Below are positions 1-64,000 of a DNA stretch of 64,000 nucleotides, in pieces. Both the position numbers and the translations under genes were made by a program. Below the pieces are notes generated by a model. That model was not told where the DNA came from and made no database searches. It saw only the letters and a list, made by a program, of their open reading frames with translations. How positions within the stretch are numbered: position 1 is the first letter of the stretch; every line of letters starts with the position of its first letter. This DNA is from a virus, in the IMG/VR virus record IMGVR_UViG_3300037512_001384, positions 6,442-70,441 of that record; one strand, written 5' to 3'.

Positions 1-567
1 CAGGTCGCTCAGTTCCAGATTATGACCCGTGGCTTGATTCAGCTCGCCATACGTAGCGGTCAGTACCTCAGAATAACCAACGCCGTTGTACATGAGGGAG
101 AGCTTGTGAAGTATAACCCCTTCACTGATGACTACGAGTTTGACCCGACCAAACGCACAAGCGACAAGGTTATCGGTTATATGGCATACTTCCGTATGGT
201 TGACGGATATGAGAAGTATTTCTATATGACTGAGGCTGAAGTCCTGGCTCATGGCAAGAAATACTCCAAGTCTTTCAACTCCGGTCCTTGGAAGGACAAC
301 ACAGAGGCTATGTGTCTCAAGACCGTGATGAAGTTGCTCCTCTCCAAGTTCGGTATCCTGTCTATCGAGATGCAGCGTGCCATCAAGTATGACCAGGGTA
401 TCGCTAAGGGTGACTTCACTCAGATGGGTAGCGTCGAGGAGATTGACAATGCTGAAGTGGAATATGTCGATAACCCGGAAGAGAACAACAAGCCCGTTGA
501 AGAGAGCGCAGACAACAAGAAGGAAAGGATGCGCAAGGAAAAGAAGGAGAAACCGGAAATGCCGTAA
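1..567 (+). CDS. recT: RecT-family single-strand annealing protein (N-terminus upstream of window)
   Basis: Frame 1 is open from base 1. The core GYMAYFRMVDGYEKYFYMTEAEV..GPW..MCLKTVMKLLLSKFGILS resembles conserved RecT blocks. Charged K/E tail. Confidence 0.8.
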   Translation, partial: QVAQFQIMTRGLIQLAIRSGQYLRITNAVVHEGELVKYNPFTDDYEFDPTKRTSDKVIGYMAYFRMVDGYEKYFYMTEAEVLAHGKKYSKSFNSGPWKDNTEAMCLKTVMKLLLSKFGILSIEMQRAIKYDQGIAKGDFTQMGSVEEIDNAEVEYVDNPEENNKPVEESADNKKERMRKEKKEKPEMP

Positions 568-570
568 CGC

Positions 571-2658
571 ATGAACAAATACAGCAGCTACACTCCCGAT
601 GAGATGGATAACCTCCTGTCAGGTTATCTCATCGATTCATGGTCATACAGTAAGGTCAACACCTTCGCCCGTAACGAGAAGCAGTTTGAGAAGAACTTCG
701 TCTATCTCGAACCGGACAAACGCAGTATAAGCTCCATTGCCGGTAACGCCTATCACGAGGCGTTGAGGGTTTTCTTCATGGGCTACAATGAAGGTGCGAA
801 GAAGCCGGATCTTGTGGAGTTGTCAACGGTGGCATATAACTACATAGATGATGTTGACGCTAACACATGGAAGCTCAGTGATACTTATCCTTCCGTTGAC
901 CAGGCAAGAGAGCAATGTATCAAGATTGTCACTCTTCTGATTCAGAACTTCTGCGGCGAGTATGGTATCTATACCGACCATATAGCTGAGGTTCTGTCCG
1001 TCGAGGTCAAGGAAGAGTCTCTGGTGGTCTGCAACGGTGTCGATATCCCATTACCTCTGCATTATATTGCAGACCTTGTGATACGCACAAAGGACGGAAA
1101 GGTTGTCATCATAGACCATAAGAGCAAAAGCGCCTATACCGGTGACGATGAGGTCTCTCTTGTGCATGGTCAGCAGGCTATCGCTTACGTACTCGGATAT
1201 GAGCAGCATGACGAGAAGGATGACCGCCATGTAGATGAGGTCTGGTTCATCGAGAATAAGTATTCCAAGAACAAGAACGGCAGCGAGCAGCTTCGTCTGC
1301 ACCGTTTCGTGATGGATGAGGACTCACGCAAATTGCATGAGTATTATCTCTATCAGCCTCTTCGTCGTATGATAGAAGCTGTGGCTGATCCTGACTACAT
1401 CTACACAATCAACGCATCTGACAACCTTGCTGACAAGGCAGAGCTTTACGAGTTCTCGGCACGCACTCTGATTGCAGAGGTTGATGACTTCCCCAATATC
1501 CCGGAAAGGAAGAAGCCTCTGATAGAGAAACGTCAGCGTAAAATCAAGGACTCCAGCATCGCGATGATTTCACCGCGAGTCATACGTTCATTCAGAAAGA
1601 ATGCAGCATCGTTTATTACTTTCGACTATTCGCATAGCAATATGACAAACAAAGAAAAAATCGAACATAAGTTCCGTACCTTCGGCAAACAGGTTCAGGT
1701 AAGCCATGAGATAGAAGGATTCTCATGTAACACCTATCTGTGTGAGGTGGCGGCAGGCATACCCATCGCTTCTCTTAAGACATACGCGAAGGATATCGCT
1801 TACGCTCTTGATGTTCCGTCAGTACGTGTCGCTCAGGACCTGGTGGTACATGAAGGACGTTCTTATCTTTCCATAGAAGTGAGTAAGAAGAGTTCCGAGA
1901 TACTGGCATGGGATGCCAAATATCTTGAGGGTCATCGCATACCTCTCGGACTTGACAACTTCAAAGAGCCGGTAATATGGGATTTGGAGAACCATTCCAC
2001 TCCGCACATGCTTGTCTGTGGTGCTACCGGTTCCGGAAAATCCGTTCTTATCCGCTCTACTATCGCCTATGCCCTTCTCGCCAAGATGCGCGTTATCATC
2101 ATGGATCCCAAATACGAGTTCTCTGCATTCTCAGACAGATGTGAGGTTCATTCGGATATCGCAGACATAGAGAAACGCATGAAGGAACTTGTTGAGGAGA
2201 TGCAAGCCCGCAAGGGTACTTTCGGCGGTCTCACACTGATAGTATTCGATGAGTTCGCTGATGCAGTTTCATCGGCTCGTTCCGGCAAGGAGCTTGACAT
2301 CAGAGAGGAAGTGACAGTCGGTGAGTATAAGGATGGCAGACCGAAGAAGGAGTGGATTGTCACAGGACGTGACAAGAGTCTGGAAGAGAACCTGCAGATG
2401 CTCCTGCAGAAAGGTCGTTCTCTTGGTTATCGCATCCTGTCTGCCACACAGAGAGCTTCAGCCAAGGTTATCACAGGTGACGCCAAGGTCAATTTCCCAT
2501 GTATCTGTTGTTTCAGAGTACCCAAGGCTCTTGACAGTAAGGTTGTGATTGATGAGGATGGCGCACAAGCCCTTGCCGGTAACGGTGACGGACTGTTCAA
2601 GTCGCCTGAGTACATGGATCGTCTCGTGCGATTCCAGGGATTCTTCTATAAAGGATAA
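571..2658 (+). CDS. PD-(D/E)XK (RecB/Cas4-like) nuclease fused to an FtsK/HerA-type P-loop ATPase
   Basis: N-half: IADLV..VVIIDHKSK followed by HGQQAIAYVLGY (D..DxK plus QxxxY). C-half: Walker A CGATGSGKS, Walker B LIVFDEFAD, FtsK signature SATQRASAKVITGDAKVNFP. Starts 4 nt after the recT stop. Confidence 0.7.
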   Translation: MNKYSSYTPDEMDNLLSGYLIDSWSYSKVNTFARNEKQFEKNFVYLEPDKRSISSIAGNAYHEALRVFFMGYNEGAKKPDLVELSTVAYNYIDDVDANTWKLSDTYPSVDQAREQCIKIVTLLIQNFCGEYGIYTDHIAEVLSVEVKEESLVVCNGVDIPLPLHYIADLVIRTKDGKVVIIDHKSKSAYTGDDEVSLVHGQQAIAYVLGYEQHDEKDDRHVDEVWFIENKYSKNKNGSEQLRLHRFVMDEDSRKLHEYYLYQPLRRMIEAVADPDYIYTINASDNLADKAELYEFSARTLIAEVDDFPNIPERKKPLIEKRQRKIKDSSIAMISPRVIRSFRKNAASFITFDYSHSNMTNKEKIEHKFRTFGKQVQVSHEIEGFSCNTYLCEVAAGIPIASLKTYAKDIAYALDVPSVRVAQDLVVHEGRSYLSIEVSKKSSEILAWDAKYLEGHRIPLGLDNFKEPVIWDLENHSTPHMLVCGATGSGKSVLIRSTIAYALLAKMRVIIMDPKYEFSAFSDRCEVHSDIADIEKRMKELVEEMQARKGTFGGLTLIVFDEFADAVSSARSGKELDIREEVTVGEYKDGRPKKEWIVTGRDKSLEENLQMLLQKGRSLGYRILSATQRASAKVITGDAKVNFPCICCFRVPKALDSKVVIDEDGAQALAGNGDGLFKSPEYMDRLVRFQGFFYKG

Positions 2659-2663
2659 TCAAT

Positions 2664-3068
2664 ATGCAAGCAACTGGTAAGATTATAGCAATACTTGAAC
2701 CGCGTTCTGGCATTGCAAAGGCATCGGGCAATCCTTGGTTTATCCAAGGGTTCGTGCTTCAGACCGAAGAGCAATATCCGAAAAAGATACCATTTGAGGT
2801 ATCCGGTGAGGATAGAGTCAAGAACTTCAATATCCAAAAGGGTGAGACGCTGACCATCAGCTTCGATATTGACGCGAAAGAATGGAATGGAAAATGGATT
2901 CCTTCTATTCGATGCTTCAATATATCTCGTGGTGACGGTCAGCAGCAAGCAGCTCCGGCTCAAACGCAGAATCAGCAACCCGCACAACATGCTGCACCTG
3001 CACCGCAGGCACCGCCACCTGATCCGTTAGAGACCCAGGGAGGTGCAGATGATGATGTCCCCTTCTGA
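2664..3068 (+). CDS. DUF3127-type single-stranded DNA-binding protein with Q/P-rich linker and acidic DDDVPF tip
   Basis: MQATGKIIAILEPRSG..GNPW..QYPKKIPFEV..FDIDAKEWNGKW matches the Bacteroidota DUF3127 OB-fold pattern. The C-terminus ends DDDVPF, like the bacterial SSB tip. Confidence 0.75.
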   Translation: MQATGKIIAILEPRSGIAKASGNPWFIQGFVLQTEEQYPKKIPFEVSGEDRVKNFNIQKGETLTISFDIDAKEWNGKWIPSIRCFNISRGDGQQQAAPAQTQNQQPAQHAAPAPQAPPPDPLETQGGADDDVPF

Positions 3069-3133
3069 TTAGGATATGTCATTCATAGCCCGGTTAGGCT
3101 TGGTTGTCTCTCCGGGCACTAAAAGTGTTTTAC

Positions 3134-3418
3134 ATGAACGCAATAGATTTCACTCAGAAATACTCCTATGAGTTCATCCTTAAGCCTCCTCAAACCCTCG
3201 ATTATGAGGAATACAATGTTGATTGGTTCCTCACCCCTCGCGGTGACATGATGTGCAGGCGCGGCGGTTATGAAATATCGTCAGACATTCTGAACCGCCA
3301 ACACTGGCTGTGGTTTCTTGCAGAAAAACGTTGGTTTGACGCCAACACATTTCTTCCCGCCTATTTTGAGGCTTGTCGCAGAGCTGGGATAGAGAAAATT
3401 GAGATGAGGATAAGGTAA
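3134..3418 (+). CDS. hypothetical protein
   Basis: ORF-track ORF trimmed to the first ATG (MNAIDF). Preceded by hairpin GCCCGG..CCGGGC. Confidence 0.4.
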   Translation: MNAIDFTQKYSYEFILKPPQTLDYEEYNVDWFLTPRGDMMCRRGGYEISSDILNRQHWLWFLAEKRWFDANTFLPAYFEACRRAGIEKIEMRIR

Positions 3419-3424
3419 TTAACA

Positions 3425-4258
3425 ATGAAAGATTCATTTGTTTTTCATAAAGACTGGTACTTAGCCTTAAAAGGGTTAGACGTTCAAGACAAAGTTGAGG
3501 TCTATGAAGCTATAATGAGCAAAATATTTGATGGTGTAGATAAGAAACTTTCGCCTGTTGCACAGATGGCAATGAATTTTATTTCGCCACAAATTGAAAG
3601 GGATGTTGAACGTTATAATTCCATTTGTGAGCAACGCAAACTATTTGGTAGTAAGGGCGGTATAGCAAAAGCTACCAAAAGCTACCAAAAGGTAGCAAAA
3701 GGTAGCAAAAGCAAGCAAAAGGTGGCAAGTGTAGCTGATAATGATAATAATATATCATCTTCTACTAACGTAGAATCTGATAATGATATTATAGATATAG
3801 AAGTAAAAGATAAATCTTTTCCTTCTAAGAAAAAAAATAAATTATTTATACCGCCTACATTAAACGAAGTAGAGGCGTATGTAAAAGAAAAAGGCTATCA
3901 TTTCAGCGCCAAGGCATTCTTTGACTATTACGAAGCGGATGACTGGCATTACGGCAAAGGCAGTAATAGAACAAAGATATCGAACTGGAAGCGCTGTTGT
4001 GCCACATGGGAGGAGCGGCGTACTACAAGTAATAATATACCTCGTGAACCCGCATCGTTGTTTGATAACCATACTCCCGAACCGGAAGACGAACAGACTT
4101 TATTACAGAAAGCATACGAAGAACTGAACGACACCCAGGAGGCTGAGATATACGGAATGGTCCCCTATGAGTTTCACATGCTGAATGAGAACGGCAAGAA
4201 ATATTGGCGCGAAGTTTACAAGGAAAAGATGCTTGATTGGATCAAGAGCAACAGATGA
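3425..4258 (+). CDS. putative replication initiator / replisome organizer
   Basis: The N-terminal domain (FHKDWY..RKLFGSKGG) and the W-rich C-terminal block (FFDYYEADDWHYGKG..ISNWKRCCATWEERR) resemble phage replisome-organizer proteins. The central linker is encoded by iteron-like repeats plus an AT-rich tract. Confidence 0.45.
   Translation: MKDSFVFHKDWYLALKGLDVQDKVEVYEAIMSKIFDGVDKKLSPVAQMAMNFISPQIERDVERYNSICEQRKLFGSKGGIAKATKSYQKVAKGSKSKQKVASVADNDNNISSSTNVESDNDIIDIEVKDKSFPSKKKNKLFIPPTLNEVEAYVKEKGYHFSAKAFFDYYEADDWHYGKGSNRTKISNWKRCCATWEERRTTSNNIPREPASLFDNHTPEPEDEQTLLQKAYEELNDTQEAEIYGMVPYEFHMLNENGKKYWREVYKEKMLDWIKSNR
3661..3730. repeat. seven phased 10-bp units each ending AAAA (iteron-like array inside the organizer gene)
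   Basis: tatagcaaaa gctaccaaaa gctaccaaaa ggtagcaaaa ggtagcaaaa gcaagcaaaa ggtggcaagt. GCTACC and GGTAGC are inverted relative to each other. Confidence 0.85.
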
Positions 4259-6150
4259 GCGACAATATTCTTTATGTAGAGGATTTCAGACACGTCTTAG
4301 GCAGCAGGTCATCAGGTAACATAAAAACCTTCTGTCCTTTCTGCCATGAGAATCGTGGAAACAAGAGGGATAAATCCCTTTCGATAAACTGCGCGACCCT
4401 GGCATATAACTGCCATTATTGCGGTGCGAGCGGTTATCTGAAATCCCGGCATGAGGAAATGATGCGGAGAATAGACAGGGAAACAAGACAGATGTCCAAG
4501 ACTTATCGCAAACCCTCGGTCAAGCCCAACCTTCAACCTAAGCTCAATGCGGACATGGTTGAGTATTTCAAAGGGCGCGGCATCAGCGAGAAGACACTTC
4601 TTGAGGCGAAGGTCACAAAGGAGAATTTCTTTTTCCCGCAAGACAATTGCAAGCGCGGATGTATCGCTTTCAACTACTATGTTGATGACGAGCATATCAA
4701 CACCAAATATCGCACAAGGGACAAGCATTTCGCATTCATTGCCGGTGCCAAGGTAGTCCCCTATAACATAGACAGCATAAGAGAGAGCGCATTCAAGAAG
4801 GGTGAAAAGAAAATCTGCATCATCACTGAAGGTGAAGCGGATACTCTCACTTATATCGAATGCGGCTATAAGCATGTCATATCCATGCCGTCCGGTGCTA
4901 ACACCAATCTGGAATGGATGGATGACTTCACCGAATCCCACTTTGATAAACTTGAACTGATTTATGTATCGACAGACAGTGACAAGAAGGGTGTTGAAGC
5001 CAAGAATGAGATAGTACGAAGGTTTGGAGCTGAAGTATGTAAGATAGTTGAGTATCCGGAAGACTGCAAGGATATAAACGAGGTTCTTGTCAAATATGGA
5101 CCGGAGAAGGTAAAGGAATGCTTCGAGGGTGCTGCGGATATTAGAATCCAAGGTGTCGAGGAACTTGTTGACATAGAGTCAGACCTTGACAACCTGTTTA
5201 CTTCGGGACTTCAAAAGGGAGTAACCCTGGGATTGGAGGATATGGATAAACTTCTGTCCTTCAATACCGGAATGGTGACGGTCGTTACAGGAATCCCTTC
5301 GCACGGCAAAACCCAATGGTTGAATTTCGCTCTGATCAGACTCAATATCCTTCACTCATGGAAGGTGGCGTTCTTCTCTCCTGAGTTCTATCCTGTAGCG
5401 CTGCATATATCCCAAATCATAGAGACGCTTGGAGGTAAAAGGTTCTCATCCCAGAACTATACGCCTCAGACTTACGGCATCCTGAAGGAGTATGTCAACA
5501 AGAATTTCTTTTGGGTGGATCCTGATGACACGGATATAAGCTCAGTCTTGGACAGAGCCAAGTTCCTCATCCGCAAGAGAGGTATCAAGGCGTTTGTGAT
5601 TGACCCTTTCAATTCGCTGACAGACGAGAAGCGAACGATATACAAGCAGGATGAATATATTTCGGACTTCCTGCAGAAGATACGATGGTTCGCCAGGAAG
5701 TATGACGTTGCAATGTTCATCGTCATGCATCCCACCAAACAATACAAGCAGGATAACGGCTTATATCCGGTCTGTGACCTGTACTCATGTAAGGGTGCAT
5801 CTGAGATATACGACAAGGCTGATATCGGCATCACCGTATGGAGAAACGAGCAGGGTAATTACGGTGAGGTGCATGTGACCAAGATGAAGTTCCGTCACAT
5901 GGGACAGAAAGGACATGACACTTTCGTCTATAACTTCAATAACGCCCGGTTCGTTGAGATTCCCACTATGGACGCGAAGCGTGTGGCTCCCGACATGGAT
6001 AAAGTGAAGTGGGATAACAGCAATTATGTAATTGAGAATATCAAGACGCAGCAGAATCAGCAGGAATTGGATTTTGGAGCGGAGCAGCCGGAAACACCAC
6101 ATAATGAAAAACCCTTTGATGCGCCGATAGACGAAGATATCCCGTTCTGA
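4255..6150 (+). CDS. bifunctional primase-helicase (zinc finger + TOPRIM + DnaB/RecA-like helicase, T7 gp4-like)
   Basis: CPFC..CHYC zinc motif, TOPRIM ICIITEGEADTL and DSDKKG, Walker A GIPSHGKT. Start taken at the ATGA overlap with the preceding stop. Ends DEDIPF. Confidence 0.85.
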   Translation: MSDNILYVEDFRHVLGSRSSGNIKTFCPFCHENRGNKRDKSLSINCATLAYNCHYCGASGYLKSRHEEMMRRIDRETRQMSKTYRKPSVKPNLQPKLNADMVEYFKGRGISEKTLLEAKVTKENFFFPQDNCKRGCIAFNYYVDDEHINTKYRTRDKHFAFIAGAKVVPYNIDSIRESAFKKGEKKICIITEGEADTLTYIECGYKHVISMPSGANTNLEWMDDFTESHFDKLELIYVSTDSDKKGVEAKNEIVRRFGAEVCKIVEYPEDCKDINEVLVKYGPEKVKECFEGAADIRIQGVEELVDIESDLDNLFTSGLQKGVTLGLEDMDKLLSFNTGMVTVVTGIPSHGKTQWLNFALIRLNILHSWKVAFFSPEFYPVALHISQIIETLGGKRFSSQNYTPQTYGILKEYVNKNFFWVDPDDTDISSVLDRAKFLIRKRGIKAFVIDPFNSLTDEKRTIYKQDEYISDFLQKIRWFARKYDVAMFIVMHPTKQYKQDNGLYPVCDLYSCKGASEIYDKADIGITVWRNEQGNYGEVHVTKMKFRHMGQKGHDTFVYNFNNARFVEIPTMDAKRVAPDMDKVKWDNSNYVIENIKTQQNQQELDFGAEQPETPHNEKPFDAPIDEDIPF

Positions 6151-6688
6151 TCAAGACATACTTTATAGGCATATTATATTTCTTAGAGCCATGCATTATG
6201 GTATCCTTGCGACCGTCATAACCGGTTGCTATCTCCTGTATGGCTTCATGGTCAAAGAAATACTTCTCCTGTTTTGACATCAGGAATATATATTCATGTG
6301 CCTTCGTACAGCGGTCTTTGATGCTTTCGGGCTGCGGATTCAGCTTATGCCAGATGATGTCATTTCTCAGACGGAATCCGATACGGTCTCTTAGTGCGAA
6401 AGCCGCCATCCAGGGAATACCGATAAGACTTTTTGCATTGTCATAGCTATCTCCGAGGTTCAGCCAGAGCGTTCCTTCCGGTTTAAGAACGCGAAACACT
6501 TCCGTGAATACTTCGGTGAGTCTGTCGATATACTCTTCTGGTGACTTCTCCAGACCTATCTGACCGTCAATACCGTAGTCTCGCAGATTGAAATATGGCG
6601 GTGAGGTGACACAGCAATCAACGCAGTTGTCAGGAAGGCTTTTCATTCCGGTGAGGCAGTCTTCATTGAAAACTTTGTTGATTTCCAT
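6041..6688 (-). CDS. N-terminal half of a beta-class N4/N6 DNA methyltransferase (SPPY motif IV), separated from its 3' half by inversion
   Basis: MEINKVFNEDCL..DCCVTSPPYFNLRDY..LWLNLGDSY..NDIIWHK..HEYIFLMSK. Methyltransferase similarity stops at the repeat (6163-6175). The rest of the ORF is read-through antisense to the primase-helicase gene. Confidence 0.75.
   Translation of the reverse strand: MEINKVFNEDCLTGMKSLPDNCVDCCVTSPPYFNLRDYGIDGQIGLEKSPEEYIDRLTEVFTEVFRVLKPEGTLWLNLGDSYDNAKSLIGIPWMAAFALRDRIGFRLRNDIIWHKLNPQPESIKDRCTKAHEYIFLMSKQEKYFFDHEAIQEIATGYDGRKDTIMHGSKKYNMPIKYVLIRTGYLRLSAHQRVFHYVVFPAAPLQNPIPADSAAS
6163..6175. repeat. left inverted repeat of invertible segment 1 (TTATAGGCATATT)
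   Basis: Perfect reverse complement of 6692-6704. An imperfect extension brings it to about 20 bp. Confidence 0.9.
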
Positions 6689-6691
6689 TAC

Positions 6692-6704
6692 AATATGCCT
6701 ATAA
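6692..6704. repeat. right inverted repeat of invertible segment 1 (AATATGCCTATAA)
   Basis: Reverse complement of 6163-6175. Contains the ATG (6695) of the downstream ORF, in the same codon phase as the N-half. Confidence 0.9.
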
Positions 6705-7108
6705 TGCCTTCGGGTAACAGGCAGACGATGGCTACGCACGGGCATCAGCGATGGAGGTTCAAGAACCTTCAGGATGATGGACAGCAACCCAATTCGATGC
6801 ATATCAGACGTGCTGCCGGATTGCCGGACCAGCAATATCCGGTCAGAAACAAAAGGGATGTATGGAGTGTAGCCACCAAACCTGAGAAGGCGGCTCATTT
6901 CGCTGTCTATCCCGAAGAGCTCATCAGACCTTGCATCCTTGCCGGATGTCCGAAAGGTGGCCTGGTGCTTGACCCGTTTATGGGAAGTGGCACGACAGCC
7001 AGGGTCGCCCGTAAGTACAATCGCAACTTCATAGGGTATGAACTGAACCCTGAATATATCAAGATTATCAATCAGAAGACGGTGGTGACACCGGACTTGT
7101 TCTCATAG
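6695..7108 (+). CDS. C-terminal half of the same beta-class DNA methyltransferase (AdoMet-binding motif I)
   Basis: RNKRDVWSVATKP..AHFAVYPEELIRPCI..VLDPFMGSGTTARVA..GYELNPEY. No motif IV on this strand. Confidence 0.75.
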   Translation: MPIMPSGNRQTMATHGHQRWRFKNLQDDGQQPNSMHIRRAAGLPDQQYPVRNKRDVWSVATKPEKAAHFAVYPEELIRPCILAGCPKGGLVLDPFMGSGTTARVARKYNRNFIGYELNPEYIKIINQKTVVTPDLFS

Positions 7109-7114
7109 AAACCT

Positions 7115-7141
7115 ATTGTTTAACTAAATATCTATAGTATG
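7115..7141 (+). promoter_or_regulatory. plus-strand copy of the conserved leader motif (ATTGTTTAACTAAATATCTATAGTATG)
   Basis: Same motif and ATG spacing as the roughly 30 minus-strand cassettes at 27-45 kb. Confidence 0.5.
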
Positions 7142-7648
7142 GCAGGTTTAAGAAGTAGAAGTGGTTTTTGGATGGAAGCAACCATCGAGATCACAGAGAC
7201 AACCCCCAAAGGGTTGCCAAAGACAGTGAGAGAACGCTACACAGTTGAGGCAGCGTCATTCATTGACGGTGAGGAGAGAATCCGCAAGGAGCTCAACTAC
7301 TCCAACCGTCCTATCAAGACCGTGAGCGGTATGTTGCGCCCCAAGTACGGTGAGATTTGTTTCTCTGATGACGCAGCAGCTGAGAACTGGTACAAGGTTA
7401 AGGTTGATATGAAGGAGGAGGTAGAGGTAAGAACCCGTAAGGGTGGCACCCGCACCAAGACCAAGACCGTATCGCACTATTATCTTGTCCAGTCTGACTC
7501 CAACGAGAACGCTCGCAAGGCAATCGGTGACGAGATTTACAAGGGTTCAAACGCCGACTATGAGATAGCCGATGTCGTGAAGACCCGTATCCTGGATGTG
7601 CTGGAGAAGGATAAGCATCTGAAGAGTGCTGAGAAAAAGGAAAATTAA
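7139..7648 (+). CDS. DUF4494-like protein
   Basis: FWMEATIEI..YTVEAASFIDGEERI..WYKVKVDM..YYLVQSDS fits the Bacteroidota DUF4494 pattern. The start is supported by the leader motif. Confidence 0.55.
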   Translation: MAGLRSRSGFWMEATIEITETTPKGLPKTVRERYTVEAASFIDGEERIRKELNYSNRPIKTVSGMLRPKYGEICFSDDAAAENWYKVKVDMKEEVEVRTRKGGTRTKTKTVSHYYLVQSDSNENARKAIGDEIYKGSNADYEIADVVKTRILDVLEKDKHLKSAEKKEN

Positions 7649-7669
7649 CCGTACACCATTTTGTTGTTG

Positions 7670-7712
7670 GAAAGCCCTATGCCGTGCCATTGCGGTGTAG
7701 GGCTTTCTTTTT
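7670..7712 (+). terminator. rho-independent terminator
   Basis: GAAAGCCCTA..TAGGGCTTTC stem followed by TTTTT. Confidence 0.8.
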
Positions 7713-7722
7713 GAGAGAAGGG

Positions 7723-8202
7723 ATGAATACGTATGTAATTACTTTATCACAGACTTTCCCTGTGACACATAAACGCGCCGGTGAGCCCACCGACTTCGAG
7801 CATAAGTTCACCGCCGCGACCCACAAGTGGCTTGACCATTGGTGGAAGCGTCATACCATTCGTGCCAATTACGAATTATGGCGTAAGCGCTTTGAAAAGA
7901 TAGATGCCGGTCAAGCCCAGCTGTCTATACGTCAGTGGTCAGGTAAGCCTTACGCTTCCAAACAGGTTCAACTGGCTGTGCTCACCAAAGCTGACGGCAT
8001 CGGAATACAGAAACTGCAGTTCGATGTTGACAGGGATGGTATGCATTCCTTGAACCTGATAGAGATTGACGGCAAATCCGTAAGCAAGGAGCTTCTGGCA
8101 TATAACGATGGGTTGAAAATTGAGGATTGGATGGAATGGTTCCGTCGGTATGACCTCTCCAAACCTCTGGCTGTAATTCATTTCACAAGCATCAGGTATT
8201 AA
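7723..8202 (+). CDS. hypothetical protein
   Basis: ORF trimmed to MNTYVITL, downstream of the terminator. Confidence 0.5.
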   Translation: MNTYVITLSQTFPVTHKRAGEPTDFEHKFTAATHKWLDHWWKRHTIRANYELWRKRFEKIDAGQAQLSIRQWSGKPYASKQVQLAVLTKADGIGIQKLQFDVDRDGMHSLNLIEIDGKSVSKELLAYNDGLKIEDWMEWFRRYDLSKPLAVIHFTSIRY

Positions 8203-8222
8203 CGATTATATCTGTCTGGGTT

Positions 8223-8681
8223 ATGCACAAACACAACTATTTCGTATCGGTTTTTGTTCACGGTAGGCATGTCAACTCGTATTTCAGCGAGGATCTTGAT
8301 GACCTCGTAACCATAAAGGTTATGAATGGTCCGGACTGTGAGCTGTCGATATTCGACATTAGCCGGTTTGTGCTTCTTACAGCCGAGCAGGTGGAGATAG
8401 AGATAGTCAAATCCAGGAACAGATGGAAGAAATCCCTGGAGAAACATATCGAAGAACCTCCTGAAGAGCCGATTGAGGAGGAGGTGGAGGAGAAACCGAA
8501 GAAGAGCTATGTATGGAAACGACCTGTGTTGTGCGTTGAGACCGGACAGGTATTCAAGTCCATACGTGAATGCTCGGATAAGGTTGGTATCCCATATATG
8601 ACAATAACCAATTGTATCAAGAACAAGAACGCCACGAGAGGCGTTCATTTTATTCAACTTGAAGAAGACGAGACGGAGTGA
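8223..8681 (+). CDS. hypothetical protein with C-terminal helix-turn-helix-like module
   Basis: VLCVETGQVFKSIRECSDKVGIPYMTITNCIKNK resembles small DNA-binding modules. The fully overlapping minus-strand ORF looks non-coding. Confidence 0.5.
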   Translation: MHKHNYFVSVFVHGRHVNSYFSEDLDDLVTIKVMNGPDCELSIFDISRFVLLTAEQVEIEIVKSRNRWKKSLEKHIEEPPEEPIEEEVEEKPKKSYVWKRPVLCVETGQVFKSIRECSDKVGIPYMTITNCIKNKNATRGVHFIQLEEDETE

Positions 8682-9118
8682 TGAGACAGAAAACGATAGT
8701 CTTTGCCGTCATAGCAATGACGTGTGCCGCATTCATAGTGCTGCTTGGCGAGGCATGGCCGTTGATCCCCTTCATCTTGGCCGTATGGTGCGCAGTCAGA
8801 TGCTTCAATATAGAGAACGACCATGAGCCCTTTGACCGGGTGATTGCCGCCATGAGTGAGGCGAGCGGATTGGATACAGACTCGCTTCTTAAGAACACCA
8901 ACAAAAGGGACATCGTGTCATGCCGTTATCTGCTGTTCCTCTTCCTGTATGACAAATGGGAGTGGACAACGGGGCAGATAGGTCGTGCGTTCGGACGCGA
9001 CCATTCGACCGTGACTTACGGCATCAAGAGAGCCCGCGACTTCCTGTCGTTGGCATCCTACAAGAAAGAACAAGACATCTATGCCAAATTCCTGGCACAG
9101 ATACACAATATGGAGTAA
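8678..9118 (+). CDS. membrane-anchored protein with DnaA domain-IV-like HTH
   Basis: N-terminal hydrophobic helices. C-terminal WTTGQIGRAFGRDHSTVTYGIKRARD resembles the DnaA C-terminal DNA-binding domain. Confidence 0.5.
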   Translation: MMRQKTIVFAVIAMTCAAFIVLLGEAWPLIPFILAVWCAVRCFNIENDHEPFDRVIAAMSEASGLDTDSLLKNTNKRDIVSCRYLLFLFLYDKWEWTTGQIGRAFGRDHSTVTYGIKRARDFLSLASYKKEQDIYAKFLAQIHNME

Positions 9119-9292
9119 GCTAACTGGCATTTCTTTTTTATTTGGTTTATCCGGTCCCGTATGCAGTGATGTATGCGCGGCGGGTCTGCAGACGATGTGG
9201 TGCGGAGGTTTCTGGATTCGTTAGTTACTTGGAAGTAAAGTCATCTGCAGCAAGCGGGGCGGTTTGACAGCCTCCCCGCTGACTATATGGTC

Positions 9293-9363
9293 GGTCGTAT
9301 GGCGTAATGGTAGCGCAACAGACTTTGGTTCTGTGTGTCCCGGTTCGATTCCAGGTACGACTA
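9293..9363 (+). tRNA. tRNA-Gln (anticodon UUG)
   Basis: Manual cloverleaf: acceptor GGTCGTA/TACGACT (G1-U72), anticodon stem ACAGA/TCTGT, loop CTTTGGT, T arm CCCGG-TTCGATT-CCAGG (one C-A mismatch). No encoded CCA. Confidence 0.8.
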
Positions 9364-9374
9364 CAAATTATTTC

Positions 9375-9464
9375 AGGGGAAATAAAACCTGAATCGGGGA
9401 AATTTTATCGCCCCAAAATGTGAGAGAAAGGCAATATTGGGAAATCAAAGGAAAATTTCCCCTG
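9375..9464. repeat. 10-bp inverted repeat CAGGGGAAAT / ATTTCCCCTG with internal GGGGAAAT-like copies, followed by a T-run
   Basis: Arms at 9375-9384 and 9455-9464. Related copies at 9395-9404 and 9438-9446. TTTTT at 9465-9469. Confidence 0.7.
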
Positions 9465-9498
9465 TTTTTCAGGTCAAACGGAACAACAAGAAAACAAC

Positions 9499-9909
9499 AT
9501 GATAGATAACCCTTATGACAGCAGAGACCCGCGTTTCGAGCCTGATCCCATACCGGTAGGTTTTATGAAGACGGTCATAGTCACCTTAAGCAAGGAGGTT
9601 AAACTTGAAACCACCGCCTATGAGGACCACATTGATTGTGACGGTAAAGGTTACTGCACTGAGATTGTCGGCGAGACCGATTGGGAACAGGTGTTCAAGG
9701 ATGAGCACAGGACCATACCGCAGCTTCTTGAACTGCTTGAGAAAGAGTGTGAGCGTAAGAAACAGGCGTTGGAGAGATACTTCGGTGTCCTGGAGTGCCA
9801 GGGTGAGAAACCCACAAAGGAGCTGCTGGATAAGAAGAGATACTGGGAGAGTGTCATTGAGGACTGCCGTAACTGGAAGGTTGACGAGATAGACATTGAT
9901 GATATTTGA
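9499..9909 (+). CDS. hypothetical protein
   Basis: ORF-track ORF in the rightward gene train. No motif recognised. Confidence 0.5.
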   Translation: MIDNPYDSRDPRFEPDPIPVGFMKTVIVTLSKEVKLETTAYEDHIDCDGKGYCTEIVGETDWEQVFKDEHRTIPQLLELLEKECERKKQALERYFGVLECQGEKPTKELLDKKRYWESVIEDCRNWKVDEIDIDDI

Positions 9910-9915
9910 TGACCT

Positions 9916-10176
9916 ATGGACGAGATTCAAAGAGAACAATTAAGAGCTGTTGAAATAGCCTTATGTTCCATTAACGGGTATGTAGCACGAGACAAAGACG
10001 GTTCACTCTGGTTTCATTACAAAGAACCCCATAAGGAGAATGACATTGAGGAAACATGGTGGGGAAGTAACGATAAAGCATTTGAGATATTTGACAGCGA
10101 CTTTCCTCAGTTCAAGGATTTGCGTTGGCCGCAAGAGCCGGTTAAGGTTCAATTAGCGATACAGTTGAGTCAATAG
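9916..10176 (+). CDS. hypothetical protein
   Basis: ORF-track ORF in the rightward gene train. Confidence 0.5.
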   Translation: MDEIQREQLRAVEIALCSINGYVARDKDGSLWFHYKEPHKENDIEETWWGSNDKAFEIFDSDFPQFKDLRWPQEPVKVQLAIQLSQ

Positions 10177-10178
10177 AT

Positions 10179-10403
10179 ATGGAACCAAAATACATAGATT
10201 TCGGGGTTGCACCTTATGCCCTGCCTGATGTCTGTGAGGCATTATACAACAACGGGATAACCAATGGATTCCTCACTGTCGAAGACGGCGATATTCATGT
10301 TAGATGGCAATATGACATCAACCGCAAATCCAAACATCACGCAAAAACAAACGTCGATGGCTGCAATGAACAATCAGAAAACAAAGGCAAGCAGGATTCC
10401 TGA
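10179..10403 (+). CDS. hypothetical protein
   Basis: ORF-track ORF starting 3 nt after the previous stop. Confidence 0.4.
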   Translation: MEPKYIDFGVAPYALPDVCEALYNNGITNGFLTVEDGDIHVRWQYDINRKSKHHAKTNVDGCNEQSENKGKQDS

Positions 10404-10806
10404 GCTGAACGTAACCAATGAAGTTCCCCCCAAGACCGTCATCAAACACATGGCGCGTGAGAGGGGTAAACTTCTCGCCTATATCGATGAGCTTGAGGAA
10501 AAGCTCAAACGTAAGGACGAAGCCATTGCCGAGTTCAAGAAATGGCAAGCCAAGGTCGCAGATTACAAATGGCACTATTGGCTGAGCGAAGGCATCAAGC
10601 TCATGGAGGAACCGCCAGACAAGACCATGCTTAACGCGCTGAAGCATCTGTTGGGTTGTCACCGGATCTTCGACGAGTGGCAGAAAAAGGTGGTCAACGC
10701 ATGGGAGCAATACAAGAAAGCCAAGGAGAAGTTTAAGAACGCTCTGGAGGCTCAGAATAAAACTGAAAAGAAAGAAACATCACAAGATGGAAAAGATACC
10801 GTTTAA
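10357..10806 (+). CDS. hypothetical coiled-coil protein (start uncertain)
   Basis: ORF 10264-10806 trimmed to an internal ATG. Alternative starts at 10312 or 10450. Confidence 0.4.
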   Translation: MAAMNNQKTKASRIPELNVTNEVPPKTVIKHMARERGKLLAYIDELEEKLKRKDEAIAEFKKWQAKVADYKWHYWLSEGIKLMEEPPDKTMLNALKHLLGCHRIFDEWQKKVVNAWEQYKKAKEKFKNALEAQNKTEKKETSQDGKDTV

Positions 10807-11374
10807 CCCCAAATTCAGACCGCAGATTGAGTCCGGCGAATACCGTGTCGAGACCCGTTGCGGCTATCCGGTGCAGATTGTCTGTTGGAATCTCCGAGAC
10901 ACCAAGCATGAGGATGATACTCATAAACGCACCATACTTGGTCTTATAGACTGTGGCGACGGAACATTCGGACATGAGGTATTCAACTCAGAAGGATTAT
11001 ACATGCCGATTGCACAATCCAATATGGATTTGTTTGTCGTGACGGAAAATGTGCAACTGACGAAGTTCGAGAGCCGCTTATGTGAGATTCTTGATTACGC
11101 AATGCGTCACCCTGAAGATTCTCCAAATGCGATAATCTCTGTTGTCAAGCAGAAACTTTCTCCTGAGCTGATGGATTTAGCCCGAAAGGAGATAAAGACA
11201 GACGGTCCGAAATGGAGGATGGCTAAAGCCGGTACACGATTCGATAGCGATGCTGTTATTGTCGGCATAGGTGACGATAAGGACCCAAGGCTTGTAAGAT
11301 GTGCCGTGAATGACTGTTGGTATATCTTGGTGAAGGACCTGGTAGAGAAACTTACAAGTGAATTATCATTATGA
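10787..11374 (+). CDS. hypothetical protein
   Basis: ORF-track ORF. Confidence 0.5.
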   Translation: MEKIPFNPKFRPQIESGEYRVETRCGYPVQIVCWNLRDTKHEDDTHKRTILGLIDCGDGTFGHEVFNSEGLYMPIAQSNMDLFVVTENVQLTKFESRLCEILDYAMRHPEDSPNAIISVVKQKLSPELMDLARKEIKTDGPKWRMAKAGTRFDSDAVIVGIGDDKDPRLVRCAVNDCWYILVKDLVEKLTSELSL

Positions 11375-11952
11375 AACCTAAAGTTAAATTCTTGGAAGTA
11401 GGACGATATGTCCGTTGGATGTCACCCGAAGGTTACATGATGGCGGGTAAGATACTGGATGCGCCGGGAACGAACCGACAGAACCAATCAGTCTATCCCA
11501 TAGAACTTCTCAACGGCACCAAAACTGCCGTCAACGCCGATAAGCTGGAGGTGATCCCCAACTCACGAAAGAATATGTCTGCATCCGGCAAGCTGGCGCT
11601 TAAGAAAGAAATAGAAAACATAAACAATATGAAGAAAGGAAACAACCCCAATCAGAACGGAGGTATAGACCAGACCGCGTTACTCAAGGCTCGTGAAGCA
11701 GAGATAAGCGACCTGAAAGATAATCTCTCTCGTGGCAAACAGGAGTATGCAGAACTGCAGGCGAAGTTCGACGAGCTATCCAAGATGCGTGAGGAAACGC
11801 CTGTTAAGATTGATGTCATCCGCTCAGTCACCGAAGAGTTAAAGCAGTTGGTAAACGACCTTCTGTCCGACGAACAAGGTGAGACTGTGGAAACGAAAGC
11901 TGTGGCTCGTGGTCTGCTTCCGACTATCTATAAACTTGTAACACTGTGCTGA
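11371..11952 (+). CDS. hypothetical coiled-coil protein
   Basis: ATGA overlap with the previous gene. Confidence 0.5.
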   Translation: MKPKVKFLEVGRYVRWMSPEGYMMAGKILDAPGTNRQNQSVYPIELLNGTKTAVNADKLEVIPNSRKNMSASGKLALKKEIENINNMKKGNNPNQNGGIDQTALLKAREAEISDLKDNLSRGKQEYAELQAKFDELSKMREETPVKIDVIRSVTEELKQLVNDLLSDEQGETVETKAVARGLLPTIYKLVTLC

Positions 11953-11964
11953 CATTAAACAGCA

Positions 11965-12438
11965 TTGACTGCCATGTTTGACTTGGAGAAACTGAAAGAT
12001 AATAACTGCATCTTTTGGGTGTTCATGTGGCCGGAGATACGCAGGGTTGCTTATGAACACGGCTGGGCTGTTGCCTTGCACGGCTCAATAGTACATGACC
12101 TTGACCTTATGGCGATGCCCTGGGTTGAGGAGCATTCTTCTGCCGACGTCCTTGCAGAGAAACTGTCTGAGGTTATCGGTACGAAATATGATGCGCCGAA
12201 GCGTGTCGCCAAGGATGATGGCGGAAAACCCAATAACAGGGTTGTCTATACCATCATATCCGGTCAGACATGGATTGACCTCAATGTCATCAAGGAGGTT
12301 GAGCCGCATGAAATGACATGGCAGGACATCGAGAAGATAGTCAGCATTGCTGATGCACTTGTCCATGACAAGAAGTTTACCAACACCAAAGAAGGTTATT
12401 ATACTGAGATACTTGAACGATTCAAAAAAGAGAAATAA
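11965..12438 (+). CDS. hypothetical protein
   Basis: ORF-track ORF. Confidence 0.5.
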   Translation: MTAMFDLEKLKDNNCIFWVFMWPEIRRVAYEHGWAVALHGSIVHDLDLMAMPWVEEHSSADVLAEKLSEVIGTKYDAPKRVAKDDGGKPNNRVVYTIISGQTWIDLNVIKEVEPHEMTWQDIEKIVSIADALVHDKKFTNTKEGYYTEILERFKKEK

Positions 12439-12439
12439 C

Positions 12440-12895
12440 ATGTGTGATAATGTTATGTGCGGTGATAACCGCTTTCAGATCATAGCTGCCGCGAAGAAGG
12501 ATATGCTGGAGAAAACCAACATTGAAACCTCAGAGGACGAGATGAAGGTGTTGGACAACTTCCTATTCCGTTGTTGGCAGATGGGATGGCTTGAGAAGTA
12601 TAACAGCACCTCTCACGCTATCACGGAAGAAGTTCGTGATGCGGCGATAGACTTCTTCAAATATCAGCCTGAACCCAACCGTTCGCGGCTTATCGAACAG
12701 GCTATCCTTGGTGCCGAATGGAGGTACTTGAACAAAGATAAGCCCTATGAGGCTATGTACCGAGAGAAAGATATCAGATATCCGATACCCGAAGGTGGTC
12801 GCACCTACGCTGCGGCAATGGATTGCAGTGCCTTTGAGTATGGCGCAGGGCTTGCTTATGAGTTCATAAGACGTAAACACAAGGAGAAAGTATGA
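12440..12895 (+). CDS. hypothetical protein
   Basis: ORF 12347-12895 trimmed to MCDNVMCG, directly after the previous stop. Confidence 0.5.
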   Translation: MCDNVMCGDNRFQIIAAAKKDMLEKTNIETSEDEMKVLDNFLFRCWQMGWLEKYNSTSHAITEEVRDAAIDFFKYQPEPNRSRLIEQAILGAEWRYLNKDKPYEAMYREKDIRYPIPEGGRTYAAAMDCSAFEYGAGLAYEFIRRKHKEKV

Positions 12896-13029
12896 AAGTG
12901 TTGTTTATTATAATCATTGCCGTGGTGTTCCTCTTGCTTCTCAACAACATGGATGACCGGTTGCTGTACATAGAGAACTACCTGCGTCAGATCAAGGATT
13001 TGCTTCACGAAATCAAGAGCAAGTTATGA
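12892..13029 (+). CDS. small membrane protein (45 aa, not in ORF track)
   Basis: MKVLFIIIIAVVFLLLLNN.. hydrophobic helix. ATGA overlaps at both ends. Confidence 0.45.
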   Translation: MKVLFIIIIAVVFLLLLNNMDDRLLYIENYLRQIKDLLHEIKSKL

Positions 13030-13205
13030 GAATCATTCAATCTACTATAATCATCGACGAGAAACTGCCGGACATCATGGTGCAGTTCAAAGCCGACAAT
13101 AATGTGACGGTCTGGGATGATTTGTCACGCGAGGAACAGATAGCCGCGCTTAACGCTATGGCTGGTACTTGTTCTCTGTTTTCAAAAAACATAAAGAAAC
13201 CATAA
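13026..13205 (+). CDS. hypothetical protein (59 aa, not in ORF track)
   Basis: MRIIQSTIIIDEKLPD..; overlapping start and stop codons with both neighbours. Confidence 0.4.
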   Translation: MRIIQSTIIIDEKLPDIMVQFKADNNVTVWDDLSREEQIAALNAMAGTCSLFSKNIKKP

Positions 13206-13543
13206 TGAAAATCAACTATAAGGAGATACCCCCAACCGTCCGAATCGGGGGGGCGAACATCGAGATTCGTCAGGTCGAGAGATGTTCGAGTAATAACCTC
13301 GGAGAATGCTGCATCGCAGGCAGCTACATCGAGATTGCCGAGAAATTCGACAAGTGTGACCAGCAGAGCCAAGATAGCAAGCGCAACACTTTCTATCACG
13401 AATTGACTCATGCTATTCTCGATACTATGGGTGAGACTACGCTGAGCAGGAACGAGAAGTTCGTATGCGGATTCTCCAGCTTCCTGTGCGAAGCTATGAC
13501 CCACGCACGCTTTCAGGTTATGGAAGAAGACAACCAAGAGTAA
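13205..13543 (+). CDS. putative zinc metallopeptidase (HExxH)
   Basis: FYHELTHAIL motif. ORF trimmed to MKINYKEI. Confidence 0.5.
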   Translation: MKINYKEIPPTVRIGGANIEIRQVERCSSNNLGECCIAGSYIEIAEKFDKCDQQSQDSKRNTFYHELTHAILDTMGETTLSRNEKFVCGFSSFLCEAMTHARFQVMEEDNQE

Positions 13544-13554
13544 TCATCTGAACA

Positions 13555-14334
13555 ATGGGTACAAAAATAGAGTGGACCAACAAGGTATGGAATCCCGTAT
13601 CGGGCTGCACTAAGGTCAGTGAGGCTTGCCAGAACTGTTATGCTGAAGTGATGGCAAGACGTCTGAGCGGAATGCCTGGCAGCAAGGAGAAATACAAGGA
13701 TGGATTCAAGGTGACGATTCACCCGGAAAGCCTCTATGAGCCTTACAAGTGGAAGAAACCATGCATGGTCTTCGTTTGCTCTATGGGCGACCTGTTCCAT
13801 GATGATGTTCCTATCCAGTTCATTGACGAGGTGATGAACGTGATCAGCGAGAATCCGCAGCACACGTTCCAAATTCTCACCAAGCGGGCTGGAGCGATGT
13901 ATTCATATTTTCAACATGAGGATGTTCCGAAGAACGCATGGCTCGGTGTCACCTGCGAGAGTGCCAAACATTATGACAGGGTGAGTCTTCTCCGTGATAT
14001 TAACCGTGTGAGTCTTCTCACCGATTTCCATAGCAAGACTGTCAAGTTCCTGTCATGCGAGCCTCTGTTGGGTGACATGGCGGATATAAACCTTGACGGT
14101 ATTGATTGGGTGATTACAGGAGGCGAAAGCGGTTCGCGAGCCCGAAGGACACCGATTGAATGGTTTCGGAATCTTCGTGACAGGTGTGTCGAGACCGGCA
14201 CGCCTTTCTTTTTCAAGCAATGGGGTGCGTTCGGCCCGGATGGTATCAAACGCAGCAAATATCTGAACGGTTCTGTACTGGACGGTCAGCAGTGGAAACA
14301 GATGCCACTTATAAAGCAAGACGATAATGATTGA
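13555..14334 (+). CDS. phage Gp37/Gp68 family protein (DUF5131)
   Basis: IEWTNKVWNPVSGCTKVSEACQNCYAEVMARRL N-terminal signature and GGESG block. Contains an in-frame 27-bp duplication (RVSLLRDIN/RVSLLTDFH). Confidence 0.7.
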   Translation: MGTKIEWTNKVWNPVSGCTKVSEACQNCYAEVMARRLSGMPGSKEKYKDGFKVTIHPESLYEPYKWKKPCMVFVCSMGDLFHDDVPIQFIDEVMNVISENPQHTFQILTKRAGAMYSYFQHEDVPKNAWLGVTCESAKHYDRVSLLRDINRVSLLTDFHSKTVKFLSCEPLLGDMADINLDGIDWVITGGESGSRARRTPIEWFRNLRDRCVETGTPFFFKQWGAFGPDGIKRSKYLNGSVLDGQQWKQMPLIKQDDND

Positions 14335-16063
14335 CGAATTAGACAAGCAACTGCAGTATATCAAGACTTGCCCTCACTATACGGTCTTTGCCATAGACCT
14401 TTTCTGTGGCGCGGGCGGTGAAACGACAGGTATTGAACTGGCTATGGTGGATGGTAAGAAATGCGCCAAGGTCATAGCCTGCGTCAACCATGATCCGAAC
14501 GCTATTGCATCTCATGCTGCGAATCACCAATCCGTTCTGCATTATATCGAAGATATACGTACCCTCAACTTAGGCGGATTGGAGCAGTTGACGGAAGCTG
14601 TCCGGACTTTTCATCCAGGTTCATATATCCTGTTGCACGCTTCACTTGAATGTACAAACTTCTCCAAGGCCAAGGGTGGTCAACCACGTGACGCAGACTC
14701 CCGAACTCTGGCTGAGCATCTATTCCGATACATTGAGGCTATCAGACCGGATTATATCCAGATAGAGAATGTGGAAGAGTTTATGTGCTGGGGAGAGCTC
14801 GACAAGAACGGCAAGCCTTTGAGTAAAGACCGGGGTAGCAGTTATGTTCGTTGGGTGAACAACGTCAAACATTATGGGTATGATTTTGACTACAGGTTGC
14901 TTAACGCAGCTGATTTTGGCGCATACACAAGCCGTAAGCGCTTTTTCGGTCTTTTCGCCCGTCATGGATTACCGCTTGTCTTCCCGCATCAGACCTATGC
15001 GAAGAACGGTGACGAAGGTGGGCTTTTCCATCAGTACCGGAAATGGAAACCTGTACGTGAGGTGTTAGACCTGCAGGATGAAGGGGAAAGCATCTTTGGT
15101 AGAAAGAAACCGTTATGTGAAGCTACATTGGAGCGCATCTATGCAGGATTGGTGAAGTTTGTGGCAGGAGGTAAGCAGAAATGTGACGCCTGGATCCTAA
15201 AGTACAACTCCATGAATAAAGATAGAAGCCATAATGCACCCTCTATCGACGAGCCCTGTCCTACTGTTGCTGTGCAAAACAGATTAGGTTTATGCAAGTG
15301 TAATTTCCTGAGTCTGTATTATGGTGGCGCAGAGCATAACCAATCTATTGAAGAGCCAGCGGGTACTGTGACAACCAAAGACCATCATGCTTTCCTTTCG
15401 GTTCATTATGGACACGGTTGTAATAGAGATATTGACAAGCCTTCACCTACTGTGACATGCCAGGACAGAATTGAGCTTATTTCAAGCCAGTTCTTTGCCA
15501 ATGAGTATAGTGGCGGAGGACAGCTTTCTGATATAGAGAAACCTTCACCCGCTATACTTACCAAACCGAAACAGCATTTAGTCACGGCTAAACGCTGGCT
15601 GGCGAATACCAACTTCAAGAATGTGGGTAGCAGCATAGATTCTCCAGCACCGGTAGTGACAGCCAACTATAAGTACCACTATCTGATGAATCCGCAGTTT
15701 GCATCTGCAGGAGGTTCCATAGACAAGCCCTGTTTCACATTGATAGCCCGGATGGACAAGATGCCTCCGTATCTGATAAGCACAGAGAGCGGAGAAGTCG
15801 GAATCGCTGTATATGATTCGGATTCATCAATGACGTGCAAGGTCAAAGAGTTCATGGCTGCATACGGTATAGTGGATATCAAGATGCGTATGCTGAATGT
15901 GGGTGAACTTAAACGTATCATGGGCTTCCCTGATGATTATGTGCTTATCGGCACTCAGGCAGAGCAGAAGAAATATATAGGCAATGCCGTGGAGGTAAAT
16001 ATGTCCCGTATGTTATGTGAAGCACTTGCTACTAAATTAAACCTCACAAGACAAGCAATATGA
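14327..16063 (+). CDS. DNA (cytosine-5) methyltransferase with an expanded, repetitive target-recognition region
   Basis: Motif I DLFCGAGG, catalytic-region variant ECTNFS, IENVEEF, RKRFFG, GNAVEV. Six I(D/E)xPxPT-like repeats between motifs VIII and IX. Confidence 0.85.
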   Translation: MIDELDKQLQYIKTCPHYTVFAIDLFCGAGGETTGIELAMVDGKKCAKVIACVNHDPNAIASHAANHQSVLHYIEDIRTLNLGGLEQLTEAVRTFHPGSYILLHASLECTNFSKAKGGQPRDADSRTLAEHLFRYIEAIRPDYIQIENVEEFMCWGELDKNGKPLSKDRGSSYVRWVNNVKHYGYDFDYRLLNAADFGAYTSRKRFFGLFARHGLPLVFPHQTYAKNGDEGGLFHQYRKWKPVREVLDLQDEGESIFGRKKPLCEATLERIYAGLVKFVAGGKQKCDAWILKYNSMNKDRSHNAPSIDEPCPTVAVQNRLGLCKCNFLSLYYGGAEHNQSIEEPAGTVTTKDHHAFLSVHYGHGCNRDIDKPSPTVTCQDRIELISSQFFANEYSGGGQLSDIEKPSPAILTKPKQHLVTAKRWLANTNFKNVGSSIDSPAPVVTANYKYHYLMNPQFASAGGSIDKPCFTLIARMDKMPPYLISTESGEVGIAVYDSDSSMTCKVKEFMAAYGIVDIKMRMLNVGELKRIMGFPDDYVLIGTQAEQKKYIGNAVEVNMSRMLCEALATKLNLTRQAI

Positions 16064-16392
16064 ATATTATTTGTATGACAGAGGAGTTCTGGGCGAACTC
16101 ACAATTCAGCGTAGCAAGATATTATGGACGTATAGGAATTGACGGGCATGATTTCTTGATTGTAAACAAGGAAGGTAAGGATGTGTTCCAGTGTTCCGCC
16201 GAAGCAGAAAAGGATGGTCGTGAACATGCCATTGAGCCGGGTGAACCTGCAGACCTTTGCCGTTCTGATTTCGTCAAGTATTACAAGGAACTCAAACGTG
16301 ACAGATTCCTTGAAGTGTTGCGCGAGAATCCCAATGCCAGCGATAAGGAGCTATTAGAAATATTCAAACAACTGACAGCAAAGAAGAAATGA
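16060..16392 (+). CDS. hypothetical protein
   Basis: ATGA overlap with the methyltransferase stop. Confidence 0.5.
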   Translation: MNIICMTEEFWANSQFSVARYYGRIGIDGHDFLIVNKEGKDVFQCSAEAEKDGREHAIEPGEPADLCRSDFVKYYKELKRDRFLEVLRENPNASDKELLEIFKQLTAKKK

Positions 16393-16526
16393 AGTGCTAT
16401 TTCAACAACCGGACAGTGAATGATAGTGTTTGTTCTTCCTGTACGCTAAAGAATGAATGTGTTGCTTATAACACACGGCAGACAGAGCATGTCAGTTCCG
16501 GAACCCCAGTAAACGTTTATATATGA
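16389..16526 (+). CDS. small Cys-rich protein (45 aa, not in ORF track)
   Basis: MKCYFNNRTVNDSVCSSCTLKNECVAYN..; ATGA overlaps at both ends. Confidence 0.35.
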   Translation: MKCYFNNRTVNDSVCSSCTLKNECVAYNTRQTEHVSSGTPVNVYI

Positions 16527-17125
16527 AACTTGCATCACATAATACCTTCAGCTATCTGCCGGTACGCAAATGGTGGATGAAGCCTTTCGCATGGATGGCA
16601 CGCTGCCAGAGAATAACCACATATCAGCAGTTTAGATGTGGCGCTCGCTTCTTTGACTTAAGGGTCAGATTTGACAAGAAGAGAGAGCGAATAATATGTC
16701 ATGGGCTTATTGAGTATATGGACAATGAAGATACTTTGTCCGTTGCTCTTTCGATTCTTGATCATAAGGGTAGCTGCGGGATGAGGGTGGTCCTCGAAAC
16801 GAACAAGAGTGATGAGTTTCAGGAAGGTTGTTTCCGCCAATACTGCAGACACCTTCAAAATGAGTTTCCTAACATCATCTTCTGTGGCGGTAACAATCGC
16901 ACTGATTGGGGTTGCAAGCATCCCATATACGATTTCGGCAATCCACTTCCGGATATTGAGCATAAGTATTCAAGTACAACGAGCCTCTTTCCGAACGGTC
17001 CCAAGTGGCTGAGGCGTATCGATGACCTCTGTCCTTGGTATTATGCCAAACATCACAACAAGGAGAATCTTGAGAAGGGGACGAGCCATGAGTTTCTGAT
17101 GATTGACTTTGTTGATATACAGTGA
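16523..17125 (+). CDS. hypothetical protein (possible PLC-like phosphodiesterase fold)
   Basis: SHNTFSY..GARFFDLRV resembles the PI-PLC X-domain start. Weak. Confidence 0.35.
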   Translation: MKLASHNTFSYLPVRKWWMKPFAWMARCQRITTYQQFRCGARFFDLRVRFDKKRERIICHGLIEYMDNEDTLSVALSILDHKGSCGMRVVLETNKSDEFQEGCFRQYCRHLQNEFPNIIFCGGNNRTDWGCKHPIYDFGNPLPDIEHKYSSTTSLFPNGPKWLRRIDDLCPWYYAKHHNKENLEKGTSHEFLMIDFVDIQ

Positions 17126-17439
17126 TGAAGAAATTAGACGAGTTATGTATTGCCAACGCTGTGGTCGCTCATGGTACTATGGCGGGTCTTCCTGTATATG
17201 AGCCTCCATATTATTGGTGGATAACCGATATAGAAAGGCGCATGTGGGTGCGAGAAGAAATGCGCAGGTATGGCAATAAATTACTGCATTTGCAACTCAG
17301 TAAGTACAATAAGCGTTACACAAAAATAGCTAATGAGTTGTTTGTACACAGCAATATGGGTTTTGCCGATATTGGTAGAACCCTTGGCTATCAGGGTTCA
17401 CTCTGGATGGCAAACGAATTTAACAAACACACAATATGA
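17122..17439 (+). CDS. hypothetical protein
   Basis: Overlapping start and stop. Confidence 0.5.
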   Translation: MMKKLDELCIANAVVAHGTMAGLPVYEPPYYWWITDIERRMWVREEMRRYGNKLLHLQLSKYNKRYTKIANELFVHSNMGFADIGRTLGYQGSLWMANEFNKHTI

Positions 17440-17675
17440 AACCAGTAGAGTTTGAGGGCGTAAATACGACATACGCAAAGAATCAACCAGAGTATCTTCC
17501 ATTACCGGCACAGAGGATTAACGACAATACAATCATCACATGCTGGGAGTTGACCGATGAAGAAATCAAAGTGCTTAAAAAGACCAAGAAGCTGTGGCTT
17601 GGTGTGATGACATTCAACAAACCCTTGCAGCCGCTTCTTCCATCAGTATCAAAACAAGACATTTTAGAAGCATGA
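17436..17675 (+). CDS. hypothetical protein
   Basis: Overlapping start and stop. Confidence 0.5.
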   Translation: MKPVEFEGVNTTYAKNQPEYLPLPAQRINDNTIITCWELTDEEIKVLKKTKKLWLGVMTFNKPLQPLLPSVSKQDILEA

Positions 17676-18304
17676 ATAAGTTACAAAAATTCTTCAACTT
17701 TTTCAACCAGAAGGTACTTATATGTGACCTTGACGGCACACTGATAGAAACAAAGAGCGGTAAGACTTTTCCTGAGAATGAGGACGATTGGAAATTCAAG
17801 AAGAACATCAGGGAGGCCATCCAAGAGTATAATCCCAAGTACGTTTTCATCGTAACCAATCAAGGTGGTATCGAAAAGGGTTTCGTCGATGAAGGTAAAT
17901 TCGCAACTAAACTGAGGGTTATTAAGGATGAAATCCGGTCGTGGGGTGATTATATTGTCTATGCCACTTACTGCACCTCCAACGATAAGAACTGTAAGTA
18001 TCGCAAGCCCAACACCGGAATGATAGATTGGTTGCGTCACGATTATGTTGGCGGCAATGACTTCAACCCTCGTAATGCGCTCATGATCGGCGATGCAAGC
18101 GGTCTTATAGGTCAGTTCTCAGATACAGACTTACAGTGTGCTCGTAATGCCGGTATCAAATACATTGATGTTGCAGATTTCATTAGGGCTATGGTGCCTT
18201 GCAGCATGTGCGATTCATGCAGTCTGGGTAGGGACATACCCGTATCGCGTCCATGTGACTTTAGTAAGAGATTCAGGCTGAAGGCTAACCTTTTAAACAA
18301 GTGA
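17672..18304 (+). CDS. HAD-superfamily phosphatase (polynucleotide 3'-phosphatase / heptose-bisphosphate phosphatase-like)
   Basis: DLDGTLI, TNQGG, RKPNTGM and GDA motifs. ORF trimmed to MNKLQKF at an ATGA overlap. Confidence 0.65.
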   Translation: MNKLQKFFNFFNQKVLICDLDGTLIETKSGKTFPENEDDWKFKKNIREAIQEYNPKYVFIVTNQGGIEKGFVDEGKFATKLRVIKDEIRSWGDYIVYATYCTSNDKNCKYRKPNTGMIDWLRHDYVGGNDFNPRNALMIGDASGLIGQFSDTDLQCARNAGIKYIDVADFIRAMVPCSMCDSCSLGRDIPVSRPCDFSKRFRLKANLLNK

Positions 18305-18308
18305 AATA

Positions 18309-18620
18309 ATGAAAGCAAGAAACACTGTTACAGGCGAAGTATTTAGGGATTTTGGAATCTCTAAGGAATTTGGGACAGCATCAGGAATTGATGAGAATAA
18401 CAAATTGAGATTCTTTACGCCTGCAGATGGCGCTTTTGAGATAATTGATGAACCAGAGGGGAAAGATTGGGATGAGTTCAGATGTGATGCTGCGAGTCGA
18501 TTTATGGCGGCTGCTTATGGTAAATACGGAACGCTCTTGGAACCGCGTATAACTGCCAAACAAAGCATTCATTACGCCGACATTCTTATTGAAGAACTTA
18601 AAAAACAAAGTGATATATGA
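18309..18620 (+). CDS. hypothetical protein
   Basis: ORF-track ORF. Confidence 0.5.
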   Translation: MKARNTVTGEVFRDFGISKEFGTASGIDENNKLRFFTPADGAFEIIDEPEGKDWDEFRCDAASRFMAAAYGKYGTLLEPRITAKQSIHYADILIEELKKQSDI

Positions 18621-18799
18621 GAGACAACAACAAAAGTAGAGGCTTGGGTCTTTGCGGAGTGCTGACGGTAGTATTCGTCGTTCTTAAACTGACCCATAAC
18701 ATTGATTGGTCATGGTGGTGGGTGCTTGCTCCATTATGGGGTGGCATAGCTCTTATCATTGCCTTGTTACTAATCTTGTTAATCATTAAACTGTTATGA
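18617..18799 (+). CDS. small membrane protein
   Basis: Two hydrophobic helices, W-rich loop. Confidence 0.5.
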   Translation: MRDNNKSRGLGLCGVLTVVFVVLKLTHNIDWSWWWVLAPLWGGIALIIALLLILLIIKLL

Positions 18800-18996
18800 C
18801 TGTAAATTTCACAAACGAAAAGGAAGAGCATATTAAGAGCTGGCCCAATTGGACCGGAGTCGTTCCTCAAATCGGAGATACTGTAATCCTCAACTTTGGC
18901 GATTACAATGAAATCCCGGAGAAGCATACGGTTACAGGTCGAGTCATCGATGGAAAGAAGCCGGACAAGGTTACTCTTGTCATAAATTGGGATTGA
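18796..18996 (+). CDS. hypothetical protein
   Basis: Overlapping start and stop. Confidence 0.45.
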   Translation: MTVNFTNEKEEHIKSWPNWTGVVPQIGDTVILNFGDYNEIPEKHTVTGRVIDGKKPDKVTLVINWD

Positions 18997-18997
18997 T

Positions 18998-19465
18998 ATG
19001 GATGCGGGTATTCATTTGGGTATGGATAAAGCCCATAAGGAGTTGGAGGATGAAGCCAAGCGCATGATAGCAAGTTCGATTCTTGACGATTCACCTAAAC
19101 CGGTCTTTGTCGCTGCAGACTTTGGACAAGGAAAAGATTTGAGTTCGCTCATGCTTATAGATAAAGGCACCGGTAAAGTTGTCAGTTATGACAAAACAGC
19201 TGTCATTTCCATAAATGAGAACATGAAGATGGAAGTGCGCAAGAACGATTTTTCATATACGCCTCCTTCCGCAGAATGGAATGCCAAACTCAATTTCACC
19301 CATAAGCAGGCACGCCAGTTCCGAAAACTCAGAAGGGAAGTTGGTTTACACAAGTCACGTATTCCACGCAAAAGAAAGAAGAAGTTTAAGGCTTTTATGC
19401 GTATGACGATGCTATGCTGGCCAGATAGCGTATTCAGCCAAGTTTGCGATTATTCTAATTATTAA
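18998..19465 (+). CDS. hypothetical protein
   Basis: ORF-track ORF, followed by a terminator. Confidence 0.5.
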   Translation: MDAGIHLGMDKAHKELEDEAKRMIASSILDDSPKPVFVAADFGQGKDLSSLMLIDKGTGKVVSYDKTAVISINENMKMEVRKNDFSYTPPSAEWNAKLNFTHKQARQFRKLRREVGLHKSRIPRKRKKKFKAFMRMTMLCWPDSVFSQVCDYSNY

Positions 19466-19470
19466 CCGAC

Positions 19471-19497
19471 AGGCATTCCGACAAGGATGCCTTTTTT
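19471..19497 (+). terminator. rho-independent terminator
   Basis: AGGCAT..ATGCCT stem followed by TTTTT. Confidence 0.75.
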
Positions 19498-19509
19498 ATT
19501 TCCATAACA

Positions 19510-19806
19510 ATGAAGACTATTTTCGTTTCAATCCCCTGCACCGATCACATGGCAGAGCTGCCAGCAAGGTGCAAAGCCGCGCATGAGAAGTATGATGCGC
19601 CCGGTGTTAAGGTATTCACGCCTAAAGATGTGGTTCCGGATTCAAGCACACCCTATGCCACATGTCTGGGTAAGACCATTGAGAAGGTTCTGGAAGTTGA
19701 TGAAGTTGTCTTCGCCAACGGCTGGGCTGATTCCAAAGGTTGTACTATGGAAATGCACGCCGCACAGACCTATAACAAGAAATGGATTGTAGATGTCAAG
19801 ATTTGA
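19510..19806 (+). CDS. DUF4406 / nucleoside 2-deoxyribosyltransferase-like protein
   Basis: DEVVFANGWADSKGCTMEMHAAQ resembles the DUF4406 C-terminal block. Confidence 0.45.
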   Translation: MKTIFVSIPCTDHMAELPARCKAAHEKYDAPGVKVFTPKDVVPDSSTPYATCLGKTIEKVLEVDEVVFANGWADSKGCTMEMHAAQTYNKKWIVDVKI

Positions 19807-19827
19807 TAACGATTAAAACCAGGAGAT

Positions 19828-20028
19828 ATGACTGACGCATTATGCTTTATTGCGCTCGTGATAGCCGCTTTCGCTGTCATAATTGCTGGCGCTGTATTCA
19901 TCGCAGTAAGATGCCTCGCCGATGATATTAGGGAGCAGATTGAAGGTTTTGAAAAGCGTCTGGACAACTTCGCTGAGGCTCGGATGTTTGAAAGGAAAGA
20001 ACAACGATATCACCATGACGAAAAGTGA
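19828..20028 (+). CDS. small membrane protein
   Basis: N-terminal hydrophobic helix. Confidence 0.4.
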   Translation: MTDALCFIALVIAAFAVIIAGAVFIAVRCLADDIREQIEGFEKRLDNFAEARMFERKEQRYHHDEK

Positions 20029-20191
20029 ATTTCTCTCAGAGTACACAGCCTTACTGACAAGGTATTGTGTGAACAACAAGGATTATGAGAACATTCAGCA
20101 TAGGGATATTCTCAAAACAGACATTCCCATAAAAGCAAGGAGCAGCGTAAGAGTGCAGCTGTCCACTTACCTGACAGCAACAGATGAATAG
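20015..20191 (+). CDS. hypothetical protein
   Basis: ORF 19922-20191 trimmed to MTKSEFL. Confidence 0.35.
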   Translation: MTKSEFLSEYTALLTRYCVNNKDYENIQHRDILKTDIPIKARSSVRVQLSTYLTATDE

Positions 20192-20211
20192 ATAACCTAA
20201 AAGAAATACTT

Positions 20212-20736
20212 ATGAAACGTGATGTGTGGAAAGACGTAAAAGGCTATAAGGGTCTTTATAAGATAAACCGTGAAGGTGTTGTCATCAACAAACGAGGCAA
20301 GGTGGTAGGGACAGAGTTGTCGCAACGAGGTTACGTGCGCGTCAGACTGTATAAGAACAACGTCAAGAAGAATCATAAGGTTCACCGCTTGGTAGCCCAG
20401 GCTTTCATCCCCAACCCCAGACGTCTGTCACAGATAGACCATATCAATGGTGATAAGACGGACAACAGAGTCCAGAACCTTCGATGGATGGACAACAGAG
20501 AGAACAACAACGCATTCAAGAGTGAACATCTGAACAAGCAGCCGGTGGTAATCATCGGCTGTTTTGGTGAAATACTGAGATACTTCTCTTCATTACGCGA
20601 AGCAGCATCTGCCATAGGTGTCAGCAGGCATGGTATTTCAGCCGCCTGCCGTGGATTACAGAAGACATCAGGCGGTTATTCATGGCGTTTCGTGACTGAA
20701 GCTGAATTTGCTTTGTTCAACAGGAAGGCTGTATGA
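20212..20736 (+). CDS. HNH homing endonuclease (NUMOD4 + HNH)
   Basis: WKDVKGYKGLYKINREG, then HRLVAQAF..IDHINGDKTDNRVQNLRW..NN. Confidence 0.85.
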   Translation: MKRDVWKDVKGYKGLYKINREGVVINKRGKVVGTELSQRGYVRVRLYKNNVKKNHKVHRLVAQAFIPNPRRLSQIDHINGDKTDNRVQNLRWMDNRENNNAFKSEHLNKQPVVIIGCFGEILRYFSSLREAASAIGVSRHGISAACRGLQKTSGGYSWRFVTEAEFALFNRKAV

Positions 20737-20770
20737 CATATACGGCCCGGAGAAAAACAATATCATTCTA

Positions 20771-21745
20771 ATGTATCGAAAAAAGAAACCGGCAGGTTTT
20801 GATGAACGTCTTCAGTGGTCTATCAATTTGTTGAAGAAAGCAGAAAAACTCGCTTTGCAATATGATCCTGATGACGGATTCTATTTAGCCTTCTCAGCAG
20901 GCAAGGATTCCCAAGCATTATATCACATCGCCAAACTTGCAGGTGTCAAGTTTCAGGCTCACATGAACTTTACGAGTATTGACCCTCCAGAGGTTATTCG
21001 CTTCTGTCGCGAACATTATCCTGATGTCATAACTCATGCACCCGAGGACAGCATCTACAATATTGCCGTAAACGGGAAATATCTGCTGCCTTCACGTATC
21101 ATTAGATGGTGCTGTGCCATTCTTAAAGAGACTGGAGGTGCCGGTACGGTCTGTCTTACAGGTGTACGCAGACAGGAAAGCATCAGACGCTCCAAACGTA
21201 ACAGCGTTGAAGTTAGCAACAGCTCCTTCTCCGGGGACCTCGATGCCTTCGAGACGTGGAGAAAAGAGAAGATTGCCAAGAAGATTCAGCATCTCAACCA
21301 GGACCAATTCAGTGAACAAGACGAGGAACAAATCAGATGTATCGGCGGCAAGGATAAAATCATTGTCAATCCGATAATAGACTGGTCTGAGTCTGATGTC
21401 TGGTATTTTCTCAACGAAGTTGTGAAAGTGCCTCACTGCTCGCTATATGACAGAGGATATAAACGTATCGGATGTATCTGCTGTCCTATGGCAAATTATA
21501 AGCAGAAACTCATCGAATTGGCGGATTACCCCCATGTCAAGCGCAACTGGATAAATGCCATCAAGCGGATACGCGAGCAGGGTATCGCAAAGAATATCCT
21601 GACAGAGAACTATTTCGGCAATGGTACGGAAGACGAGATATGTGAGAACATCTTCCAATGGTGGATCAGCGGGAAATCCTATGACGAATGGTATGCTGAG
21701 ACATTCCTTCAGCAAAGGATTGATTTTGGAGAGGAACAACAATAG
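20771..21745 (+). CDS. PAPS-reductase-family (PP-loop ATPase) protein
   Basis: PP-loop FSAGKDS, C-terminal IGCICCP cysteine cluster. ORF trimmed to MYRKKKP. Confidence 0.8.
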   Translation: MYRKKKPAGFDERLQWSINLLKKAEKLALQYDPDDGFYLAFSAGKDSQALYHIAKLAGVKFQAHMNFTSIDPPEVIRFCREHYPDVITHAPEDSIYNIAVNGKYLLPSRIIRWCCAILKETGGAGTVCLTGVRRQESIRRSKRNSVEVSNSSFSGDLDAFETWRKEKIAKKIQHLNQDQFSEQDEEQIRCIGGKDKIIVNPIIDWSESDVWYFLNEVVKVPHCSLYDRGYKRIGCICCPMANYKQKLIELADYPHVKRNWINAIKRIREQGIAKNILTENYFGNGTEDEICENIFQWWISGKSYDEWYAETFLQQRIDFGEEQQ

Positions 21746-21772
21746 AATGATATTGTAACCGGCAGTAGCAAA

Positions 21773-21789
21773 CAATATGTGGGTATTGT
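21773..21789. repeat. left inverted repeat of invertible segment 2 (CAATATGTGGGTATTGT)
   Basis: 16 of 17 bp reverse-complementary to 22468-22484. The 13-bp perfect core is ATGTGGGTATTGT. Confidence 0.85.
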
Positions 21790-21798
21790 ATTTCCATT

Positions 21799-22455
21799 TC
21801 AGAATAATTCGAGTTGTGTGATTGTGGTGCCGTCTTGCAATTTGGTCTCTCCGAGGCATTCCTCCCTGAACCGCTCTTCCTGGAGGTCATAGTATTCTTT
21901 GCTTATCTCACAAGCGTAGAAGTCAAACCCCATCTTATAGGCAGCGATGCGGCTTGAACCACTTCCAAGATGGCTGTCGAATATCTTGTCACCCGGCTTT
22001 GCGAAGGTCTTTAGCAGATAGGCGTATAGTTCTATTGGTTTACAGGTGGGATGCCATACAACCTTGTCGATGTGACCGCCTCGGTTGGATATTGTGATCA
22101 GTTTGGCTGGTTTATCAAATGACGTCCAGGCAAACTCACATTGACTGAAGTTCTCCCATACCTGCTGCTTATCCCAGATGACAAAGCAACGGCAAGGAGG
22201 TAAGGGAAAGTAGTTACCTCCCCAGATAATCTGGTTCTTGCTGACGCGGAATAACTCCTTCCAATATTCTGTGGGGGGTGCAACATCCCAACTCATATCA
22301 TGGCGGTTGAGGGTGCGATTCTTAAGTTTCCCGCTCCCTTGAACAGAGGATTTCTTGAGCTGATACGGCGGGTCCACTATCGCAAGGTCAAAGAATGCGT
22401 CTGGAAGCGTCTTCATATAGGCTAAGCAGTCTGTATTGAACACTTCGCTAACCAT
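21799..22455 (-). CDS. N6-adenine-type DNA methyltransferase (DPPY), complete gene in leftward orientation
   Basis: DLAIVDPPYQL, WGGNYF, FDSHLGSGSSRIAA. It is the only complete leftward gene in the first 26.6 kb. Confidence 0.85.
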   Translation of the reverse strand: MVSEVFNTDCLAYMKTLPDAFFDLAIVDPPYQLKKSSVQGSGKLKNRTLNRHDMSWDVAPPTEYWKELFRVSKNQIIWGGNYFPLPPCRCFVIWDKQQVWENFSQCEFAWTSFDKPAKLITISNRGGHIDKVVWHPTCKPIELYAYLLKTFAKPGDKIFDSHLGSGSSRIAAYKMGFDFYACEISKEYYDLQEERFREECLGETKLQDGTTITQLELF

Positions 22456-22467
22456 TGTCTTTGGGTA

Positions 22468-22484
22468 ACAATACCCACATAATG
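22468..22484. repeat. right inverted repeat of invertible segment 2 (ACAATACCCACATAATG)
   Basis: Pairs with 21773-21789. Ends 2 nt before the ATG of the next methyltransferase gene. Confidence 0.85.
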
Positions 22485-22486
22485 TA

Positions 22487-23245
22487 ATGCTTCATGGGGA
22501 TTGCCTTGAACTTATGCGGGATATTCCGGATAAGAGTATCGACATGATTCTGAGTGATCCGCCTTATGGAACGCTAAACAAGAGCAACCCGGATGCGCAA
22601 TGGGATAAGGAAGTTGACCTTAAGGCATTATGGAGGCAATACAAGCGCATCATCAAGCCCAACGGTGTCATTCTTCTGTTCGGTCAAGGTGTCTTTGGAG
22701 CCAAGCTGATTATGAGTAACCCGAAATGGTTCAGATATGACTTCGTTTGGGATAAGGTCAGGAAATCCAATTTCCTTAACTGTAAGAAGATGCCGATGCG
22801 TCAGCATGAGCAGATATTCGTGTTCTACGGCAAGCCGCCTCTGTATAACCCTCAGATGGTCCGGTGCAAGGAGTCTCAGAAGAACCACAGCAGAGGCACG
22901 ACAGGACGAGAGCAGAAGACCTCCTGTTACGGCAAATACAACGTGACGGAAACCATAGATACCGATTACAAGTATCCCGGAACTATCGTTCGGTTTCCCA
23001 AAGGGCACAGTAAGGAAGACTGGAAGCACGGGACAACCAAACCGGTCAATCTCTTGCGTTATCTCATCAGGACATATTCCAAAGAGGGTGATGTCATCCT
23101 TGACAATTTTGCAGGATCCGGCAATACACTGATTGCCGCCATCAAAGAGAAGAGAGACTGGATAGGTATGGAGATATCGGATAAGTTCTATGCTTTGGCT
23201 CAGCAACGTATAAATGACGAACTAAGAGAACCAACTTTATTCTGA
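22487..23245 (+). CDS. N6-adenine-type DNA methyltransferase (DPPY)
   Basis: DMILSDPPYGT, YDFVWDK, LDNFAGSGNTLIAA. Confidence 0.85.
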   Translation: MLHGDCLELMRDIPDKSIDMILSDPPYGTLNKSNPDAQWDKEVDLKALWRQYKRIIKPNGVILLFGQGVFGAKLIMSNPKWFRYDFVWDKVRKSNFLNCKKMPMRQHEQIFVFYGKPPLYNPQMVRCKESQKNHSRGTTGREQKTSCYGKYNVTETIDTDYKYPGTIVRFPKGHSKEDWKHGTTKPVNLLRYLIRTYSKEGDVILDNFAGSGNTLIAAIKEKRDWIGMEISDKFYALAQQRINDELREPTLF

Positions 23246-23246
23246 A

Positions 23247-23459
23247 ATGAGCAAACAACAACGAGGTGGCGTAATCCATTTTCGCGACCGTGACAGGGAT
23301 GCATGGCCGCAATCTGATTTCAGGGATGTATATGTCAAGCCTAATATCAAGCTGCCTGAAGCACCCAAGAATCACATGATTTTAACTTGTAACCCTTCCG
23401 GGCTAAATATTTTCCATAAGAATTTCATCAACGACAACAATGAAAGAGATTCCCGATGA
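23247..23459 (+). CDS. hypothetical protein
   Basis: ORF-track ORF. Confidence 0.4.
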   Translation: MSKQQRGGVIHFRDRDRDAWPQSDFRDVYVKPNIKLPEAPKNHMILTCNPSGLNIFHKNFINDNNERDSR

Positions 23460-23715
23460 GCTGTACAACCAATTAGACTACTTGGGGTTGATTCCCAACG
23501 AAGTCCGTTCAACCAATGTAGGCAAGAGTGATTACTCCAAGCATTTCATCCAGCCCTGGACAATATGGTTGGATGCCAATCTCAACCCGTGGGATGCGGA
23601 TATAGTCAAGCGCATATTGAGGACAAAAGAAGGTGATTCCCGTATGATGGACTATGAGAAAATCATCCATATATGCGAGGAGCGTATCAGACAGCTTAAG
23701 TTCACTGCGAAATGA
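23440..23715 (+). CDS. DUF3310-like protein
   Basis: GKSDYSKHFIQPW..LNPWDADIVKRILR pattern. Confidence 0.55.
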   Translation: MKEIPDELYNQLDYLGLIPNEVRSTNVGKSDYSKHFIQPWTIWLDANLNPWDADIVKRILRTKEGDSRMMDYEKIIHICEERIRQLKFTAK

Positions 23716-24377
23716 AAAAGGTTGTAATCAAAACCGTGATGGAATATGAAGGTATGGAGTGGACATCACGGGTTGTGGACTTTGGTATTAGCCTTATGGT
23801 GGCGGCGGCTATCAACGAAGTGATTTGCGCCTTTATCATGGTGAAGGAATCCGACCTGTTCCGTCGTTCCGTCAAGCATAATGCGACAAGGGCTGTCAAG
23901 GAGGCTGAAGCCAAGCAACGTGAGTTGAAGGAATCGGCCGGGGATGGAGAGCTGTTCGCGTCTTACTCCGATGCAGTCATAGACAAGGCGCGTAACGACA
24001 TAACATTGCTGCAGCTTGCCATCAAGCAGGCGCTTGACACGCATAAAGTCAAACATTCAGATATCCTTGCTCGCGCTGAATGTGCGAGGGTATTATTGGA
24101 TATGTCAGCGAAGCAGTTCGCCAATACCATCAGGACTGCCGAATGCAGGTATCTGAAAAACTTCTATGAGCACTTCAAGGAGTTTGACATGAAGCATCTG
24201 CATGATGCATGGAAGATGGTTTGTACGGAACTGTTCGTGGGTTATAACGTTGACCTCAACACACCGACGGTGAAGGGGCTGTTCGAGTCTATGCTTAACA
24301 AGTTCTCCAACGGAGAGTACATATATGGTTGTCTGGACCAGGCGTATGAGGAATATCCCGAGAAACGACCTAATTAA
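23712..24377 (+). CDS. hypothetical protein
   Basis: Overlapping start and stop. Confidence 0.5.
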   Translation: MKKVVIKTVMEYEGMEWTSRVVDFGISLMVAAAINEVICAFIMVKESDLFRRSVKHNATRAVKEAEAKQRELKESAGDGELFASYSDAVIDKARNDITLLQLAIKQALDTHKVKHSDILARAECARVLLDMSAKQFANTIRTAECRYLKNFYEHFKEFDMKHLHDAWKMVCTELFVGYNVDLNTPTVKGLFESMLNKFSNGEYIYGCLDQAYEEYPEKRPN

Positions 24378-24391
24378 ACATCAAAATAACT

Positions 24392-25162
24392 ATGGGAAAA
24401 TTTATCATTTATTTCAAGGAGAACAGAAACGGGCATTGCGCTTATCGTTTCGTCAAGAGTTATCGTAAGGGTGGTTTCTTAAGGAAAGAGCGTATTGAAT
24501 ATACGCTGGACTTGGTTCAGGCTATGGACTTTCCGGATATGGAAGTCGTAGTCAAAGCCCACAAGCGTTTGTCTGCAGATTATCCCGATGCGGCTGTGAA
24601 CTATATGGATGTCGAGGAGTTCAGGGACAGATTCGCACTGCATCGGTTCTGGCTGATATGCAGGCATGACAATAACGGTCAACCAATCGAGTATTACAGC
24701 GGCACCGGTAAGGGACATTTCTCCTGGACGAACGACATCACTAATGCCCTGTTGGGTCTGGATGCGAAGACGCAGGAAGAAACTTTCAGGCGTATCCGTC
24801 TGACCGGTGACAGGATTACCCTCATCCCTGTCTATCTCGACCTGATCAACGACCTTCTGAACCCCAACTTCATCATCACCTGTACCAGCAAGACCGGTGA
24901 ACAGAAGACCAAGTTCTTCGCCCGCAGGGAGGGTAACAGACTGAGGTTGGTTGAGACATCCGATGCCGCCAAGAAATTCAACTACCGCGAAGGACTGGAG
25001 GCGTTCGAGACTCTGAAGATAAACAACAAGAACTTCTTATATGCCATGCTTCCTGCATTCAAGGAGAATGTGTCATATAAGAATCTGGAAGCCTATTGCA
25101 AGGCAAACAACCCGTCTCGCGCCCTGCAGATGGAGATTAAGCTGGACGCTCTGAATAAATGA
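24392..25162 (+). CDS. hypothetical protein
   Basis: ORF-track ORF. Confidence 0.5.
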   Translation: MGKFIIYFKENRNGHCAYRFVKSYRKGGFLRKERIEYTLDLVQAMDFPDMEVVVKAHKRLSADYPDAAVNYMDVEEFRDRFALHRFWLICRHDNNGQPIEYYSGTGKGHFSWTNDITNALLGLDAKTQEETFRRIRLTGDRITLIPVYLDLINDLLNPNFIITCTSKTGEQKTKFFARREGNRLRLVETSDAAKKFNYREGLEAFETLKINNKNFLYAMLPAFKENVSYKNLEAYCKANNPSRALQMEIKLDALNK

Positions 25163-25165
25163 CGT

Positions 25166-25426
25166 ATGGACCAGACAAAAGCGCAGAAACTCGTTGATGA
25201 CCTTATGGAACTCATCAACAAGGAGAAGCTGGAAGGTTCTGAACGTCTCGCGGTCGTTTCGATGTTCTTCTCCACGGAGATAGCATGTGCGTTCTTGTCC
25301 GGCGTGATAGATGACACGCTGCCTACAGACCAGGTTCTGGACGGTGCGTTTGAAATCATACGTAAGGAGGTGAAGGATGCCATCTCACATGGCGGAGTGG
25401 CAGTGGATATTAAGGGAGATTGTTGA
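25166..25426 (+). CDS. hypothetical protein
   Basis: ORF-track ORF. Confidence 0.45.
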   Translation: MDQTKAQKLVDDLMELINKEKLEGSERLAVVSMFFSTEIACAFLSGVIDDTLPTDQVLDGAFEIIRKEVKDAISHGGVAVDIKGDC

Positions 25427-25442
25427 CGTGAAACATAAGACT

Positions 25443-25667
25443 ATGACTGAGCAGGAGGGACAGGAGATCCTGGACCGTATATCCGAGTTGTTCAACGAAC
25501 ATGAACTCACACTCGGTGACGCCTTTCGGGTACTGTCCTCCATGTTCATCAGTCTCACGAATGACGTTCAGAAGAGATATCCGAAAGAGAATGTCATTGG
25601 CGAAGCGGTCAAGTATCTGAATATCATCCGATATAACGTACTACCTCCTAAAGACAGACCGAACTGA
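25443..25667 (+). CDS. hypothetical protein (start uncertain)
   Basis: ORF 25377-25667 trimmed to the first ATG after the upstream stop. Confidence 0.4.
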   Translation: MTEQEGQEILDRISELFNEHELTLGDAFRVLSSMFISLTNDVQKRYPKENVIGEAVKYLNIIRYNVLPPKDRPN

Positions 25668-25668
25668 T

Positions 25669-26619
25669 ATGGCACGATTGAAGAAAGCAGAGAGGGAACG
25701 TAGGGAGAAAGAGAGGATACACCGCGAGACTGACTGTATCAGACGTAAGGTCGTGGGTGATTTCTTTATCAGCTTCTCACGTCATATACGTCCTTGGCTC
25801 CTTGGTATGGCGGAACGGTATATCGAGAGAGGTATATACCCGATGCTGGCGCAGTCTATCCTGCCTTCCTATTACGAGGACAAGAATGACAAGGAGATAG
25901 CTGCTTTCGCGTCCCTGTTGCTGGACCCCGAATCAGAGTTTGACAGGATCCAGGCGTTCCGCGAGATGATGGGGGAGCATCCGTTTCTTTGGTTTGGTAA
26001 AAGGGATTATGTCATACTCTCTACCGGTGCCAATCAGAACAAACTGATAGGCGGCGTCCCGGGATGGAAGATAGCCAGGCTGATGGAGAAGCTATGGCAG
26101 CGAGGACGTATGGACGCTCAGGAAGGTGACGGTACATACTATGTCCTTACACCTATCATGGTGACACTGAATGTGAAGTACCTCAACTGGCTTCCGGAGG
26201 ATGCCGTACTTGATATGATAGGTGACTGCATTCCCAAGAAAGAGAGTCTTTATCGAATAAGGCTCGCATTGCTCGTTCTTTTGACGCCTGACGGCATCGG
26301 TCAGGATGTGTGGTCAGTTGAACCGGAACGTCTGAGATGTCCACTCTCAACCAAAATAACACCGTTCCTTGAAACGTGGTTTCCCGACTATACGAGATAC
26401 GGTACAAGGGAAGAGGCTATTGAGCTGTTCGACATGCCTCATCATTATGATTTCTTCTATGCTTATCTGGCTTACATGGAGATAGGCAAAAGAAAACCCC
26501 GCGAGTGCAGCAGGCTCGCCACTACATACCGACGATGGTATGACCGTGGCGATGATAAATACAGACCTGCTGTCTGGCGGGAAATAATGGACAGGGTGGA
26601 ACAACAAGACCTTGCTTAG
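25669..26619 (+). CDS. hypothetical protein
   Basis: 316-aa ORF, last gene of the rightward block. Confidence 0.5.
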   Translation: MARLKKAERERREKERIHRETDCIRRKVVGDFFISFSRHIRPWLLGMAERYIERGIYPMLAQSILPSYYEDKNDKEIAAFASLLLDPESEFDRIQAFREMMGEHPFLWFGKRDYVILSTGANQNKLIGGVPGWKIARLMEKLWQRGRMDAQEGDGTYYVLTPIMVTLNVKYLNWLPEDAVLDMIGDCIPKKESLYRIRLALLVLLTPDGIGQDVWSVEPERLRCPLSTKITPFLETWFPDYTRYGTREEAIELFDMPHHYDFFYAYLAYMEIGKRKPRECSRLATTYRRWYDRGDDKYRPAVWREIMDRVEQQDLA

Positions 26620-26627
26620 TCTTATCG

Positions 26628-26666
26628 TGTGGGGAGTAGCTGTCATGCTGCTCCCCACTTTTTTTT
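26628..26666 (+). terminator. rho-independent terminator between convergent blocks
   Basis: GTGGGGAG..CTCCCCAC stem followed by eight T. Confidence 0.8.
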
Positions 26667-26667
26667 G

Positions 26668-27510
26668 TTATGTGCCGGTGAAGAACCCCATACCGCTCAA
26701 GTCGAGATTATCGGCATCCACGCAGATGTAACGTGATGTCATGTTCTCGTTCTTGTTGTGGTTCATCAGGGCGCAGATGACGGCACGCGGCACACCGCGC
26801 AGAGTCAGGTTGGTGGCGAAGGATCTCCGGGCCGTATGACTCCCGACATACTCGTACTTGGGTCGCGTCTGCGTCTTACCGTGATAGAATATCTTGGTTT
26901 CCTGACTGATACCGCATCGGCGACAGATACGTTTGATGACATCGTTATAAACGGCTCTGTTATGTTCGCCGGTGGGCTTGTACTGCAGGTAACGCATGAG
27001 GTTGCGATGTATCGGTATGGAGCTCTCCACCTTCGTCTTCTGACTCACATAACACAGTCTGCCGTCAATGATGTTATGCTCGGTGAATGACTTGACATCG
27101 GACGTCCTGGCACCGCAGTAGCACTCGATGAGGAAAGCCGCCTTGATGTCCCGTTCCGTGTCATTATGGGGAACATATCGTTCGATACGCTCTATCTCCT
27201 CTTCCGTGAGATAGACGTTCTGTGACGGCACTCTCTTAGCCTTCAATTCCTTCCCGGGATTCTTACAGGGGAATAAATTCTCATCCAGATAAGCGGAAAG
27301 GAAAGCCTTCAATACGGCGAGATAGGTACATGCCGTATTACCGGCTACGTTGTCACAGATATTATCCCTCATCTCGGACAGGTTAAGCGTCGTGAGGTCG
27401 CTCCACTGCACCTCCTGAACGCCTATCGCATCACGCATATACCGAAGGATATGCGCATAGCTGGGTTGTCTTCTGACAAACTCCTGCTCAAAACTTAAAA
27501 TTCCGTTCAT
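26668..27510 (-). CDS. tyrosine recombinase (phage integrase family)
   Basis: CGARTSDV (Arg I), HTARRSFATNL (HxxR), MNHN.. and the terminal ..MTSRYICVD (catalytic Tyr). Confidence 0.85.
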   Translation of the reverse strand: MNGILSFEQEFVRRQPSYAHILRYMRDAIGVQEVQWSDLTTLNLSEMRDNICDNVAGNTACTYLAVLKAFLSAYLDENLFPCKNPGKELKAKRVPSQNVYLTEEEIERIERYVPHNDTERDIKAAFLIECYCGARTSDVKSFTEHNIIDGRLCYVSQKTKVESSIPIHRNLMRYLQYKPTGEHNRAVYNDVIKRICRRCGISQETKIFYHGKTQTRPKYEYVGSHTARRSFATNLTLRGVPRAVICALMNHNKNENMTSRYICVDADNLDLSGMGFFTGT

Positions 27511-27696
27511 ATCATTTGGTTTTTATTGATTACGACGAGTGAAGCCGGACAATATCCCATCGTCCGGCTCCTGATTAACCTAAATACTTATGTGGTAAAA
27601 ACGTACACACGAAAGTATGTGTAAACATGTTGACCACACTGCTACGACTATGGTAATCTTGCTGCCGGAGGACGTTTTACCGTCATCCGGCATTGT

Positions 27697-29073
27697 TTAC
27701 AGGCGCAGTGTACCCGCTCTTGCCGCCTCACAGCGTCTCAGCACCTCCTTACGGTCACGTATGAGTATCCTGGCTCTCATATCCATACCTTCGCCCGTGG
27801 GCTTATCCAGGACACCTATCGCAACCATCGTGAGGAAGTCCTCGATTGCCATACGGCGTGTAAGAAGGAAGGGGAACATACCGAAGTTACGTGGCGTCAA
27901 CTCTGTCCTGCCTTGTGACTCCTGCAGGAAGAGGCATTCGGGTTGTCCCTTGATAGTAACGGTGACACATGGCGCATCCTCCTGTCCCGGGATGTCAAGC
28001 ACGGAACCGGTAAATGTACCTCTGCAGACAAGGTTGAGCAGTATAGCATCCTCGATGTACTCCGTATCTGCATATCCGCATTGTACGCGCACGTCATCAA
28101 TGCCGTCTGAGTAGAGCATATCACCCTTACCCATCAGGTCCTCGGCACCGGTATGGTCGAGGATGACACGCGAATCAATACCCGATGCGACGCGGAACGC
28201 GATACGTACCGGGAAGTTCGCCTTGATGTTTCCTGTCACGATGGTCGCCGACGGACGTTGCGTGGCTATGATCATGTGGATACCGACGGCACGGGCTTTC
28301 TGTGCGATACGGCATATCATACGCTCCATATCCTTCCCGGCTGTCATAATAAGGTCGGCATACTCGTCTATGACCACGATGCAGTAACGCATGTAGTCTT
28401 CACCGTTGAGCTTGTCATTATACTCTTTGATGTTACGTACTCCTTTCTGCGAGAGAAGGGTGTAACGGTACTCCATGAGGTTAATGACACGCTGCAGGAT
28501 AGCGACAGCATCCTCTGTGGTCGTGGCTATGTCATCGGCGAGATACTTGTGCCAGAGAGGAGCGTAGATGTTGAGCTCAACCTGTTTGGGGTCGATGAGC
28601 ACCAACTGCATCTCTTCCGGTGTGCGCTTGCTCATCAGTGAGAGCAGCAGCATGTTCAGGCATACCGACTTACCTTGACCGGTCGCACCGGCAATAAGCA
28701 GGTGCGGCATCTGTGTGAGGTCACGGATGAAGAGTTCTCCCTGTACCGTCTTGCCTATGGCGCATGGAAGTGCCATCCTGCAGGACTCGTAATCGACATG
28801 ATGCAGAACGCTGTCCATGTGTACTATCTGACGTTGGAAGTTGGGAACCTCAATGCCAATCGTACCGCCTGCGAGCGGTCCCATGATGCGTACCGACTCC
28901 GTACCGACCGCCAAGGCAAACTCATCAGCGAGTCTGCGTACACGTGTCATATTCACACCCATATCCGGTCTGAACTCATACAGGGTGACGCTGGGTCCTT
29001 TCGTGACTCTCCAGCTCAGCGGTTCAATCTTATGAACCCTGAGCACCTGTTCTAACTTGTAAGTGTAATCCAT
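27697..29073 (-). CDS. FtsK/SpoIIIE-family DNA translocase-like ATPase
   Basis: Walker A AGATGQGKS, Walker B VVIDEYADL, ATQRPSATIVTGNIKANFP..GAEDLMGKGDML. Start set at MDYTYK by the cassette. Confidence 0.85.
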   Translation of the reverse strand: MDYTYKLEQVLRVHKIEPLSWRVTKGPSVTLYEFRPDMGVNMTRVRRLADEFALAVGTESVRIMGPLAGGTIGIEVPNFQRQIVHMDSVLHHVDYESCRMALPCAIGKTVQGELFIRDLTQMPHLLIAGATGQGKSVCLNMLLLSLMSKRTPEEMQLVLIDPKQVELNIYAPLWHKYLADDIATTTEDAVAILQRVINLMEYRYTLLSQKGVRNIKEYNDKLNGEDYMRYCIVVIDEYADLIMTAGKDMERMICRIAQKARAVGIHMIIATQRPSATIVTGNIKANFPVRIAFRVASGIDSRVILDHTGAEDLMGKGDMLYSDGIDDVRVQCGYADTEYIEDAILLNLVCRGTFTGSVLDIPGQEDAPCVTVTIKGQPECLFLQESQGRTELTPRNFGMFPFLLTRRMAIEDFLTMVAIGVLDKPTGEGMDMRARILIRDRKEVLRRCEAARAGTLRL

Positions 29074-29157
29074 AATGATTGTTTGAGTTATTATTGGCGG
29101 AGCAGCTGATGTCACTCAATCAGCTCCAGGACGTGGGATTTGTCCTTTGGAAAAGTG

Positions 29158-29245
29158 ATGCGCACCCATGTCAATGAGTACGCATCTGTTTAACTCTTTA
29201 AATACTACAACTATGCGCCTCACGGCGTTCGTATGTAATAATTAG
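29158..29245 (+). promoter_or_regulatory. solo cassette in the opposite (plus) orientation, followed by a 10-codon mini-ORF
   Basis: Hairpin ATGCGCAC..GTACGCAT, then CTGTTTAACTCTTTAAATACTACAACTATG (near-perfect consensus), then MRLTAFVCNN and a stop. Confidence 0.55.
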
Positions 29246-29320
29246 CACAAAGATAAGGATTCGCCCTTATCCTTGTATGGCGATGTTAATCCTTAACATA
29301 GTTAATGTACGGATTTAACA

Positions 29321-29593
29321 TTAGTAGTGTTGCTGAACGAGGTTGTCGATAGAATCAAGCACCTCATCCACGTCACGTATCACTCCCATCTTACCGAGAT
29401 CTTCCACGATACATTTAAGTCTGACGTAGTTCTTAACCCCCACACGTGTGGCTCCTACGCCGTTTTTTACGAATGACGGGCGTATGGAATGGAAGTGCTT
29501 ACGGAAGAACTGTTCAAGCGACATGAAGCCCACTGTCTTGCTCTTCTGTTCCCTGTTGCTGAAATACTCAGCGGCTAATTTCCTCAGTCTCAT
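29321..29593 (-). CDS. hypothetical protein
   Basis: ORF-track ORF with a weak cassette upstream. Confidence 0.5.
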   Translation of the reverse strand: MRLRKLAAEYFSNREQKSKTVGFMSLEQFFRKHFHSIRPSFVKNGVGATRVGVKNYVRLKCIVEDLGKMGVIRDVDEVLDSIDNLVQQHY

Positions 29594-29626
29594 AGTTACT
29601 TCTCAATTAGTTAAGTTACTACCCTG

Positions 29627-29779
29627 TTAATTACTGACCGCCTGCACCGTATGAGCCTTGAAGTGGAATAATGCATCTGCAGGTGTCATAGGAATCGGGG
29701 TTGAAAGTATTTCCTCCTTACCCCGGCGGTACACCCTCCATTGGGTGTACTTCTTCTGGGTTGTTTTCTCTTCTTTCAT
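29627..29779 (-). CDS. hypothetical protein (50 aa, not in ORF track)
   Basis: MKEEKTTQKKYTQWRVY..; start preceded by the cassette (hairpin TATAGCTG..CAGCTATA). Confidence 0.45.
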   Translation of the reverse strand: MKEEKTTQKKYTQWRVYRRGKEEILSTPIPMTPADALFHFKAHTVQAVSN

Positions 29780-29844
29780 TGCGAATCATTTTAGTTAGAC
29801 ATAATGGCGATTATAGCTGCGTTTCCACAGCTATAACCTTCTTG

Positions 29845-30435
29845 TTACTCGGCGATGTAATCATTCCAGAGAGCTTGTGCCATGATCTCCGCTGCAATCT
29901 CGTCCTCGGGAAGTTGGTTGAACATATCCAATGTGTTGCCATGAAGATCCTCGTCCCCGGCTTCCAAAACATCTCTAATCTCAGAGATGACATCGAGCAT
30001 ATCATCTTTGAGCTGTTGAAAATCCTCAATAGGATTACCGTCGCTGTCATAACAATGGTCGTTCGGATCATTAAGGTTAAGTAGGATGTCGCCCGTTAAG
30101 TTGATAAAGTGATATTCATGATACCCGGGTACGAACGAATACTCTGTCTTGGCGTACTGTTCGCGCAGTGATTTGAGAATGAATATCAGCTCTTCTACCG
30201 GATGCTGAATAACGTATTCGCCTTCTTCTTGGTAGTCTTCAAAGAGCAGGATGATACCGTTATCGATTGGATTTAGGTCCACACCCTGCAGCAATACCTC
30301 GCCGTCATGGTCGTCAATCATGATAGGTGTCTCGAACGTCCACGCAAATCCCATTTTCTTCATCTCCTTGCGGATGTCAGCGATTACCTGCTCTTTGAGC
30401 TCCTTTACTTTTTCGTTGTAGTTTTTTGTTTCCAT
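29845..30435 (-). CDS. hypothetical, strongly acidic protein
   Basis: Cassette-defined start. D/E-rich throughout. Confidence 0.55.
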   Translation of the reverse strand: METKNYNEKVKELKEQVIADIRKEMKKMGFAWTFETPIMIDDHDGEVLLQGVDLNPIDNGIILLFEDYQEEGEYVIQHPVEELIFILKSLREQYAKTEYSFVPGYHEYHFINLTGDILLNLNDPNDHCYDSDGNPIEDFQQLKDDMLDVISEIRDVLEAGDEDLHGNTLDMFNQLPEDEIAAEIMAQALWNDYIAE

Positions 30436-30497
30436 AATTGATGTTTTTTAGGTTAAACGTGGTTCCCTGCAAGCATTTCCGTACTTGCAGGAATAAA

Positions 30498-30977
30498 TCA
30501 CCAATGATTCGCAGTACGTATGTGTTTCATTGTGAATGTAGCGGTCTCTAATGAGCCCTTGAACTTGATGCGGGTAAAGAATGTCACACCCAATTCTCCT
30601 GTGTTGGACAGTTCAGTCTCGACCTTTGTGATTTTGGATGTGTGATTCTTTCCGTCATCAGGGCAATACCATTTGACGGTATCGTTGATGCTGTAGGGAA
30701 TGACAATCAATCCGTTCGGTTTCTCACCCAGATCCACGAAGAAATCAGTCCATCGGTCGTGGCAATTTGCGTTCTTTTCAGGAAGGTATGGCCAGGCGTG
30801 ACTTGCATTCATCTTGTCATTGGTTATAAACCCACAGTCATATTTGCCGGGAGTATAGTTCTCCTTCTGTGAGTAGGCGGGCTCAAAATCACATAGGTAA
30901 ATCCGTCCTTTGCGATAGTAACCCTTGATGTCCTGTTTGCACAAAAACATGTGCCCTTTAATAATCCTCGGTTCCAT
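30498..30977 (-). CDS. hypothetical protein
   Basis: Cassette-defined start. Confidence 0.55.
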   Translation of the reverse strand: MEPRIIKGHMFLCKQDIKGYYRKGRIYLCDFEPAYSQKENYTPGKYDCGFITNDKMNASHAWPYLPEKNANCHDRWTDFFVDLGEKPNGLIVIPYSINDTVKWYCPDDGKNHTSKITKVETELSNTGELGVTFFTRIKFKGSLETATFTMKHIRTANHW

Positions 30978-31202
30978 TGTAGTATGATTTAAGAGTTAAA
31001 CAATTGTTGCCGTCACAAAAACTTTCATATCTTTGTGACGTGGAAACTAAAACGGATGTTCAGTCCGTATGTCGGGACTTACCTAAACCCAAGACTTATA
31101 GTCAGGGTGAAGTGCCACACTCTCAGGGAAATTGTAATGCGCATAATTACAATATTTAAAGAGTTAGTTTCCGTCCTCAGCTTAGGGCGCATGAGGGGCC
31201 TA

Positions 31203-31235
31203 AATGGATGTCTCGCTGGCATCCATTCTTTTTTT
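31203..31235 (+). terminator. plus-strand rho-independent terminator inside the leftward block
   Basis: AATGGATG..CATCCATT stem followed by C and seven T on the plus strand only. Confidence 0.55.
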
Positions 31236-31665
31236 ATGACCTGATTACACGGGCGTAGGAGTGAGTCGGATAGAATATTTCCTCTGCATTCCATGCGCTC
31301 GCCAAATCGTGCAAGTCCTCGAAGCAATCCACGTAATCCGAACCGGCATCGTACATCTCCAATATCTCCTTGTCGGATATTTCATTAAACTCTTTCTCGT
31401 CAAGGATGTCAGCATTGCTATCCAAGATATAGATGCGCTCACGAGATAATGGTTCCTTCATCAGACAACAGAGTAATGCGTCATTGAGCAGATTGGGGAG
31501 TTCTTCCTCGAAATAACCATCCGCGTAATTATCGATTACCTTTCCCTTGAGATTGCAGATGTCAAGGCGGTACGTGTTGTCTTCAGCTTTGACGCTTAGC
31601 TTATAACCGCGTTCTTTTAATTGTTCGTTGGCGAACTTCAGCAGTTTCTTGTTTTCTTTTTCCAT
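31234..31665 (-). CDS. hypothetical acidic protein
   Basis: Cassette-defined start. Confidence 0.55.
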   Translation of the reverse strand: MEKENKKLLKFANEQLKERGYKLSVKAEDNTYRLDICNLKGKVIDNYADGYFEEELPNLLNDALLCCLMKEPLSRERIYILDSNADILDEKEFNEISDKEILEMYDAGSDYVDCFEDLHDLASAWNAEEIFYPTHSYARVIRS

Positions 31666-31730
31666 AATAGTGTAGTGTTAGAGTTAAACAATAGCTGATG
31701 CTGTCAGTGTCATCCGGCAGCATCGTAGAT

Positions 31731-32030
31731 TCATATCCAGCTCACGAAGTCAATCTCCGTCTCTTCAGTGATGTTGATAGGCTCTTCGGTGACAATCGTA
31801 CCGCAGAAGTTGACCATGATACCGGCACCTTCCTTCTGAACTGTTACGGGTGTACTCCAGTCCCCGTCATCATTGTGTCTGGTGTGATACATGTGTTTGC
31901 CTTCGGGGATTGAGTTCGGATCAAGGCGCATTCCGTCAAAGAACTGCACTTCCCGGTTCTTATCTTCTCCTACTACATGAATCTCCAGCTTGTCGCAGTA
32001 ATCGAGATGTTCGTTGTAATTGTAAAGCAT
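31731..32030 (-). CDS. hypothetical protein
   Basis: Cassette-defined start. Confidence 0.55.
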   Translation of the reverse strand: MLYNYNEHLDYCDKLEIHVVGEDKNREVQFFDGMRLDPNSIPEGKHMYHTRHNDDGDWSTPVTVQKEGAGIMVNFCGTIVTEEPINITEETEIDFVSWI

Positions 32031-32094
32031 AATAATATAATTTTGAGTTAAACATATTTGCTTTGGTGTCGAATATCACTCCGACACCAAACAA

Positions 32095-32706
32095 TCAGAA
32101 CGGAAGAGGAATGTCCTCGATGATTTCATTCATAACCTCTTTCTCGAACTTCTCCAACTCCTCGATGTAGTCATAGTTGCCTTCGTCTTCATCCTTGCCG
32201 CCCAACCTCTTCTCAAATTCAACAGCTTTCTTGATGAAGTAAGCGGCTTTATCTCTGGAATCCAACCAAGGGTAACTTCCGCTTTTCTCAATCTTGGCGA
32301 TGTCTTCAGCGAGGTCTGCTACCAGATGTACGGCATTCTCCATCTCCTTGTAGGTGTATGTACGCACTTCGTCTTCTCCCTTGACCTCTATCTCAGGCAG
32401 ATAATCCATGATAAAATCAATGTGCGAATAGTGTACATCACCGAGTCCAATCTCAATGTCTGACACAGAACCGTCATGCAGATTGACTGACATACGGATG
32501 TTACCTTTGGACTCCACCCATATTTTCATCACATCTACGTCGCCTACATACTCGCAATCGTCAATGCTGGCTGTTATGATGGGGTATTCTATACCGGAAT
32601 CCTTCCATGTAAAACTGCCTCCCAGCTTTTCCAGGCACTTGCGCAATTCCCTTTGTTCCTTTACGGCTATTTCAGCATACGCTTTGTAAAATGATTCATG
32701 TTTCAT
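32095..32706 (-). CDS. hypothetical acidic protein
   Basis: Cassette-defined start. Confidence 0.55.
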   Translation of the reverse strand: MKHESFYKAYAEIAVKEQRELRKCLEKLGGSFTWKDSGIEYPIITASIDDCEYVGDVDVMKIWVESKGNIRMSVNLHDGSVSDIEIGLGDVHYSHIDFIMDYLPEIEVKGEDEVRTYTYKEMENAVHLVADLAEDIAKIEKSGSYPWLDSRDKAAYFIKKAVEFEKRLGGKDEDEGNYDYIEELEKFEKEVMNEIIEDIPLPF

Positions 32707-32749
32707 AATTGTAGTTTTAAGAGTTAGTTACATGGTGGAGAGATGCATT

Positions 32750-33250
32750 TTACTGCATCATCTCCTTCGGTATCAGACAGGTTGGGTTATCATTGATGTA
32801 TCTTATGATTCGCTCTATTGTAACCCAGCCGAGGCTTGCCACTCGGTCATGCCAATCATCTGCATCATCCGGATTATCCGTGTATATTATGCCCGGATTG
32901 ACGTAGTGGTAGCACATAAGATGCTCAGAGCCGTCATTTTCTTTCCGTATGTAGATACAACGGATAGAACGGTGGGTAAATTCATCTTCGAGAAGGTCAT
33001 AAACGTTATCGTCAATGTCACTCATGGAGATTTCAGGATTGACGAGACTCTTCATCTTGATAACTTCACATCCGGCTCTCTCATTGAAGGACAATACGTG
33101 AGTTGCCTCTGCTCCGTCCAAATCCAATCCGAACTCCTTGATGTCACCGGGCGTGGGCTTATGTCCTTTCTCGCGAACATACTCCATGAGTTGTTTAACC
33201 ACCTCATCCGCAGCTCTGTTCATTGATGTCATTAAGTCACTTGCTTTCAT
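32750..33250 (-). CDS. hypothetical protein
   Basis: ORF 32750-33337 trimmed to MKASDLM by the cassette. Confidence 0.5.
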   Translation of the reverse strand: MKASDLMTSMNRAADEVVKQLMEYVREKGHKPTPGDIKEFGLDLDGAEATHVLSFNERAGCEVIKMKSLVNPEISMSDIDDNVYDLLEDEFTHRSIRCIYIRKENDGSEHLMCYHYVNPGIIYTDNPDDADDWHDRVASLGWVTIERIIRYINDNPTCLIPKEMMQ

Positions 33251-33308
33251 AATCGTATTTATTTGAGTTAAGTTGTATCCTTGCGCCCGGTTAAGAGCGC
33301 ATGGATAG

Positions 33309-33854
33309 TCAGATCTCGTAGAAGGGAATCTGGTCATCGGCTGTCATCCTTCCTGTAAGCAGTTGGAAGAAGACCGTCTCATAACGTCTATGCTCAGGAC
33401 CTTCGGAATTTCTCATACAATCGAAGTATTTCTCCATTGCGGCTCGTCTGGTCATTACCTCTGTGTCGTTGTAGCAGATGACAGTTACCTGCTCTTCGAG
33501 TTTACTTTCAGCTAAACCGCTGAGAGCAGATGCTTTTGGTTCACTGAGTTCCTTGTCAAGCGTAGCCCATACGTCTATGAGAGATTCACCGAGATAGTTT
33601 AGAAGGCTGTCGCCAATCACCCATTCGGTCTCCTTGCCGGATACTTCCGTAGATACCTCGAATCGTAGTTCTCCGTCAGAATCAGCCATAACGGAATGAC
33701 ACAATTCCTTGGCGCATACCTCACCTTCAAGGAAGAAGATTTGTACGGGCTTCTTGAACTTATGGCAAACTCCCATACCCAGGCGGTTGAGCATATCACT
33801 AATCATCTGGCGTTTGGCGGCCTCAATCATCGTTTCATAAACTTGTCTTTGCAT
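33309..33854 (-). CDS. hypothetical protein
   Basis: Cassette-defined start. Confidence 0.55.
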   Translation of the reverse strand: MQRQVYETMIEAAKRQMISDMLNRLGMGVCHKFKKPVQIFFLEGEVCAKELCHSVMADSDGELRFEVSTEVSGKETEWVIGDSLLNYLGESLIDVWATLDKELSEPKASALSGLAESKLEEQVTVICYNDTEVMTRRAAMEKYFDCMRNSEGPEHRRYETVFFQLLTGRMTADDQIPFYEI

Positions 33855-33919
33855 AATTGTAGAGTATTTGAGTTAAACAATTGGTATGTGGCAAGGAAGC
33901 TGCTCGTTGCCACACTGAC

Positions 33920-34126
33920 TTACTTGACCTCATAGTAATCGTCGGGATAACGGCTCATATAGTTGCGAATATCCTCCTCTGTCCAATCATCGGTCATACA
34001 TCCTTTACCCTGAACGTTGGTCCTATATTTGGCTATTACCTTGCCTTTCTCATATACCCTGATGGTGTAAGTCCTGTCATGGTGGTTAGCCTTGATTCTG
34101 TAATTTCTGTCTTTTCTGTTGTACAT
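33920..34126 (-). CDS. hypothetical protein
   Basis: Trimmed to MYNRKDRN by the cassette. Confidence 0.5.
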   Translation of the reverse strand: MYNRKDRNYRIKANHHDRTYTIRVYEKGKVIAKYRTNVQGKGCMTDDWTEEDIRNYMSRYPDDYYEVK

Positions 34127-34187
34127 AGTTTCGGTTTTAGTTGAACATAGTGACCATTCTATTGTTTCCAATAAAATGGTCCGGGTG

Positions 34188-34544
34188 CTAACTTACATAG
34201 TTACCGCAAGGGGTATCTGTTGTAACGTTGGCAAAACTAAGACGATAATCGGCTGGCTTGCCGTCAAAATACGTGTTGATAGTCTCAAGGATTTCTTCCT
34301 CAGAATGGTCATCCTGATATTGGCTGAAATCGCAGTAGCTGTCATCTACATAGTCTTTGTTCTCTGACATGTGGCGTACAAAATCCTCCAATTTCTCGAT
34401 GAAGAAATCGCACTCCATATTGGCCCAGTAATCCTCATTGTGGTAGATGTAACCGAAGATATGGATAAACTTTACTCCATGCTCTTCATAAATCTGGAAG
34501 AAGTCCAATTCTTCCGGTTTGGTTAATTTCTCGAATTTCTGCAT
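34188..34544 (-). CDS. hypothetical acidic protein
   Basis: Trimmed to MQKFEKL by the cassette. Confidence 0.5.
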   Translation of the reverse strand: MQKFEKLTKPEELDFFQIYEEHGVKFIHIFGYIYHNEDYWANMECDFFIEKLEDFVRHMSENKDYVDDSYCDFSQYQDDHSEEEILETINTYFDGKPADYRLSFANVTTDTPCGNYVS

Positions 34545-34603
34545 AGCTGTACGTTTTGAGTTAATGGCATCTCCTGTCGGTGTCGCCCGGCAGAAGATGA
34601 TAG

Positions 34604-34834
34604 TCACTTGATCCAATAGAAGGATGCACGTTTGCCTACGATAGCCACCGCGTCAGTTACAAGCCCTCTCGCGTTGCTGATGTCATAGACTTGTCCGAGA
34701 CGCGATTCATACCTCTCGCTCTTGTTGGCTATGAATGTCTCCCAGTACATCTTGTCGATGACCAGCAATCCAAGGTCCATCAGATCTTTTGCGCTACCCG
34801 CAAGATGCAGGTCTTTCTTTGTCAGTTTCTCCAT
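34604..34834 (-). CDS. hypothetical protein
   Basis: Cassette-defined start. Confidence 0.5.
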   Translation of the reverse strand: MEKLTKKDLHLAGSAKDLMDLGLLVIDKMYWETFIANKSERYESRLGQVYDISNARGLVTDAVAIVGKRASFYWIK

Positions 34835-34885
34835 AATCTTTTGTTTTGAGTTGGTGGACAGGCGAATGTTATTCCGCCTTATCCT

Positions 34886-35083
34886 TCAGGCGACAATCTC
34901 CAGCTCGTGAGGGAACGCCTCTAAGTCTGAATACTCGTCGGAGCACTGCACAAAATCGCCCTTGAGATTGTCAATGGTGAAGATGCGCGACAAGTCACGG
35001 TTCTCAATGTCAGGATCGTAGAATCTTACCTTAGCGCCAACAGACAATTCCTTTCCGTTGATGTCATACATTTTCTCTTCCAT
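34886..35083 (-). CDS. hypothetical protein
   Basis: Cassette-defined start. Confidence 0.5.
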   Translation of the reverse strand: MEEKMYDINGKELSVGAKVRFYDPDIENRDLSRIFTIDNLKGDFVQCSDEYSDLEAFPHELEIVA

Positions 35084-35143
35084 AATTTAGAGTTTAAGAG
35101 TTAGTAGCTCCGTAACCGTCCGTCAAGACCGCTACGGAAATAG

Positions 35144-35269
35144 TTACGGGCGATAGAAGAAGCGGTGGTCCATTGATACCATGATAACTGAACCGTTGCT
35201 CTGCTCGTGCTCAAAAAAATCCTGATGCAGATATTCTTTGTTAATCTGCTTGCCTCGGAGTTCCGTCAT
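35144..35269 (-). CDS. hypothetical protein (41 aa)
   Basis: ATGA overlap with the stop of the upstream gene. No cassette of its own. Confidence 0.35.
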   Translation of the reverse strand: MTELRGKQINKEYLHQDFFEHEQSNGSVIMVSMDHRFFYRP

Positions 35270-36039
35270 GCCGCAATTTTTGAGAAGTGAATCTCTTCCA
35301 GCCTGTACGGTGTGCCGAAGTTGCCCCATGAGCTTGTCTTTACCTCGTACATGATGTGATACATGCCGTTCTTGCTCCGTTCATACTTGTAGCCTATTAT
35401 CGTTCCCTCTGTACGTTCATCAGCGTGACGGTAAAGTTTGACGTAGCATTTCTTGCCAATCTCAAAGCCGGATGCAGGGCGCAAATCTTCAGCGACCAGG
35501 CTCCCGTCCCAAGCTCCAAGATCAACCTTTTCCCATCCCTCACGGAACGCTTTCGGCATACGCTCGATGGTGTCGAACTTGATGTCTTCGGTGGAGGTGA
35601 TGAGCTTGTCCTTGCGGAGCTGCACGAGAAGATTGTTATATACATACTGCTGAATCTCTGTCGGAGCTTTGCAAGCCTCCTTATAGACGGCATAATACTG
35701 AGATGCTATCTGTCTGTTCTCGGAGAGATACTTCAGGTTCTGTCCGAAAGTCAGACCACCCAGATAATCATCGTTGACACGTGACGGATGCGAGTAGTTG
35801 CAGCCCCAATTCTGATAGTGGGATTCCCTGCGGTTCTCCGCATCCCATCTCTTCTTGAGTTCAGGGCGAAAGTCATGCCTCTCGCCATACTTGTCCACGT
35901 CATACTTGGGATAGGTGTATTCAAAATCGCCTACTTTCACTCTGACGCATTCGGTCTCGTGATTCCAATCGTCCTTGACGGTGATGTCCTCGCTCGTTCC
36001 TTTGTCGAGATAATCGAGGATGTTTTCTTTCTTTGCCAT
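35266..36039 (-). CDS. hypothetical protein
   Basis: ORF 35266-36231 trimmed to MAKKENIL by the cassette. Confidence 0.55.
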   Translation of the reverse strand: MAKKENILDYLDKGTSEDITVKDDWNHETECVRVKVGDFEYTYPKYDVDKYGERHDFRPELKKRWDAENRRESHYQNWGCNYSHPSRVNDDYLGGLTFGQNLKYLSENRQIASQYYAVYKEACKAPTEIQQYVYNNLLVQLRKDKLITSTEDIKFDTIERMPKAFREGWEKVDLGAWDGSLVAEDLRPASGFEIGKKCYVKLYRHADERTEGTIIGYKYERSKNGMYHIMYEVKTSSWGNFGTPYRLEEIHFSKIAA

Positions 36040-36103
36040 AGTTGTAGTCTTAAGTTGGTTAAACAATATGGCTCCAAGGGAAGATTCTACTCTTCCCTCA
36101 GAT

Positions 36104-36349
36104 TCAGAGCGCCCAGAAGATTTCCTCTTCGTCATCAAAATCCTCCGGGGCCCAATCGGAATCGTATCCCTTTTCGTCTGCAAAATCCGATATAAGTTCG
36201 ATAATAGCATCAATGATTTTACTTCCGTCATGGGTCATACGTAGAGGGCAGCGTTTGTGATCAACATCCACTAAAGCACGCCCTTCTTCCTCTTCTGTCC
36301 ACGTCTTATTGTCGCGGATGTACTGCAACAATTCATCTTTCAGCTCCAT
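36104..36349 (-). CDS. hypothetical acidic protein
   Basis: 12 nt downstream of the preceding gene, no cassette (co-transcribed). Confidence 0.5.
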   Translation of the reverse strand: MELKDELLQYIRDNKTWTEEEEGRALVDVDHKRCPLRMTHDGSKIIDAIIELISDFADEKGYDSDWAPEDFDDEEEIFWAL

Positions 36350-36361
36350 ATCCGTAAAAGT

Positions 36362-36538
36362 TTAGATGATTCCATTCTCGCGAAATTCGCGTGTCAGTCC
36401 GAATCGTCTGGCCAGCTTTGCGAAGAAGTTGCCGAAATAAGCCAACTCCGAATAGGAGTAGTTGTGGTTTGCAAAATCATACTGCCAGTCGATAGCTTTC
36501 TCTCTGGCGGCAGCTTTTCTTTTCTGATAATCTGTCAT
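36362..36538 (-). CDS. hypothetical protein (58 aa)
   Basis: ORF 36362-36718 trimmed to MTDYQKRK by the cassette. Confidence 0.45.
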   Translation of the reverse strand: MTDYQKRKAAAREKAIDWQYDFANHNYSYSELAYFGNFFAKLARRFGLTREFRENGII

Positions 36539-36597
36539 AGTCGTGTAGTTTTGGTTAATGGCGCACCATACCGATGTCATCCGATATGATGCATGAC

Positions 36598-36729
36598 TCA
36601 CCGCGTGGGCTGCTTGTGACGTTTCATATCTTCCGCGTGCCAGCATATCTGACATACACCGCCATAGCGGATATACTGCAAATCGGATATCTCCTTTCCG
36701 CAGTTCAGGCATTTGCAAGGTTTACTCAT
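36598..36729 (-). CDS. zinc-ribbon protein (43 aa, not in ORF track)
   Basis: MSKPCKCLNCGKEISDLQYIRYGGVCQICWHAEDMKRHKQPTR with two CxxC pairs. ATGA overlap with the upstream stop. Confidence 0.5.
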   Translation of the reverse strand: MSKPCKCLNCGKEISDLQYIRYGGVCQICWHAEDMKRHKQPTR

Positions 36730-37097
36730 GGCTGTGGCTTGCAGTAGATACACTTCACTTCATAATGCTGGCGTGTGAAGAGTTTGAGCAGTGCGTCCGA
36801 ACCCTTGTATGCCATATTCAGCTTAATCTCGTTGATTGTATCTTTCCCGAAGAAATCACTCCCCGAACGCAGGATATTGTTCACGTGATCCTTGTCGGCA
36901 AGGAAGGAATAGAGAGTGCATCGCCACGAACCATCCTCGTTCTGTACTCTATGTACAAAAGCGGCCAGCGCGTTACACTCGTAGATTCCGATAGTGAAAT
37001 CCACATACTTGTCACCCTGTTTCTGCGTGAGCTTGACCTCACCCATCTGATGATTGTACTTTACTTCTAACATAGTCGTAATATTTTGGTTAAACAA
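36726..37097 (-). CDS. hypothetical protein
   Basis: Cassette-defined start. Confidence 0.55.
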   Translation of the reverse strand: MFNQNITTMLEVKYNHQMGEVKLTQKQGDKYVDFTIGIYECNALAAFVHRVQNEDGSWRCTLYSFLADKDHVNNILRSGSDFFGKDTINEIKLNMAYKGSDALLKLFTRQHYEVKCIYCKPQP

Positions 37098-37139
37098 TTT
37101 GCGCCCAGAGCGGATGTCATTCCGCTCCAGACTGAAAGG

Positions 37140-37925
37140 TTAATCGCGCTTTACGGCAATAACATCTTCGCAACCCATATCACTCACGCGGAGTCTGATT
37201 CTGAGCAATTTGTATGCTCTGCTGGGAAGGAGGTCATACTCCTCTTCGTTTACGTCCTCCTGATAGGCTACAAGATTATATCTACCGTTTGCGTTGGCGT
37301 TGAAAGCCAGCATGTCGCAGTTATCGGCATCATAGGCGAAACCGATACCCTTCTCTTGTGCGTTCTTCCAAGCATCCTCTACCGCTTTCAGCGCCTCCTT
37401 CTGCTCGTCTGTCAGCATGACCTTACGGACAACTCCTTCATGGACTTTCTCGTTGCCCTCTTCATCGACATACTTGAATGAAGACATTCCGGCACAAATT
37501 TCCTTGTCGATGTAGTAGTCATCGGGGAGGGAATCAGCCTTGAAGTCCCATACATCAGAGGCATTGATATGTCCTTCTATCGTCTGGAAGTCAAACTCAT
37601 GCTCAACTGGCTGGCCGTTCTCTGATGTGAAGTAACGCCATTCGTTATTGAGATTGAGCTGATAAGGCGACAGGGTGTCGGGAGATGCAGGTATATTCTC
37701 GGTGTACGCTTTCATGTTGGGATAGAGCTGGGTATAGTGAATCTTCATGTTTTCACTATCCTTGTCTGTCCTGACGATGAGATGAATGTCATTGTGGATA
37801 GGGTTGCCGTTCTCGTCCTCTTTCTTTGTGAGAATCTGACCGACAACTTGCACCTTACGCAGAGCGCCACCTGTGAATACGAATCCTTCTTTCAGATACA
37901 CACAATAAATGTTTGAATGTGTCAT
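37140..37925 (-). CDS. hypothetical protein
   Basis: Cassette-defined start. Confidence 0.55.
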   Translation of the reverse strand: MTHSNIYCVYLKEGFVFTGGALRKVQVVGQILTKKEDENGNPIHNDIHLIVRTDKDSENMKIHYTQLYPNMKAYTENIPASPDTLSPYQLNLNNEWRYFTSENGQPVEHEFDFQTIEGHINASDVWDFKADSLPDDYYIDKEICAGMSSFKYVDEEGNEKVHEGVVRKVMLTDEQKEALKAVEDAWKNAQEKGIGFAYDADNCDMLAFNANANGRYNLVAYQEDVNEEEYDLLPSRAYKLLRIRLRVSDMGCEDVIAVKRD

Positions 37926-37989
37926 AGTTGTAATTTTTTAGAGTTAAACATAATGGTTGCTCCCGCCTGAGTTTTCATACCCAGGCAGG
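37926..37989 (-). promoter_or_regulatory. representative cassette (hairpin + leader box)
   Basis: Minus strand: CCTGCCTGGGtatgaaaaCTCAGGCGGG, then gagcaaccattATGTTTAACTCTAAAAAATTACAACTATG. Confidence 0.6.
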
Positions 37990-38012
37990 ATGATTTGAGT
38001 TTGAACGAATGT

Positions 38013-38246
38013 TCAATAATCCACCTTAATCCCGCATCTCCTGACAACATCCTCTTGCGAACGATGAACCCAGCAGGGATATTTATCACCCTCAGTCCAC
38101 ATTATCAATTCGCCATCGTGCATAGTTCGTTTGTAATCAATATAATGAGCCCTTATAGCTTCTATATGTAACCCATTTTTTTGCAATACCTCAAGAACCT
38201 CATGCACAGAGTTCCTTCGCGTCTCGATGTAATATAGATTATTCAT
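38013..38246 (-). CDS. hypothetical protein
   Basis: Cassette-defined start. Confidence 0.5.
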   Translation of the reverse strand: MNNLYYIETRRNSVHEVLEVLQKNGLHIEAIRAHYIDYKRTMHDGELIMWTEGDKYPCWVHRSQEDVVRRCGIKVDY

Positions 38247-38297
38247 AATTATAAGTTTTGGTTTGCGGATTCGGGGATGTCGTTCCCCGGAATCCTG

Positions 38298-38759
38298 TCA
38301 TGCCGCCATCTTCTCCCATTCCTCAATCTGCTCGTATGTCAGCCATTCGGGTTTGAGGTCTTCGGGTATCTTGTTCCAATACTCCTTGACGGCGGCAATA
38401 GTGTCGCGGATGCTACCGCCTATAAAATGCTCATTATGATAGCGGCAGTCCCATTTGTCGTTATCCTCGTTGCCTGACTTGCCGAAATATGCGGCTGCGT
38501 CATCGCTGAGGCGGCTCAGCATCATGTACTCGAACTGAAATCCTTTCATCCTCCGTTCTTTGTCCGTCAGAGGATTGGTGATTTCAAAGTTCTCGATACA
38601 AACATCCGGCTCTCCGTCTTGTTCCGTAGGAGGACACAGGCGGTAAAGTGCATTTGGATTGTCGTTGTTGCAGTCCACGTAATACCTGCCATATTCGTCC
38701 TTATACAGAGTTCCTTCCATTCGGTGCTCTCCGATTCTCGTCACTTTGATTTTTTCCAT
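38298..38759 (-). CDS. hypothetical protein
   Basis: Overlaps the upstream gene by 19 nt (co-transcribed). Confidence 0.55.
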   Translation of the reverse strand: MEKIKVTRIGEHRMEGTLYKDEYGRYYVDCNNDNPNALYRLCPPTEQDGEPDVCIENFEITNPLTDKERRMKGFQFEYMMLSRLSDDAAAYFGKSGNEDNDKWDCRYHNEHFIGGSIRDTIAAVKEYWNKIPEDLKPEWLTYEQIEEWEKMAA

Positions 38760-38944
38760 ATCAGATACAGTTTTCTTAATAATCCATAGACTTGCATTCT
38801 CATTAGATTTTCAAGGCGGTAACGCTCCATGTAGTTAAAGGCGTATGACTTAGCCGTCATGTAGCCGCATCGTCTGTAACGTCTGCCTATACATCTGAGG
38901 AATGCTTTGAACATCACGGGTGAACACGTTGTTTTTTCTTCCAT
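38741..38944 (-). CDS. hypothetical protein
   Basis: Cassette-defined start. Confidence 0.5.
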   Translation of the reverse strand: MEEKTTCSPVMFKAFLRCIGRRYRRCGYMTAKSYAFNYMERYRLENLMRMQVYGLLRKLYLIWKKSK

Positions 38945-39004
38945 AGTCTGTAATTTATAGTTAAACAGTTCCGCATGGAGATTTTGCTCTCCACGCAGAT
39001 AATG

Positions 39005-39997
39005 TCACGCATCGGCCCAGTAAGTCCAAGTGTGGATCTTGCTCACCCCGTAGCGGTTGAGGTAGGCGTCGAGACGTTTGCGGAACTTCTCCAGCCCGAA
39101 CTTCAGACCGTCAAGGATGAGGGCGCGTTCCTCCTTGCTCGCCTCATGGCCTTCGTTGTTGTACCACGACCTGCCGATAAGGAAATCGAGCTTGTTCTTG
39201 TAACCTGTCTCAGCGATACGCAGTGTCTCACCCTTCTCGATGCTCTCAATGGAGCGAGTGAAGGCGCTTTCGTTCTGCTGGATGAAATACTGACGGAGTT
39301 TACTCTCGTCTTTCATCAGCTCGCAATAGAACTTATAGTCCGGTCCTTCGTCATGGAAGCAGAAGCGGTTGTCTATTGACGGCTTGGTTATCAAGTAGAA
39401 ATGTCCGTCAATCTTCACCGCTCCGACACATCCCTTGCTGTAGTAGTCGCGGTCTGACTTGTCATCTTTGCACTCGGTGTCAAGAAACTCGCTGAGCCAC
39501 GTGATGAACTTCTCGTCCTTCTTGGCAGTCTTCTCGACCTTGGCGGTAATATGTGATGCTCCGCCTCCGATGAACGCCTCCACAGCCTCGCGCTTGTCGT
39601 TATTGAACAGCCAGCCCGCTCCGCAGGAGAGGAACTTGTTGAACTTCCAAGCCCCGAGTTTCTTCAGCTGCTCGCGGTAAGTGAACGTGTCACCCACAAC
39701 CGCGAAGCATTTCTCTGAATATTCTACGATTCTCAGGTCAGGCCCGTCGGTTTTCAGAGCCGCCTTGATGTCGTTGAAATCCTCCTCACCCAGCCAATCC
39801 GAACAGGAGAGGCCGTCAGGGAAATCCTCGGTGTCCTGAATCATAAACTCCGGATCGCTCTCGTTCTTGTGCAGTTCTTTGCACTTCGAGATAAACGCAT
39901 TGTAGTTCTCACAATCCGCGAGAGAAACCCATCCGCCCGCGATGCTGCCGTTGTTGTACTTACCCCAAGTACCGACATAAACTTTTGGATTACACAT
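39005..39997 (-). CDS. ArdA-like antirestriction N-terminal domain fused to a C-terminal domain of unknown function
   Basis: KVYVGTWGKYNNGSIAGGWVSL..PEFMIQDTEDFP parallels the ArdA N-terminus (VYIANLGKYNEGELVGAW..). Cassette-defined start. Confidence 0.6.
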   Translation of the reverse strand: MCNPKVYVGTWGKYNNGSIAGGWVSLADCENYNAFISKCKELHKNESDPEFMIQDTEDFPDGLSCSDWLGEEDFNDIKAALKTDGPDLRIVEYSEKCFAVVGDTFTYREQLKKLGAWKFNKFLSCGAGWLFNNDKREAVEAFIGGGASHITAKVEKTAKKDEKFITWLSEFLDTECKDDKSDRDYYSKGCVGAVKIDGHFYLITKPSIDNRFCFHDEGPDYKFYCELMKDESKLRQYFIQQNESAFTRSIESIEKGETLRIAETGYKNKLDFLIGRSWYNNEGHEASKEERALILDGLKFGLEKFRKRLDAYLNRYGVSKIHTWTYWADA

Positions 39998-40058
39998 AGT
40001 TGTAGAATTTAAGGTTAAACATAGTGGCGGTTACGGGAGATTCCGCTCTCCCATAACC
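39998..40058 (-). promoter_or_regulatory. representative cassette
   Basis: Minus strand: GGTTATGGGAGAgcggaaTCTCCCGTAACC, then gccactATGTTTAACCTTAAATTCTACAACTATG. Confidence 0.6.
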
Positions 40059-40319
40059 TTAACATTCGCCAAGCGGCTTAAGTCCGACATACTGATATTC
40101 TGCGTCGCCTGTTCCGTTTTTCTTGAAAGTCTGATAGAGTGCGCAATTGCGATTCCAATCGTGAGAATACGCCTCGCCCGGCTGGAAGATTCCTCTTTCC
40201 CAAGTTGCAGGCGGTAACGCACCGCACAGTTCCCAGAACACTTCGTTTGATATGAACTGACCGACTTTGACGTTCAGAGTCTTATCTTTCTCCCATTGCT
40301 CCATTGTGTAGATATCCAT
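40059..40319 (-). CDS. hypothetical protein
   Basis: Trimmed to MDIYTMEQ by the cassette. Confidence 0.5.
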   Translation of the reverse strand: MDIYTMEQWEKDKTLNVKVGQFISNEVFWELCGALPPATWERGIFQPGEAYSHDWNRNCALYQTFKKNGTGDAEYQYVGLKPLGEC

Positions 40320-40469
40320 AATCGTAGAATTAAGAGTTAAACAATAGCACCCCAGAGAATATTTCCTATTCCCTGAGATTTGACGTGTAAGGAAATTTCT
40401 CATACCCTCGTGAGAAAATCTACCGCTGAGAGGGAGAAAATCGTTTGTAGGGCAAAAATTGCGGGAAAT

Positions 40470-40910
40470 TCACGCTGATTCCTCCATATCCAACTCTCCG
40501 AGACAATAGAGGGCGAAGTTCTCAGCCGTATCCTTCGCCTCATCCCATCCGATAGCCTCACCGAATCCGTCCGCGTATTGGCTGACCTCCTTCGCCTCCA
40601 CTCCGAGAGTGTTCTTGTAGTCACTGACGTAGCACGAGCCGAGGCAAATCTGACCGCGCAGTTTCTTCAGTTCATTGTAGCACAGGTCATCCACGTGTCG
40701 CCACGGCTGCAAATCGGTCGGATCACAGAGGAATGTCTGTCCGTCCGAATCCACGACATAGACGTTCACTAATTTCGGGGTTTGGTCAATCTCCTTCTTG
40801 GTGGGCTGGTTCTCATTGCACAGGTCAAGAATCTCGTCAATAGTGACAACCTCCTTGAACCAAGTATGGAAAACCTTCTTCCCTGACTTTACGAATCTTG
40901 AGTATTTCAT
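40470..40910 (-). CDS. hypothetical protein
   Basis: ORF 40470-41084 trimmed to MKYSRFV by the cassette. Confidence 0.5.
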   Translation of the reverse strand: MKYSRFVKSGKKVFHTWFKEVVTIDEILDLCNENQPTKKEIDQTPKLVNVYVVDSDGQTFLCDPTDLQPWRHVDDLCYNELKKLRGQICLGSCYVSDYKNTLGVEAKEVSQYADGFGEAIGWDEAKDTAENFALYCLGELDMEESA

Positions 40911-40971
40911 AATCATAGAATTTGAGTTAAACTTGGTTTCCGGAACCGCTCTCGCACGATTCCGGAATGAT

Positions 40972-41361
40972 TCATACATACTGCTCGATGCTCTCAGCGA
41001 TAGAGCCCAGCGTCTCATAGCACAGGTAATCTCCGTCACCGAAGGCGAACCAATCGGGATCCCACGTGGAATCGTTGGCGTCAAACACCTCGCCCGGCTC
41101 GTTGAGGTTTATCTTGTCGGTGTTAGGGAGAATCTGCAGGGTGTCGTTCTTGACGCGCACCGCGATGACCTCATAGGGGAACATAATGTCCAAGCTGCCG
41201 TCAGAGCAGAACCTGTACGTCCAGATGTTGTCCGTTGCTCCGTCTTCCTTCACGTGGGTGTCTATGTATCCTTTCTCGCCCTGATGCAGACGGATGAAAT
41301 TCTTCACAACTTCCTCCAGCGCCTTGGTGCCGTGGAACATCAAATCCTTAAGTATTTCCAT
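40972..41361 (-). CDS. hypothetical acidic protein
   Basis: Cassette-defined start. Confidence 0.55.
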   Translation of the reverse strand: MEILKDLMFHGTKALEEVVKNFIRLHQGEKGYIDTHVKEDGATDNIWTYRFCSDGSLDIMFPYEVIAVRVKNDTLQILPNTDKINLNEPGEVFDANDSTWDPDWFAFGDGDYLCYETLGSIAESIEQYV

Positions 41362-41464
41362 ATCGTTTCAATTTTAGGTTAAACATAGTAGGCGCAGCCG
41401 GATTCCATCCCGCTGCACCCGAAAAACACTTAAATACACAACTAAGATTGTTGTTATCCTTTCG

Positions 41465-41785
41465 TCACGCAGGGACGGCCGGTTCGTACTCCAGCTCGCA
41501 GCTGCCGATTCCCTCGTCATAGAGTTTCAGCTCGGGAGCGCAGCACGAGATGACATCCGTTCCCTCATAGAAGAAACACGTCTTCTTGGACATCCCCACG
41601 ATGATTTTCTCACGCGCCCACTCAAGGTTGCGCTTGTTGAGGAAATCACGTTTGTATCGCTGGCAGATATAGAGAGTAAGCGCATAATAGGCGGAATATT
41701 TGCCCTCATACGTGGCCAGCTCCTCTATCTCGCCATTCTCGTGAATGACATTGATGACATTCAGGTTCTTGTTGGTCCTTCTCAT
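41465..41785 (-). CDS. hypothetical protein
   Basis: Cassette-defined start. Confidence 0.55.
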   Translation of the reverse strand: MRRTNKNLNVINVIHENGEIEELATYEGKYSAYYALTLYICQRYKRDFLNKRNLEWAREKIIVGMSKKTCFFYEGTDVISCCAPELKLYDEGIGSCELEYEPAVPA

Positions 41786-41849
41786 AATCGTAGCATTAAA
41801 GAGTTATTCGCTCCGACAGGAGTTATCTCTCCTCCTGCCGGAAATAGTG

Positions 41850-42149
41850 TCAGTTGCCGATGACGAATCCGTAGCGTTTCCACATCTCCATACCGGTTTC
41901 CTTGTATTCGGCGTCCTTGTCCCAATTCTCGGGAATCCACACGTCAATGCCGAAGTCGCTGTCCTCTATGTATTCCCTCGGAATACCCAGGTCCTGACAT
42001 AGCATCTGCACGTCAGATAATGTCGGTACGTTACAGCCTCCGTAGATGCATACTTCTCCTTCTGTTTCCCAATCCTCGGTTGAATAGCCGAAATCGTGGT
42101 TCTGGGCTATATGCTCGATACCCCAGCATAATACTTCAATTTTCTTCAT
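41850..42149 (-). CDS. hypothetical acidic protein
   Basis: Cassette-defined start. Confidence 0.55.
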   Translation of the reverse strand: MKKIEVLCWGIEHIAQNHDFGYSTEDWETEGEVCIYGGCNVPTLSDVQMLCQDLGIPREYIEDSDFGIDVWIPENWDKDAEYKETGMEMWKRYGFVIGN

Positions 42150-42204
42150 AGTTGTATAGTTTAAGAGTTGGTTGGCGCGTCAGGGAATTTCCGTATTCCC
42201 TGAC
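42150..42204 (-). promoter_or_regulatory. representative cassette
   Basis: Minus strand: GTCAGGGAAtacggaaaTTCCCTGAC, then gcgccaaccAACTCTTAAACTATACAACTATG. Confidence 0.6.
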
Positions 42205-42211
42205 ACAAAAG

Positions 42212-42874
42212 TCACGCTGCGTCCGGCTCGCATATACCACGGAACAGCGTTCCGTCCTCGCAGTAGATCTCGTCCTCGTCAATCAGCAGCTCCTCGCGGA
42301 CGTACTCGTCACTTCCTCCGGATTCCATATCATCCCGCCTTTCCTTGAAGAAACTGTCCAGGCAGTCATCCACCAAATCATACAGGGATTTGTTGTAGTC
42401 GGGTTTCCTGAACCATTCATAGACAGGATGCAGGATGAAGTTGTCACCGCAGAATCCGGTGAGCGGACAGTCGTAGTCCACGAGCAGGATCTTGGAGTTC
42501 TTGCTCTTGCCGTACACCCACTTGCCGTCCTCTCCGAGATGTCCTTTCGCGGAGATATATTTCCCTTTGAATACGTACTTGTGGATGTCACGCATAAAAC
42601 GCGCCAGATATTTTCCTGTCACGTCCTCCGCGTCTCTCTCATAGACGTCATTCTTGAAACGGAACCGGTAATCGTAGGAACAGGAATCCACCTCCCAGTG
42701 TCTCACGTCAATACCGAACAGCTCGCAGAACTCTTTCAGCGAGTCGCGGTATTCCGATTCCCAGGCGTCTATGTGTAACCGCTGTATGTCGTCACGCTCG
42801 CGGTCAATGACTTTCTTCTGAGCCTCTTCGCTCAGCTCCTCAAACTTGTAGAGCTTACATTTCACTTCTCTCAT
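42212..42874 (-). CDS. hypothetical protein
   Basis: Cassette-defined start. Confidence 0.55.
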   Translation of the reverse strand: MREVKCKLYKFEELSEEAQKKVIDRERDDIQRLHIDAWESEYRDSLKEFCELFGIDVRHWEVDSCSYDYRFRFKNDVYERDAEDVTGKYLARFMRDIHKYVFKGKYISAKGHLGEDGKWVYGKSKNSKILLVDYDCPLTGFCGDNFILHPVYEWFRKPDYNKSLYDLVDDCLDSFFKERRDDMESGGSDEYVREELLIDEDEIYCEDGTLFRGICEPDAA

Positions 42875-42896
42875 TGTCGTAGTATTTAAGTATGGT

Positions 42897-43227
42897 TTAT
42901 CGTACTCCGGTAGTCCGTCAGGACAGCCGGAATCATTTTCACGCAGCGGAGTATGATTTATCGTACTTTCCGAACTGTCCGTACATCGTCAGGTTCTTTC
43001 CCGTACTCTTGGCGGTCAGCTCATAACTCCTGTTGCGGATTCTCCTGTAGATTCTCGTCTTCATAATCGTAGTATTTTAGAGTTGGTGATAATCGTACTG
43101 CGTAGGGTTTCCGTACTCTCCGTCAGTTTTCGTACTGCGGATAATTATCGTACTATCCGCAGTTATGGCCGCGAATCGCTTTGTCTGTCATCCGCGTGAC
43201 GTATCCTCAGCCGTTGGTTTACGTACT
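42897..43227 (+). repeat. array of eight CGTACT hexamers (plus one CGTACA), all on the same strand
   Basis: Copies at 42901, 42962, 43002, 43094, 43112, 43131, 43149 and 43222. Sub-families TTATCGTACT (3 copies), TCCGTACTCT (2) and CGTACTGCG (2). Confidence 0.85.
42939..43064 (-). CDS. hypothetical basic protein (41 aa, not in ORF track)
   Basis: MKTRIYRRIRNRSYELTAK..; cassette-defined start. Confidence 0.4.
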   Translation of the reverse strand: MKTRIYRRIRNRSYELTAKSTGKNLTMYGQFGKYDKSYSAA

Positions 43228-43239
43228 GATTCCGCGTTC

Positions 43240-43380
43240 TCAGGACAGACCTTCAAGCAATCCGCAAAGGAGTATGAACAGGACACAGCCGGACATCGTG
43301 ACGATGATCCCGCCTATCGTGTAGTCCTCATCGAGCCAGTGCACTTTCTTGCACAGCAAATCCAAAATCTTCTCTTTCAT
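43240..43380 (-). CDS. small membrane protein (46 aa)
   Basis: Trimmed to MKEKILDLL by the cassette. C-terminal hydrophobic helix. Confidence 0.4.
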   Translation of the reverse strand: MKEKILDLLCKKVHWLDEDYTIGGIIVTMSGCVLFILLCGLLEGLS

Positions 43381-43411
43381 AATCGTAGTATCTATAGAGT
43401 TGTAGTTTCCG

Positions 43412-43768
43412 TCACGCATTTCCCATACGTGACAGAATGACCACGCGGTCCTGTTCCGGCAGTGTCGGGAGGATCGCGAAGAACAGCTTCTTGGCGGATG
43501 TGAAATCCACTCCGTTCTCCGCCAGAAATTCCTTTGACCATCGGTACTGCGCCATATCTTTCTTAAGGGCGCAGAAGTCAAACATAAAATCAAAGACTTT
43601 CATCGATACCTTGCGGGCCTCCGGTGTCTGCATCCATTCGGCCGATTTCAGGTATTCGGGAAAGTCACGTCCGTAAACCTTGAGGTTGCGGACGTCACGA
43701 GGGAGCTGCATCATATAATCCCAGGCACGCTGGCGCTCATACTCCCGTCTTTCCTTGTCTGCGTTCAT
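43412..43768 (-). CDS. hypothetical protein
   Basis: ATGA overlap with the upstream micro-ORF. Confidence 0.5.
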   Translation of the reverse strand: MNADKERREYERQRAWDYMMQLPRDVRNLKVYGRDFPEYLKSAEWMQTPEARKVSMKVFDFMFDFCALKKDMAQYRWSKEFLAENGVDFTSAKKLFFAILPTLPEQDRVVILSRMGNA

Positions 43769-43863
43769 AGTTCAAGAGAATCTTCTGCGCACAGACATTC
43801 GATCATCTCCTCCGCTCCCAGTCTTTCAAGCAGCTTGGAGGATAACCTGATAAATTCTTTCAT
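43765..43863 (-). CDS. hypothetical protein (32 aa, not in ORF track)
   Basis: MKEFIRLSSKLLERLGAEEMIECLCAEDSLEL. Cassette-defined start and ATGA overlap downstream. Confidence 0.35.
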   Translation of the reverse strand: MKEFIRLSSKLLERLGAEEMIECLCAEDSLEL

Positions 43864-44463
43864 AGTTGCGCGTATTTAAGGTTAAACAATATTCGTAAGC
43901 GGACCGGCAATCTTTCAGCCGTTCCGCCCTGTCCTGTGTCTTTCATCTCTCAGGCGTTTTCCAATAGATTCTAAGTTTAACCATAACTCTGAATCCCACA
44001 GCTCCGGCCTACCGGAGATTCCAGCGGAATTATTCTCAGGCGGAAAAGGGAAATAAATTCCGGTCCGCGAGGAAAGCCCAGGGATTCGCGTAACGATACG
44101 CAAATCCGCATAATCCGCTGATTAGGGATGATGTTCAACGCTGCCGTATAATCCGCGCTCCGATTACTCACTGTTTCGGCTTTCATCTTTCACTACTTGC
44201 CTATATCACTTTCAAACGGAGTGCGCCCTGATCCTGCACGCAGCGCAAAAGCACCGGTACAGGACCGCACGGGAACAGCGCCCGCTATCCGCCAGCTCTT
44301 TGCAGAACAGCCGGAAATATTCGCGTCCAATATGTCAATGTACGTTTTATTAACTTGCACCCTTCACGGAATCCAACCGCGCCCAGATAAGCAGCTCACC
44401 TGGGTTGCAAAAAGGGTATGATCCAAGCGCCCACCTGATAGGCAAATCCTTTCAGATAGGCAC

Positions 44464-44500
44464 AAAAAAGATAGGCGGCGGAAAGTATCCGCCACCTATC
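44464..44500 (-). terminator. rho-independent terminator (minus strand)
   Basis: Minus strand: GATAGGTGGCGG..CCGCCGCCTATC followed by TTTTTT. Confidence 0.75.
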
Positions 44501-44515
44501 AAACAGGGTTAAAAT

Positions 44516-45100
44516 TTAATCAACTTTGCAAACTCTTGTAAAACCAAATTTTGCCAACAGTTCAGGAGTTAAAAGACTTGCGTCTATTCCAAGACTTGCG
44601 GCCAGACTTGCGGACGCTCTTTGCAATTGCTTTTCATTTGCCTGCTTGCGTGCAGTCCGTGCAACTTCATCCCTGAATATATCGTAACTATTAAAACAAG
44701 TACGGAGGCCAGCGGCCGAAATTGTAGTTTTACGGTATGGAGTTAAACCGCTTTCCGTATTTCCTATTGTGTTTGTATCCGCTTCACTTTGAAAAGTGAT
44801 TGTAAAGTTGTTTGTTGCTTTCCTCACTTTTGCAAACACCCTCAAAAACAGATATTTTTCTGTTGCCATAAAAGGAGCGGAACGGAAAGAATCCGCAAAA
44901 CAAGCGGATAATTTATTAAGGTTTTCGGCCTCAATACTTGCGTTTTCGTTGTCAATACTTGCAAGTAGTTTGCTAATTGTGGTTTTACTTGCGTTTGCTT
45001 TTCTCAATTCCTTAACTGAAATACTTGTTACCAGTGTTTCAAGTTCAACGGTTGAAATACCTGAATAAAGGTAATCAACAAGATTTTTGTTTACTTGCAT
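44516..45100 (-). CDS. hypothetical protein (first gene of the leftward block)
   Basis: Cassette-defined start. Has its own terminator. Confidence 0.55.
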   Translation of the reverse strand: MQVNKNLVDYLYSGISTVELETLVTSISVKELRKANASKTTISKLLASIDNENASIEAENLNKLSACFADSFRSAPFMATEKYLFLRVFAKVRKATNNFTITFQSEADTNTIGNTESGLTPYRKTTISAAGLRTCFNSYDIFRDEVARTARKQANEKQLQRASASLAASLGIDASLLTPELLAKFGFTRVCKVD

Positions 45101-45763
45101 AGTTGTAATATTTAAGAGTTAATAAAATAGTGTCAAAGTGCGCATATCGGAAACACCTTTCCGACACTATAAAATTACAAAAATAATCCGATATAATGCC
45201 AATATTTGTATATTTAACTTATGTTTAATTGATTGATATATAGTAAGTTATAAAGAAAGATTATACAATATTGTAGTATATATACAGGTTATTATTGTAT
45301 ATATACATAGATAGTTAATTATATAATAACTTAAATATATAGATATTTAACGGAAAAATACTTACAAATTGATCCCAGAGTTTCGGCAATAGGTGCAAAC
45401 CGATGAACACACAACCAACACGGCAATAAAGCGGAAAAGTTGCAAGGAGCGACAAACCCCACAACGGACCGACAACGCGACCGCGAGCGGATACAATACA
45501 ATTATAATGTATTTGTTTTGCAGGAAAAACCGCGCGAATACCCCACCCAGAGAAGGCTACCCCCGACCCCCTAAATACGTTTGTATTGCGTGGGGGTCAG
45601 CCCCCGCCGAGATTTTCAATTTTTCATTTTTCGTTTTTACTTTTCGTATGCGGAACATGTTTCTGTGTATCTCAATCGGTGTTTCTGGTCTATATATATC
45701 AGTCCTGATGCCGTGTATCCTTGTCTGCGCGTTGATTATGGTCTGATACATGGGTATCTATGG

Positions 45764-45845
45764 AAAAAGGGTCAAAAAAGCCTGAAAAAGCCCCAAAATA
45801 CCCTGAAAATAGGGGTCAAAAAGAGGTGCTTTTCCTCAAAAAAGG
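45764..45845. repeat. helically phased A-tracts (predicted intrinsic bend)
   Basis: A-runs start at 45764, 45774, 45785, 45795, 45806, 45818 and 45838, spaced 10-12 bp. GGGTCAAAAAG occurs twice. Confidence 0.75.
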
Positions 45846-45865
45846 CTGTTTTTGGCGTATGAATG

Positions 45866-45982
45866 TACCAAAAATGGAATTTGATGTACCAAAATAGAGA
45901 TTACCAAAAAAAAACGTAAGTTATTGAAATATAGGGTAGATATTTGTCATGCAATGAACCAAATGAACCAAATGTACCAAAT
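45866..45982 (+). repeat. six (G/T)(T/A)ACCAAA(A/T) repeats upstream of the D5-like helicase gene
   Basis: gtaccaaaaa 45866, gtaccaaaat 45887, ttaccaaaaa 45901, gaaccaaat 45956, gaaccaaat 45965, gtaccaaat 45974. Confidence 0.8.
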
Positions 45983-46025
45983 TTCGATACCCAGGTATTG
46001 GTTTGTTTAGTTATTGTTTTTATAT

Positions 46026-47483
46026 ATGGGTAAAGGTACACAAAACAACAATTTCACGCTTATTGAAGACCTTAGTAAGCTGATTTACAACTCGCTGAAC
46101 AAAGCTCCGTTGAAGGAGTCCTATAAGCTGTATTCATCGGGTGACAGGGTATATGTCTATCAGGAGGTCATCCTTGATGCCTGCAGCAAGTGTTTCCGGT
46201 CTTACATGGGTGATGTATATTACTTCGACGGCAGGATATGGTGTCCTCTGGCTGATATTGTGCTTGAGACTGCGTTGAGCAAGGCGTTGGTGCAGGGAGG
46301 AGCGCGTAAGTCGGATATCGTGAATGCCAGGAGCAAGATTCTGTATTCGGCACGTGGCGGTGCGTCGATGTCACCGTTGGAGTTGCGTGCGTCGGTCATC
46401 GGATTCCGTAACGGCGTATGGGATTTCACTGACATAGACAACCCGGTCTATCACTCTTTTGCCGAGCGTATGCCTGTGGTGCGGATACTCCCTTACGACT
46501 ATGACCCTGATGCGGGCTGTCCGAAGTGGCAGGCGTTCCTGCAGTCCATCTTGCCGAAGGGTGAGATAATGAAGCTCCAGAAGTACCTCGGTCTCGGCTG
46601 TGCTGACCGTAAGAGCATGACGCATAAGATTGAAGAGACGCTGTGGCTCATCGGGTCGGGTGCCAACGGCAAGTCCACCATCTTCGACGTGGTACGCGGG
46701 GTGTACGGTGCGGATAACATCAGCTATGTGGGTCTCGATACGCTGCTTAGCGGCTCGTCGGACGTGCGTGCGCGGTTCATCGGGAGCATCGTGGGTAAGA
46801 TCTTCAACTACTGCTCGGAGATACAGGCGGATGACATATCACGTTACGCCGATACCTTCAAGTCCCTCTGTTCGGGTGAGCCGCAGACCGTGAGAAGGTT
46901 GGGTCAGAACCCCGAGACCACCTTCGACATACCGTTCCTTGTGTTCAACATGAACCAGAAGCCCACGAACCGGCGTATGGACCAGGCTCTCGTGCGCCGT
47001 CTGCTCTTCATACCTTTCAAGACCACCGTCTCTGCCGCCGACATGAACCGTGAGCTCTCGTCGGAGCTGCTGAAGGAGCTGCCGGGTATCCGCAACTGGA
47101 TGATAGAGGGCTATAAGATGCTCATACGTGACGGCTATCAGTTCAACACCACCAAAGCCGCCGATGATGAGATGACCGACTACATGCTGGAGAACGGTCA
47201 GACGGTGCAGGTGTTCCTACAGAAGAAGGGCTACTCATGTAACAGGCGCACGGGACACTGGGAGGACCGTATCCAGTGGGTTCCTGCGTCCGCTCTCTAT
47301 GAGGACTATGTGTCGTTCTGCGAGAAGTGGCTGCAGGATCCTGTCAAGCAGCGTGCTTTCGGCAGTGAGATGGCACGTCTCGGATGGCATGAGACGGGAG
47401 GGAACCGCAAACGTACCGGCACGGGTTACGCCTACGGCATCTTCTGCGAGAAGGATATCGATTACGCAAAAAATAACATCTGA
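46026..47483 (+). CDS. P4-alpha / poxvirus D5-type primase C-terminal domain with SF3 helicase
   Basis: YDPDAGCPKWQAFLQSIL..LQKYLG..WLIGSGANGKSTIFDV (Walker A). ORF trimmed to MGKGTQ. Confidence 0.8.
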   Translation: MGKGTQNNNFTLIEDLSKLIYNSLNKAPLKESYKLYSSGDRVYVYQEVILDACSKCFRSYMGDVYYFDGRIWCPLADIVLETALSKALVQGGARKSDIVNARSKILYSARGGASMSPLELRASVIGFRNGVWDFTDIDNPVYHSFAERMPVVRILPYDYDPDAGCPKWQAFLQSILPKGEIMKLQKYLGLGCADRKSMTHKIEETLWLIGSGANGKSTIFDVVRGVYGADNISYVGLDTLLSGSSDVRARFIGSIVGKIFNYCSEIQADDISRYADTFKSLCSGEPQTVRRLGQNPETTFDIPFLVFNMNQKPTNRRMDQALVRRLLFIPFKTTVSAADMNRELSSELLKELPGIRNWMIEGYKMLIRDGYQFNTTKAADDEMTDYMLENGQTVQVFLQKKGYSCNRRTGHWEDRIQWVPASALYEDYVSFCEKWLQDPVKQRAFGSEMARLGWHETGGNRKRTGTGYAYGIFCEKDIDYAKNNI

Positions 47484-47486
47484 GCT

Positions 47487-47768
47487 ATGGTGACGGGAAG
47501 AGACAGACAGCCGCTCTCGGAGGAGCAGGAGCGTGAGATAAGGAAGGAGCTGGAGATGATGGACGCCGACGAGCGTGCCATGCTCGCGGGTTACGGACTC
47601 CCGCAGATAAGACGTATCCGTGACATCTGCCATTCGGACATGCAGCCGGATGCGATGAGCGCGATACTGCGTATGGAGGGTTTCGTCAACATAGCCGATG
47701 ACATAGACCGCCGCCTGGAGGAATACAGGCAATACAGGGAGAAGCATAAAAACGACACTATTGTTTAA
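47487..47768 (+). CDS. hypothetical protein
   Basis: ORF-track ORF. Its stop lies inside the next leader motif. Confidence 0.45.
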   Translation: MVTGRDRQPLSEEQEREIRKELEMMDADERAMLAGYGLPQIRRIRDICHSDMQPDAMSAILRMEGFVNIADDIDRRLEEYRQYREKHKNDTIV

Positions 47769-47786
47769 CCAATACTATTATCTATG
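47757..47786 (+). promoter_or_regulatory. plus-strand copy of the leader motif (ATTGTTTAACCAATACTATTATCTATG)
   Basis: Same box and ATG spacing as the cassette family. Confidence 0.45.
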
Positions 47787-48608
47787 AAGAAGTTTCTTTT
47801 GTTTCTGGCAGTAGCTTTATTGACAAGCATTGCGATGACCTCCTGTCACGGTGTCCGTCCGGATGCCGACGAGGAGGCGGTGCTCATTCACAAGCCGTGG
47901 TTCTTCGGTCATGGCGGCGTGGCAGATAACCCTGTCGAGACCGGACTGCGCTGGTGCTGGTGGAGCACGTCGAGTGAGACGTTCAAGATCGTGCCGCAGA
48001 AGCAGCAGGTGGATATGGAGGACTTGGTATCCAACGACAACACACCGCTGGACTTCCATACGGTCATCATCACGCAGATCGTCAAGGGCAAGTCACCCGT
48101 CCTGCTGGTCAACTACGGCACGGACTGGTTCAACACCAACCTCTACAACTACTACTGTAACCGTGTGCGTGACTACATATCACAACACAGCCCCTTCGAC
48201 CTGATGTCCAATCGTGAGGTGTTAAATGAGATTGACACCAAGGTGCTCAGGGAGATGCGCGAGTACGTAGCCGAGCTGTCAGCCGAGAAGGAGTTCCCCG
48301 TGGAGATAAAACAGGTGGTCATCGGACGTGCCATTCCCAACGCGGAGCAGCTGGAGGAGATGAACCGCACCGCCAAGGCTGTTCAGGCGAAGCAGACACA
48401 GGAACGTGAGGTGGAGGTGCAGCTGGCACGTGAGAAAGCCGAGCGTCAGCGTGCCATCGCGGATAAAGCCTATCAGAATGAGATGGGACTGTCGGCACAG
48501 CAGTTCATACAGCTCAAGGCATGGGATATCATCGCGCAGAAGCAGGGTGCCAACATAGACGTCCTCTTCGATGCGGACGGAGCAAGCAAGATGTGGAACA
48601 TTAAATAA
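47784..48608 (+). CDS. SPFH/band-7 domain lipoprotein
   Basis: Signal peptide with lipobox (LTSIAMTSC). SPFH-like core and a Q/E/A/R coiled-coil tail. Confidence 0.6.
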   Translation: MKKFLLFLAVALLTSIAMTSCHGVRPDADEEAVLIHKPWFFGHGGVADNPVETGLRWCWWSTSSETFKIVPQKQQVDMEDLVSNDNTPLDFHTVIITQIVKGKSPVLLVNYGTDWFNTNLYNYYCNRVRDYISQHSPFDLMSNREVLNEIDTKVLREMREYVAELSAEKEFPVEIKQVVIGRAIPNAEQLEEMNRTAKAVQAKQTQEREVEVQLAREKAERQRAIADKAYQNEMGLSAQQFIQLKAWDIIAQKQGANIDVLFDADGASKMWNIK

Positions 48609-48616
48609 CTATCACT

Positions 48617-49348
48617 ATGGGTACAATCAGAGTAGGACAGAAAGACCCCAAGAAATTCGCAAACGAGGGTATCACACTGGTACGTCCCACCAAGGTGGAG
48701 GCAGGGACCTCCATGACAGAGGACGAGAAGAAGCGTTTCATCGACGCCGTGATGCAGATGCCGAAGGAGAAGCGTGTCGGTATGCTGCGTGAGAAGGGTC
48801 TCACGAAAGAGGCTGACGAGTATGAGCAGTTTCTCGCGGAGGATCACCTGCGTGAGATGCGCGAAGCCAACCGCAAGAAACGTCTTGAGGATATACGTAC
48901 ATTACCGGAGGATGAGCAGCTGCCGCTCCTGATAGCCGAGGGTTATGAGGATGAGGCGGAGGAGCTGTCCGCCAAACTCGCCGAGGAGAAAGCCGCCGAG
49001 AAAGCCGCGAAAGCGGCAGCAGAGGCTAAGGGCTCAGGCGAGGGTAAGGAAGATACTGATGCCGGCACCGGTGAAGGTGAGCAAGCCCCCGAACAGAACG
49101 GTGAGGGTGAGCAGGCATCAGGTGAAGCCAAGGAGGGTGAGGAAACCCAGGAGGAGGCACCTGCTGACGCTGCACCTGCTGAGAGCGAGGCTGCACCAGA
49201 GCCAGAGCCGGAACCCGAGCCCGAACCTGCACCTGCACCGGCGGAGGAGAAAGCCGCTGTGAATGAGAGTAAGAGCAAGAAGAACGTCGCCAAGGCACCA
49301 TCCAAGGCCAAGGCTCCGTCAAAAGCAAATAACCCTTCAAAGAAGTGA
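48617..49348 (+). CDS. low-complexity acidic protein with (EP)n repeat and a basic tail
   Basis: ORF-track ORF. Contains EPEPEPEPEPAPAP and a KAPSKAKAPSKA tail. Confidence 0.45.
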   Translation: MGTIRVGQKDPKKFANEGITLVRPTKVEAGTSMTEDEKKRFIDAVMQMPKEKRVGMLREKGLTKEADEYEQFLAEDHLREMREANRKKRLEDIRTLPEDEQLPLLIAEGYEDEAEELSAKLAEEKAAEKAAKAAAEAKGSGEGKEDTDAGTGEGEQAPEQNGEGEQASGEAKEGEETQEEAPADAAPAESEAAPEPEPEPEPEPAPAPAEEKAAVNESKSKKNVAKAPSKAKAPSKANNPSKK

Positions 49349-49351
49349 GTT

Positions 49352-49825
49352 ATGGATGAAGAGAAAAGACAAAAGATAGAGTCGTTCGTCAGTGGTCTGA
49401 CGGAGGCTGAGGCACGGGAGCAGCTGAAACTGGCTTACGAGCAGATGGAGTTATGCAATGAACTCCTGCACGGTCATAAGGCAGAACCTGTAGAGATGAA
49501 GGACAACGGTCTGTCATCTGACCTGGAGTTGTTCTACAGCTGTAAGAAGATACGTATCGAGCTCAACGGCTATACCGGCGAGAAATTCGGCGAGGGACAG
49601 AACTATCCCGTCTTCGAGGTCGGCGAGGAGGTCTTCTACATGCGTGACAACAGGATTCGCATGTCTGCGGTCAAGGAGGTGGACGCCAGTGACATAGAGA
49701 ACGTCATGTACACCCTGGAAACAGGTGAGGTCATGGCGGAGGATGACCTCTATGACGGCATCGACGAGCTGACGGAAAGCCTCGTGTTTAATCTCTATGA
49801 GGATCTGAGACAGGAGGGTGACTGA
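49352..49825 (+). CDS. hypothetical protein
   Basis: ORF-track ORF. Confidence 0.45.
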   Translation: MDEEKRQKIESFVSGLTEAEAREQLKLAYEQMELCNELLHGHKAEPVEMKDNGLSSDLELFYSCKKIRIELNGYTGEKFGEGQNYPVFEVGEEVFYMRDNRIRMSAVKEVDASDIENVMYTLETGEVMAEDDLYDGIDELTESLVFNLYEDLRQEGD

Positions 49826-49826
49826 T

Positions 49827-51404
49827 ATGCATGTAGGCAAGAGAAGAGGTTACAGGGCACCGCTGCGGGTTTCGACCGGCGGCGGTATCGCCCTTTGTGT
49901 CATCGGACGTATGGAGAACCGCTATGCTGTGGAGTTCGTGGAGCATTACCTCTCTCTGGGATTCGACAAGATATACGTCTGTGACAACAACAGGGACGGC
50001 GAGGAGCGGTTCGAGGATGTGTTGCAGCCTTATATCGACGAGCACCGTGTGACGATAGTGGATTACCGTAACCGCAGTGCGGCGCAGTGTCCCGCCTATG
50101 CAGAGGTCTATGAGCAGCACCGTAACGAATACCGGTGGATGGCGTTCTTCGACTTCGACGAGTTCCTGGAGCTGGAGGTCTGTGATGACATACATGAGCT
50201 CATGGATAACTACTCGGGGTTCGACTGTGTGTTTTTCAACTGGAAGAACTACGGTGACAACGGTCAGGTGCGTGATGACGGTCGTGACCTGCAGGAGCGT
50301 TTCACCGAGCCCTTACCCGATAACCTGTGCGTGCAGTATGATGACATACCCGAGAACTGGCATGTCAAGAGCATCGTCCGTGGCGGCATCAGGGATCTGG
50401 CGTTCCATTCCAACCCTCATATACCGTCCAAGTTCATGCGTTGCTGTAACACGTCGGCTCAGGAATGTGAGCAGAAACCCTTCCAAAAACCCGACTTCTC
50501 GGTGGCTTACCTAAAGCATTACATCACCAAGACCGTTGAGGAATGGGCTTCCGTCAAATGCAGGCGTGGCGGTGGCACGCACCGTAACCTTGAGCAGTTC
50601 CGCTCCCTTTATACCGGGCGATTCTTCAAGTATAACGAGTGGACACAGGAGAAGGAGGACATCTTCCGCCGTATAAGCGGTATGCCGCCGTTCAAGGCAG
50701 CTAAGAACCGTAACGTCGTTATCGTCAACTACAACACGCAGAAGCTCACGGATGCGACGATAATGTCTCTCAACAGGCATACTCCGGGATGTAAGGTGTA
50801 TGTGTTCGACAACAGCAACAAAGAGCCGTTCGTCAACACCTTCGGTAACGTCGAGGTGATTGACAACACCAAGTGTCAGCATATAGACTTCGAGAAGATG
50901 CTGCAGGAGTATCCGGACCGTGTGGTTGAGACGTGGGTCGGCAGTAACTACGGTTCTGCGAAGCACTGCAGGACGGTGGACATTTGTCTTGACCTCTTCC
51001 CCGAGGGATTTCTTCTCATGGACAGTGACGTCCTGGTGAAGAAGGACATAACGCCGTTCTTCGACGCCTCATGTGTCTGGACGGGTCTGGTGGGTAATCA
51101 TACGAGCCGCTGGGGTATCACCGTGCCGCGTGTGCTGCCTTACATCTGCTACCTCAACGTGCCGATGATACGTAAGAACGGCATACGTTACTTCAACGGT
51201 GACAAGATGTACGCCCTCACCGACCGTGAACCGAATAAAGCCTATGATACCGGTGCCTGGTTCTATGAGGACTGCAACAACCACGGTCTGCCGGTCCACG
51301 ACCTGCAGATCAACGACTATATCCTGCACTTCGACCACGGGAGCTGGCTTGACAAGAGCCCCGACGAGTGGCTGGATGAACATTCTGATTTATGGAAAGA
51401 CTAA
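49827..51404 (+). CDS. two-domain glycosyltransferase (GT92/DUF23-like N-domain + GT2-like C-domain)
   Basis: N-domain: ENRYAVEFVEHYLSLGFDKIYVCDNN..MAFFDFDEFL. C-domain: VVIVNYNT..VYVFDNS..LLMDSDVLV. First ATG used (the track start is GTG). Confidence 0.6.
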   Translation: MHVGKRRGYRAPLRVSTGGGIALCVIGRMENRYAVEFVEHYLSLGFDKIYVCDNNRDGEERFEDVLQPYIDEHRVTIVDYRNRSAAQCPAYAEVYEQHRNEYRWMAFFDFDEFLELEVCDDIHELMDNYSGFDCVFFNWKNYGDNGQVRDDGRDLQERFTEPLPDNLCVQYDDIPENWHVKSIVRGGIRDLAFHSNPHIPSKFMRCCNTSAQECEQKPFQKPDFSVAYLKHYITKTVEEWASVKCRRGGGTHRNLEQFRSLYTGRFFKYNEWTQEKEDIFRRISGMPPFKAAKNRNVVIVNYNTQKLTDATIMSLNRHTPGCKVYVFDNSNKEPFVNTFGNVEVIDNTKCQHIDFEKMLQEYPDRVVETWVGSNYGSAKHCRTVDICLDLFPEGFLLMDSDVLVKKDITPFFDASCVWTGLVGNHTSRWGITVPRVLPYICYLNVPMIRKNGIRYFNGDKMYALTDREPNKAYDTGAWFYEDCNNHGLPVHDLQINDYILHFDHGSWLDKSPDEWLDEHSDLWKD

Positions 51405-51416
51405 TAACAATGTGAT

Positions 51417-52034
51417 ATGGAGAAAGAAGAGTTGACAATTAAGATACCGTTCGGCAAGGCCGCACGTATCGGTAACTTCAAGATATGGCGTTCACGTGTG
51501 GAGCAGCAGTTCATGCCTCAGCTCTCCGACGAGCAGAAGGAGATGATAAAGGAAGGCAAGGCGCGACCCAAGAAGCTGAAAGGGGACATCGAGGCTATCA
51601 ATATCAGTAACCTTGACGGCACATGGATGGTACGCATACCGCAGACCTATGAGATGTTCGGCATGATCACCTGCTGCTATCAGTGGAGTCAGAGCCACAA
51701 CCCCGAGGACCGTGAGCGTGGTGTGAGTTTTCTCTCCACCGCTTTGTCGAACATGATATTCTGCTCGACGATTTGCAACGGATTCTACCACCAGGCTCTT
51801 AAGATGATAGCCACCGCCTACGCCCATCCGTCACTGCTGTCCGACAAGAAGCAGCGTAAGGATTTCGATAAGGAAGCCAAAGACCTCATCAAACGGTTCC
51901 TTGACTGGCGTGTGGAGTATGAGCGTCATCTCAAGGAGAAGGAGCTCAGCGATAAGGAACTGGAGCGTGACGCCAAGGCCGATGCCATGCGTGAGGAGCT
52001 GGCAAAAGCCGAGGAGGGTGAGAAAAGCGAGTGA
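51417..52034 (+). CDS. hypothetical protein
   Basis: ORF-track ORF. Confidence 0.45.
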   Translation: MEKEELTIKIPFGKAARIGNFKIWRSRVEQQFMPQLSDEQKEMIKEGKARPKKLKGDIEAINISNLDGTWMVRIPQTYEMFGMITCCYQWSQSHNPEDRERGVSFLSTALSNMIFCSTICNGFYHQALKMIATAYAHPSLLSDKKQRKDFDKEAKDLIKRFLDWRVEYERHLKEKELSDKELERDAKADAMREELAKAEEGEKSE

Positions 52035-52624
52035 TAGCTATGGAACTCTCGAAGACCAAGCAGAACGAAGCGAATAAATTGGGTGTGCCATTGCAGTATC
52101 TCATCATGGCGGATCTGATGGCTCTGGGTTATACCGAGGATGACGCGCATACCCTCGCCTATCCGGAGAACGCCTTGCTGTCCGAACAGAAGAAGAAGAC
52201 GGTCATCACCGGTATCATCGAGACCGCCAAGTTCCGCAAGCTGCTTGACACCCGCCGCGCACGTATCAAGGACGGTACGGCCGCTCCCATACTGCTTGAC
52301 GAGGTGGAGCTGGCAGACACAGAGGAGGTGCTGAAGGAGGTGCTGCGCTCAGCCAAGCAGCAGCCGGTCGGCTCCAAGGAACGCGCAGACCTGTTCGCAC
52401 GCTATCACGAGATAAAGACCAAGAACGAGCAGGGGTCGGAGGACGAGACCGATTACATCAACTTCGTCCTTCCCCTCAAATGCAACCAGTGTCCGCTCCT
52501 GTCGGCTTATAACGACTTCTTGAAACAGGAGGGTAAGAAAGAGCTCAGACCGGATGAGATGATGCATGTGATGCGTAACGCACATGTCGTTGTCGATGCG
52601 GCACGTAAGGCACATACGCTGTAA
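52031..52624 (+). CDS. hypothetical protein (possible small terminase-like HTH; weak)
   Basis: ALGYTEDDAHTLAYPE.. is reminiscent of TerS N-termini. Position is not adjacent to TerL. Confidence 0.3.
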   Translation: MIAMELSKTKQNEANKLGVPLQYLIMADLMALGYTEDDAHTLAYPENALLSEQKKKTVITGIIETAKFRKLLDTRRARIKDGTAAPILLDEVELADTEEVLKEVLRSAKQQPVGSKERADLFARYHEIKTKNEQGSEDETDYINFVLPLKCNQCPLLSAYNDFLKQEGKKELRPDEMMHVMRNAHVVVDAARKAHTL

Positions 52625-52644
52625 CCGACGGCTCATAAGAAGGC

Positions 52645-52685
52645 GAAAGGCGATCTCTTCACAGAGACCGCCTTTCTGATTTTTA
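52645..52685 (+). terminator. rho-independent terminator between convergent genes
   Basis: GAAAGGCGaTCTCT tcac AGAGAcCGCCTTTC followed by tgaTTTTT. Confidence 0.75.
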
Positions 52686-52702
52686 ATTTCATTACTATGA
52701 TG

Positions 52703-53587
52703 CTATTGCGGATTATCTATTGTATTCTCATCGAGAAGGAAGATTGGGATTGCGTAACAGCAGCAGTTGGCATGATACATGGGGAATCCCTCCTTGTCCT
52801 TGATGTCATGGAAGCCCACCATCGAGTCACATTTCGCACACGGATAGGTCGAGCCGCGCAGCACGTAATAGCCCACTGCACCGTCTTTCTCGTAATCCAT
52901 GCCGAGAGACTTCATCCATGCCATCTGCAGCGTTGTCTTCGCCATGTTGGTGACGTTGGTCGAGCCGTTGTTGGATATGCCGACCGCGCCGTGCTGCACG
53001 CCGAGGCTCTGTATATACTGAGCGGCGAAGTCACGGTTATGCTTGAACGCCGCCAGCACCTCCGGCATGACATATATGGCATGTTTGTACATCTTGAGTC
53101 TGATGACCGCCTGTGCCATCGTGACCTTCACGGCCCGGAGCGCGGCGATAGCGGCTTCAAAGTCCTTCATCGTCTTATACAGGTAGCCGTCGAGGGTGTC
53201 ACGCAGGTTCTTGTTACCACGTCCGAGTACAGCCATCCATGCGAGCAGCCGTGCTATACGGTCCTTGTCATCGGTCACACGTGTCGAATACTCGTTGATG
53301 AGATTCAGTATCCTCTCTTCGACATCATCCATGACCTCCGATATCTCACTCATCATGTCCTCGTTGTACTGGTAGCTGATGGTGAAGGTCTCGGGGTCCA
53401 CGTCATAACGGTAACAGATGGTGACGATACGTTCAGCCATGTCATCGAGGATATCGTCAACACGTGACGCGAGGGCACGCGCCATCTCGTTACGACGGAG
53501 TATGAAATCCTTGGCAGAACGGATGTCATCCTCCTTCGGTAAACGGTAGCGTGTGCCGTCAATCTTTATCCTGATGGTGCTGGCCAT
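52703..53587 (-). CDS. minor head protein (Mu gpF / SPP1 gp7-like)
   Basis: C-terminal YPCAKCDS..HANCCCYAIP resembles the family HPNCRC motif. Lies directly downstream of the portal gene. Confidence 0.6.
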   Translation of the reverse strand: MASTIRIKIDGTRYRLPKEDDIRSAKDFILRRNEMARALASRVDDILDDMAERIVTICYRYDVDPETFTISYQYNEDMMSEISEVMDDVEERILNLINEYSTRVTDDKDRIARLLAWMAVLGRGNKNLRDTLDGYLYKTMKDFEAAIAALRAVKVTMAQAVIRLKMYKHAIYVMPEVLAAFKHNRDFAAQYIQSLGVQHGAVGISNNGSTNVTNMAKTTLQMAWMKSLGMDYEKDGAVGYYVLRGSTYPCAKCDSMVGFHDIKDKEGFPMYHANCCCYAIPIFLLDENTIDNPQ

Positions 53588-53590
53588 GAA

Positions 53591-55348
53591 TTAGTGTGTT
53601 GCGTTCCACCGGTTCCAGTTGTTCTCGTTCGGACGATTACCCCACTTGTCGGTATTCAGACGGTTGGGTCTTCCCTGTCCGCGACCTGTGGCTACCGAGC
53701 CTTTGGTCTTCTTTGAGACCTTACCTTTCTCCTCCTGTCCCTGCTCAATCCTGTTCTCAGCTTTGGCGACCTCAATTTGCTGGTTGGTCTCAATCTCACT
53801 GAGCTCACGCTGCATGTCTATGTTAGCGTCGTTCTGAATCTCCAGACGTTGCTCTTCAAGGAGCAGCTGGTTCATCATAGCCTCATGCTCCTCGTTGCAG
53901 ATACGCTCCCATTCGTTCGGTGTAGCATACGGGCTCTTCTCGGATGCCGTCTGTCGTGACAGGAACTTACCTACCACGGATGTGTTGAGGTTATTGGTCA
54001 GCTCGGTGTTGTTGACATGGATGTAAGGCTCAAGGTAATGACGTATGTTGGTTTTCATAAACGACAGCCTCATCTCAGCCTCGATGCCGTAACCCCATGT
54101 GAATATCTGAACCATGTCATCCACCACGCCGTCATACTCCTGTGCGTCATTCATAGCCTTCTCATAGGCGTCGGAGTACATGATCTTCAATGCCACACCC
54201 GGAGTGTCACCGGACTTGAGCTCAGGAGTCTTGACGGCGAAGGACTGCTTGTATATGGCATCCTCCACCTTATCCAGCTCGGCTTTGTAGGCGTTGGAGG
54301 CATCCTGGCGGTTGAGGAATCCAATCTCACCGTCTTCAGGAAGCAGCATTATCTTCGATGCGTATGACATATCCTTGGTGGTGATCTCCTCCGAACCCTC
54401 GCCCTTGACATACATGATAGGCAGACCGAAGTCATGGTTGCTGTGGGCGAGGTTGGAGAAGGCTACCTCATAGTTCTCGATGGACTCCTCTGAGAATGTC
54501 CAGCACGGACCGTTGTCATCACGCTTGTAAGCGACCGGGATACCGTTGAAACCATGCGGTTCTATGTACTCCAGCTTATAGCCGTCGGTGGAGAATATCT
54601 TCAGTATGAGTTGCTTCGCCTTATCGAAGATATTGGAAGGGTCGCCGTCAGCCACGAACCGGTAGTAGTAGGTGTTGTCCCATACGTCGATGTAACGCTT
54701 GGTGACGCTGCCGTCTTCCGAGTAGTTGCAGTAGGTACGTGCCAGGGTGTTGATTTTGCCGGTACGCATGTCATAATGCGGAAACAGACGGTCGCCGTTG
54801 AGGAAGCTCAGCACCTTCCATCCGAACTTACCGTTATCCATGAAGCCCACGAACGCGCCGTCACCGGTCGCCTTGACGGACTTGGCCAGCTGATACCATG
54901 CCACCTCCATGTTCTTGTTCGCCCATCCGTTACGGAAGGCGTTGAAGACGTTACGGCTCTCTTCGGTCACGGTGGTATCCGACAGCTCGAACTGCACGTC
55001 ATTACCGCACAGGTGTGTGAGGTGCTTGACGAGTATGATCTGCTGGTATGCGAAGGCGTAACGTGGTATCTCCTGGATATACCAGCGTCCGTCCTCCTCG
55101 TTCTGCTGCCATACGTCAGGGTAGAGCTCCCTGTCGTTGATGATGTGTCCTGCAGGATCCAGCTCACGCAAGAAATCCTCCTGTGTGATAATCTTACGTC
55201 TGAGGATGTCATGTGTCAGCGGAATCTCCGACGCTTCGTTCCAAACATACCCGTGGTCATAATGACCGTCGGGAAGGATACGAGTGAAAGGCTTCTTTGT
55301 CAGAAGGTCTCTCAGTTGTTTCTTGGTCTCGATGATGTTGTCTGCCAT
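53591..55348 (-). CDS. portal protein
   Basis: 585 aa, between TerL and the MuF-like gene. Basic disordered C-tail. Called by size and position. Confidence 0.6.
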   Translation of the reverse strand: MADNIIETKKQLRDLLTKKPFTRILPDGHYDHGYVWNEASEIPLTHDILRRKIITQEDFLRELDPAGHIINDRELYPDVWQQNEEDGRWYIQEIPRYAFAYQQIILVKHLTHLCGNDVQFELSDTTVTEESRNVFNAFRNGWANKNMEVAWYQLAKSVKATGDGAFVGFMDNGKFGWKVLSFLNGDRLFPHYDMRTGKINTLARTYCNYSEDGSVTKRYIDVWDNTYYYRFVADGDPSNIFDKAKQLILKIFSTDGYKLEYIEPHGFNGIPVAYKRDDNGPCWTFSEESIENYEVAFSNLAHSNHDFGLPIMYVKGEGSEEITTKDMSYASKIMLLPEDGEIGFLNRQDASNAYKAELDKVEDAIYKQSFAVKTPELKSGDTPGVALKIMYSDAYEKAMNDAQEYDGVVDDMVQIFTWGYGIEAEMRLSFMKTNIRHYLEPYIHVNNTELTNNLNTSVVGKFLSRQTASEKSPYATPNEWERICNEEHEAMMNQLLLEEQRLEIQNDANIDMQRELSEIETNQQIEVAKAENRIEQGQEEKGKVSKKTKGSVATGRGQGRPNRLNTDKWGNRPNENNWNRWNATH

Positions 55349-55359
55349 ATCTGTTGATG

Positions 55360-58107
55360 TTAATTATAGTGTGGTGACAGCTTACGCACTGTCCTTACCC
55401 GGTTTCCTTTCTGGAGCCAGTTGGGTACGGTAGCCTGCGTATGCTTGATGTCGAAAATCTCACGCATAAACAGAGCCTCGAAGAAGTCCGGTGAGTGACC
55501 TACGACGGCTTTGTTCTTCATCTGTTCCTTGTGAATAAGACACCATCCCTTATCGGCTTTTGACATATCCTGCTTGACGCATTTACGTTCAAGCTGCAGG
55601 ATGGCATATAATGTCTTGATCTCCTTTCCTATCTTGTATTTGCGCTGCAGCAGTGTCGGCTCGATGCTCCATCCGGACTGCTGTGTGCGCTCCGCGAACT
55701 TGTAAGCGCACTGTGACTTCTTGTTGTCATAGAGATGCTTGTCCTTGACGGACACAGCCTCCTGGTTGTTGAACGGTACGGCACGCGGGAACGCACCTTT
55801 GAGCACCTGTCCCATTCCGTTGAGGTCATAGGCGAAGTTCTCCTCCAGCACACCCCACTCACGCAGTTTCTCTTTCAGCATGGATGCGGTGGTGAAGGGG
55901 TCACGACGGCATACGAAGACATCGGCGACATGCCATCCTATCCACAGCCATGTGACGCAGTTGTCACCGCCGTCACCTGCTACGTCACAGGTGGCGCGAC
56001 GTATCTTGTCACCTACCATCTGTGAGTTCTTGAAGCAGGAATCGAGATGGAACGGCTGTATCATGTCATCACCCATCTTGATGATGTCCCAGTTACCGTC
56101 GAACTCACGGGCCCTGATTTCAGGAGGTTGGTTGAGCAGTGATGCTATATAACCCGGGTCGTTCTTGAGCAGCGCCTTGTTGTCCTTGAGGTTAGCCTTG
56201 ACGAAAGTGACCGATTTGACGAAGAAGGAGGTCTTGGTGTAGCCGTACTGCTCCCACTCGGGGTCCCATGCGTCATCAATCATCTCCTTACACTGCTCAT
56301 ATACCTCTTCGGGTGTGTCACCCCAGATGATGTTATCCACGCTATCATCCGGCATGTAGCAGTAACGCAGCACGCCGTCACGCTCCGGTATGGCGAACCC
56401 TTTGCGTTCCGGGTGTTTCTTACCGTCGAGATAGACGGTATCCTCCTTGCCTATCCACCAGTCCACGAACTTACGCAGCCATGACAGAGGGTCGGGGTTG
56501 CAGGTGCCGAGGATACGAGAATGGACACCGACGGTGTTACGGTTACAGGTCATCAGGAACTTGAACATCTCGAACGGCATCTGCGGCAGCTCGTCGATAC
56601 CGATATACGCGAACTGCTGTCCACGGAACTTTCTGTCGAAGTCCGCCATCGGCATGTCGTAAATGGTCAGTCCCAGCTTGGCTCCGGAACGGAAGTTCCA
56701 GGTCATATCATCCTTGGACTTGTTGTATCGTCCGAGTCCGGAGAACCAACGCTGGCTTTCGTTGATGATATTATCGAAGTCATCCTTGTTCCTTCTGAAG
56801 ATGTAACCATTAAAGTGCTTGTTCTTGATGTCATACATCGGTTCCATGAGCATTGTCACGGTATTGTGGTTGATGGTGTATGCATCGGTCAGATACAGGT
56901 GGTCACGTCCGGTGACGGTGATGCAACGGCACTGCTGCTTGGTATGATCCTTCGTTATGTACTGGATTTTCTTGGACAGCATGTTGGTGCATTGCGGGTT
57001 GGTCGGACATTCGGCGTTGACCCTGACAGTCCGGTCCGCTCCGCTGCCTTTCCTGAACAGTTCCTTGTCGTTCGGCGCCTTCATGGTGACGCGCCACCAT
57101 CCGAGGTAATTGGGTTCATCCTCTACCTGATGCACACGCGCCCATATACCCAGCGAGCGTGCGAGTTCAGCTATATCATCTATGAAATCCTTGTTCGGGA
57201 GTGTGATTATCGGACAGTTATGTCTTGTACGTCCGGAGCGTGCCATGATGCCAAGCAGGTATGACCATCTCACGGACACCGCTGCAGTCTTATACTCATG
57301 CGGTATGCGACAGGGCTCTTCCTGTCTGCAGCATGTTATCCTGCGTCTGTTTTCGTCGCTGATGCCGCGAATATAGAAGAAGCCGTCTTCTGCGTTGAGG
57401 TTGACCTTATAACCCCAAGCGCGGTATCTGACACGCATGAACTTGTCATCATCGAGGCGGATTCCCTTCTTGCCGAACTCCCATGTCCCCTTGCTGCTAA
57501 GAACGCCGAGCAGATACGGATGTATAGGCATATCGATGGCGGTCTTCTGCTCGTTCATCTCCACCTTGCCACAGAGCGGTATCTCCACATACTGTGTCTT
57601 ACCCCTACGCAGTGACATAGGGAACGGACGGTCTATGACGTAGTTGTCGAATATCTCACGTGCGGTCATCTCATGGTATATGTCACCTGCACCCACGCGA
57701 GCCCAGAACCGGTGGTTGTTCATGCATTTGAGTGTCGTGCCGTCATCGAAGTGTAGCGTGTATATCGTCTGCTCACCCTGCTCGAATATCTCACTGACCT
57801 TCTGAACGCCGTTGTAGGGCGTACATATAAGGTCGCCCACCTCCAGGTCGCCCATCCTGCGGAATCCCGAGGGTGTGGCTACCATAGTGCTGTAGGGGTT
57901 GGCTTTGCCGCCGCCCCTGTTGCCGCCGAACACCGTGATGTCCGCGACATTACCGAGTCCGAACTCCTGAGCGCCATCCTGGACGATGAAATATTTGTTT
58001 TTCTTGTCCGTTTCGGCTATCGTCCGAATATGCGGTAAAAAATCGTGACTAAAGATGTTCTTTCCATCCTTAGTACGTAACGCTGTCAAGCATGTTGAAT
58101 CCTGCAT
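55360..58107 (-). CDS. terL: terminase large subunit interrupted by an intein in the Walker A motif
   Basis: FGGNRGGGK | intein | TVTM.. restores GxxxxGKT. Downstream are IGIDE (Walker B) and LGTCNPD. ATG at 58107 is preferred over GTG at 58152. Confidence 0.85.
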   Translation of the reverse strand: MQDSTCLTALRTKDGKNIFSHDFLPHIRTIAETDKKNKYFIVQDGAQEFGLGNVADITVFGGNRGGGKANPYSTMVATPSGFRRMGDLEVGDLICTPYNGVQKVSEIFEQGEQTIYTLHFDDGTTLKCMNNHRFWARVGAGDIYHEMTAREIFDNYVIDRPFPMSLRRGKTQYVEIPLCGKVEMNEQKTAIDMPIHPYLLGVLSSKGTWEFGKKGIRLDDDKFMRVRYRAWGYKVNLNAEDGFFYIRGISDENRRRITCCRQEEPCRIPHEYKTAAVSVRWSYLLGIMARSGRTRHNCPIITLPNKDFIDDIAELARSLGIWARVHQVEDEPNYLGWWRVTMKAPNDKELFRKGSGADRTVRVNAECPTNPQCTNMLSKKIQYITKDHTKQQCRCITVTGRDHLYLTDAYTINHNTVTMLMEPMYDIKNKHFNGYIFRRNKDDFDNIINESQRWFSGLGRYNKSKDDMTWNFRSGAKLGLTIYDMPMADFDRKFRGQQFAYIGIDELPQMPFEMFKFLMTCNRNTVGVHSRILGTCNPDPLSWLRKFVDWWIGKEDTVYLDGKKHPERKGFAIPERDGVLRYCYMPDDSVDNIIWGDTPEEVYEQCKEMIDDAWDPEWEQYGYTKTSFFVKSVTFVKANLKDNKALLKNDPGYIASLLNQPPEIRAREFDGNWDIIKMGDDMIQPFHLDSCFKNSQMVGDKIRRATCDVAGDGGDNCVTWLWIGWHVADVFVCRRDPFTTASMLKEKLREWGVLEENFAYDLNGMGQVLKGAFPRAVPFNNQEAVSVKDKHLYDNKKSQCAYKFAERTQQSGWSIEPTLLQRKYKIGKEIKTLYAILQLERKCVKQDMSKADKGWCLIHKEQMKNKAVVGHSPDFFEALFMREIFDIKHTQATVPNWLQKGNRVRTVRKLSPHYN
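56863..57903 (-). mobile_element. 347-aa intein with a degenerate LAGLIDADG domain, Ala at position 1, ends HN, +1 Thr
   Basis: Block A ANPYSTMVATPSGFRRMGDL, block B LKCMNNHRFW, LAGLIDADG-like YLLGVLSSKG and YLLGIMARSG, block F/G CRCITVTGRDHLYLTDAYTINHN|T. Confidence 0.75.
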
Positions 58108-58261
58108 ATTTCTTATACATTTTTGACAAAGATATTTCAGAACAAGTGTCACATACGGTGTATTTCATTGGTAAAATGAAAGATTACCAAAATAAAAGCG
58201 CTTAGGAAAACACCAATCACTATAATTTGGCGAAAAATCTTTACAAATTATAGCAATTGGT

Positions 58262-59125
58262 ATGGAAAAAACAGCACTAATTCAGGAATTTAGGACCAGG
58301 CTTGGAGAAGACAACGCCAAGGTCATCAGTGACAAAACTTTCGACGGTATCGCCGATACAGTATTACCTCTCTTCGCGGATGACTCGAAAATCACCGAAG
58401 AGACGTGGAAGCTCCCTATCGCCATGCTGACTCAGTATGCAGGGCAGAAGCGTCACGATGAAGCCGAGTTCGCCAAGAAGTATCAAACCGAGTACGCCAC
58501 ACAGCATGAGCAAGATGTTGCCAAGCGTATCAAGGACGCAGCTGGCAAGGCTGTCGAGGAGTACAAGAAAGCTCACCCGGATAAGCCCGGTGGAGAAGGT
58601 GGCGACGGCGGTAACGGCGGCGAAGGTGGAAAGGACGATCTCAAAACAATGGTAAGTAACGCCGTAGCCGAGGCTATGAAGGGACTGACCGGTGACGAGA
58701 GCGAACTTTCAAAGGCACTGAAATCAATAAACGCATTTACGGCTTCACAGGCTGCACGGGAAAAAACCGACAACAAGAACCGCGTGAAGACCGAGCTCAT
58801 CAGCTACCTCACCGGTCTGGAGAAGGAAGCCCGCAAGGGTGGAGATATCCCGGCCGAGATTCAAGCTCTCATCGAAGATGCCGCTACTTACCTCGATTAC
58901 GGAGAAGACCCGAAGACTGACGCTCTCAAGCCCAGCATCAAGGCTTTCTACGAGAAGGAGTACAAGCGTCGCTACCCCAACGGAGGACAACCCTTCGGCG
59001 GTTCAAGCACCGGCGGTGGCGGCGGAGAGACGAACACCTTCGTCAAGGAGAAGATCGAGCAGCTGAAGAAGGAGGCCAAGGAAAGCGCGGACTACGCCAC
59101 CGAACAGGAGAAGACCTTCTGCTAA
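58262..59125 (+). CDS. hypothetical head-assembly protein (possible scaffold)
   Basis: Helical, charged, with a G-rich linker. First gene of the rightward head module. Confidence 0.3.
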   Translation: MEKTALIQEFRTRLGEDNAKVISDKTFDGIADTVLPLFADDSKITEETWKLPIAMLTQYAGQKRHDEAEFAKKYQTEYATQHEQDVAKRIKDAAGKAVEEYKKAHPDKPGGEGGDGGNGGEGGKDDLKTMVSNAVAEAMKGLTGDESELSKALKSINAFTASQAAREKTDNKNRVKTELISYLTGLEKEARKGGDIPAEIQALIEDAATYLDYGEDPKTDALKPSIKAFYEKEYKRRYPNGGQPFGGSSTGGGGGETNTFVKEKIEQLKKEAKESADYATEQEKTFC

Positions 59126-59171
59126 TCCAGGGGGCAAACAAAAGGTTTGTTAAACAAAAACTCACAGAAAA

Positions 59172-59834
59172 ATGAGAACAGGAACTATCAACAACTATGT
59201 GAAGTTCAGCAAGAGCTTCGGTGGTGTCCGCAAGTGCTACGAGGGCAAGCCCGAGATCGTAGTAGGCGGTTTCTCCTGCGACAAGTCATTGATGCCGCTT
59301 GACGGCGCTGCAATGGCTGCTGGAACCCCCGTGCTCTATGACGAGCAGCTCCGCACCCTCGTTCCTCTCTACACCTTCCGTGTCCTGGATGTTGACACCG
59401 AAGAGAACACCATCAAGGTGGAGAAGTTCGAGACCGGTAGTATCGCCAAGGTCGGCATGAACCTCATCGTCGTGGGTGATGACCTGACCGCCGCCGCTGC
59501 AGCCGTCCTGACCATCACCGATATCGACAAGTCAGCATCAGACTATGACATCCTGACCGTTACCGGTCTCACCGGTGGCAGCTCAGCCAATGTCCAGGTC
59601 GGTGACATCCTCGCAGAAGCCATGTCTGCAGTGGTGAAGAAAGTTAAGGTCATACCTAACGGTCTCACCTATTGCGACAACGTGCTTGACAACGATGCCT
59701 ACGCCATTGACGTAGATCCCATCTATTTCAGCGTGCGCCCCGTCCTTGAGCGTCGTATGCCTCCTCTGACCGCCAGTCTGAAGAAGGCCCTCATCGAGAA
59801 CGGTTGCTACTTCAATTTCTCAAACCGCAAGTAA
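59172..59834 (+). CDS. hypothetical head protein (possible decoration or accessory protein)
   Basis: Position immediately upstream of the putative capsid gene. Confidence 0.3.
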   Translation: MRTGTINNYVKFSKSFGGVRKCYEGKPEIVVGGFSCDKSLMPLDGAAMAAGTPVLYDEQLRTLVPLYTFRVLDVDTEENTIKVEKFETGSIAKVGMNLIVVGDDLTAAAAAVLTITDIDKSASDYDILTVTGLTGGSSANVQVGDILAEAMSAVVKKVKVIPNGLTYCDNVLDNDAYAIDVDPIYFSVRPVLERRMPPLTASLKKALIENGCYFNFSNRK

Positions 59835-59851
59835 ACAAAGGAGATTAGATT

Positions 59852-61015
59852 ATGAGAGACCAAAATCTTTATGGAATCAACGGTCTGCATCAGTATGTGG
59901 ACGCTGAGAGCTTCGGTCTGATCCTCGATAACGTCAACGCAAAGTACAACAATGCGATTTGGCGTCAGTTTGCTTCGTGGGGACAGCCGTCAAACGAGAG
60001 AGAGTGGAAGCAGGGTCTGAAGAAGACTCCTATCCTGGTACGTGCCAGCGTGCTCGGTACTCATTCCGAGAAGCCGCAGCGCTCAACCCAGGGTTGGGAA
60101 CTCTACGGAGGCACACTGCCCAAGGTAGGTCACGGATTCAGCATCGACCAGGATGACCTGATTGAGCTCCGTCGTTACAGCAAGGTCAATGACATCACCT
60201 TCGGTGAGGCCATTACCGACAGCTTCATACAGAACTCCAGCAACATGCTCGGAGGTGTACACAACGAACTCTCCTACATGACCCTCCAGGCCATGTCAAC
60301 AGGTGAGATTCACGATGTCGCCGTTGACGGCTACAAGTACGACTTCAAGTTCCAGATCCCCGAGGAGAACTTCGTAGCTCCCGACTCTGGCAAGGAGTGG
60401 TATGTATGGGATACCACCAGTGGCACTCCCAAGCTCGTCGCCAACGAGAACGCCGATGTCATCGAGGACATCTTGACCTTCCAGGATTACTACACCAACG
60501 TCCGCAACCTTGGTGTTGACCACTGGAAGCTGTCGAAGAACCTGCTCGACAAGATCGTGCTCCATCCGAGTGTCGTGAAGGCTTACATCGCCAGCAAGAA
60601 CTACTTCTCACCGACCAACGTGAAGGTGGTTCGCACCGATGTGCTGGCATGGATGCACAATGACATGAAGATATGGCCGTTCCAGGTCATCGACTTCAAG
60701 TCACGTCACGAGGAGGACGGCAAGCCCGTTGCCGATGCTCCCGCCTTCGATGAGCACAACATGGTAGCTGCCTCACGCGCTTACCGTCTCTTTGAGATGA
60801 AGTGCATGAACAGCGTCTATGTTGACCGCGTGAAGCTGGGTGGTCTGAGCGCTTCGGACCGCTATTCATTCGTTGAGGGACGTATCGCCGTGCTCAATAC
60901 ATGGCAGGAGCGTCCTATCAAGAACATCGTGGACTGCGAGCTCTTCGCCGGTCCTGTGTTCAACAACGTGAATGACTACGGCATCGCTACCGTATGGTAC
61001 GACTACGCCGGGTAA
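59852..61015 (+). CDS. putative major capsid protein
   Basis: 387 aa. Called by position in the head module and size only. Confidence 0.5.
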   Translation: MRDQNLYGINGLHQYVDAESFGLILDNVNAKYNNAIWRQFASWGQPSNEREWKQGLKKTPILVRASVLGTHSEKPQRSTQGWELYGGTLPKVGHGFSIDQDDLIELRRYSKVNDITFGEAITDSFIQNSSNMLGGVHNELSYMTLQAMSTGEIHDVAVDGYKYDFKFQIPEENFVAPDSGKEWYVWDTTSGTPKLVANENADVIEDILTFQDYYTNVRNLGVDHWKLSKNLLDKIVLHPSVVKAYIASKNYFSPTNVKVVRTDVLAWMHNDMKIWPFQVIDFKSRHEEDGKPVADAPAFDEHNMVAASRAYRLFEMKCMNSVYVDRVKLGGLSASDRYSFVEGRIAVLNTWQERPIKNIVDCELFAGPVFNNVNDYGIATVWYDYAG

Positions 61016-61037
61016 TACTTTGACAATGTGATTTGAC

Positions 61038-61451
61038 ATGTCCGAACCCGAGGTACATATCTACACAGCTGAGGAGTATATCCAGAGCCTGTCACCCAAT
61101 GCCAACGTCAGTGAGAGCACCATGTCCGGTGTTCTCGCTGATGCGGGCATTAAGGCTGACACCGCCTTCGAGACCCTTACTGAGAAACAGAAGGACCTGG
61201 CTCAAGCCTATCTTTTCATTCGTTTCGCAAGCAATCCCATTCAGTCACAGAGAGTGTCTGACAAGGATGGTGACTGGGAACATTCGGAAGGTAGCGAGCA
61301 GTGGTCACGTTCGCAGATGCAGCAGTTCCTGTTGCTGGCACGTGACCTTTTGAAGAAGTGGGGTATCACTGATCAGCGTGTCGAGTCTCTTGCTCCCAAG
61401 TGGGGCATGAAAGGTAACGGTTTCCACAAGATACGCAGACCTATACGGTAA
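61038..61451 (+). CDS. hypothetical head-tail joining protein
   Basis: Position only. Confidence 0.35.
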   Translation: MSEPEVHIYTAEEYIQSLSPNANVSESTMSGVLADAGIKADTAFETLTEKQKDLAQAYLFIRFASNPIQSQRVSDKDGDWEHSEGSEQWSRSQMQQFLLLARDLLKKWGITDQRVESLAPKWGMKGNGFHKIRRPIR

Positions 61452-61455
61452 AGCT

Positions 61456-61926
61456 ATGAGAGTCAACAATCCGCGATTTCCCCATACCTGCCGCATCACG
61501 CGCAACACTGACGAAGGTCCCATGTCAGACGAGTCGGTAGTCAGCAATCCCATGCTTGACGAAGACCCTATGGCAGACAGCGAACCGACGTCCGGCACTG
61601 GCGGTGACGAGACGCAGGATCCCGCGCAGGAAGAACCCACGCAGGAGGGCGAAGAGGTCAAGGAGGGAGATTCGGTCATCTATGAGGGCAAATGCCGCGC
61701 CTACGACAAGCATACGACGTCAGACAAGGGAGAGGTTATCACGTCATACCGTGCTCTCGCCTTGCCTCTCACACGGGACGACTGGCAGAAGCTGGGTGTG
61801 GTGCCGAGAGCAGGTGACATCATCGTTGTTGACCGTGGCGGTTATACCGAATATGGTTTTGTGCTGGATGCCAACCCAGCGAATTTCGGAGGGACACATC
61901 TGATTTGGAAATATGGCAGGAACTAA
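61456..61926 (+). CDS. hypothetical structural protein
   Basis: Position only. Confidence 0.35.
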   Translation: MRVNNPRFPHTCRITRNTDEGPMSDESVVSNPMLDEDPMADSEPTSGTGGDETQDPAQEEPTQEGEEVKEGDSVIYEGKCRAYDKHTTSDKGEVITSYRALALPLTRDDWQKLGVVPRAGDIIVVDRGGYTEYGFVLDANPANFGGTHLIWKYGRN

Positions 61927-62458
61927 CGACAGTATCATAGACAAGGCTTGTAAGGATTACAAGAAGGCGATTTTCAACGAGGTTGAGAAGCGCTGTAAGT
62001 CTTTCTGCGATGACCTCTGTCTCAGGGCTATCGAGTTCCGTAAGTCCGCACCGGGTAAGCATGACTTCACCGGTAACTTGCTGACATCTATCGTGGTCTG
62101 TCTGTATCGCAACGGCAGACCGGTATATGCTTGTTACGCGGGTGACAGTCTCTCTTATCCCATCCAGGTCAAGATGACCGCTCCCAAGAAATATCACTTC
62201 AAGGTTGACTATGAGGGTGCTGAGAGTCATTACACACCTTCAGTGAAGACCGATGAGGGTTGGGGACCGGATGATGCGGTCAAGTTCTTCCAGTCGTACA
62301 GACCGGAGGGCAAGAACCTGTTCGACATCGTTGTGGCATACCCTGTTGAGTATGCTTCATGGGTGGAGAAGCAACGCAGCACCACCGGTATCCTGCAGAC
62401 CTATGCCTACGCCGAGCGCGTGGGTACTACCTTCCTCGGATTACCACGAGCCGCTTAA
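61913..62458 (+). CDS. hypothetical structural protein
   Basis: Position only. Confidence 0.35.
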   Translation: MAGTNDSIIDKACKDYKKAIFNEVEKRCKSFCDDLCLRAIEFRKSAPGKHDFTGNLLTSIVVCLYRNGRPVYACYAGDSLSYPIQVKMTAPKKYHFKVDYEGAESHYTPSVKTDEGWGPDDAVKFFQSYRPEGKNLFDIVVAYPVEYASWVEKQRSTTGILQTYAYAERVGTTFLGLPRAA

Positions 62459-62470
62459 CACATTACGACT

Positions 62471-62887
62471 ATGGCAAGCAAACCGCTGATATACCGCATC
62501 TATGAGGATATGAGTGCAGCCCTTCTGACCGTCACGTCGAAGGTGTACTTAGGACGTCCCAAGACCACCGACTCCAATCTCTCGGAGTTCCTGGTCTTTG
62601 AGATTCCGACGGAGCTGCTGGGTATGATTGCCGGAAACGCCGATGTGCGGTCGGACTGTTACCCTCTCATCTCTGTCTATGTGAATGCCAAGAGCAACGG
62701 CACTCTCAACATAGGGGCACAGAGTAACCTCATTCAGAAGGTTCTCGACCTGTTTCCCATCAACGGGAAGCATATCGTAGCCAAGAAGCCGAGGATACTC
62801 ATGCGCGGCAATGATGACACGGGTTATCAGGTCACACAGATAACGTTCAAGCTGAGAACCAAGTTCAATGCGAGAACTATAGAGTAA
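62471..62887 (+). CDS. hypothetical structural protein
   Basis: Position only. Confidence 0.35.
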   Translation: MASKPLIYRIYEDMSAALLTVTSKVYLGRPKTTDSNLSEFLVFEIPTELLGMIAGNADVRSDCYPLISVYVNAKSNGTLNIGAQSNLIQKVLDLFPINGKHIVAKKPRILMRGNDDTGYQVTQITFKLRTKFNARTIE

Positions 62888-62909
62888 TCAATCCAAAAAC
62901 TATACGACA

Positions 62910-63527
62910 ATGAAAAAGAAGATTCAACTGCAAGACGAGGTATTTGAGGGCATATCCTCAGTATTCGCCGTGAAGGGTGGTTTCGATTTCACCATCCCCA
63001 CTTCTGGTTCAGGTGCAGGTAAGGCTTCCGCAAGCATCAACAGCAACGACAGCAACCTGTTCGAGTTCCCCGTCTCTGACGAGTCAGGTTTCAACTTCGA
63101 CACCGGTGCTCCTACTGTTGACAACTTCAAGATCAAGGGTCTTGGAGCAGCTTGGGTGAGCACATTCACTCCTGGTGATGGCTCCATCACACTGGAGATC
63201 CCCTGCAATGAGACCAACATCATGGAGGCTTGCTTCGGCAGCGCTCCTGTTGAAGCCACCATCGAGCTCAAGAGCGGTATCCTGGGTAACAGCGCTGTCA
63301 GCTTCAAGGGCGCAGCCTTTGCAGCTCCTCAGAAGGCTGTTTACTTCGGTATGCTCATCTTGAACGACGCCGAGGACAAGCTGCTCTTCATCAAGAAGGC
63401 GAAGTTCATGGCTCAGGCCATCTTCGACGGCAGCAACAAGCCTCTGTGCGTGGTGCTGACCGGCAATCTCAGCGCAGCTGCCGATCCCACCTCATTCGGT
63501 GTGCTGACCAAGGTGGTTGCAGCCTAA
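62910..63527 (+). CDS. hypothetical structural protein (possible tail tube)
   Basis: Position, followed by a terminator-like hairpin. Confidence 0.3.
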   Translation: MKKKIQLQDEVFEGISSVFAVKGGFDFTIPTSGSGAGKASASINSNDSNLFEFPVSDESGFNFDTGAPTVDNFKIKGLGAAWVSTFTPGDGSITLEIPCNETNIMEACFGSAPVEATIELKSGILGNSAVSFKGAAFAAPQKAVYFGMLILNDAEDKLLFIKKAKFMAQAIFDGSNKPLCVVLTGNLSAAADPTSFGVLTKVVAA

Positions 63528-63549
63528 GTGCTGTCGGGACCGATTCCTT

Positions 63550-63597
63550 AAAGGGTAGTGGCGGCGTACAACCACCGCTGCCCTTTAAAATTTCAAA
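63550..63597 (+). terminator. terminator-like hairpin
   Basis: AAAGGGTAGTGGCGG..CCACCGCTGCCCTTT imperfect stem, then AAAATTT. Confidence 0.45.
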
Positions 63598-63606
63598 CGA
63601 GACGAT

Positions 63607-64000
63607 ATGCAACAGATAGATTACGTAGTACCGATGGTGTTCACTGATGACCCTGTATGGCAGGCGCAGTGTGCAGAAGCTATGGGACGTCCGGTGGAGT
63701 CACTGAATGAGTCACCGCGTTGGCGTAGCTGGGGTACGGAGGAGCTGCTGGTGAAGGCAATCCTCAAGTTCATGCCGTGGATACGTCGTATCCATATCCT
63801 GCTGTCCGGTGAGAGCCAGGTGCAGCCGTGGATGAAGGATTACGAGAAGGTCAACGTGGTGTTCCATAAGGATGTTATTCCCGAGGAGTACCGTCCGTGC
63901 TTCGTGTCACGCACAGTGGAGATGTTCCTTGGTTCCATCCCGGGACTGGCTGCGCAGTTTATATACGGCAATGATGACATGTATCCGTTGTCACCCTTGG
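63607..64000 (+). CDS. Stealth-family (CR1/CR2) hexose-1-phosphoryltransferase-like protein, 3' end outside window
   Basis: Not in the ORF track because it is open to the window end. IDYVVPMVFTDDPVW (CR1-like) and WRSWGTEELL..PWIRRIHILLSG..PCFVSRTVEM..IYGNDDMYP (CR2-like). Confidence 0.6.
   Translation, partial: MQQIDYVVPMVFTDDPVWQAQCAEAMGRPVESLNESPRWRSWGTEELLVKAILKFMPWIRRIHILLSGESQVQPWMKDYEKVNVVFHKDVIPEEYRPCFVSRTVEMFLGSIPGLAAQFIYGNDDMYPLSPL

Follow-up and report, generated by a model that had tools for sequence, protein, structure and literature searches.

The window, that is, the whole 64,000-nucleotide stretch of viral DNA that was analysed, opens within a recT gene and continues on the same strand with a single open frame in which a PD-(D/E)XK nuclease is joined to an FtsK-type motor (Table 1). 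The complete recT gene, seen in the related locus L001, encodes 270 amino acids, and its product in the window ends in KEKPEMP (KPEMP being reported at codons 553-564). The DUF3127 gene downstream of the fusion belongs to the same recombination and replication operon, and its product ends in DDDVPF, an SSB-like C-terminal tip. The replication block around the fusion gene comprises RusA, this SSB-like protein, DUF6291, and a primase-helicase. The host element of the fusion gene is a prophage of gut Bacteroidales. Prophage copies of the fusion-bearing element sit in chromosomes and L001 carries an integrase, which together indicate that the element is temperate.

Table 1. Positions and strands of the features discussed, numbered from the first nucleotide of the window
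Feature	Position	Strand	Details
recT, 3′ part (last 188 codons)	1..567	+	gene start precedes the window; Pfam RecT 93.5 bits, phrog_148
Nuclease-FtsK fusion gene	571..2658	+	single open frame, 695 aa + stop
PD-(D/E)XK nuclease core	571..1311	+	aa 1-247
Nuclease-core motif residues	D168, 1072-1074; D182-H-K184, 1114-1122; Q202..Y206, 1174-1188	+	also G58..H62 (motif I) and E145
Helical extension of the nuclease module	1312..1593	+	aa 248-341; AlphaFold models
Disordered inter-module linker	1594..1629	+	aa 342-353, 12 residues; pLDDT <50 there only
FtsK alpha domain	1630..1890	+	~aa 354-440; PF17854; Foldseek hits on FtsK motor structures
FtsK beta (RecA-like ATPase) domain	1891..2655	+	aa 441-695
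Walker A of fusion	2020-2043	+	GATGSGKS, aa 484-491
Walker B of fusion	2236-2253	+	LIVFDE, aa 556-561
Beta-hairpin insertion in fusion motor	2266-2373	+	aa 566-601
Arginine finger R616 of fusion	2416-2418	+	in QKGR
Sensor T-Q627-R of fusion	2446-2454	+	
DUF3127/phage SSB-like protein	2664..3068	+	PF11325, 86 bits; phrog_4932 "single strand DNA binding protein"
Tyrosine recombinase	26668..27510	-	280 aa, Xer-like size; PF00589 Phage_integrase, 47.6 bits
11-5-11 palindrome (AGCCGGACAAT n5 ATCGTCCGGCT)	27543..27569		between second FtsK and recombinase genes
Second, stand-alone soluble FtsK alpha-beta protein	27697..29073	-	458 aa from ATG; FtsK_alpha + FtsK_SpoIIIE, Pfam 169 bits

Residues 23-247 of the fusion match PDDEXK_1 (PF12705) in the RecB-like branch (Pfam 39.1 bits, cut-off 22), and the fold of this half is common to the solved nucleases of the RecB family and is RecB/Dna2/RecE-like. 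D168, D182-H-K184, and Q202..Y206 are invariant across 57 relatives, and in a set of 79 divergent fused and stand-alone representatives D168, an acidic residue (D or E) at position 182, and K184 are kept by all, with Q202 kept by 78. The predicted catalytic set, D168, D182-x-K184, and Q202, is intact. A preliminary description of this DNA had called the nuclease RecB/Cas4-type, and only the RecB-like half of that label holds: C116, C128, and C154 are the sole cysteines in residues 1-345 and none is conserved, which makes "Cas4-type" inappropriate and rules out the four-cysteine Fe-S cluster of Cas4, AddB, and Dna2. The helical extension is also found in stand-alone nuclease relatives as far as about residue 300, their matches spanning residues 1-300 of the fusion. 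The AlphaFold model of the whole fusion has a pTM of 0.50 and leaves the relative placement of its two modules undefined.

The motor half consists of FtsK_alpha at residues 356-437 (Pfam 31.3 bits, cut-off 22.9) and FtsK_SpoIIIE (PF01580) from residue 457 (49.6 bits, cut-off 24), and the Walker A, Walker B, and ATQR..ITG motifs named in the preliminary description are all present, the last as ATQRAS..ITG at residues 625-636. Foldseek matched this half to the FtsK structures 6t8o, 6t8b, 2ius, and 2iut at E values of 1e-19 to 3e-20 with 25-27% identity and target-based TM scores of 0.6-0.68; HerA was matched at only ~1e-6, compared with 1e-20 for FtsK, and no NCBIfam HerA model matched the fusion. 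In an alignment of 49 rows (47 fused representatives and the two FtsK proteins of the window), K490, E561, R616, and Q627 are each retained in 48 and D560 in 47, with one Glu at the latter position. The arginine finger of Pseudomonas FtsK is R620 (PMC7321959), and R616 of the fusion, in QKGR, aligns with the QKAR arginine of that protein. As judged from these residues, Walker A, Walker B, the putative arginine finger, and the sensor Q are intact in what is a divergent motor, and identity with cellular FtsK was rejected on a score of 82 bits against an equivalog cut-off of 1566 (NCBIfam NF007615). The fusion lacks a membrane anchor, its N-terminus being a soluble nuclease in the AlphaFold model, and only 20 residues extend beyond the GDG motif (14-22 in nearly all fused representatives), leaving no room for a gamma domain.

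That nuclease and FtsK domain lie in one gene after recT, as first described, is borne out by the single 695-residue frame with Pfam domains above their cut-offs. This architecture, at full length, was recovered from 222 IMG/VR viral contigs and about 60 Bacteroidota genomes; it is common in the prophages of Bacteroidota and falls into 50 clusters at the 50% identity level, reaching down to 25% identity. Fused frames of 668-714 residues with 48-84% identity recur in hundreds of independent contigs with their junction residues conserved, namely P335, F341, A345, F348, I349, and M358. One locus, L003, has a two-gene form in which the halves are overlapping genes in different frames; the split lies just past the linker, and the FtsK gene of L003 begins at a Met equivalent to M358. 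This Met is invariant among close relatives, but distant fused representatives have M or L there (19 vs 14), which points to a structural hydrophobic residue and leaves an obligatory internal start unsupported. An assembly or sequencing artefact that joined two genes, the frameshift that the preliminary description offered as a refutation, finds some comfort in the separate halves of L003 but has a negligible probability against a protein identical on 4 independent contigs and fused frames at 25-84% identity, junction included, in hundreds of independent assemblies.

In the other collections searched the architecture was not recovered. Positions 1-8000 of the window had no megablast match among 50,697 GenBank phages, and tblastn of the fusion against the same phages returned FtsK halves only, at no more than 30% identity and with none covering 80%. 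A set of 72,556 plasmids likewise yielded FtsK halves without the full-length fusion, BFVD viral structures contained no full-length match, and neither NCBIfam nor PADLOC had a model spanning both halves. A literature search found no description of this nuclease-FtsK fusion, only DndH-type defence fusions of a REase with HerA/FtsK, and HerA-NurA.

Every locus examined has, directly upstream of the fusion gene, either an annealing protein or an uncharacterized protein occupying that slot. The families concerned number at least seven and are unrelated, comprising two RecT clades, two of Erf, Bet-like, Sak4-like, and the unknown phrog_3657, which is the commonest; one of them is encoded upstream and co-oriented in all 84 viral loci (84 of 84) and in the majority of the 64 genome loci. 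The stop codon of the upstream gene often overlaps the start codon of the fusion. The earlier reading of the enzyme as a partner of RecT is thus strongly supported by synteny, with many different families occupying the annealing-protein slot. The upstream partner in 62 of the 84 gut-phage loci comes from an unknown family without detectable similarity to annealing proteins; phrog_3657 gave hhalign probabilities below 3% against RecT, Erf, Bet-like, and Sak4-like alignments and no match to PDB sequences. In those 62 loci, position and a shared tail are what suggest an annealing partner. This C-terminal [ML][PL] tail is present in 98 of 104 distinct upstream sequences, compared with 1% of other ORFs, and the consensus [D/E]-[M/L]-[P/L] is probably a docking peptide, either to the fusion or to a common host factor. 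Alternatively, what the tail touches could be specific to the host, such as the SSB of Bacteroidota, and not the fusion itself. The tail is missing from the neighbours of two stand-alone nuclease relatives.

The reading that is favoured here, with reasonable though far from complete confidence and largely by analogy, is that the 695-residue fusion serves as the exonuclease partner of a phage annealing protein, RecT in this window, and acts as a self-contained ATP-driven machine for DNA-end resection in the manner of HerA-NurA or AddAB, probably an ATP-powered version of the exonuclease normally found in phage recombination. The motor would assemble as a ring, hexameric by analogy with FtsK, where phage or target DNA has a double-stranded end, and would pump the duplex at the expense of ATP. 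Nuclease domains hanging from the alpha face of the ring would receive the pumped DNA and digest one strand, probably the 5′ one on the model of RecE, lambda Exo, and Dna2. The DUF3127 SSB-like protein would then coat the leftover 3′ single strand, and RecT would anneal it. FtsK-type motors track intact duplex without unwinding it, so the choice of a single strand is unexplained, which counts against resection. RecBCD, AddAB, AdnAB, and Dna2 are motor-coupled end-resection enzymes, and HerA-NurA works likewise, so that motor-coupled resection is not in itself unusual, contrary to what was first supposed. What is unusual is that the motor is a ring translocase of the FtsK clade and that it is placed within the annealing-protein/exonuclease module of a phage.

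Two other roles are each unlikely. The enzyme might act on replication or packaging intermediates, trimming or debranching concatemers or restarting collapsed forks, and not specifically in annealing recombination. The location of the gene in the replication block described above fits such a role, as does the coupling of recombination and replication in many phages; yet it is the annealing protein, and not RusA or the helicase, that strictly adjoins the fusion, and this role overlaps with resection for annealing and does not exclude it. It is similarly improbable that the fusion is a nuclease for host takeover or killing of competitors, whose motor would reel in host, plasmid, or rival-phage DNA for destruction, in scavenging or exclusion, with the adjacency to RecT an incidental product of early-operon clustering. 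A processive pump coupled to a nuclease would shred DNA efficiently, and PHROGs has "moron, auxiliary metabolic gene and host takeover" as its category for phage proteins that resemble FtsK. The strict place after an annealing-protein slot with at least seven partner families and frequent stop/start overlap, the dedicated tail common to the upstream proteins, and a temperate element, to which wholesale destruction of host DNA is contrary, all argue against it.

Prophage-borne defence by "HerA/FtsK capture", as in DndH/SspH, in which the motor would intercept invading DNA for the nuclease to cut, is very unlikely. REase fusions with HerA/FtsK are known in DndH and related defence systems, and some of them include an FtsK alpha domain (PMC10853773); the PADLOC models SspH and mads8 match the ATPase part of the fusion at E ~1e-16. 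These matches are confined to residues 456-692 (458-692 for SspH), with the nuclease outside them; the fusion has neither the other domains nor the partner genes of DndH, it is surrounded by genes for recombination and replication and not by sensors or modification enzymes, and the full-length form is absent from the plasmids searched.

A bolder extension of the resection reading, for which the odds are judged to be low, treats the ring as a DNA-processing chamber, likened to the ATPase-hydrolase rings of the Lon and FtsH type but with DNA as substrate. Six motors, each carrying a RecB-type nuclease, would resect ends at FtsK-like speed, displace bound proteins, and recruit the annealing families, at least seven in number, through the [D/E]-[M/L]-[P/L]-COOH peptide. 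If so, the fusion would define a modular and hitherto undescribed class of ATP-driven recombination systems in phages, restricted to Bacteroidota, and phrog_3657 would be a new family of annealing proteins.

The second FtsK gene lies 186 nt upstream of the recombinase gene on the same strand, and its product is identical to a database protein (P0335), with no close relatives found in IMG/VR. Its position next to the recombinase is as first described, but "paralogous" overstated its relationship to the fused motor: the two share 26% identity (BLASTP E 2e-23), and the stand-alone motor is nearer to cellular FtsK (PDB 2iuu, E 6e-78 compared with 3e-28 for the fused motor). The proposed link with the recombinase gains support from conserved gene order, the pairing being kept in three related loci (L085-L087); the process assisted may be integration, inversion, dimer resolution, or DNA transfer. 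The recombinase scored 24-38 bits against the XerA, XerD, and XerC models, whose equivalog cut-offs are 220-335. A C-terminal region of about 70 residues in the second FtsK may be a gamma-like winged helix, its profile match to FtsK gamma (2j5p) being non-significant (E 0.44). The palindrome between the two genes can be aligned with one of 11-6-11 form in the corresponding position of L086 and L087, whereas L085 has none (three of four loci); it is a candidate terminator, operator, or recombination site. The second FtsK and the 280-residue recombinase form a conserved two-gene module, whose most plausible role, though a tentative one, is that of a phage-borne FtsK/Xer-like system for resolving genome multimers. 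Likeness to FtsK-XerCD/dif lies in a motor near cellular FtsK, an adjoining recombinase of Xer size, and a conserved pairing, whereas the module in the window has no membrane domain, a single recombinase, and no established dif-like site. The conserved pair suggests that some large phages bring their own Xer/FtsK-like resolution system.

Recombineering is built on phage annealing-protein/exonuclease pairs, and tools for Bacteroidota are limited. If the fusion is the native exonuclease partner, dsDNA recombineering in Bacteroides, Prevotella, and Flavobacterium may need the fusion together with a tail-matched annealing protein, and the shared tail offers a directly testable hypothesis of protein docking. 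The fusion would also be the first FtsK-clade dsDNA pump recruited for end resection and a bacterial-virus counterpart of archaeal HerA-NurA, the solution of a ring pump plus a nuclease having arisen independently.

Among known systems, the classical exonuclease partners of RecE/RecT, lambda Exo/Red-beta, and YqaJ/YqaK are small, ATP-independent, and toroidal. The fusion shares with the RecE, lambda Exo, and YqaJ modules a co-oriented annealing-protein neighbour and interchangeable partner families, but it differs in carrying a 340-residue FtsK ATPase motor. AddAB, AdnAB, RecBCD, and Dna2 use SF1 helicases as motors, which unwind DNA and move along single strands, whereas the motor of the fusion would be a ring-type dsDNA pump, and the fusion lacks an Fe-S cluster, setting it apart from this helicase-nuclease group. 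Proteins of the DndH/SspH type also combine a HerA/FtsK ATPase, sometimes accompanied by an FtsK alpha domain, with a restriction-type PD-(D/E)XK domain in a single chain (PMC10853773). They are, however, about 1700 residues long with eight domains and DndF/G partners, compared with 695 residues, two modules, and a phage recombination operon for the fusion.

The closest match to the probable working mode of the fusion, as a functional analogy only, is HerA-NurA of archaea and Deinococcus, in which a ring of the FtsK-HerA superfamily drives duplex into an attached nuclease, resecting ends for homologous recombination (PMC3326311, PMC9960219, PMC12977600). HerA-NurA consists of two polypeptides, whereas the fusion is covalent, with one nuclease per motor subunit, and HerA belongs to a different clade without the alpha domain, unlike the FtsK-clade motor of the fusion. 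NurA is not a PD-(D/E)XK nuclease, in contrast to the RecB-type PD-(D/E)XK nuclease of the fusion. Finally, HerA-NurA is associated with Mre11-Rad50/RadA, whereas the fusion is carried by a phage and has an annealing protein in place of those factors.

The protein that joins a PD-(D/E)XK nuclease to an FtsK motor is uncharacterised and widespread among prophages of Bacteroidota. The preliminary description had reported both halves in one gene, and this observation is confirmed by a single reading frame carrying Pfam nuclease and FtsK domains (see table). An identical protein is encoded on four independent contigs, proteins of 669-708 aa with the same three domains make up more than 120 clusters in the database, at 57-84% identity, and relatives occur on 222 IMG/VR viral contigs, being full-length in 80 of the 80 loci retrieved. 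Bacterial genomes, sampled at one per species, contain 83 stretches encoding a relative, ~60 of them full-length and several lying in complete chromosomes, with hosts that span the Bacteroidota (Bacteroides, Parabacteroides, Prevotella, Muribaculaceae, Dysgonomonas, Tenacibaculum, Flavobacterium, Chryseobacterium, Chitinophaga, Pedobacter, and Flavihumibacter). Residues P335, F341, A345, F348, I349, and M358 are conserved across the nuclease-FtsK junction. Given this conservation and the recurrence of full-length relatives, the suggestion that a sequencing frameshift had joined two genes fails. The full-length protein was not found in deposited phage genomes, plasmids, or BFVD, and no curated family in Pfam, PHROGs, NCBIfam, or PADLOC covers it.

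Features of the window discussed in the text (domains in residues of the fusion protein)
Feature	Position	Strand	Details
RecT, C-terminal part	ORF ends at 567		whole 270-aa gene present in related locus L001
Fusion ORF	571..2658	+	695 aa
PDDEXK_1 domain of fusion	aa 23-247		Pfam, above gathering score
FtsK_alpha domain of fusion	aa 356-437		Pfam, above gathering score
FtsK_SpoIIIE domain of fusion	from aa 457		Pfam, above gathering score
DUF3127 SSB-like gene	2664-3068		downstream of fusion
DUF6291 gene	3425-4258		downstream of fusion
Toprim/DnaB-type primase-helicase gene	4237-6150		downstream of fusion
C5 cytosine methyltransferase	14327-16063		578 aa
PAPS-reductase-like protein	20708-21745
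Second FtsK	27697..29073	-	soluble alpha-beta, 458 aa
Protein ending ...DIPLPF	32095-32706	-	203 aa
ArdA-type anti-restriction protein	39005-39997	-
Second primase-helicase	46014-47483		D5_N/DUF5906-type
Terminase large subunit	55360-58152	-	930 aa

The nuclease also occurs without the motor. Searched exhaustively with HMMER, the nuclease half by itself (aa 1-345) retrieved representatives of 131 clusters made at 50% identity; 50 of them also have the FtsK half, down to ~25% identity, and 28 are stand-alone nucleases of 249-451 aa. In one related locus (L003:6001-8057) the protein is naturally split between genes for a 357-aa nuclease and a 328-aa FtsK, which overlap at ATGA; the latter begins with the Met that corresponds to M358, and just before this Met the frame differs by one base from that of the fused form. 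In another, L004, a RecT gene precedes a fusion-type nuclease with a NUMOD-like C-terminus in place of FtsK. These two variants show that the nuclease is an autonomous module to which the motor was added.

The position directly 5′ of the fusion gene, or slot, holds an ORF of 255-307 aa in each of the 84 viral-set loci and in L001-L004, often overlapping the fusion gene or lying a few bases away. Its occupants in the viral set are RecT of phrog_148 (14) or phrog_561 (7), Erf (1), and phrog_3657 (62); those in the 64 loci of the genome set are RecT clades (26), phrog_3657 (15), Erf (2), and a remaining 21 unclassified proteins, among them Sak4-like phrog_1366/124 (7), Bet/RecT-like phrog_252/2780 (3), Erf-like phrog_1097 (3), and a few unassigned. 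Among distant fused members, the slot is taken by RecT in L161 and by a weak RecT-like protein in L160. Such swapping of unrelated annealing-protein families beside a constant gene is what marks out the exonuclease partner in recombination modules of phages, and this synteny, in viral and bacterial loci alike, supports the earlier reading of the fusion as the nuclease partner of RecT. The commonest occupant, phrog_3657, is an uncharacterised family of ~280 aa (L006:5159-6001, 61 other IMG/VR loci, and the genome loci), with no similarity detected to the RecT, Erf, Bet, or Sak4 groups or to any PDB sequence, and is a candidate new family of single-strand annealing proteins.

Slot proteins share a C-terminal ending, (M/L)(P/L)-COOH, in 98 of 104 distinct sequences from loci L001-L161, most commonly as (D/E)-M-P, across no fewer than seven families unrelated to one another (two clades of RecT, two of Erf, and the Bet-like, Sak4-like, and phrog_3657 proteins); the window RecT ends ...KPEMP (PEMP codons at 553-564). 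Among the other ORFs of 100 aa or more from the same loci, this ending is found in only 11 of 1111 (1%), and the three of these that end (D/E)(M/L)P are themselves slot ORFs of truncated loci. The tail is kept whether the genes overlap or are spaced (ccg taa cgc atg in the window) and with differing codons, and is therefore a feature of the protein. It is also present in the slot protein of L004 (...APVLP), beside a nuclease without FtsK, and is missing from the neighbours of two more distant stand-alone nuclease relatives. The tail may be a peptide by which the slot proteins dock to the fusion or to a shared host factor; contacts of annealing proteins with short SSB C-terminal tails are functionally important (10.1101/2020.04.14.041095, PMC13490951, PMC5928155).

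Both modules look catalytically competent. Fifty-seven close relatives all share the nuclease residues G58..H62, E145, D168, D182-H-K184, and Q202..Y206, and among 79 divergent sequences D168, D/E182, and K184 are each present in all and Q202 in 78. A conserved cysteine set is absent, and the module therefore lacks an Fe-S cluster of the Cas4/AddB/Dna2 type. Structure comparison matched the nuclease to Dna2 (17.1), the AdnA nuclease (16.3), the putative exonuclease 3l0a (16.3), RecE (13.8), MGME1 (13.7), Cas4 (12-12.5), AddA (11.7), and lambda Exo (8.5), all of them DNA-end-processing enzymes. The best fold matches of the C-terminal half are DNA-bound FtsK motors (6t8o, 6t8b, 2ius; E ~1e-20, 25-27% identity), followed by TcpA, EccC/EssC, and HerA. 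An alignment of 47 divergent fused representatives and the two FtsK proteins of the window has the Walker A Lys, Walker B Glu, R616, and Q627 each in 48 of its 49 rows and the Walker B Asp in 47, with Glu in one. R616, in QKGR, corresponds in the alignment to the arginine of QKAR in Pseudomonas FtsK, where R620 is the arginine finger (PMC7321959). Nearly all fused representatives end 14-22 residues after the GDG motif, compared with 138 in the second FtsK, and the fused motor therefore lacks a gamma domain. The spacing from Walker B to Q613 is 21-88 residues across the fused family and 20 in the second, canonical-type FtsK; a beta-hairpin inserted after Walker B (window 2266-2373; aa 566-601, ~30 residues) occurs in the clade of the fusion, differs in length among members of the fused family, and is missing from the second FtsK. 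The full AlphaFold model has a mean pLDDT of 84.8, and its pTM of 0.50 and disorder limited to aa 342-353 point to two rigid modules on a flexible tether.

The second FtsK had been described as paralogous to the fused motor, and here the earlier interpretation, supported only in part, goes too far: it lies far nearer to cellular FtsK (E 6e-78) than to the fused motor (26% identity), so the two are not recent paralogues. Its proposed link to the tyrosine recombinase fared better. A 280-aa recombinase gene follows it on the same strand, and three related loci have the corresponding pair (456-459-aa FtsK, then 278-aa recombinase), with 46-59% identity and on 47-110-kb contigs, making a functional link likely. 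The last ~70 residues of this FtsK may be winged-helix-like, of FtsK gamma type, with a profile match to 2j5p that is not significant (E 0.44). Between the two genes lie palindromes at window 27543-27569 and 27663-27692, with arms of 11-12 bp and spacers of 5-6 nt; one is conserved in position in three of four loci (the window, and L086 and L087 at 6480-6508), its two arms having changed in step, and is missing at the same intergenic position in L085. Its possible roles are those of terminator, operator, or core site for recombination. The pair may act in integration, inversion, or transfer, but the most economical reading is an FtsK/Xer-like module, carried by the phage, for resolving multimers.

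The element that carries these genes is a tailed, temperate phage. Just upstream of recT, L001 encodes an endolysin, a 378-aa integrase, an HTH_17 protein, and RusA, and the window also encodes an SPP1-type portal, a major capsid protein, and a separate terminase large subunit, so neither FtsK-type protein is the packaging ATPase. The terminase has a Hom_end (homing-endonuclease/intein-type) match at aa 283-345 flanked by regions with terminase-type matches, which suggests an intein or homing-endonuclease insertion within the packaging ATPase. The DUF3127 SSB-like protein ends ...DDDVPF and the Toprim/DnaB-type primase-helicase ...DEDIPF; with the ending of the unrelated 203-aa protein, these read as SSB-like acidic C-terminal tips in several proteins of one phage.

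From the observed architecture, catalytic residues, and synteny, the best explanation for the fusion is a recombination exonuclease powered by its FtsK motor. It would assemble as a ring on a DNA end, where ATP-driven pumping would feed duplex DNA into the tethered nucleases and the single-stranded product would pass to the SSB-like protein and RecT. No description of a nuclease-FtsK fusion as an annealing-protein partner was found in the literature. DndH-type defence proteins include REase-HerA/FtsK fusions (PMC10853773), but these are 1700-aa multidomain proteins of defence operons, and the PADLOC similarity of the fusion is restricted to the ATPase. The proposed mode of working resembles that of HerA-NurA (PMC3326311, PMC9960219) and of AddAB, AdnAB, and Dna2, although the fusion belongs to none of them; with its predicted activities, it would add a new version of the known "motor plus nuclease" theme of end resection.

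Follow-up and report, generated by a model that had tools for sequence, protein, structure and literature searches.

The O protein of phage lambda binds the origin through its N-terminal part and recruits the helicase machinery through its C-terminal part, and the lambda iterons are inverted repeats of about 19 bp. Plasmid iterons typically measure 17-22 bp, lie about two helical turns apart and are usually located outside the rep reading frame. [quoted passage not shown] Among lambdoid and Stx phages, the number of iterons varies between relatives, which alters the length of the protein linker (PMC7466680). The SPP1 origin oriL, composed of AB boxes and a DNA-unwinding element (DUE), is embedded in gene 38, whose product, the initiator G38P, is not an AAA+ protein (PMC5737612). 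An origin inside the gene of its own initiator is a classical design that is already known. In this study, we analysed a stretch of 64,000 nucleotides of a viral genome (IMG/VR record IMGVR_UViG_3300037512_001384), referred to below as the window. Judging from its sequence and that of its relatives, positions 3661-3850 probably act in cis as a replication origin of lambda/SPP1 type, located in the linker-coding part of the gene of its own initiator.

The segment 3661-3730 consists of seven head-to-tail units of 10 bp (Table 1). The first-pass annotation had described all seven as ending in AAAA; the number of units stands, whereas only six of them have the terminal AAAA and unit 7 is degenerate. 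Tandem Repeats Finder called 3663-3728 with a period of 10, 6.6 copies and 85% matches, and offered a period of 30 with 2.2 copies as an alternative. Four copies of the motif GSTASCAAAA were counted where 0.28 would be expected, and none of 100 shuffles contained as many. The A4 tracts start at 3667, 3677, 3687, 3697, 3707 and 3717, so that the exact 10-bp phasing noted earlier holds for six tracts. The adjoining AT-rich tract (3731-3850) is likewise present, at a measured 80% A+T rather than the roughly 75% first given. Only 0.17% of 120-bp windows are equally AT-rich, and the tract is the second most AT-rich 120 bp of the 64 kb, after 45221-45340.

The units had also been read as inverted half-sites, GCTACC twice followed by GGTAGC twice. 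This order is present in the window, where the DNA hairpin z is -3.9, but it is lost in the close relatives L125, L127 and L001, which carry GCTAGC, GCAAGC, GCTACC or GGTAGC, differently ordered, at the same positions. The array units are variants of a near-palindromic GCTAGC core, and the hairpin potential in the window follows from this core. The consensus unit of the family, WGCTAGCAAA, is a near-palindromic hexamer followed by an A-tract, with one unit per helical turn. To our knowledge, no characterised origin has a design of contiguous 10-bp units. A promoter and terminator scan of 3000-4600 gave results at chance level only, and an Rfam scan returned only tRNA.

Table 1. Coordinates of the replication module and of the proposed origin in the window.
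Feature	Position	Strand	Description or unit sequence
RecT-like annealing protein gene	22-567	+	Pfam, PHROGs; recombination half of module
PD-(D/E)XK nuclease/FtsK-like fusion gene	571-2658	+	Pfam, PHROGs; recombination half of module
DUF3127 gene	2664-3068	+	PHROGs annotation single-strand DNA-binding protein; same module
Putative initiator gene (replisome-organizer type), 277 aa	3425-4258	+	DUF6291 N-domain, disordered linker, C-domain, helical tail
N-domain (aa 1-78), proposed origin-binding	3425-3658	+	Three-helix unit, long basic third helix
Proposed iteron array	3661-3730	+	Repeat finding, motif counts, A4 phasing, DNA-level conservation
Unit 1	3661-3670		TATAGCAAAA
Unit 2	3671-3680		GCTACCAAAA
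Unit 3	3681-3690		GCTACCAAAA
Unit 4	3691-3700		GGTAGCAAAA
Unit 5	3701-3710		GGTAGCAAAA
Unit 6	3711-3720		GCAAGCAAAA
Unit 7	3721-3730		GGTGGCAAGT
Proposed DNA-unwinding element	3731-3850	+	80% A+T, GATAAT-type hexamers
C-domain (aa 141-200) and helical tail (aa 223-277), proposed helicase-recruiting part	3845-4255	+	
Primase-helicase gene (Toprim + DnaB_C)	4237-6150	+	Pfam; PHROG phrog_239 at 8e-80

DUF6291 (PF19808) was the sole Pfam match of the protein that contains this segment. The match covers aa 4-82 and profile positions 1-79 of 79, with 64.9 bits against a cutoff of 27.2. The AlphaFold model is confident at aa 1-78, 141-200 and 223-277, and its pLDDT is below 50 at residues 81-135, which correspond to nt 3665-3829. 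According to this model, therefore, the array and the AT tract encode a disordered linker. They lie between the DUF6291 domain and the C-domain, which bears out their earlier placement in the linker-coding part of the gene.

Homology searches recovered the C-domain motif FIPPT..EV..Y..EKGYHF.A..F.DYYEA.DW also behind quite different N-domains, namely PF09681 (SPP1 G38P-type), RepA_N (PF06970), HTH_36 (PF13730) and Lin1244_N (PF14297). This pairing suggests that DUF6291 fills the slot of the origin-binding domains in modular initiators. The name replisome organizer is a reasonable one for the protein when it is taken as a label by architecture and not by homology of the N-domain. Comparison of the N-domain by hhalign gave a probability of 0.2% with the PF09681 protein P0040 and below 1% with a Lin1244_N protein. 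The three-helix model gave no clear fold match among solved structures, and a profile search of PDB sequences returned nothing relevant. No family was assigned by Pfam to the C-terminal half alone or by NCBIfam to the whole protein, and the Pfam and NCBIfam scans gave no lambda O-family model for the protein. DUF6291 was not mentioned in the literature searched.

The gene belongs to a replication module (Table 1), and its end is overlapped by the primase-helicase gene (4237-6150 over 3425-4258). A small open reading frame without assignment is located between the DUF3127 and DUF6291 genes. The same order (ERF, YqaJ, DUF3127, DUF6291, DnaB_C) is found in the 50%-identical relative L127, which carries an integrase gene on the same contig. 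The genes downstream of DUF6291 in relatives encode DnaB, IstB/DnaC-like or Toprim-DnaB_C proteins. The C-domain and tail of the window type recur in P0009 and P0012, and there too the Toprim-DnaB_C gene is next. A megablast of positions 1-9000 against 50,697 phage records gave no match, a search for relatives by way of the window primase-helicase retrieved none, and tblastn found only distant, unannotated relatives.

For the comparison across the family, loci were retrieved by an N-terminal peptide pattern only, which gave 51 loci with 44 distinct genes. A tandem repeat with a period of 9-11 or 19-23 bp was found at aa 70-135 in 37 of the 44, against a background of 0.07 per equal-sized window elsewhere in the same loci. 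The helical-period repeat is thus present in relatives, with a unit sequence specific to the subfamily. An AT-rich tract with a hexamer period, (TAATGA)n or (AATGTA)n, which encodes DNDNVN, is present in 40 of the 44 distinct genes, and in 32 of 34 it is downstream of the repeat with helical period. The 90 bp with the highest A+T content in the gene are centred at aa 126 in relatives and at aa 127 in the window. About ten unit sequences occur among the subfamilies, each with an A-run of at least 3: GCTAGCAAAW, TGGAACAAA (14.7 copies in L075), AAAACCCAAT, ACAACCCAAA, CGAAATCGAAA, AACCAAACAAT and AAAAACAAGC, plus a 20-mer and a 23-mer.

The type of unit tracks the lineage of the N-domain, being the same in 30 of 34 nearest neighbours. 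The array and AT tract are kept with the N-domain despite a different C-domain in P0019, P0021, P0022 and P0026. Conversely, where the window-type C-domain stands behind other N-domains, there are other repeats followed by tracts of about 80% A+T, as in L129 (PF09681; 21 bp x 2.8), L130 (23 bp x 3.8) and L131 (23 bp x 2.0). Because of the family-wide layout, the constraint at the DNA level and the linkage to the N-domain, the first-pass proposal of lambda- or SPP1-like iterons and an AT tract inside the initiator gene is well supported by comparison. The C-domain shared with PF09681, RepA_N and HTH_36 initiators and the helicase or loader genes downstream point the same way.

In an earlier retrieval, which drew a biased sample because the repeat peptide was one of its search patterns, most loci had 3-15 phased units in the corresponding position. 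A DNA-first census of IMG/VR for four ASCAAA in 10-bp phase yielded at least 120 stretches, of which 80 were fetched and 71 arrays were evaluable. Among the matches listed, a DUF6291-like N-domain lay immediately upstream of 44 of these 71 arrays, and most of the others were simple microsatellites. Within 6 kb on either side of the gene, no second unit cluster of note was found at 47 loci, so that arrays occur inside the gene only. A unit pair outside the gene was seen in L125 and is absent from the window. At E values up to 1e-3, the N-domain profile alone matched 11,842 clusters (50% identity), and linker 'peptides' of the same classes were seen in the best 134 full-length representatives of these clusters. 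Most of the relatives sampled are phages or prophages from Bacteroidota and marine bacteria.

A repeat inside a coding sequence may be selected as protein, in this case as a lysine-rich, low-complexity linker or a DNA-binding tail, with the DNA periodicity as a by-product. The encoded peptide KATKSYQKVAKGSKSKQKVA is indeed basic and recurs with a conserved sequence throughout the family. When relatives with domains of only about 50% identity are compared, no part of the protein is better conserved than the linker peptide GGIAKASKSYQKLA.GSKSKQKVASVADND. However, codon-aligned comparison with five relatives (L127, L001, L002, L006 and L019), whose N-domains are 30-58% identical, showed that selection acts on the DNA of the array and not on the peptide. 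The repeat segment has 78-94% nucleotide identity with these relatives and 58-88% amino-acid identity. At conserved residues, 86-95% of the codons are identical in the repeat against 30-55% in the flanking N- and C-domains (Fisher p = 1e-4 to 2e-3 across the five). In the near-identical L125 the codon test was not significant, this relative being too close to inform. Third codon positions match first and second positions in their degree of conservation (0.85 against 0.78 and 0.88), but this test, like the unit matrix and the Ser/Gln codon counts, is partly circular since the arrays were defined by ASCAAA, and little weight is placed on it.

The peptides ASKSKQKVA, SKCKQML and KSYQKLP are three consecutive 10-bp units read in three frames, and with such a period and such a reading a peptide repeat is impossible. 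Other subfamilies encode unrelated linker peptides (NPKNP, NGTNGT, EQMEQ, NQTEP), and their repeats share only the helical period and the A-runs. The nucleotide identity in excess of amino-acid identity, the frozen synonymous sites, the period not divisible by three and the disordered product, taken together, show that conservation is of the DNA. Selection of the repeat for its peptide is accordingly an explanation to which we give hardly any credence.

Conservation at the DNA level is silent on which function is selected, and the array might be a DNA element with a function other than that of an origin. It could be an autoregulatory operator or a roadblock for the initiator's own transcription, a conserved recombination junction for the exchange of C-terminal modules between phages, or a slippage-prone tract (10 bp, a non-multiple of 3) that turns the initiator off by frameshift. 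C-domains are indeed swapped immediately after the array and SVADND tract, the number of units varies (6 in L051, 15 in L052), and L064 is frameshifted within the repeat/AT tract relative to L060. As for slippage, however, copy-number differences between intact genes stay in frame, and the sole frameshifted case, L064, is a MAG sequence whose frameshift may reflect misassembly. The constant pairing with an AT tract, the helical-period spacing with in-phase A-runs, the site in an initiator gene beside helicase genes and the precedents of lambda and SPP1 all favour an origin. We therefore regard a non-origin function of the array as quite improbable.

A rival candidate for the primary origin is the intergenic region 45100-46013, which would be fired by the adjacent P4-family primase/helicase, with the in-gene array being secondary, used in an alternative mode or vestigial. 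The two could also coexist, as oriL and oriR do in SPP1, and are not mutually exclusive; G38P of SPP1 binds two origins (PMC5737612). At 85% A+T, the segment 45221-45340 of this region exceeds every other 120-bp stretch of the window in A+T content, and the region also contains five copies of AATGWACCAAA and many other direct and inverted repeats. The product of gene 46014-47483 passes TIGR01613 ('phage/plasmid primase, P4 family') with 134 bits against a cutoff of 108.7. A triple 9-bp repeat upstream of this gene is kept in relatives with 66-86% identical primases, and more distant relatives have other triple repeats in its place. Cumulative GC skew, suggested as a check on the origin, shows no inflection at 3.7 kb, through which it rises monotonically, and has its minimum near 45 kb. 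However, skew follows gene orientation here, and the minimum coincides with a switch of gene orientation.

The 45-kb region is, moreover, a divergent promoter region, and an operator reading fits it at least equally well. In several relatives the triple repeat lies just downstream of a promoter-like element (...TATCTTTGCA...), which resembles the Bacteroidetes -7 promoter consensus, TAnnTTTG. By blastn, a single lineage, with contigs up to about 105 kb, accounts for the minus-strand genes at 40-43 kb as well as for the region 45.8-61 kb, and the change in GC content at about 46 kb therefore does not mark an element boundary. The data from 45 kb leave untouched the evidence that the family as a whole provides for the in-gene element. 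We consider it rather unlikely that 45100-46013 is the primary origin; it could act as a second origin or as the main one, or be no more than a promoter/operator region. With this candidate in the window, 3661-3850 may not be the only origin.

A direct connection between the two sites had been suggested by the recurrence of the array core TACCAAAA at 45.8 kb. The core does recur (45866, 45887 and 45902; 6 matches in the window against 1.8 expected), but its tie to DUF6291 falls away. At 45866-45909 it is a member of the AATGWACCAAA family, within the conserved triple repeat upstream of the P4-family primase gene, and each copy at 45.8 kb deviates from the DUF6291 unit at the well-conserved G2. 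The link is probably coincidental.

Taking 3661-3850 as a lambda/SPP1-type origin, we propose the following mechanism. The DUF6291 N-domain (aa 1-78) would bind the GCTAGC-like hexamers, one per helical turn and on one face of the DNA, which would be pre-bent by the six in-phase A4 tracts. The nucleoprotein complex might then destabilise the adjoining 120-bp, 80% A+T tract, and the C-terminal domain and tail would recruit the Toprim-DnaB_C primase-helicase encoded immediately downstream. Later replication may be supported by the SSB-like DUF3127 protein and the RecT/nuclease pair. The segment would in this way serve as an origin in vivo. A broader view, which we put forward tentatively, is that DUF6291 proteins form a large class of phage initiators that read 'one-turn mini-iterons', contiguous units of 9-11 bp with a core and an A-run. 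Such initiators might line one face of the bent DNA as an unbroken protein array, as opposed to the spaced dimers on iterons of 17-22 bp. If this is true, the origin specificity class of each phage could be read from the linker 'peptide' of its initiator, since the same nucleotides form the DNA sites and encode that peptide.

What is new here is that a very large uncharacterised family, DUF6291, is assigned, on sequence grounds, to the design with the origin inside the gene, apparently with contiguous one-turn repeats in several specificity classes and with a putative binding domain that has no detectable relationship to known origin-binding proteins. These results provide a candidate function, that of an origin-binding initiator, for a domain whose profile matches about 12,000 protein clusters. 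They also give a sequence rule for locating origins, in which the N-domain is followed by a helical-period repeat and then by a (GATAAT)n tract. The 'peptide' that is most strongly conserved in the protein belongs to a disordered linker and owes its conservation solely to being a DNA site. Overlapping codes of this kind matter for annotation, for dN/dS analyses and for the building of vectors for Bacteroidota.

The locus shares features with several known replication systems. The P4 alpha primase-helicase, with its ori and crr iterons, has its counterpart in gene 46014-47483, which meets the P4-family model and is preceded by short direct repeats. However, this protein and its site are distinct from 3661-3850, and the repeats lie directly upstream of the gene beside promoter-like sequence. 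Iteron plasmids (RepA_N and pPS10/RK2 type) resemble the in-gene element in having direct repeats for their own initiator beside an AT-rich DUE, and N-domains of RepA_N type (P0036) and HTH_36 type (P0013) occur together with the window-type C-domain. They differ in that the units of the window are 10 bp long, contiguous and coding.

The resemblance to SPP1 lies in the repeats and adjoining AT-rich element embedded in the organizer gene, and in an initiator that is not of the AAA+ kind. The window C-domain is found also in the PF09681-bearing proteins P0040-P0061, and the PF09681 locus L129 has linker repeats of its own. On the other hand, the N-domain is not detectably homologous to that of SPP1 (no PF09681 match, and the hhalign probability given above), and the sequence and length of the units differ. 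SPP1 encodes its loader (G39P) and its helicase (G40P) separately, and its second G38P-bound origin, oriR, is proven, whereas a second origin in the window is conjectural. With respect to lambda, no sequence relationship to the window initiator was found, Pfam giving DUF6291 only. The contiguous 10-bp units contrast with iterons of about 19 bp, and in place of a P-type loader gene the window has the Toprim-DnaB_C primase-helicase gene directly next. In both lambda and the window, however, the origin, a proposed one in the window, lies in the middle of the gene, with tandem repeats that carry in-phase A-tracts and an AT-rich tract on one side, and the array and N-domain are inherited together while the C-domains are exchangeable.

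In close kin, the tandem 10-bp array in the linker-coding DNA of the proposed initiator (DUF6291) gene varies in length. One locus carries 6 units (L051:2364-3200) and the other 15 (L052:5995-6837), a difference of three additional 30-bp blocks. Comparison of the two sequences indicates that the array grows by multiples of three units, and the reading frame is preserved because of this mode of expansion. The DUF6291 gene of a Capnocytophaga MAG (L064:517-978) carries a frameshift within its 20-bp repeat/AT tract relative to L060:6001-6915, and its product is 154 aa as compared with 305 aa. Either slippage at the repeat, shortening the initiator, or an assembly error could account for this frameshift. 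Phased arrays were also found in short ORFs at L146, L151, L171 and L181, where AGCAAA recurs in 10-bp phase with CGAA/CAAA spacers; the DUF6291 N-domain was not recognisable in these ORFs.

The large intergenic region listed in the table is a rival or second origin candidate. Within it lie the window's most AT-rich 120 bp (45221-45340, 85% A+T), five copies of AATGWACCAAA, a 21-bp repeat (45763-45822), many inverted repeats and a triple 9-bp repeat (45953-45982). Related viral contigs of ~105 kb keep the triple repeat 5' of their P4-family primase gene, and other triple repeats stand in its place in more distant relatives. Since this primase gene is a second replication-type gene, in addition to the Toprim-DnaB_C gene (4237-6150), the phage genome, as read from its sequence, encodes two primase-helicase-type proteins from genes 42 kb apart.

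The G+C content of the window steps from ~0.44 to ~0.54 at 46 kb. Relatives nevertheless share sequence with the window both at 40-43 kb and at 45.8-61 kb, on either side of this step, so the window appears to represent a single phage lineage of ~105 kb and not two elements. In the recombination module, a PD-(D/E)XK nuclease is fused to an FtsK/SpoIIIE ATPase (571-2658), which is an unusual arrangement.

Positions of other features in the window
Feature	Position	Remarks
tRNA-Gln	9293-9364	anticodon TTG; phage-borne
Tyrosine-recombinase gene	26668-27510	PHROG 'integrase'
Second FtsK-like gene	27697-29115	adjoins tyrosine-recombinase gene
Intergenic region	45100-46013	~900 bp; flanking genes divergent
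Second replication-type gene	46014-47483	D5_N/DUF5906; passes 'phage/plasmid primase, P4 family' model
Portal gene	53591-55348	
Large terminase gene	55360-58152	
Major head gene	59852-61015	

Linker repeats also occur behind other N-domains. Tandem repeats of 21-23 bp lie in the equivalent linker of the initiator genes L129:3001-3852, L130:3001-3966 and L131:3001-3954. A marked AT peak was not found at this linker position in L129, which also has three copies of ATAACGTTAC; in L130 and L131 the repeats are followed by ~80% AT tracts. All three genes share the C-domain of the window's protein, joined to a different N-domain that is either unassigned or PF09681, the SPP1 G38P-type replisome-organizer domain.

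Follow-up and report, generated by a model that had tools for sequence, protein, structure and literature searches.

Why does a phage genome carry the two parts of one DNA methyltransferase gene on opposite strands? In the window (the whole 64,000-nucleotide stretch of viral DNA analysed here), a first-pass annotation had read this arrangement as an ON/OFF inversion switch captured in the OFF state. We conclude, with a probability of roughly 85%, that the split methyltransferase belongs to a set of at least three inversion switches (invertons) of a ~107-kb temperate phage of rumen-type Bacteroidaceae. The parts of this first switch, switch 1, are as follows.

6160-6177, unstranded: left site of switch 1, ACTTTA-TAGGCA-TATTAT, which holds the 13-bp arm 6163-6175 and is an inversion break point relative to the public contigs L104 and L105
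6163-6704, unstranded: invertible segment of switch 1, 542 bp, in the OFF orientation; L104 is 100% identical to it in reverse, with both flanks forward
6176-6688, minus strand: N-terminal 171 codons of the methyltransferase, with motif IV SPPY; its direction is opposite to that of the operon
6690-6707, unstranded: right site of switch 1, ACAATA-TGCCTA-TAATGC, within coding sequence (codons N-M-P-I-M)
6704-7108, plus strand: C-terminal part of the methyltransferase, with motif I DPFMGSGTT, a 134-aa gene of the gene caller whose ATG lies inside the half-site

Translation and Pfam coverage bore out the fragments, motifs and strands that had been annotated. The minus strand from 6688 to 6176 encodes 171 aa with TSPPY, and this ORF continues to 6041, antisense to the 3′ end of the primase-helicase gene, as had also been noted; the C-terminal part, with DVWSV and DPFMGSGTT, is read on the plus strand from 6695. 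The N fragment covers positions 1-133 and the C fragment positions 113-220 of the PF01555 profile, and neither alone is a complete enzyme. The annotated 13-bp arms, TTATAGGCATATT (6163-6175) and AATATGCCTATAA (6692-6704), are indeed perfect reverse complements, and they reach 16 nt when one mismatch is allowed. When 6163-6704 was flipped in silico, we obtained the single 309-aa ORF that the annotation had described, with its ATG 28 nt past the helicase stop. The joined protein proved colinear with PF01555 (positions 1-220 of 221, E = 1e-56), a check that the annotation had proposed; it places SPPY at residue 29 and DPFMGSGTT at residue 265, that is, motif IV before motif I, and it also matches solved beta-class enzymes. 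Judged by its sequence, it is a full-length beta-class N4/N6 DNA methyltransferase (N6_N4_Mtase, PF01555). Among the solved relatives, N4C enzymes (8s9m, 1boo) and N6A enzymes (6pbd, 1g60) scored similarly, in keeping with the earlier remark that SPPY is not diagnostic of N4-cytosine specificity, and the NCBIfam matches were CcrM-like, far under cut-off.

The joined form exists in nature. The protein P0001, encoded on L104, is 100% identical over 309 aa to the protein joined in silico, and L104 matches window positions 6035-13793 at 99.99-100% identity with exactly 6163-6704 inverted, the ON state. L105, which is 95-99% identical to the window, is ON as well. The OFF arrangement, with an identical C fragment, was found in four contigs from several samples; the window, L143 and L144 are OFF, as are four of the six same-strain contigs that cover switch 1. 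Two features expected of an inverton were thus observed, a segment bounded by inverted repeats and both orientations in natural populations of the same strain. The reading of the locus as an ON/OFF switch captured OFF is supported by a natural ON form, and none of the refuting outcomes that the annotation had listed was encountered.

Two further switches lie in the window; both carry whole genes and are polymorphic among near-identical contigs (99-100% identity; L111 and L112 against L106-L108).

20757-20774, unstranded: left site of switch 2, ACAATA-TCATTC-TAATGT, in which TAATGT holds the start codon of the cassette; break point in L111
20771-21745, plus strand: PAPS-reductase-like (PP-loop) gene, a whole-gene cassette (PF01507; phrog_424), inverted in L111
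21739-21756, unstranded: right site of switch 2, ACAATA-GAATGA-TATTGT (motif match and L111 comparison)
21772-21789, unstranded: left site of switch 3, ACAATA-TGTGGG-TATTGT (motif match and L111 comparison)
21799-22455, minus strand: gene for a 218-aa N6_N4 DNA methyltransferase, a whole-gene cassette (PF01555; phrog_67)
22468-22485, unstranded: right site of switch 3, ACAATA-CCCACA-TAATGT (motif match), at which several public contigs end exactly

In L111, which is at least 99.7% identical to the window, both 20757-21756 and 21772-22485 are inverted, and the overlap between alignment pieces is exactly the 18-bp sites; in L112, switch 3 is inverted relative to the window. The PAPS-reductase-like cassette has the same direction as the operon in the window. 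The 218-aa methyltransferase cassette runs against the operon there and is presumed OFF, whereas it is co-directional with the operon in L111 and L112. Since genomes that are 99.99-100% identical differ in orientation at three loci, flipping must be much faster than point substitution. The ends of contigs were also compared with the sites: L109, L113 and L114 stop exactly at 22468, which is the last base common to both orientations, and L104 begins exactly one k-mer (141 nt) ahead of the inner end of the left arm. Such ends at site boundaries are signs of mixed orientations within samples and, taken with the near-identical genomes from different samples, indirectly suggest switching inside one clonal population.

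What, then, do the sites have in common? The annotation had cautioned that a lone 13-bp repeat is not rare by chance, and lone 13-mer inverted repeats no more than 1 kb apart indeed form 5 pairs in the window, against ~0.9 in shuffles. The 13-bp arms are, in fact, part of an 18-bp site, ACAWTA-N6-TAWTGT, in which an asymmetric spacer of 6 bp separates two dyad half-sites of 6 bp each; the broader consensus, built on 25 distinct sites, is RCNWTA-N6-TAWTGT. The window holds 5 perfect copies of the 18-bp motif where 0.1 would be expected, and 614 kb of unrelated control loci hold none. Of the seven sites in the window, six are arranged as three neighbouring pairs whose spacers are exact reverse complements, at switch 1 as at the others. 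The seventh stands apart.

45493-45510, unstranded: orphan perfect site, ACAATA-CAATTA-TAATGT, in an AT-rich intergenic region between divergent modules

No partner for it was found in the 83 kb of contig examined. Within each pair the spacers are identical without exception, and no spacer is common to two switches in the window, in the relatives L126-L130, or in L138 and L150; because the spacers are private to each pair, the switches are expected to flip independently. Outside the 18 bp, the sites compared have no conservation, arm-type flanks included. This layout, inverted half-sites with an asymmetric 6-8 bp overlap that is identical in partner sites, fits a tyrosine-recombinase core site, for which half-sites of 6 bp are short. 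The earlier reading had reached neither the 18-bp recombinase-type site nor the existence in the window of three or more switches of this kind.

Relatives at ~65-80% protein identity carry sites at homologous positions, with switch 1 ON in some (L001, L024-L029, L126-L131) and OFF in others (L007, L008, L010, L071). Their spacers at switch 1 fall into four variants, and both arms have always changed together. L001 and L008, ~93% identical, differ by a clean inversion. The annotation had named a split without repeats in related genomes as a mark of fixed rearrangement or misassembly; in these relatives the split comes with co-varying repeats and in both orientations, and more distant homologues have a colinear gene and no sites. 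Re-inverted in silico, L007 and L010 yielded ORFs of 346-347 aa, and none of the OFF copies examined contained stops or frameshifts. With dN/dS at 0.04-0.16 for both halves, the OFF-versus-OFF comparison included, both halves of the methyltransferase are, by this measure, under strong purifying selection. Relatives with the same sites also switch the N-terminal part of a C5-methyltransferase, a radical-SAM gene and a PAPS-reductase gene.

The leading candidate for the enzyme responsible has a constant neighbour, and the two genes are as follows.

26668-27510, minus strand: 280-aa tyrosine recombinase without an arm-binding domain, the candidate invertase (PF00589, E = 2e-12)
27697-29073, minus strand: FtsK/SpoIIIE-like translocase, a constant neighbour of the 280-aa recombinase

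The catalytic residues of the 280-aa recombinase, read from its sequence, are R135, H225, R228, H251 and Y261. At E <= 0.001 its NCBIfam matches were XerA, XerD and XerC only, at 24-38 bits against cut-offs of 220-335, with no invertase family among them; scores so far under the cut-offs led us to reject a Xer orthologue and to regard the protein as a distant tyrosine recombinase. A homologue lies 4-6 kb from similar cassettes on a 117.5-kb contig. The Pfam families listed for genes called in the window and in 10 kb on either side include no serine recombinase (Resolvase/Recombinase), and a serine-invertase system of the Hin/Gin/Cin kind, which calls for a gene with a Resolvase domain, was rejected for this region. 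The 280-aa recombinase is the leading candidate for the invertase.

Could the split be less than a programmed switch? Segments can be mis-joined at repeats in short-read assemblies, and the window belongs to one (a MEGAHIT k141 contig of ERZ27256849), so that a segment mis-oriented at a short inverted repeat might stand for a molecule that never existed. This we hold to be exceedingly improbable. The repeat, at 13-18 bp, is far shorter than the k-mer of 141 of the ENA contigs, which makes a collapse of the assembly graph at the repeat impossible; Logan contigs are built with a k-mer of 31. In addition, OFF was assembled independently in at least four contigs and ON in others, and both states recur, with versions of the site particular to each lineage, in diverged relatives taken from JGI, ENA, NCBI and Logan assemblies. 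Nor is it at all probable that illegitimate or replication-slippage recombination at a chance repeat left a one-off, fixed rearrangement and decaying pseudogenes. Rare recombinase-independent inversions at short inverted repeats are possible and a single 13-mer repeat of this spacing is not rare, but all the sites here have one 18-bp dyad architecture that the control DNA lacks, almost identical genomes differ in orientation at three loci, the same switch recurs in lineages ~30% diverged with its sites kept and co-varying, and the low dN/dS and intact OFF copies speak against decay. A subtler alternative accepts programmed inversion and supposes that OFF makes another useful product, for instance the 134-aa AdoMet-binding fragment on its own or the N-terminal fragment extended by a new tail, or that the segment carries a promoter or terminator for downstream genes. 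The predominance of OFF among the six contigs of the strain can be read in its favour, as can the in-frame, gene-called ATG that every OFF copy of the C fragment has in its TAATG half-site, and recoding and truncating intragenic invertons have been described in Bacteroides (bioRxiv 10.1101/2023.03.11.532203). However, ATG is intrinsic to the half-site consensus TAATGT at all sites, intergenic ones included, and is therefore no evidence of design. The tail that the N fragment gains lacks conservation (40 aa in the window, a stop within ~3 codons in L007, L008 and L010), the full PF01555 profile is spanned by the joined protein and by neither fragment, and the whole-gene flips of switches 2 and 3 are consistent with plain orientation control. 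No promoter or terminator signal stood out in a scan that is of limited value here, its sigma-70 part not being valid for Bacteroidota. We consider an alternative OFF function unlikely.

The identity of the recombinase leaves more room for doubt. Inversion might be the work of the phage's 378-aa integrase or of a host recombinase, with the 280-aa enzyme serving dimer resolution or partition with the FtsK-like protein only, and we rate this as a real contender, if somewhat below an even chance. At loci without cassettes in related phages (L125, L139, L141, L163), homologues of the 280-aa recombinase and the FtsK-like gene had no sites within 10 kb, which means that this module has another or an additional job; across the loci compared, co-occurrence did not link the sites with either phage tyrosine recombinase gene. 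The integrase lies ~11 kb upstream of switch 1 in the window's phage, and, of five large relatives sampled, L126, L129 and L130 have one of 378-aa length ~10 kb upstream. Bacteroidales genomes encode many invertases, which keeps a host enzyme in play. Against these options, the integrase carries an arm-binding domain, as directional integrases typically do, whereas the sites have no conserved arm-type flanks, and a host enzyme fits poorly with half-sites conserved across phages ~30% diverged.

Taking programmed inversion as the reading to be developed, we propose that a recombinase, most likely of the tyrosine type, exchanges strands across the 6-bp spacer and thereby inverts the DNA between two sites, the phage's own arm-less 280-aa enzyme being the best candidate for the catalysis. 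At switch 1, one site lies just 5′ of the start codon and the other in frame, in a poorly conserved linker past the catalytic N-terminal block; OFF, the state in the window, takes the start codon and the first 171 codons off the sense strand of the early operon, and ON restores the 309-aa enzyme. At switches 2 and 3, whole and presumably promoter-less genes are flipped. Orientation is assumed here to equal expression state. Three independent switches could then give up to 8 modification states, and more in relatives with more switches, so that the progeny of one phage lineage probably differ in their DNA-methylation patterns. We infer that the likely function is combinatorial phase variation of phage DNA modification, and its role may be bet-hedging against hosts that differ in restriction-modification and methylation-dependent restriction: a methyl mark might protect against the restriction enzyme of one host and expose the phage to the methylation-dependent nuclease of another. 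In its most general form, one simple tyrosine recombinase and orthogonal switches with private spacers would generate 2^n combinations of modification enzymes, and the progeny of a lysogen or a burst would wear different epigenetic coats as viral counter-defence; we offer this tentatively, at just under even odds. The enzymes of such an array would include N4/N6 methyltransferases, C5 methyltransferases and PAPS-reductase/radical-SAM modification genes. Sites, states and a candidate enzyme are all defined, which makes the scheme testable. Such switches also break metagenome assemblies at predictable points, and active genes then appear as fragments in the output of annotation pipelines.

Bacteria are well known to phase-vary their DNA methylation, and programmed inversions in phages have classically concerned tail fibres and host range. 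Different here is the application of inversion to a phage's own DNA-modification genes by several independent switches, in a system that is conserved in a widespread group of Bacteroidaceae phages of the ruminant gut, ~100 kb in size. We found no description of an inversion-switched phage methyltransferase in the searchable literature, in agreement with the first-pass annotation. The Mu G segment with Gin, the P1 C segment with Cin and Min of p15B are likewise phage-borne programmed inversions that create phage subpopulations with different properties. Those systems use serine invertases, 26-bp sites with a 2-bp core and an enhancer, and act on tail-fibre genes, whereas the present one has no serine recombinase in the window and 10 kb around it, tyrosine-type-looking sites and DNA-modification targets. 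With Clostridioides difficile RecV, Escherichia coli fim (FimB/FimE) and the Tsr-type systems of Bacteroides it shares short inverted repeats, several independent switches per genome and, if our candidate is right, a small arm-less tyrosine recombinase. In these systems, where a single tyrosine recombinase works on many switches, it is mostly promoters that are flipped, and the repeats vary from locus to locus; here genes or gene halves flip, the half-sites are common and the spacers alone differ, and the recombinase has only its sub-cut-off Xer matches. The R64 shufflon (Rci, sfx) also combines a tyrosine recombinase (a candidate in our case) with adjacent invertible segments and sites partly in coding sequence. 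Shufflon sites can recombine among themselves and thereby reorder the alternative C-terminal segments of a single gene. With pair-private spacers and unrelated genes as cassettes, we rejected a shufflon here and expect binary toggles of separate genes, independent of one another.

Closest in setting are the invertons of gut bacteria, where methyltransferase invertons have already been described (PMC11741434, PMC9881135), as have gene-altering ('partial intergenic') and intragenic ones (Milman et al. 2023, PMC9881135; Chanin et al., bioRxiv 10.1101/2023.03.11.532203). As in those, one repeat arm lies outside and one inside coding sequence and the two orientations coexist; in gut bacteria such invertons often act on restriction-modification and methyltransferase genes, and Bacteroidota are rich in invertons. 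In contrast to them, the carrier here is a phage and not a bacterial chromosome, ON and OFF arise by removal of the 5′ half and not by exchange of alternative domains, several switches are built on one 18-bp site with private spacers, and it is orphan modification genes of the phage itself that are switched. The 'epigenetic invertons' of type I restriction-modification hsdS genes (PMC7672463; B. fragilis, PMC7641763) and SSR-driven phasevarions also vary methylation by genome rearrangement and create epigenetically distinct subpopulations. They change the specificity of cellular restriction-modification methyltransferases, or switch these enzymes, and so alter host gene expression or defence, whereas what is toggled here, presumably for counter-defence, is a set of orphan phage methyltransferases and a PAPS-reductase-like gene, joined in relatives by a radical-SAM gene. 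The logic, with no claim of homology, is that of heterospecific lox/FRT sites (FLEx, Brainbow-type), in which one recombinase, identical arms and different spacers make each site recombine with its own partner only, inverted pairs giving independent binary flips; those variants are man-made, with 13-bp arms and 8-bp spacers, and the sites described here are natural, with 6-bp arms and 6-bp spacers, a compact 18-bp format whose spacer-encoded orthogonality might also serve as a recombinase tool.

The first-pass annotation had described an N4/N6 methyltransferase gene split by inversion of its 5′ part, and the sequence bore this out. The 13-bp arms at 6163–6175 and 6692–6704 are perfect reverse complements, and extend to 16 nt with one mismatch. 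The first 171 residues are encoded on the minus strand (6688→6176) and the remainder on the plus strand from 6695/6704, and neither fragment is complete, as they match PF01555 profile positions 1–133 and 113–220, respectively. Reversing 6163–6704 (switch 1, OFF in the window) in silico produced the predicted 309-aa ORF, which starts 28 nt past the primase-helicase stop; the profile alignment suggested as a check covered PF01555 positions 1–220 of 221 with this joined protein (E = 1e-56). Comparison with solved beta-class enzymes delineated two conserved blocks (residues 6–169 and 224–300), and the internal arm forms codons 172–177, where the non-conserved interval separating the blocks begins. 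Solved structures and NCBIfam favored neither N4-cytosine nor N6-adenine specificity. In a protein look-up, the 134-aa C fragment from 6704 was recorded and the 137-aa ORF from 6695 had no record. A blastn 'distant' search of GenBank phages with window 5600–7700 returned remote methyltransferase similarity only and no close relative.

Searching a large protein collection recovered the ON form that had been predicted, as P0001, a 309-aa protein 100% identical to the joined sequence, together with P0002, which is 99% identical. P0001 is carried by the contig L104 (ENA ERZ27257203), which is 99.99–100% identical to window 6035–13793 with exactly 6163–6704 inverted, and P0002 by L105 (Logan SRR17418320), which is ON and 95–99% identical to window 7–17115. 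Four contigs have the OFF arrangement, each with an identical C fragment of 134 aa; one of these is probably the window's own contig (ERZ27256849 k141_4620388, 107,074 bp). L104 begins one MEGAHIT k-mer (exactly 141 nt) ahead of the left arm's inner end, a start point that, in our judgement, matches the expectation for a graph branch at the switch.

Outer-to-inner alignment of 25 distinct sites yielded the 18-bp consensus RC[A/G/T]WTA-N6-TAWTGT, with no conservation beyond the 18 bp. In each site, two 6-bp dyad half-sites flank an asymmetric spacer of 6 bp, the layout of a tyrosine-recombinase core site, as in lox, FRT and dif. The perfect form, ACAWTA-N6-TAWTGT, occurs in five copies in the window, compared with 0.1 in shuffles and none in unrelated control loci (614 kb). 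These perfect sites form pairs according to spacer, with one orphan:
20757–20774 and 21739–21756, spacers TCATTC/GAATGA: site pair of switch 2, flanking exactly the PAPS-reductase-like gene (20771–21745)
21772–21789 and 22468–22485, spacers TGTGGG/CCCACA: site pair of switch 3, flanking the 218-aa methyltransferase gene (21799–22455, minus strand, within the plus-strand operon)
45493–45510, ACAATA-CAATTA-TAATGT: orphan perfect site, spacer near-palindromic

Only 15 bp separate the switch 2 and switch 3 cassettes. Contig L111, which shares its sample with L104, matches window 16668–31006 at no less than 99.7% identity but carries both switches inverted, and its alignment pieces share the 18-bp sites as overlaps. 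The switch 3 segment is also inverted in L112, and three further contigs (L109, L113 and L114) stop exactly at 22468, beyond which the two orientations diverge. The sites are paired in inverted orientation, and clean inversions occur at three loci between near-identical genomes.

The closest relatives (approximately 65–80% amino-acid identity; IMG/VR, JGI, ENA, NCBI and Logan assemblies) also display both states of switch 1:
Colinear: L001, L024–L029 and L126–L131
Inverted: L007, L008, L010 and L071
The ON/OFF counts among them are biased because the loci were retrieved with the full-length protein. Repeats are present at homologous places in each colinear and inverted relative; homologues at 62% identity or less are colinear and have no repeats. 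L001 and L008 (~93% identical) differ by one clean inversion, with 660 bp between the repeats. Four versions of the switch 1 spacer were found (CAGGAA, CAGGTA, TAGGAA and TAGGCA), and both arms always change together. Synonymous sites are saturated (pS 0.5–0.96, one pair 0.37; pN 0.05–0.16), and dN/dS, where calculable, was 0.04–0.16 in both halves, including in an OFF versus OFF pair. When L007 and L010 were flipped back at the sites they carry, ORFs of 346–347 aa were restored. Given the low dN/dS and the restorable ORFs, the OFF copies are therefore not decaying pseudogenes. These comparisons demonstrate that the sites are conserved and co-vary, and that the switched gene is under purifying selection. 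The left site of L008 (2668–2686, GCATTA-CAGGAAT-TAATGT) contains an extra T and hence a 7-bp spacer, which reflects either a mutant locked in the OFF state or an error in sequencing.

The relatives also use the 18-bp sites elsewhere, with different private spacers (each specific to one pair). The PAPS-reductase gene is again under site control, and a C5 cytosine methyltransferase gene follows the N4/N6 methyltransferase in L024–L026, L028, L032 and L126–L130. Two additional elements were found:
L126 11043–11323 (for example): inverton of the C5 methyltransferase 5′ half, a 283-bp segment with the first ~85 codons, spacer TCTTTG
L126 19419–20395, L138 15301–16327 and L150 9381–10356: radical-SAM whole-gene cassette (phrog_9298), beside the PAPS-reductase cassette
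Compared with L126 (98.9% identity), L127 and L129 carry the 283-bp segment in the opposite orientation, and the whole radical-SAM gene is inverted in L129. In none of the genomes examined did two switches have a spacer in common. The genes under site control all look like DNA-modification genes, and the pairing of PP-loop and radical-SAM proteins hints at a switch-controlled DNA hypermodification pathway. Separately, in relatives the C5 methyltransferase is divided between two ORFs ~1 kb apart that both match PF00145 (L126 11889–12945), and in L149 a ~680-bp insertion (1769–2454) interrupts the N4/N6 methyltransferase in its N-terminal half; introns, homing elements or inserts of another kind could account for these.

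That the orientation is an assembler artefact is all but excluded, since independent assemblies agree and the k-mers are far longer than the repeats. A fixed rearrangement that turned the gene into a pseudogene is barely more credible: the ON form exists on a near-identical contig, the switch is conserved and selected, the site is shared, and there are further switches. It is rather unlikely, if less so than either of these, that the OFF orientation serves to make another useful fragment, as the ATG of the C fragment belongs to the half-site consensus at all sites and the tail gained by the N fragment is not conserved.

As to the enzyme, two tyrosine recombinases are encoded, the second beside an FtsK-like gene:
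~11 kb upstream of switch 1: lysogeny module with the 378-aa integrase (arm-binding, SAM-like and catalytic domains)
26668–27510, minus strand: 280-aa recombinase, candidate invertase
27697–29073, minus strand: FtsK-like gene, always adjacent to the 280-aa recombinase
The 280-aa protein is only distantly Xer-like and carries R135, H225, R228, H251 and Y261; its Pfam match comprises the catalytic domain only, with no match to an arm-binding or SAM-like domain. The sites have no arm-type flanks, whereas the 378-aa integrase has an arm-binding domain, so we favor the 280-aa enzyme as the candidate invertase. That the integrase or a host recombinase acts instead is a serious possibility, somewhat short of an even chance, as homologous recombinase-FtsK modules in viral contigs and the protein database were found both near sites and without sites within 10 kb. 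A serine-invertase system was rejected, as no Resolvase/Recombinase family appears in the Pfam listings for the called genes of the window and 10 kb on each side. The orphan site lies in an AT-rich 900-bp intergenic region with divergent modules on either side, upstream of a D5_N/DUF5906 primase-like gene, and the 83 kb examined of the 107-kb contig contained no partner for it. Its exact 18-mer had 12 matches in viral contigs, all unrelated and about half in AT-rich genomes, which give no hint of its function; speculatively, the 280-aa recombinase and the FtsK-like protein might use it for resolution.

We propose that a tyrosine recombinase would exchange strands across the 6-bp spacer, and that private spacers would keep the switches independent. 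The cassettes appear to have no promoter of their own, so that expression would occur only in the orientation matching the long plus-strand operon; inversion of switch 1 would deprive the gene of its start codon and its catalytic N-terminal block. Promoter and terminator scans around the switches gave nothing above background, and the sigma-70 model is unsuited to Bacteroidota. The switches may serve to vary how phage DNA is modified, such that some progeny escape restriction-modification systems and others methylation-dependent restriction.

Other features of the phage are as follows:
55360–58107: large terminase
Beyond the window's end: 2,422-aa protein
Also encoded on the contig: GH108 lysin, RecT, RusA, ArdA and C5 methyltransferase
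13555–16063, 22487–23245 and 39005–39997: DUF5131 protein, 578-aa C5 methyltransferase, 252-aa N4/N6 methyltransferase and ArdA
The phage invests heavily in anti-restriction functions beyond the switched genes. The 252-aa N4/N6 methyltransferase is non-invertible, and its start codon abuts the site at 22468–22485. Some 30 small ORFs, among them ArdA and proteins with LPD11/LPD28 domains, lie on the minus strand of 29000–45200, and ~20 of them have a conserved ~27-nt leader up to the ATG (GTTTAACTCTTAAATACTACGATTATG-like) that resembles a recurring promoter or element for translation initiation. Two different FtsK/SpoIIIE-like proteins are encoded (571–2658 and 27697–29073); one, beside RecT, has a PDDEXK nuclease domain fused to it, and the one beside the 280-aa recombinase is 891 aa long with a ddrB-ParB domain in relatives. 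The G+C content is ~0.45 across the early, replication and modification modules and climbs at ~46000, reaching ~0.53 in the structural module. A Bacteroidaceae MAG from red deer contains one relative, on a 182-kb contig, and sample names suggest to us that the data sets are from rumen.

The classical phage inversions are the tail-fibre segments of Mu and P1. In bacteria, gene-altering and intragenic invertons are well documented (PMC9881135; bioRxiv 10.1101/2023.03.11.532203), as are methyltransferase invertons in gut bacteria (PMC11741434) and hsdS invertons (PMC7672463, PMC7641763). A 2026 paper termed its own candidates, from the human gut, the first putative invertons from metagenome-assembled viral genomes, with methyltransferases unmentioned (PMC13501310). 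The initial statement that no phage methyltransferase was known under inversion control agrees with full-text literature searches, which turned up neither such a gene nor an array in which switches share one site but have private spacers; as most subscription journals are omitted, this is absence of evidence only. Among known arrangements, we rejected a shufflon, as each pair has a private spacer and the cassettes are unrelated genes, and an hsdS-type specificity switch, as the targets here are orphan phage methyltransferases toggled ON and OFF.
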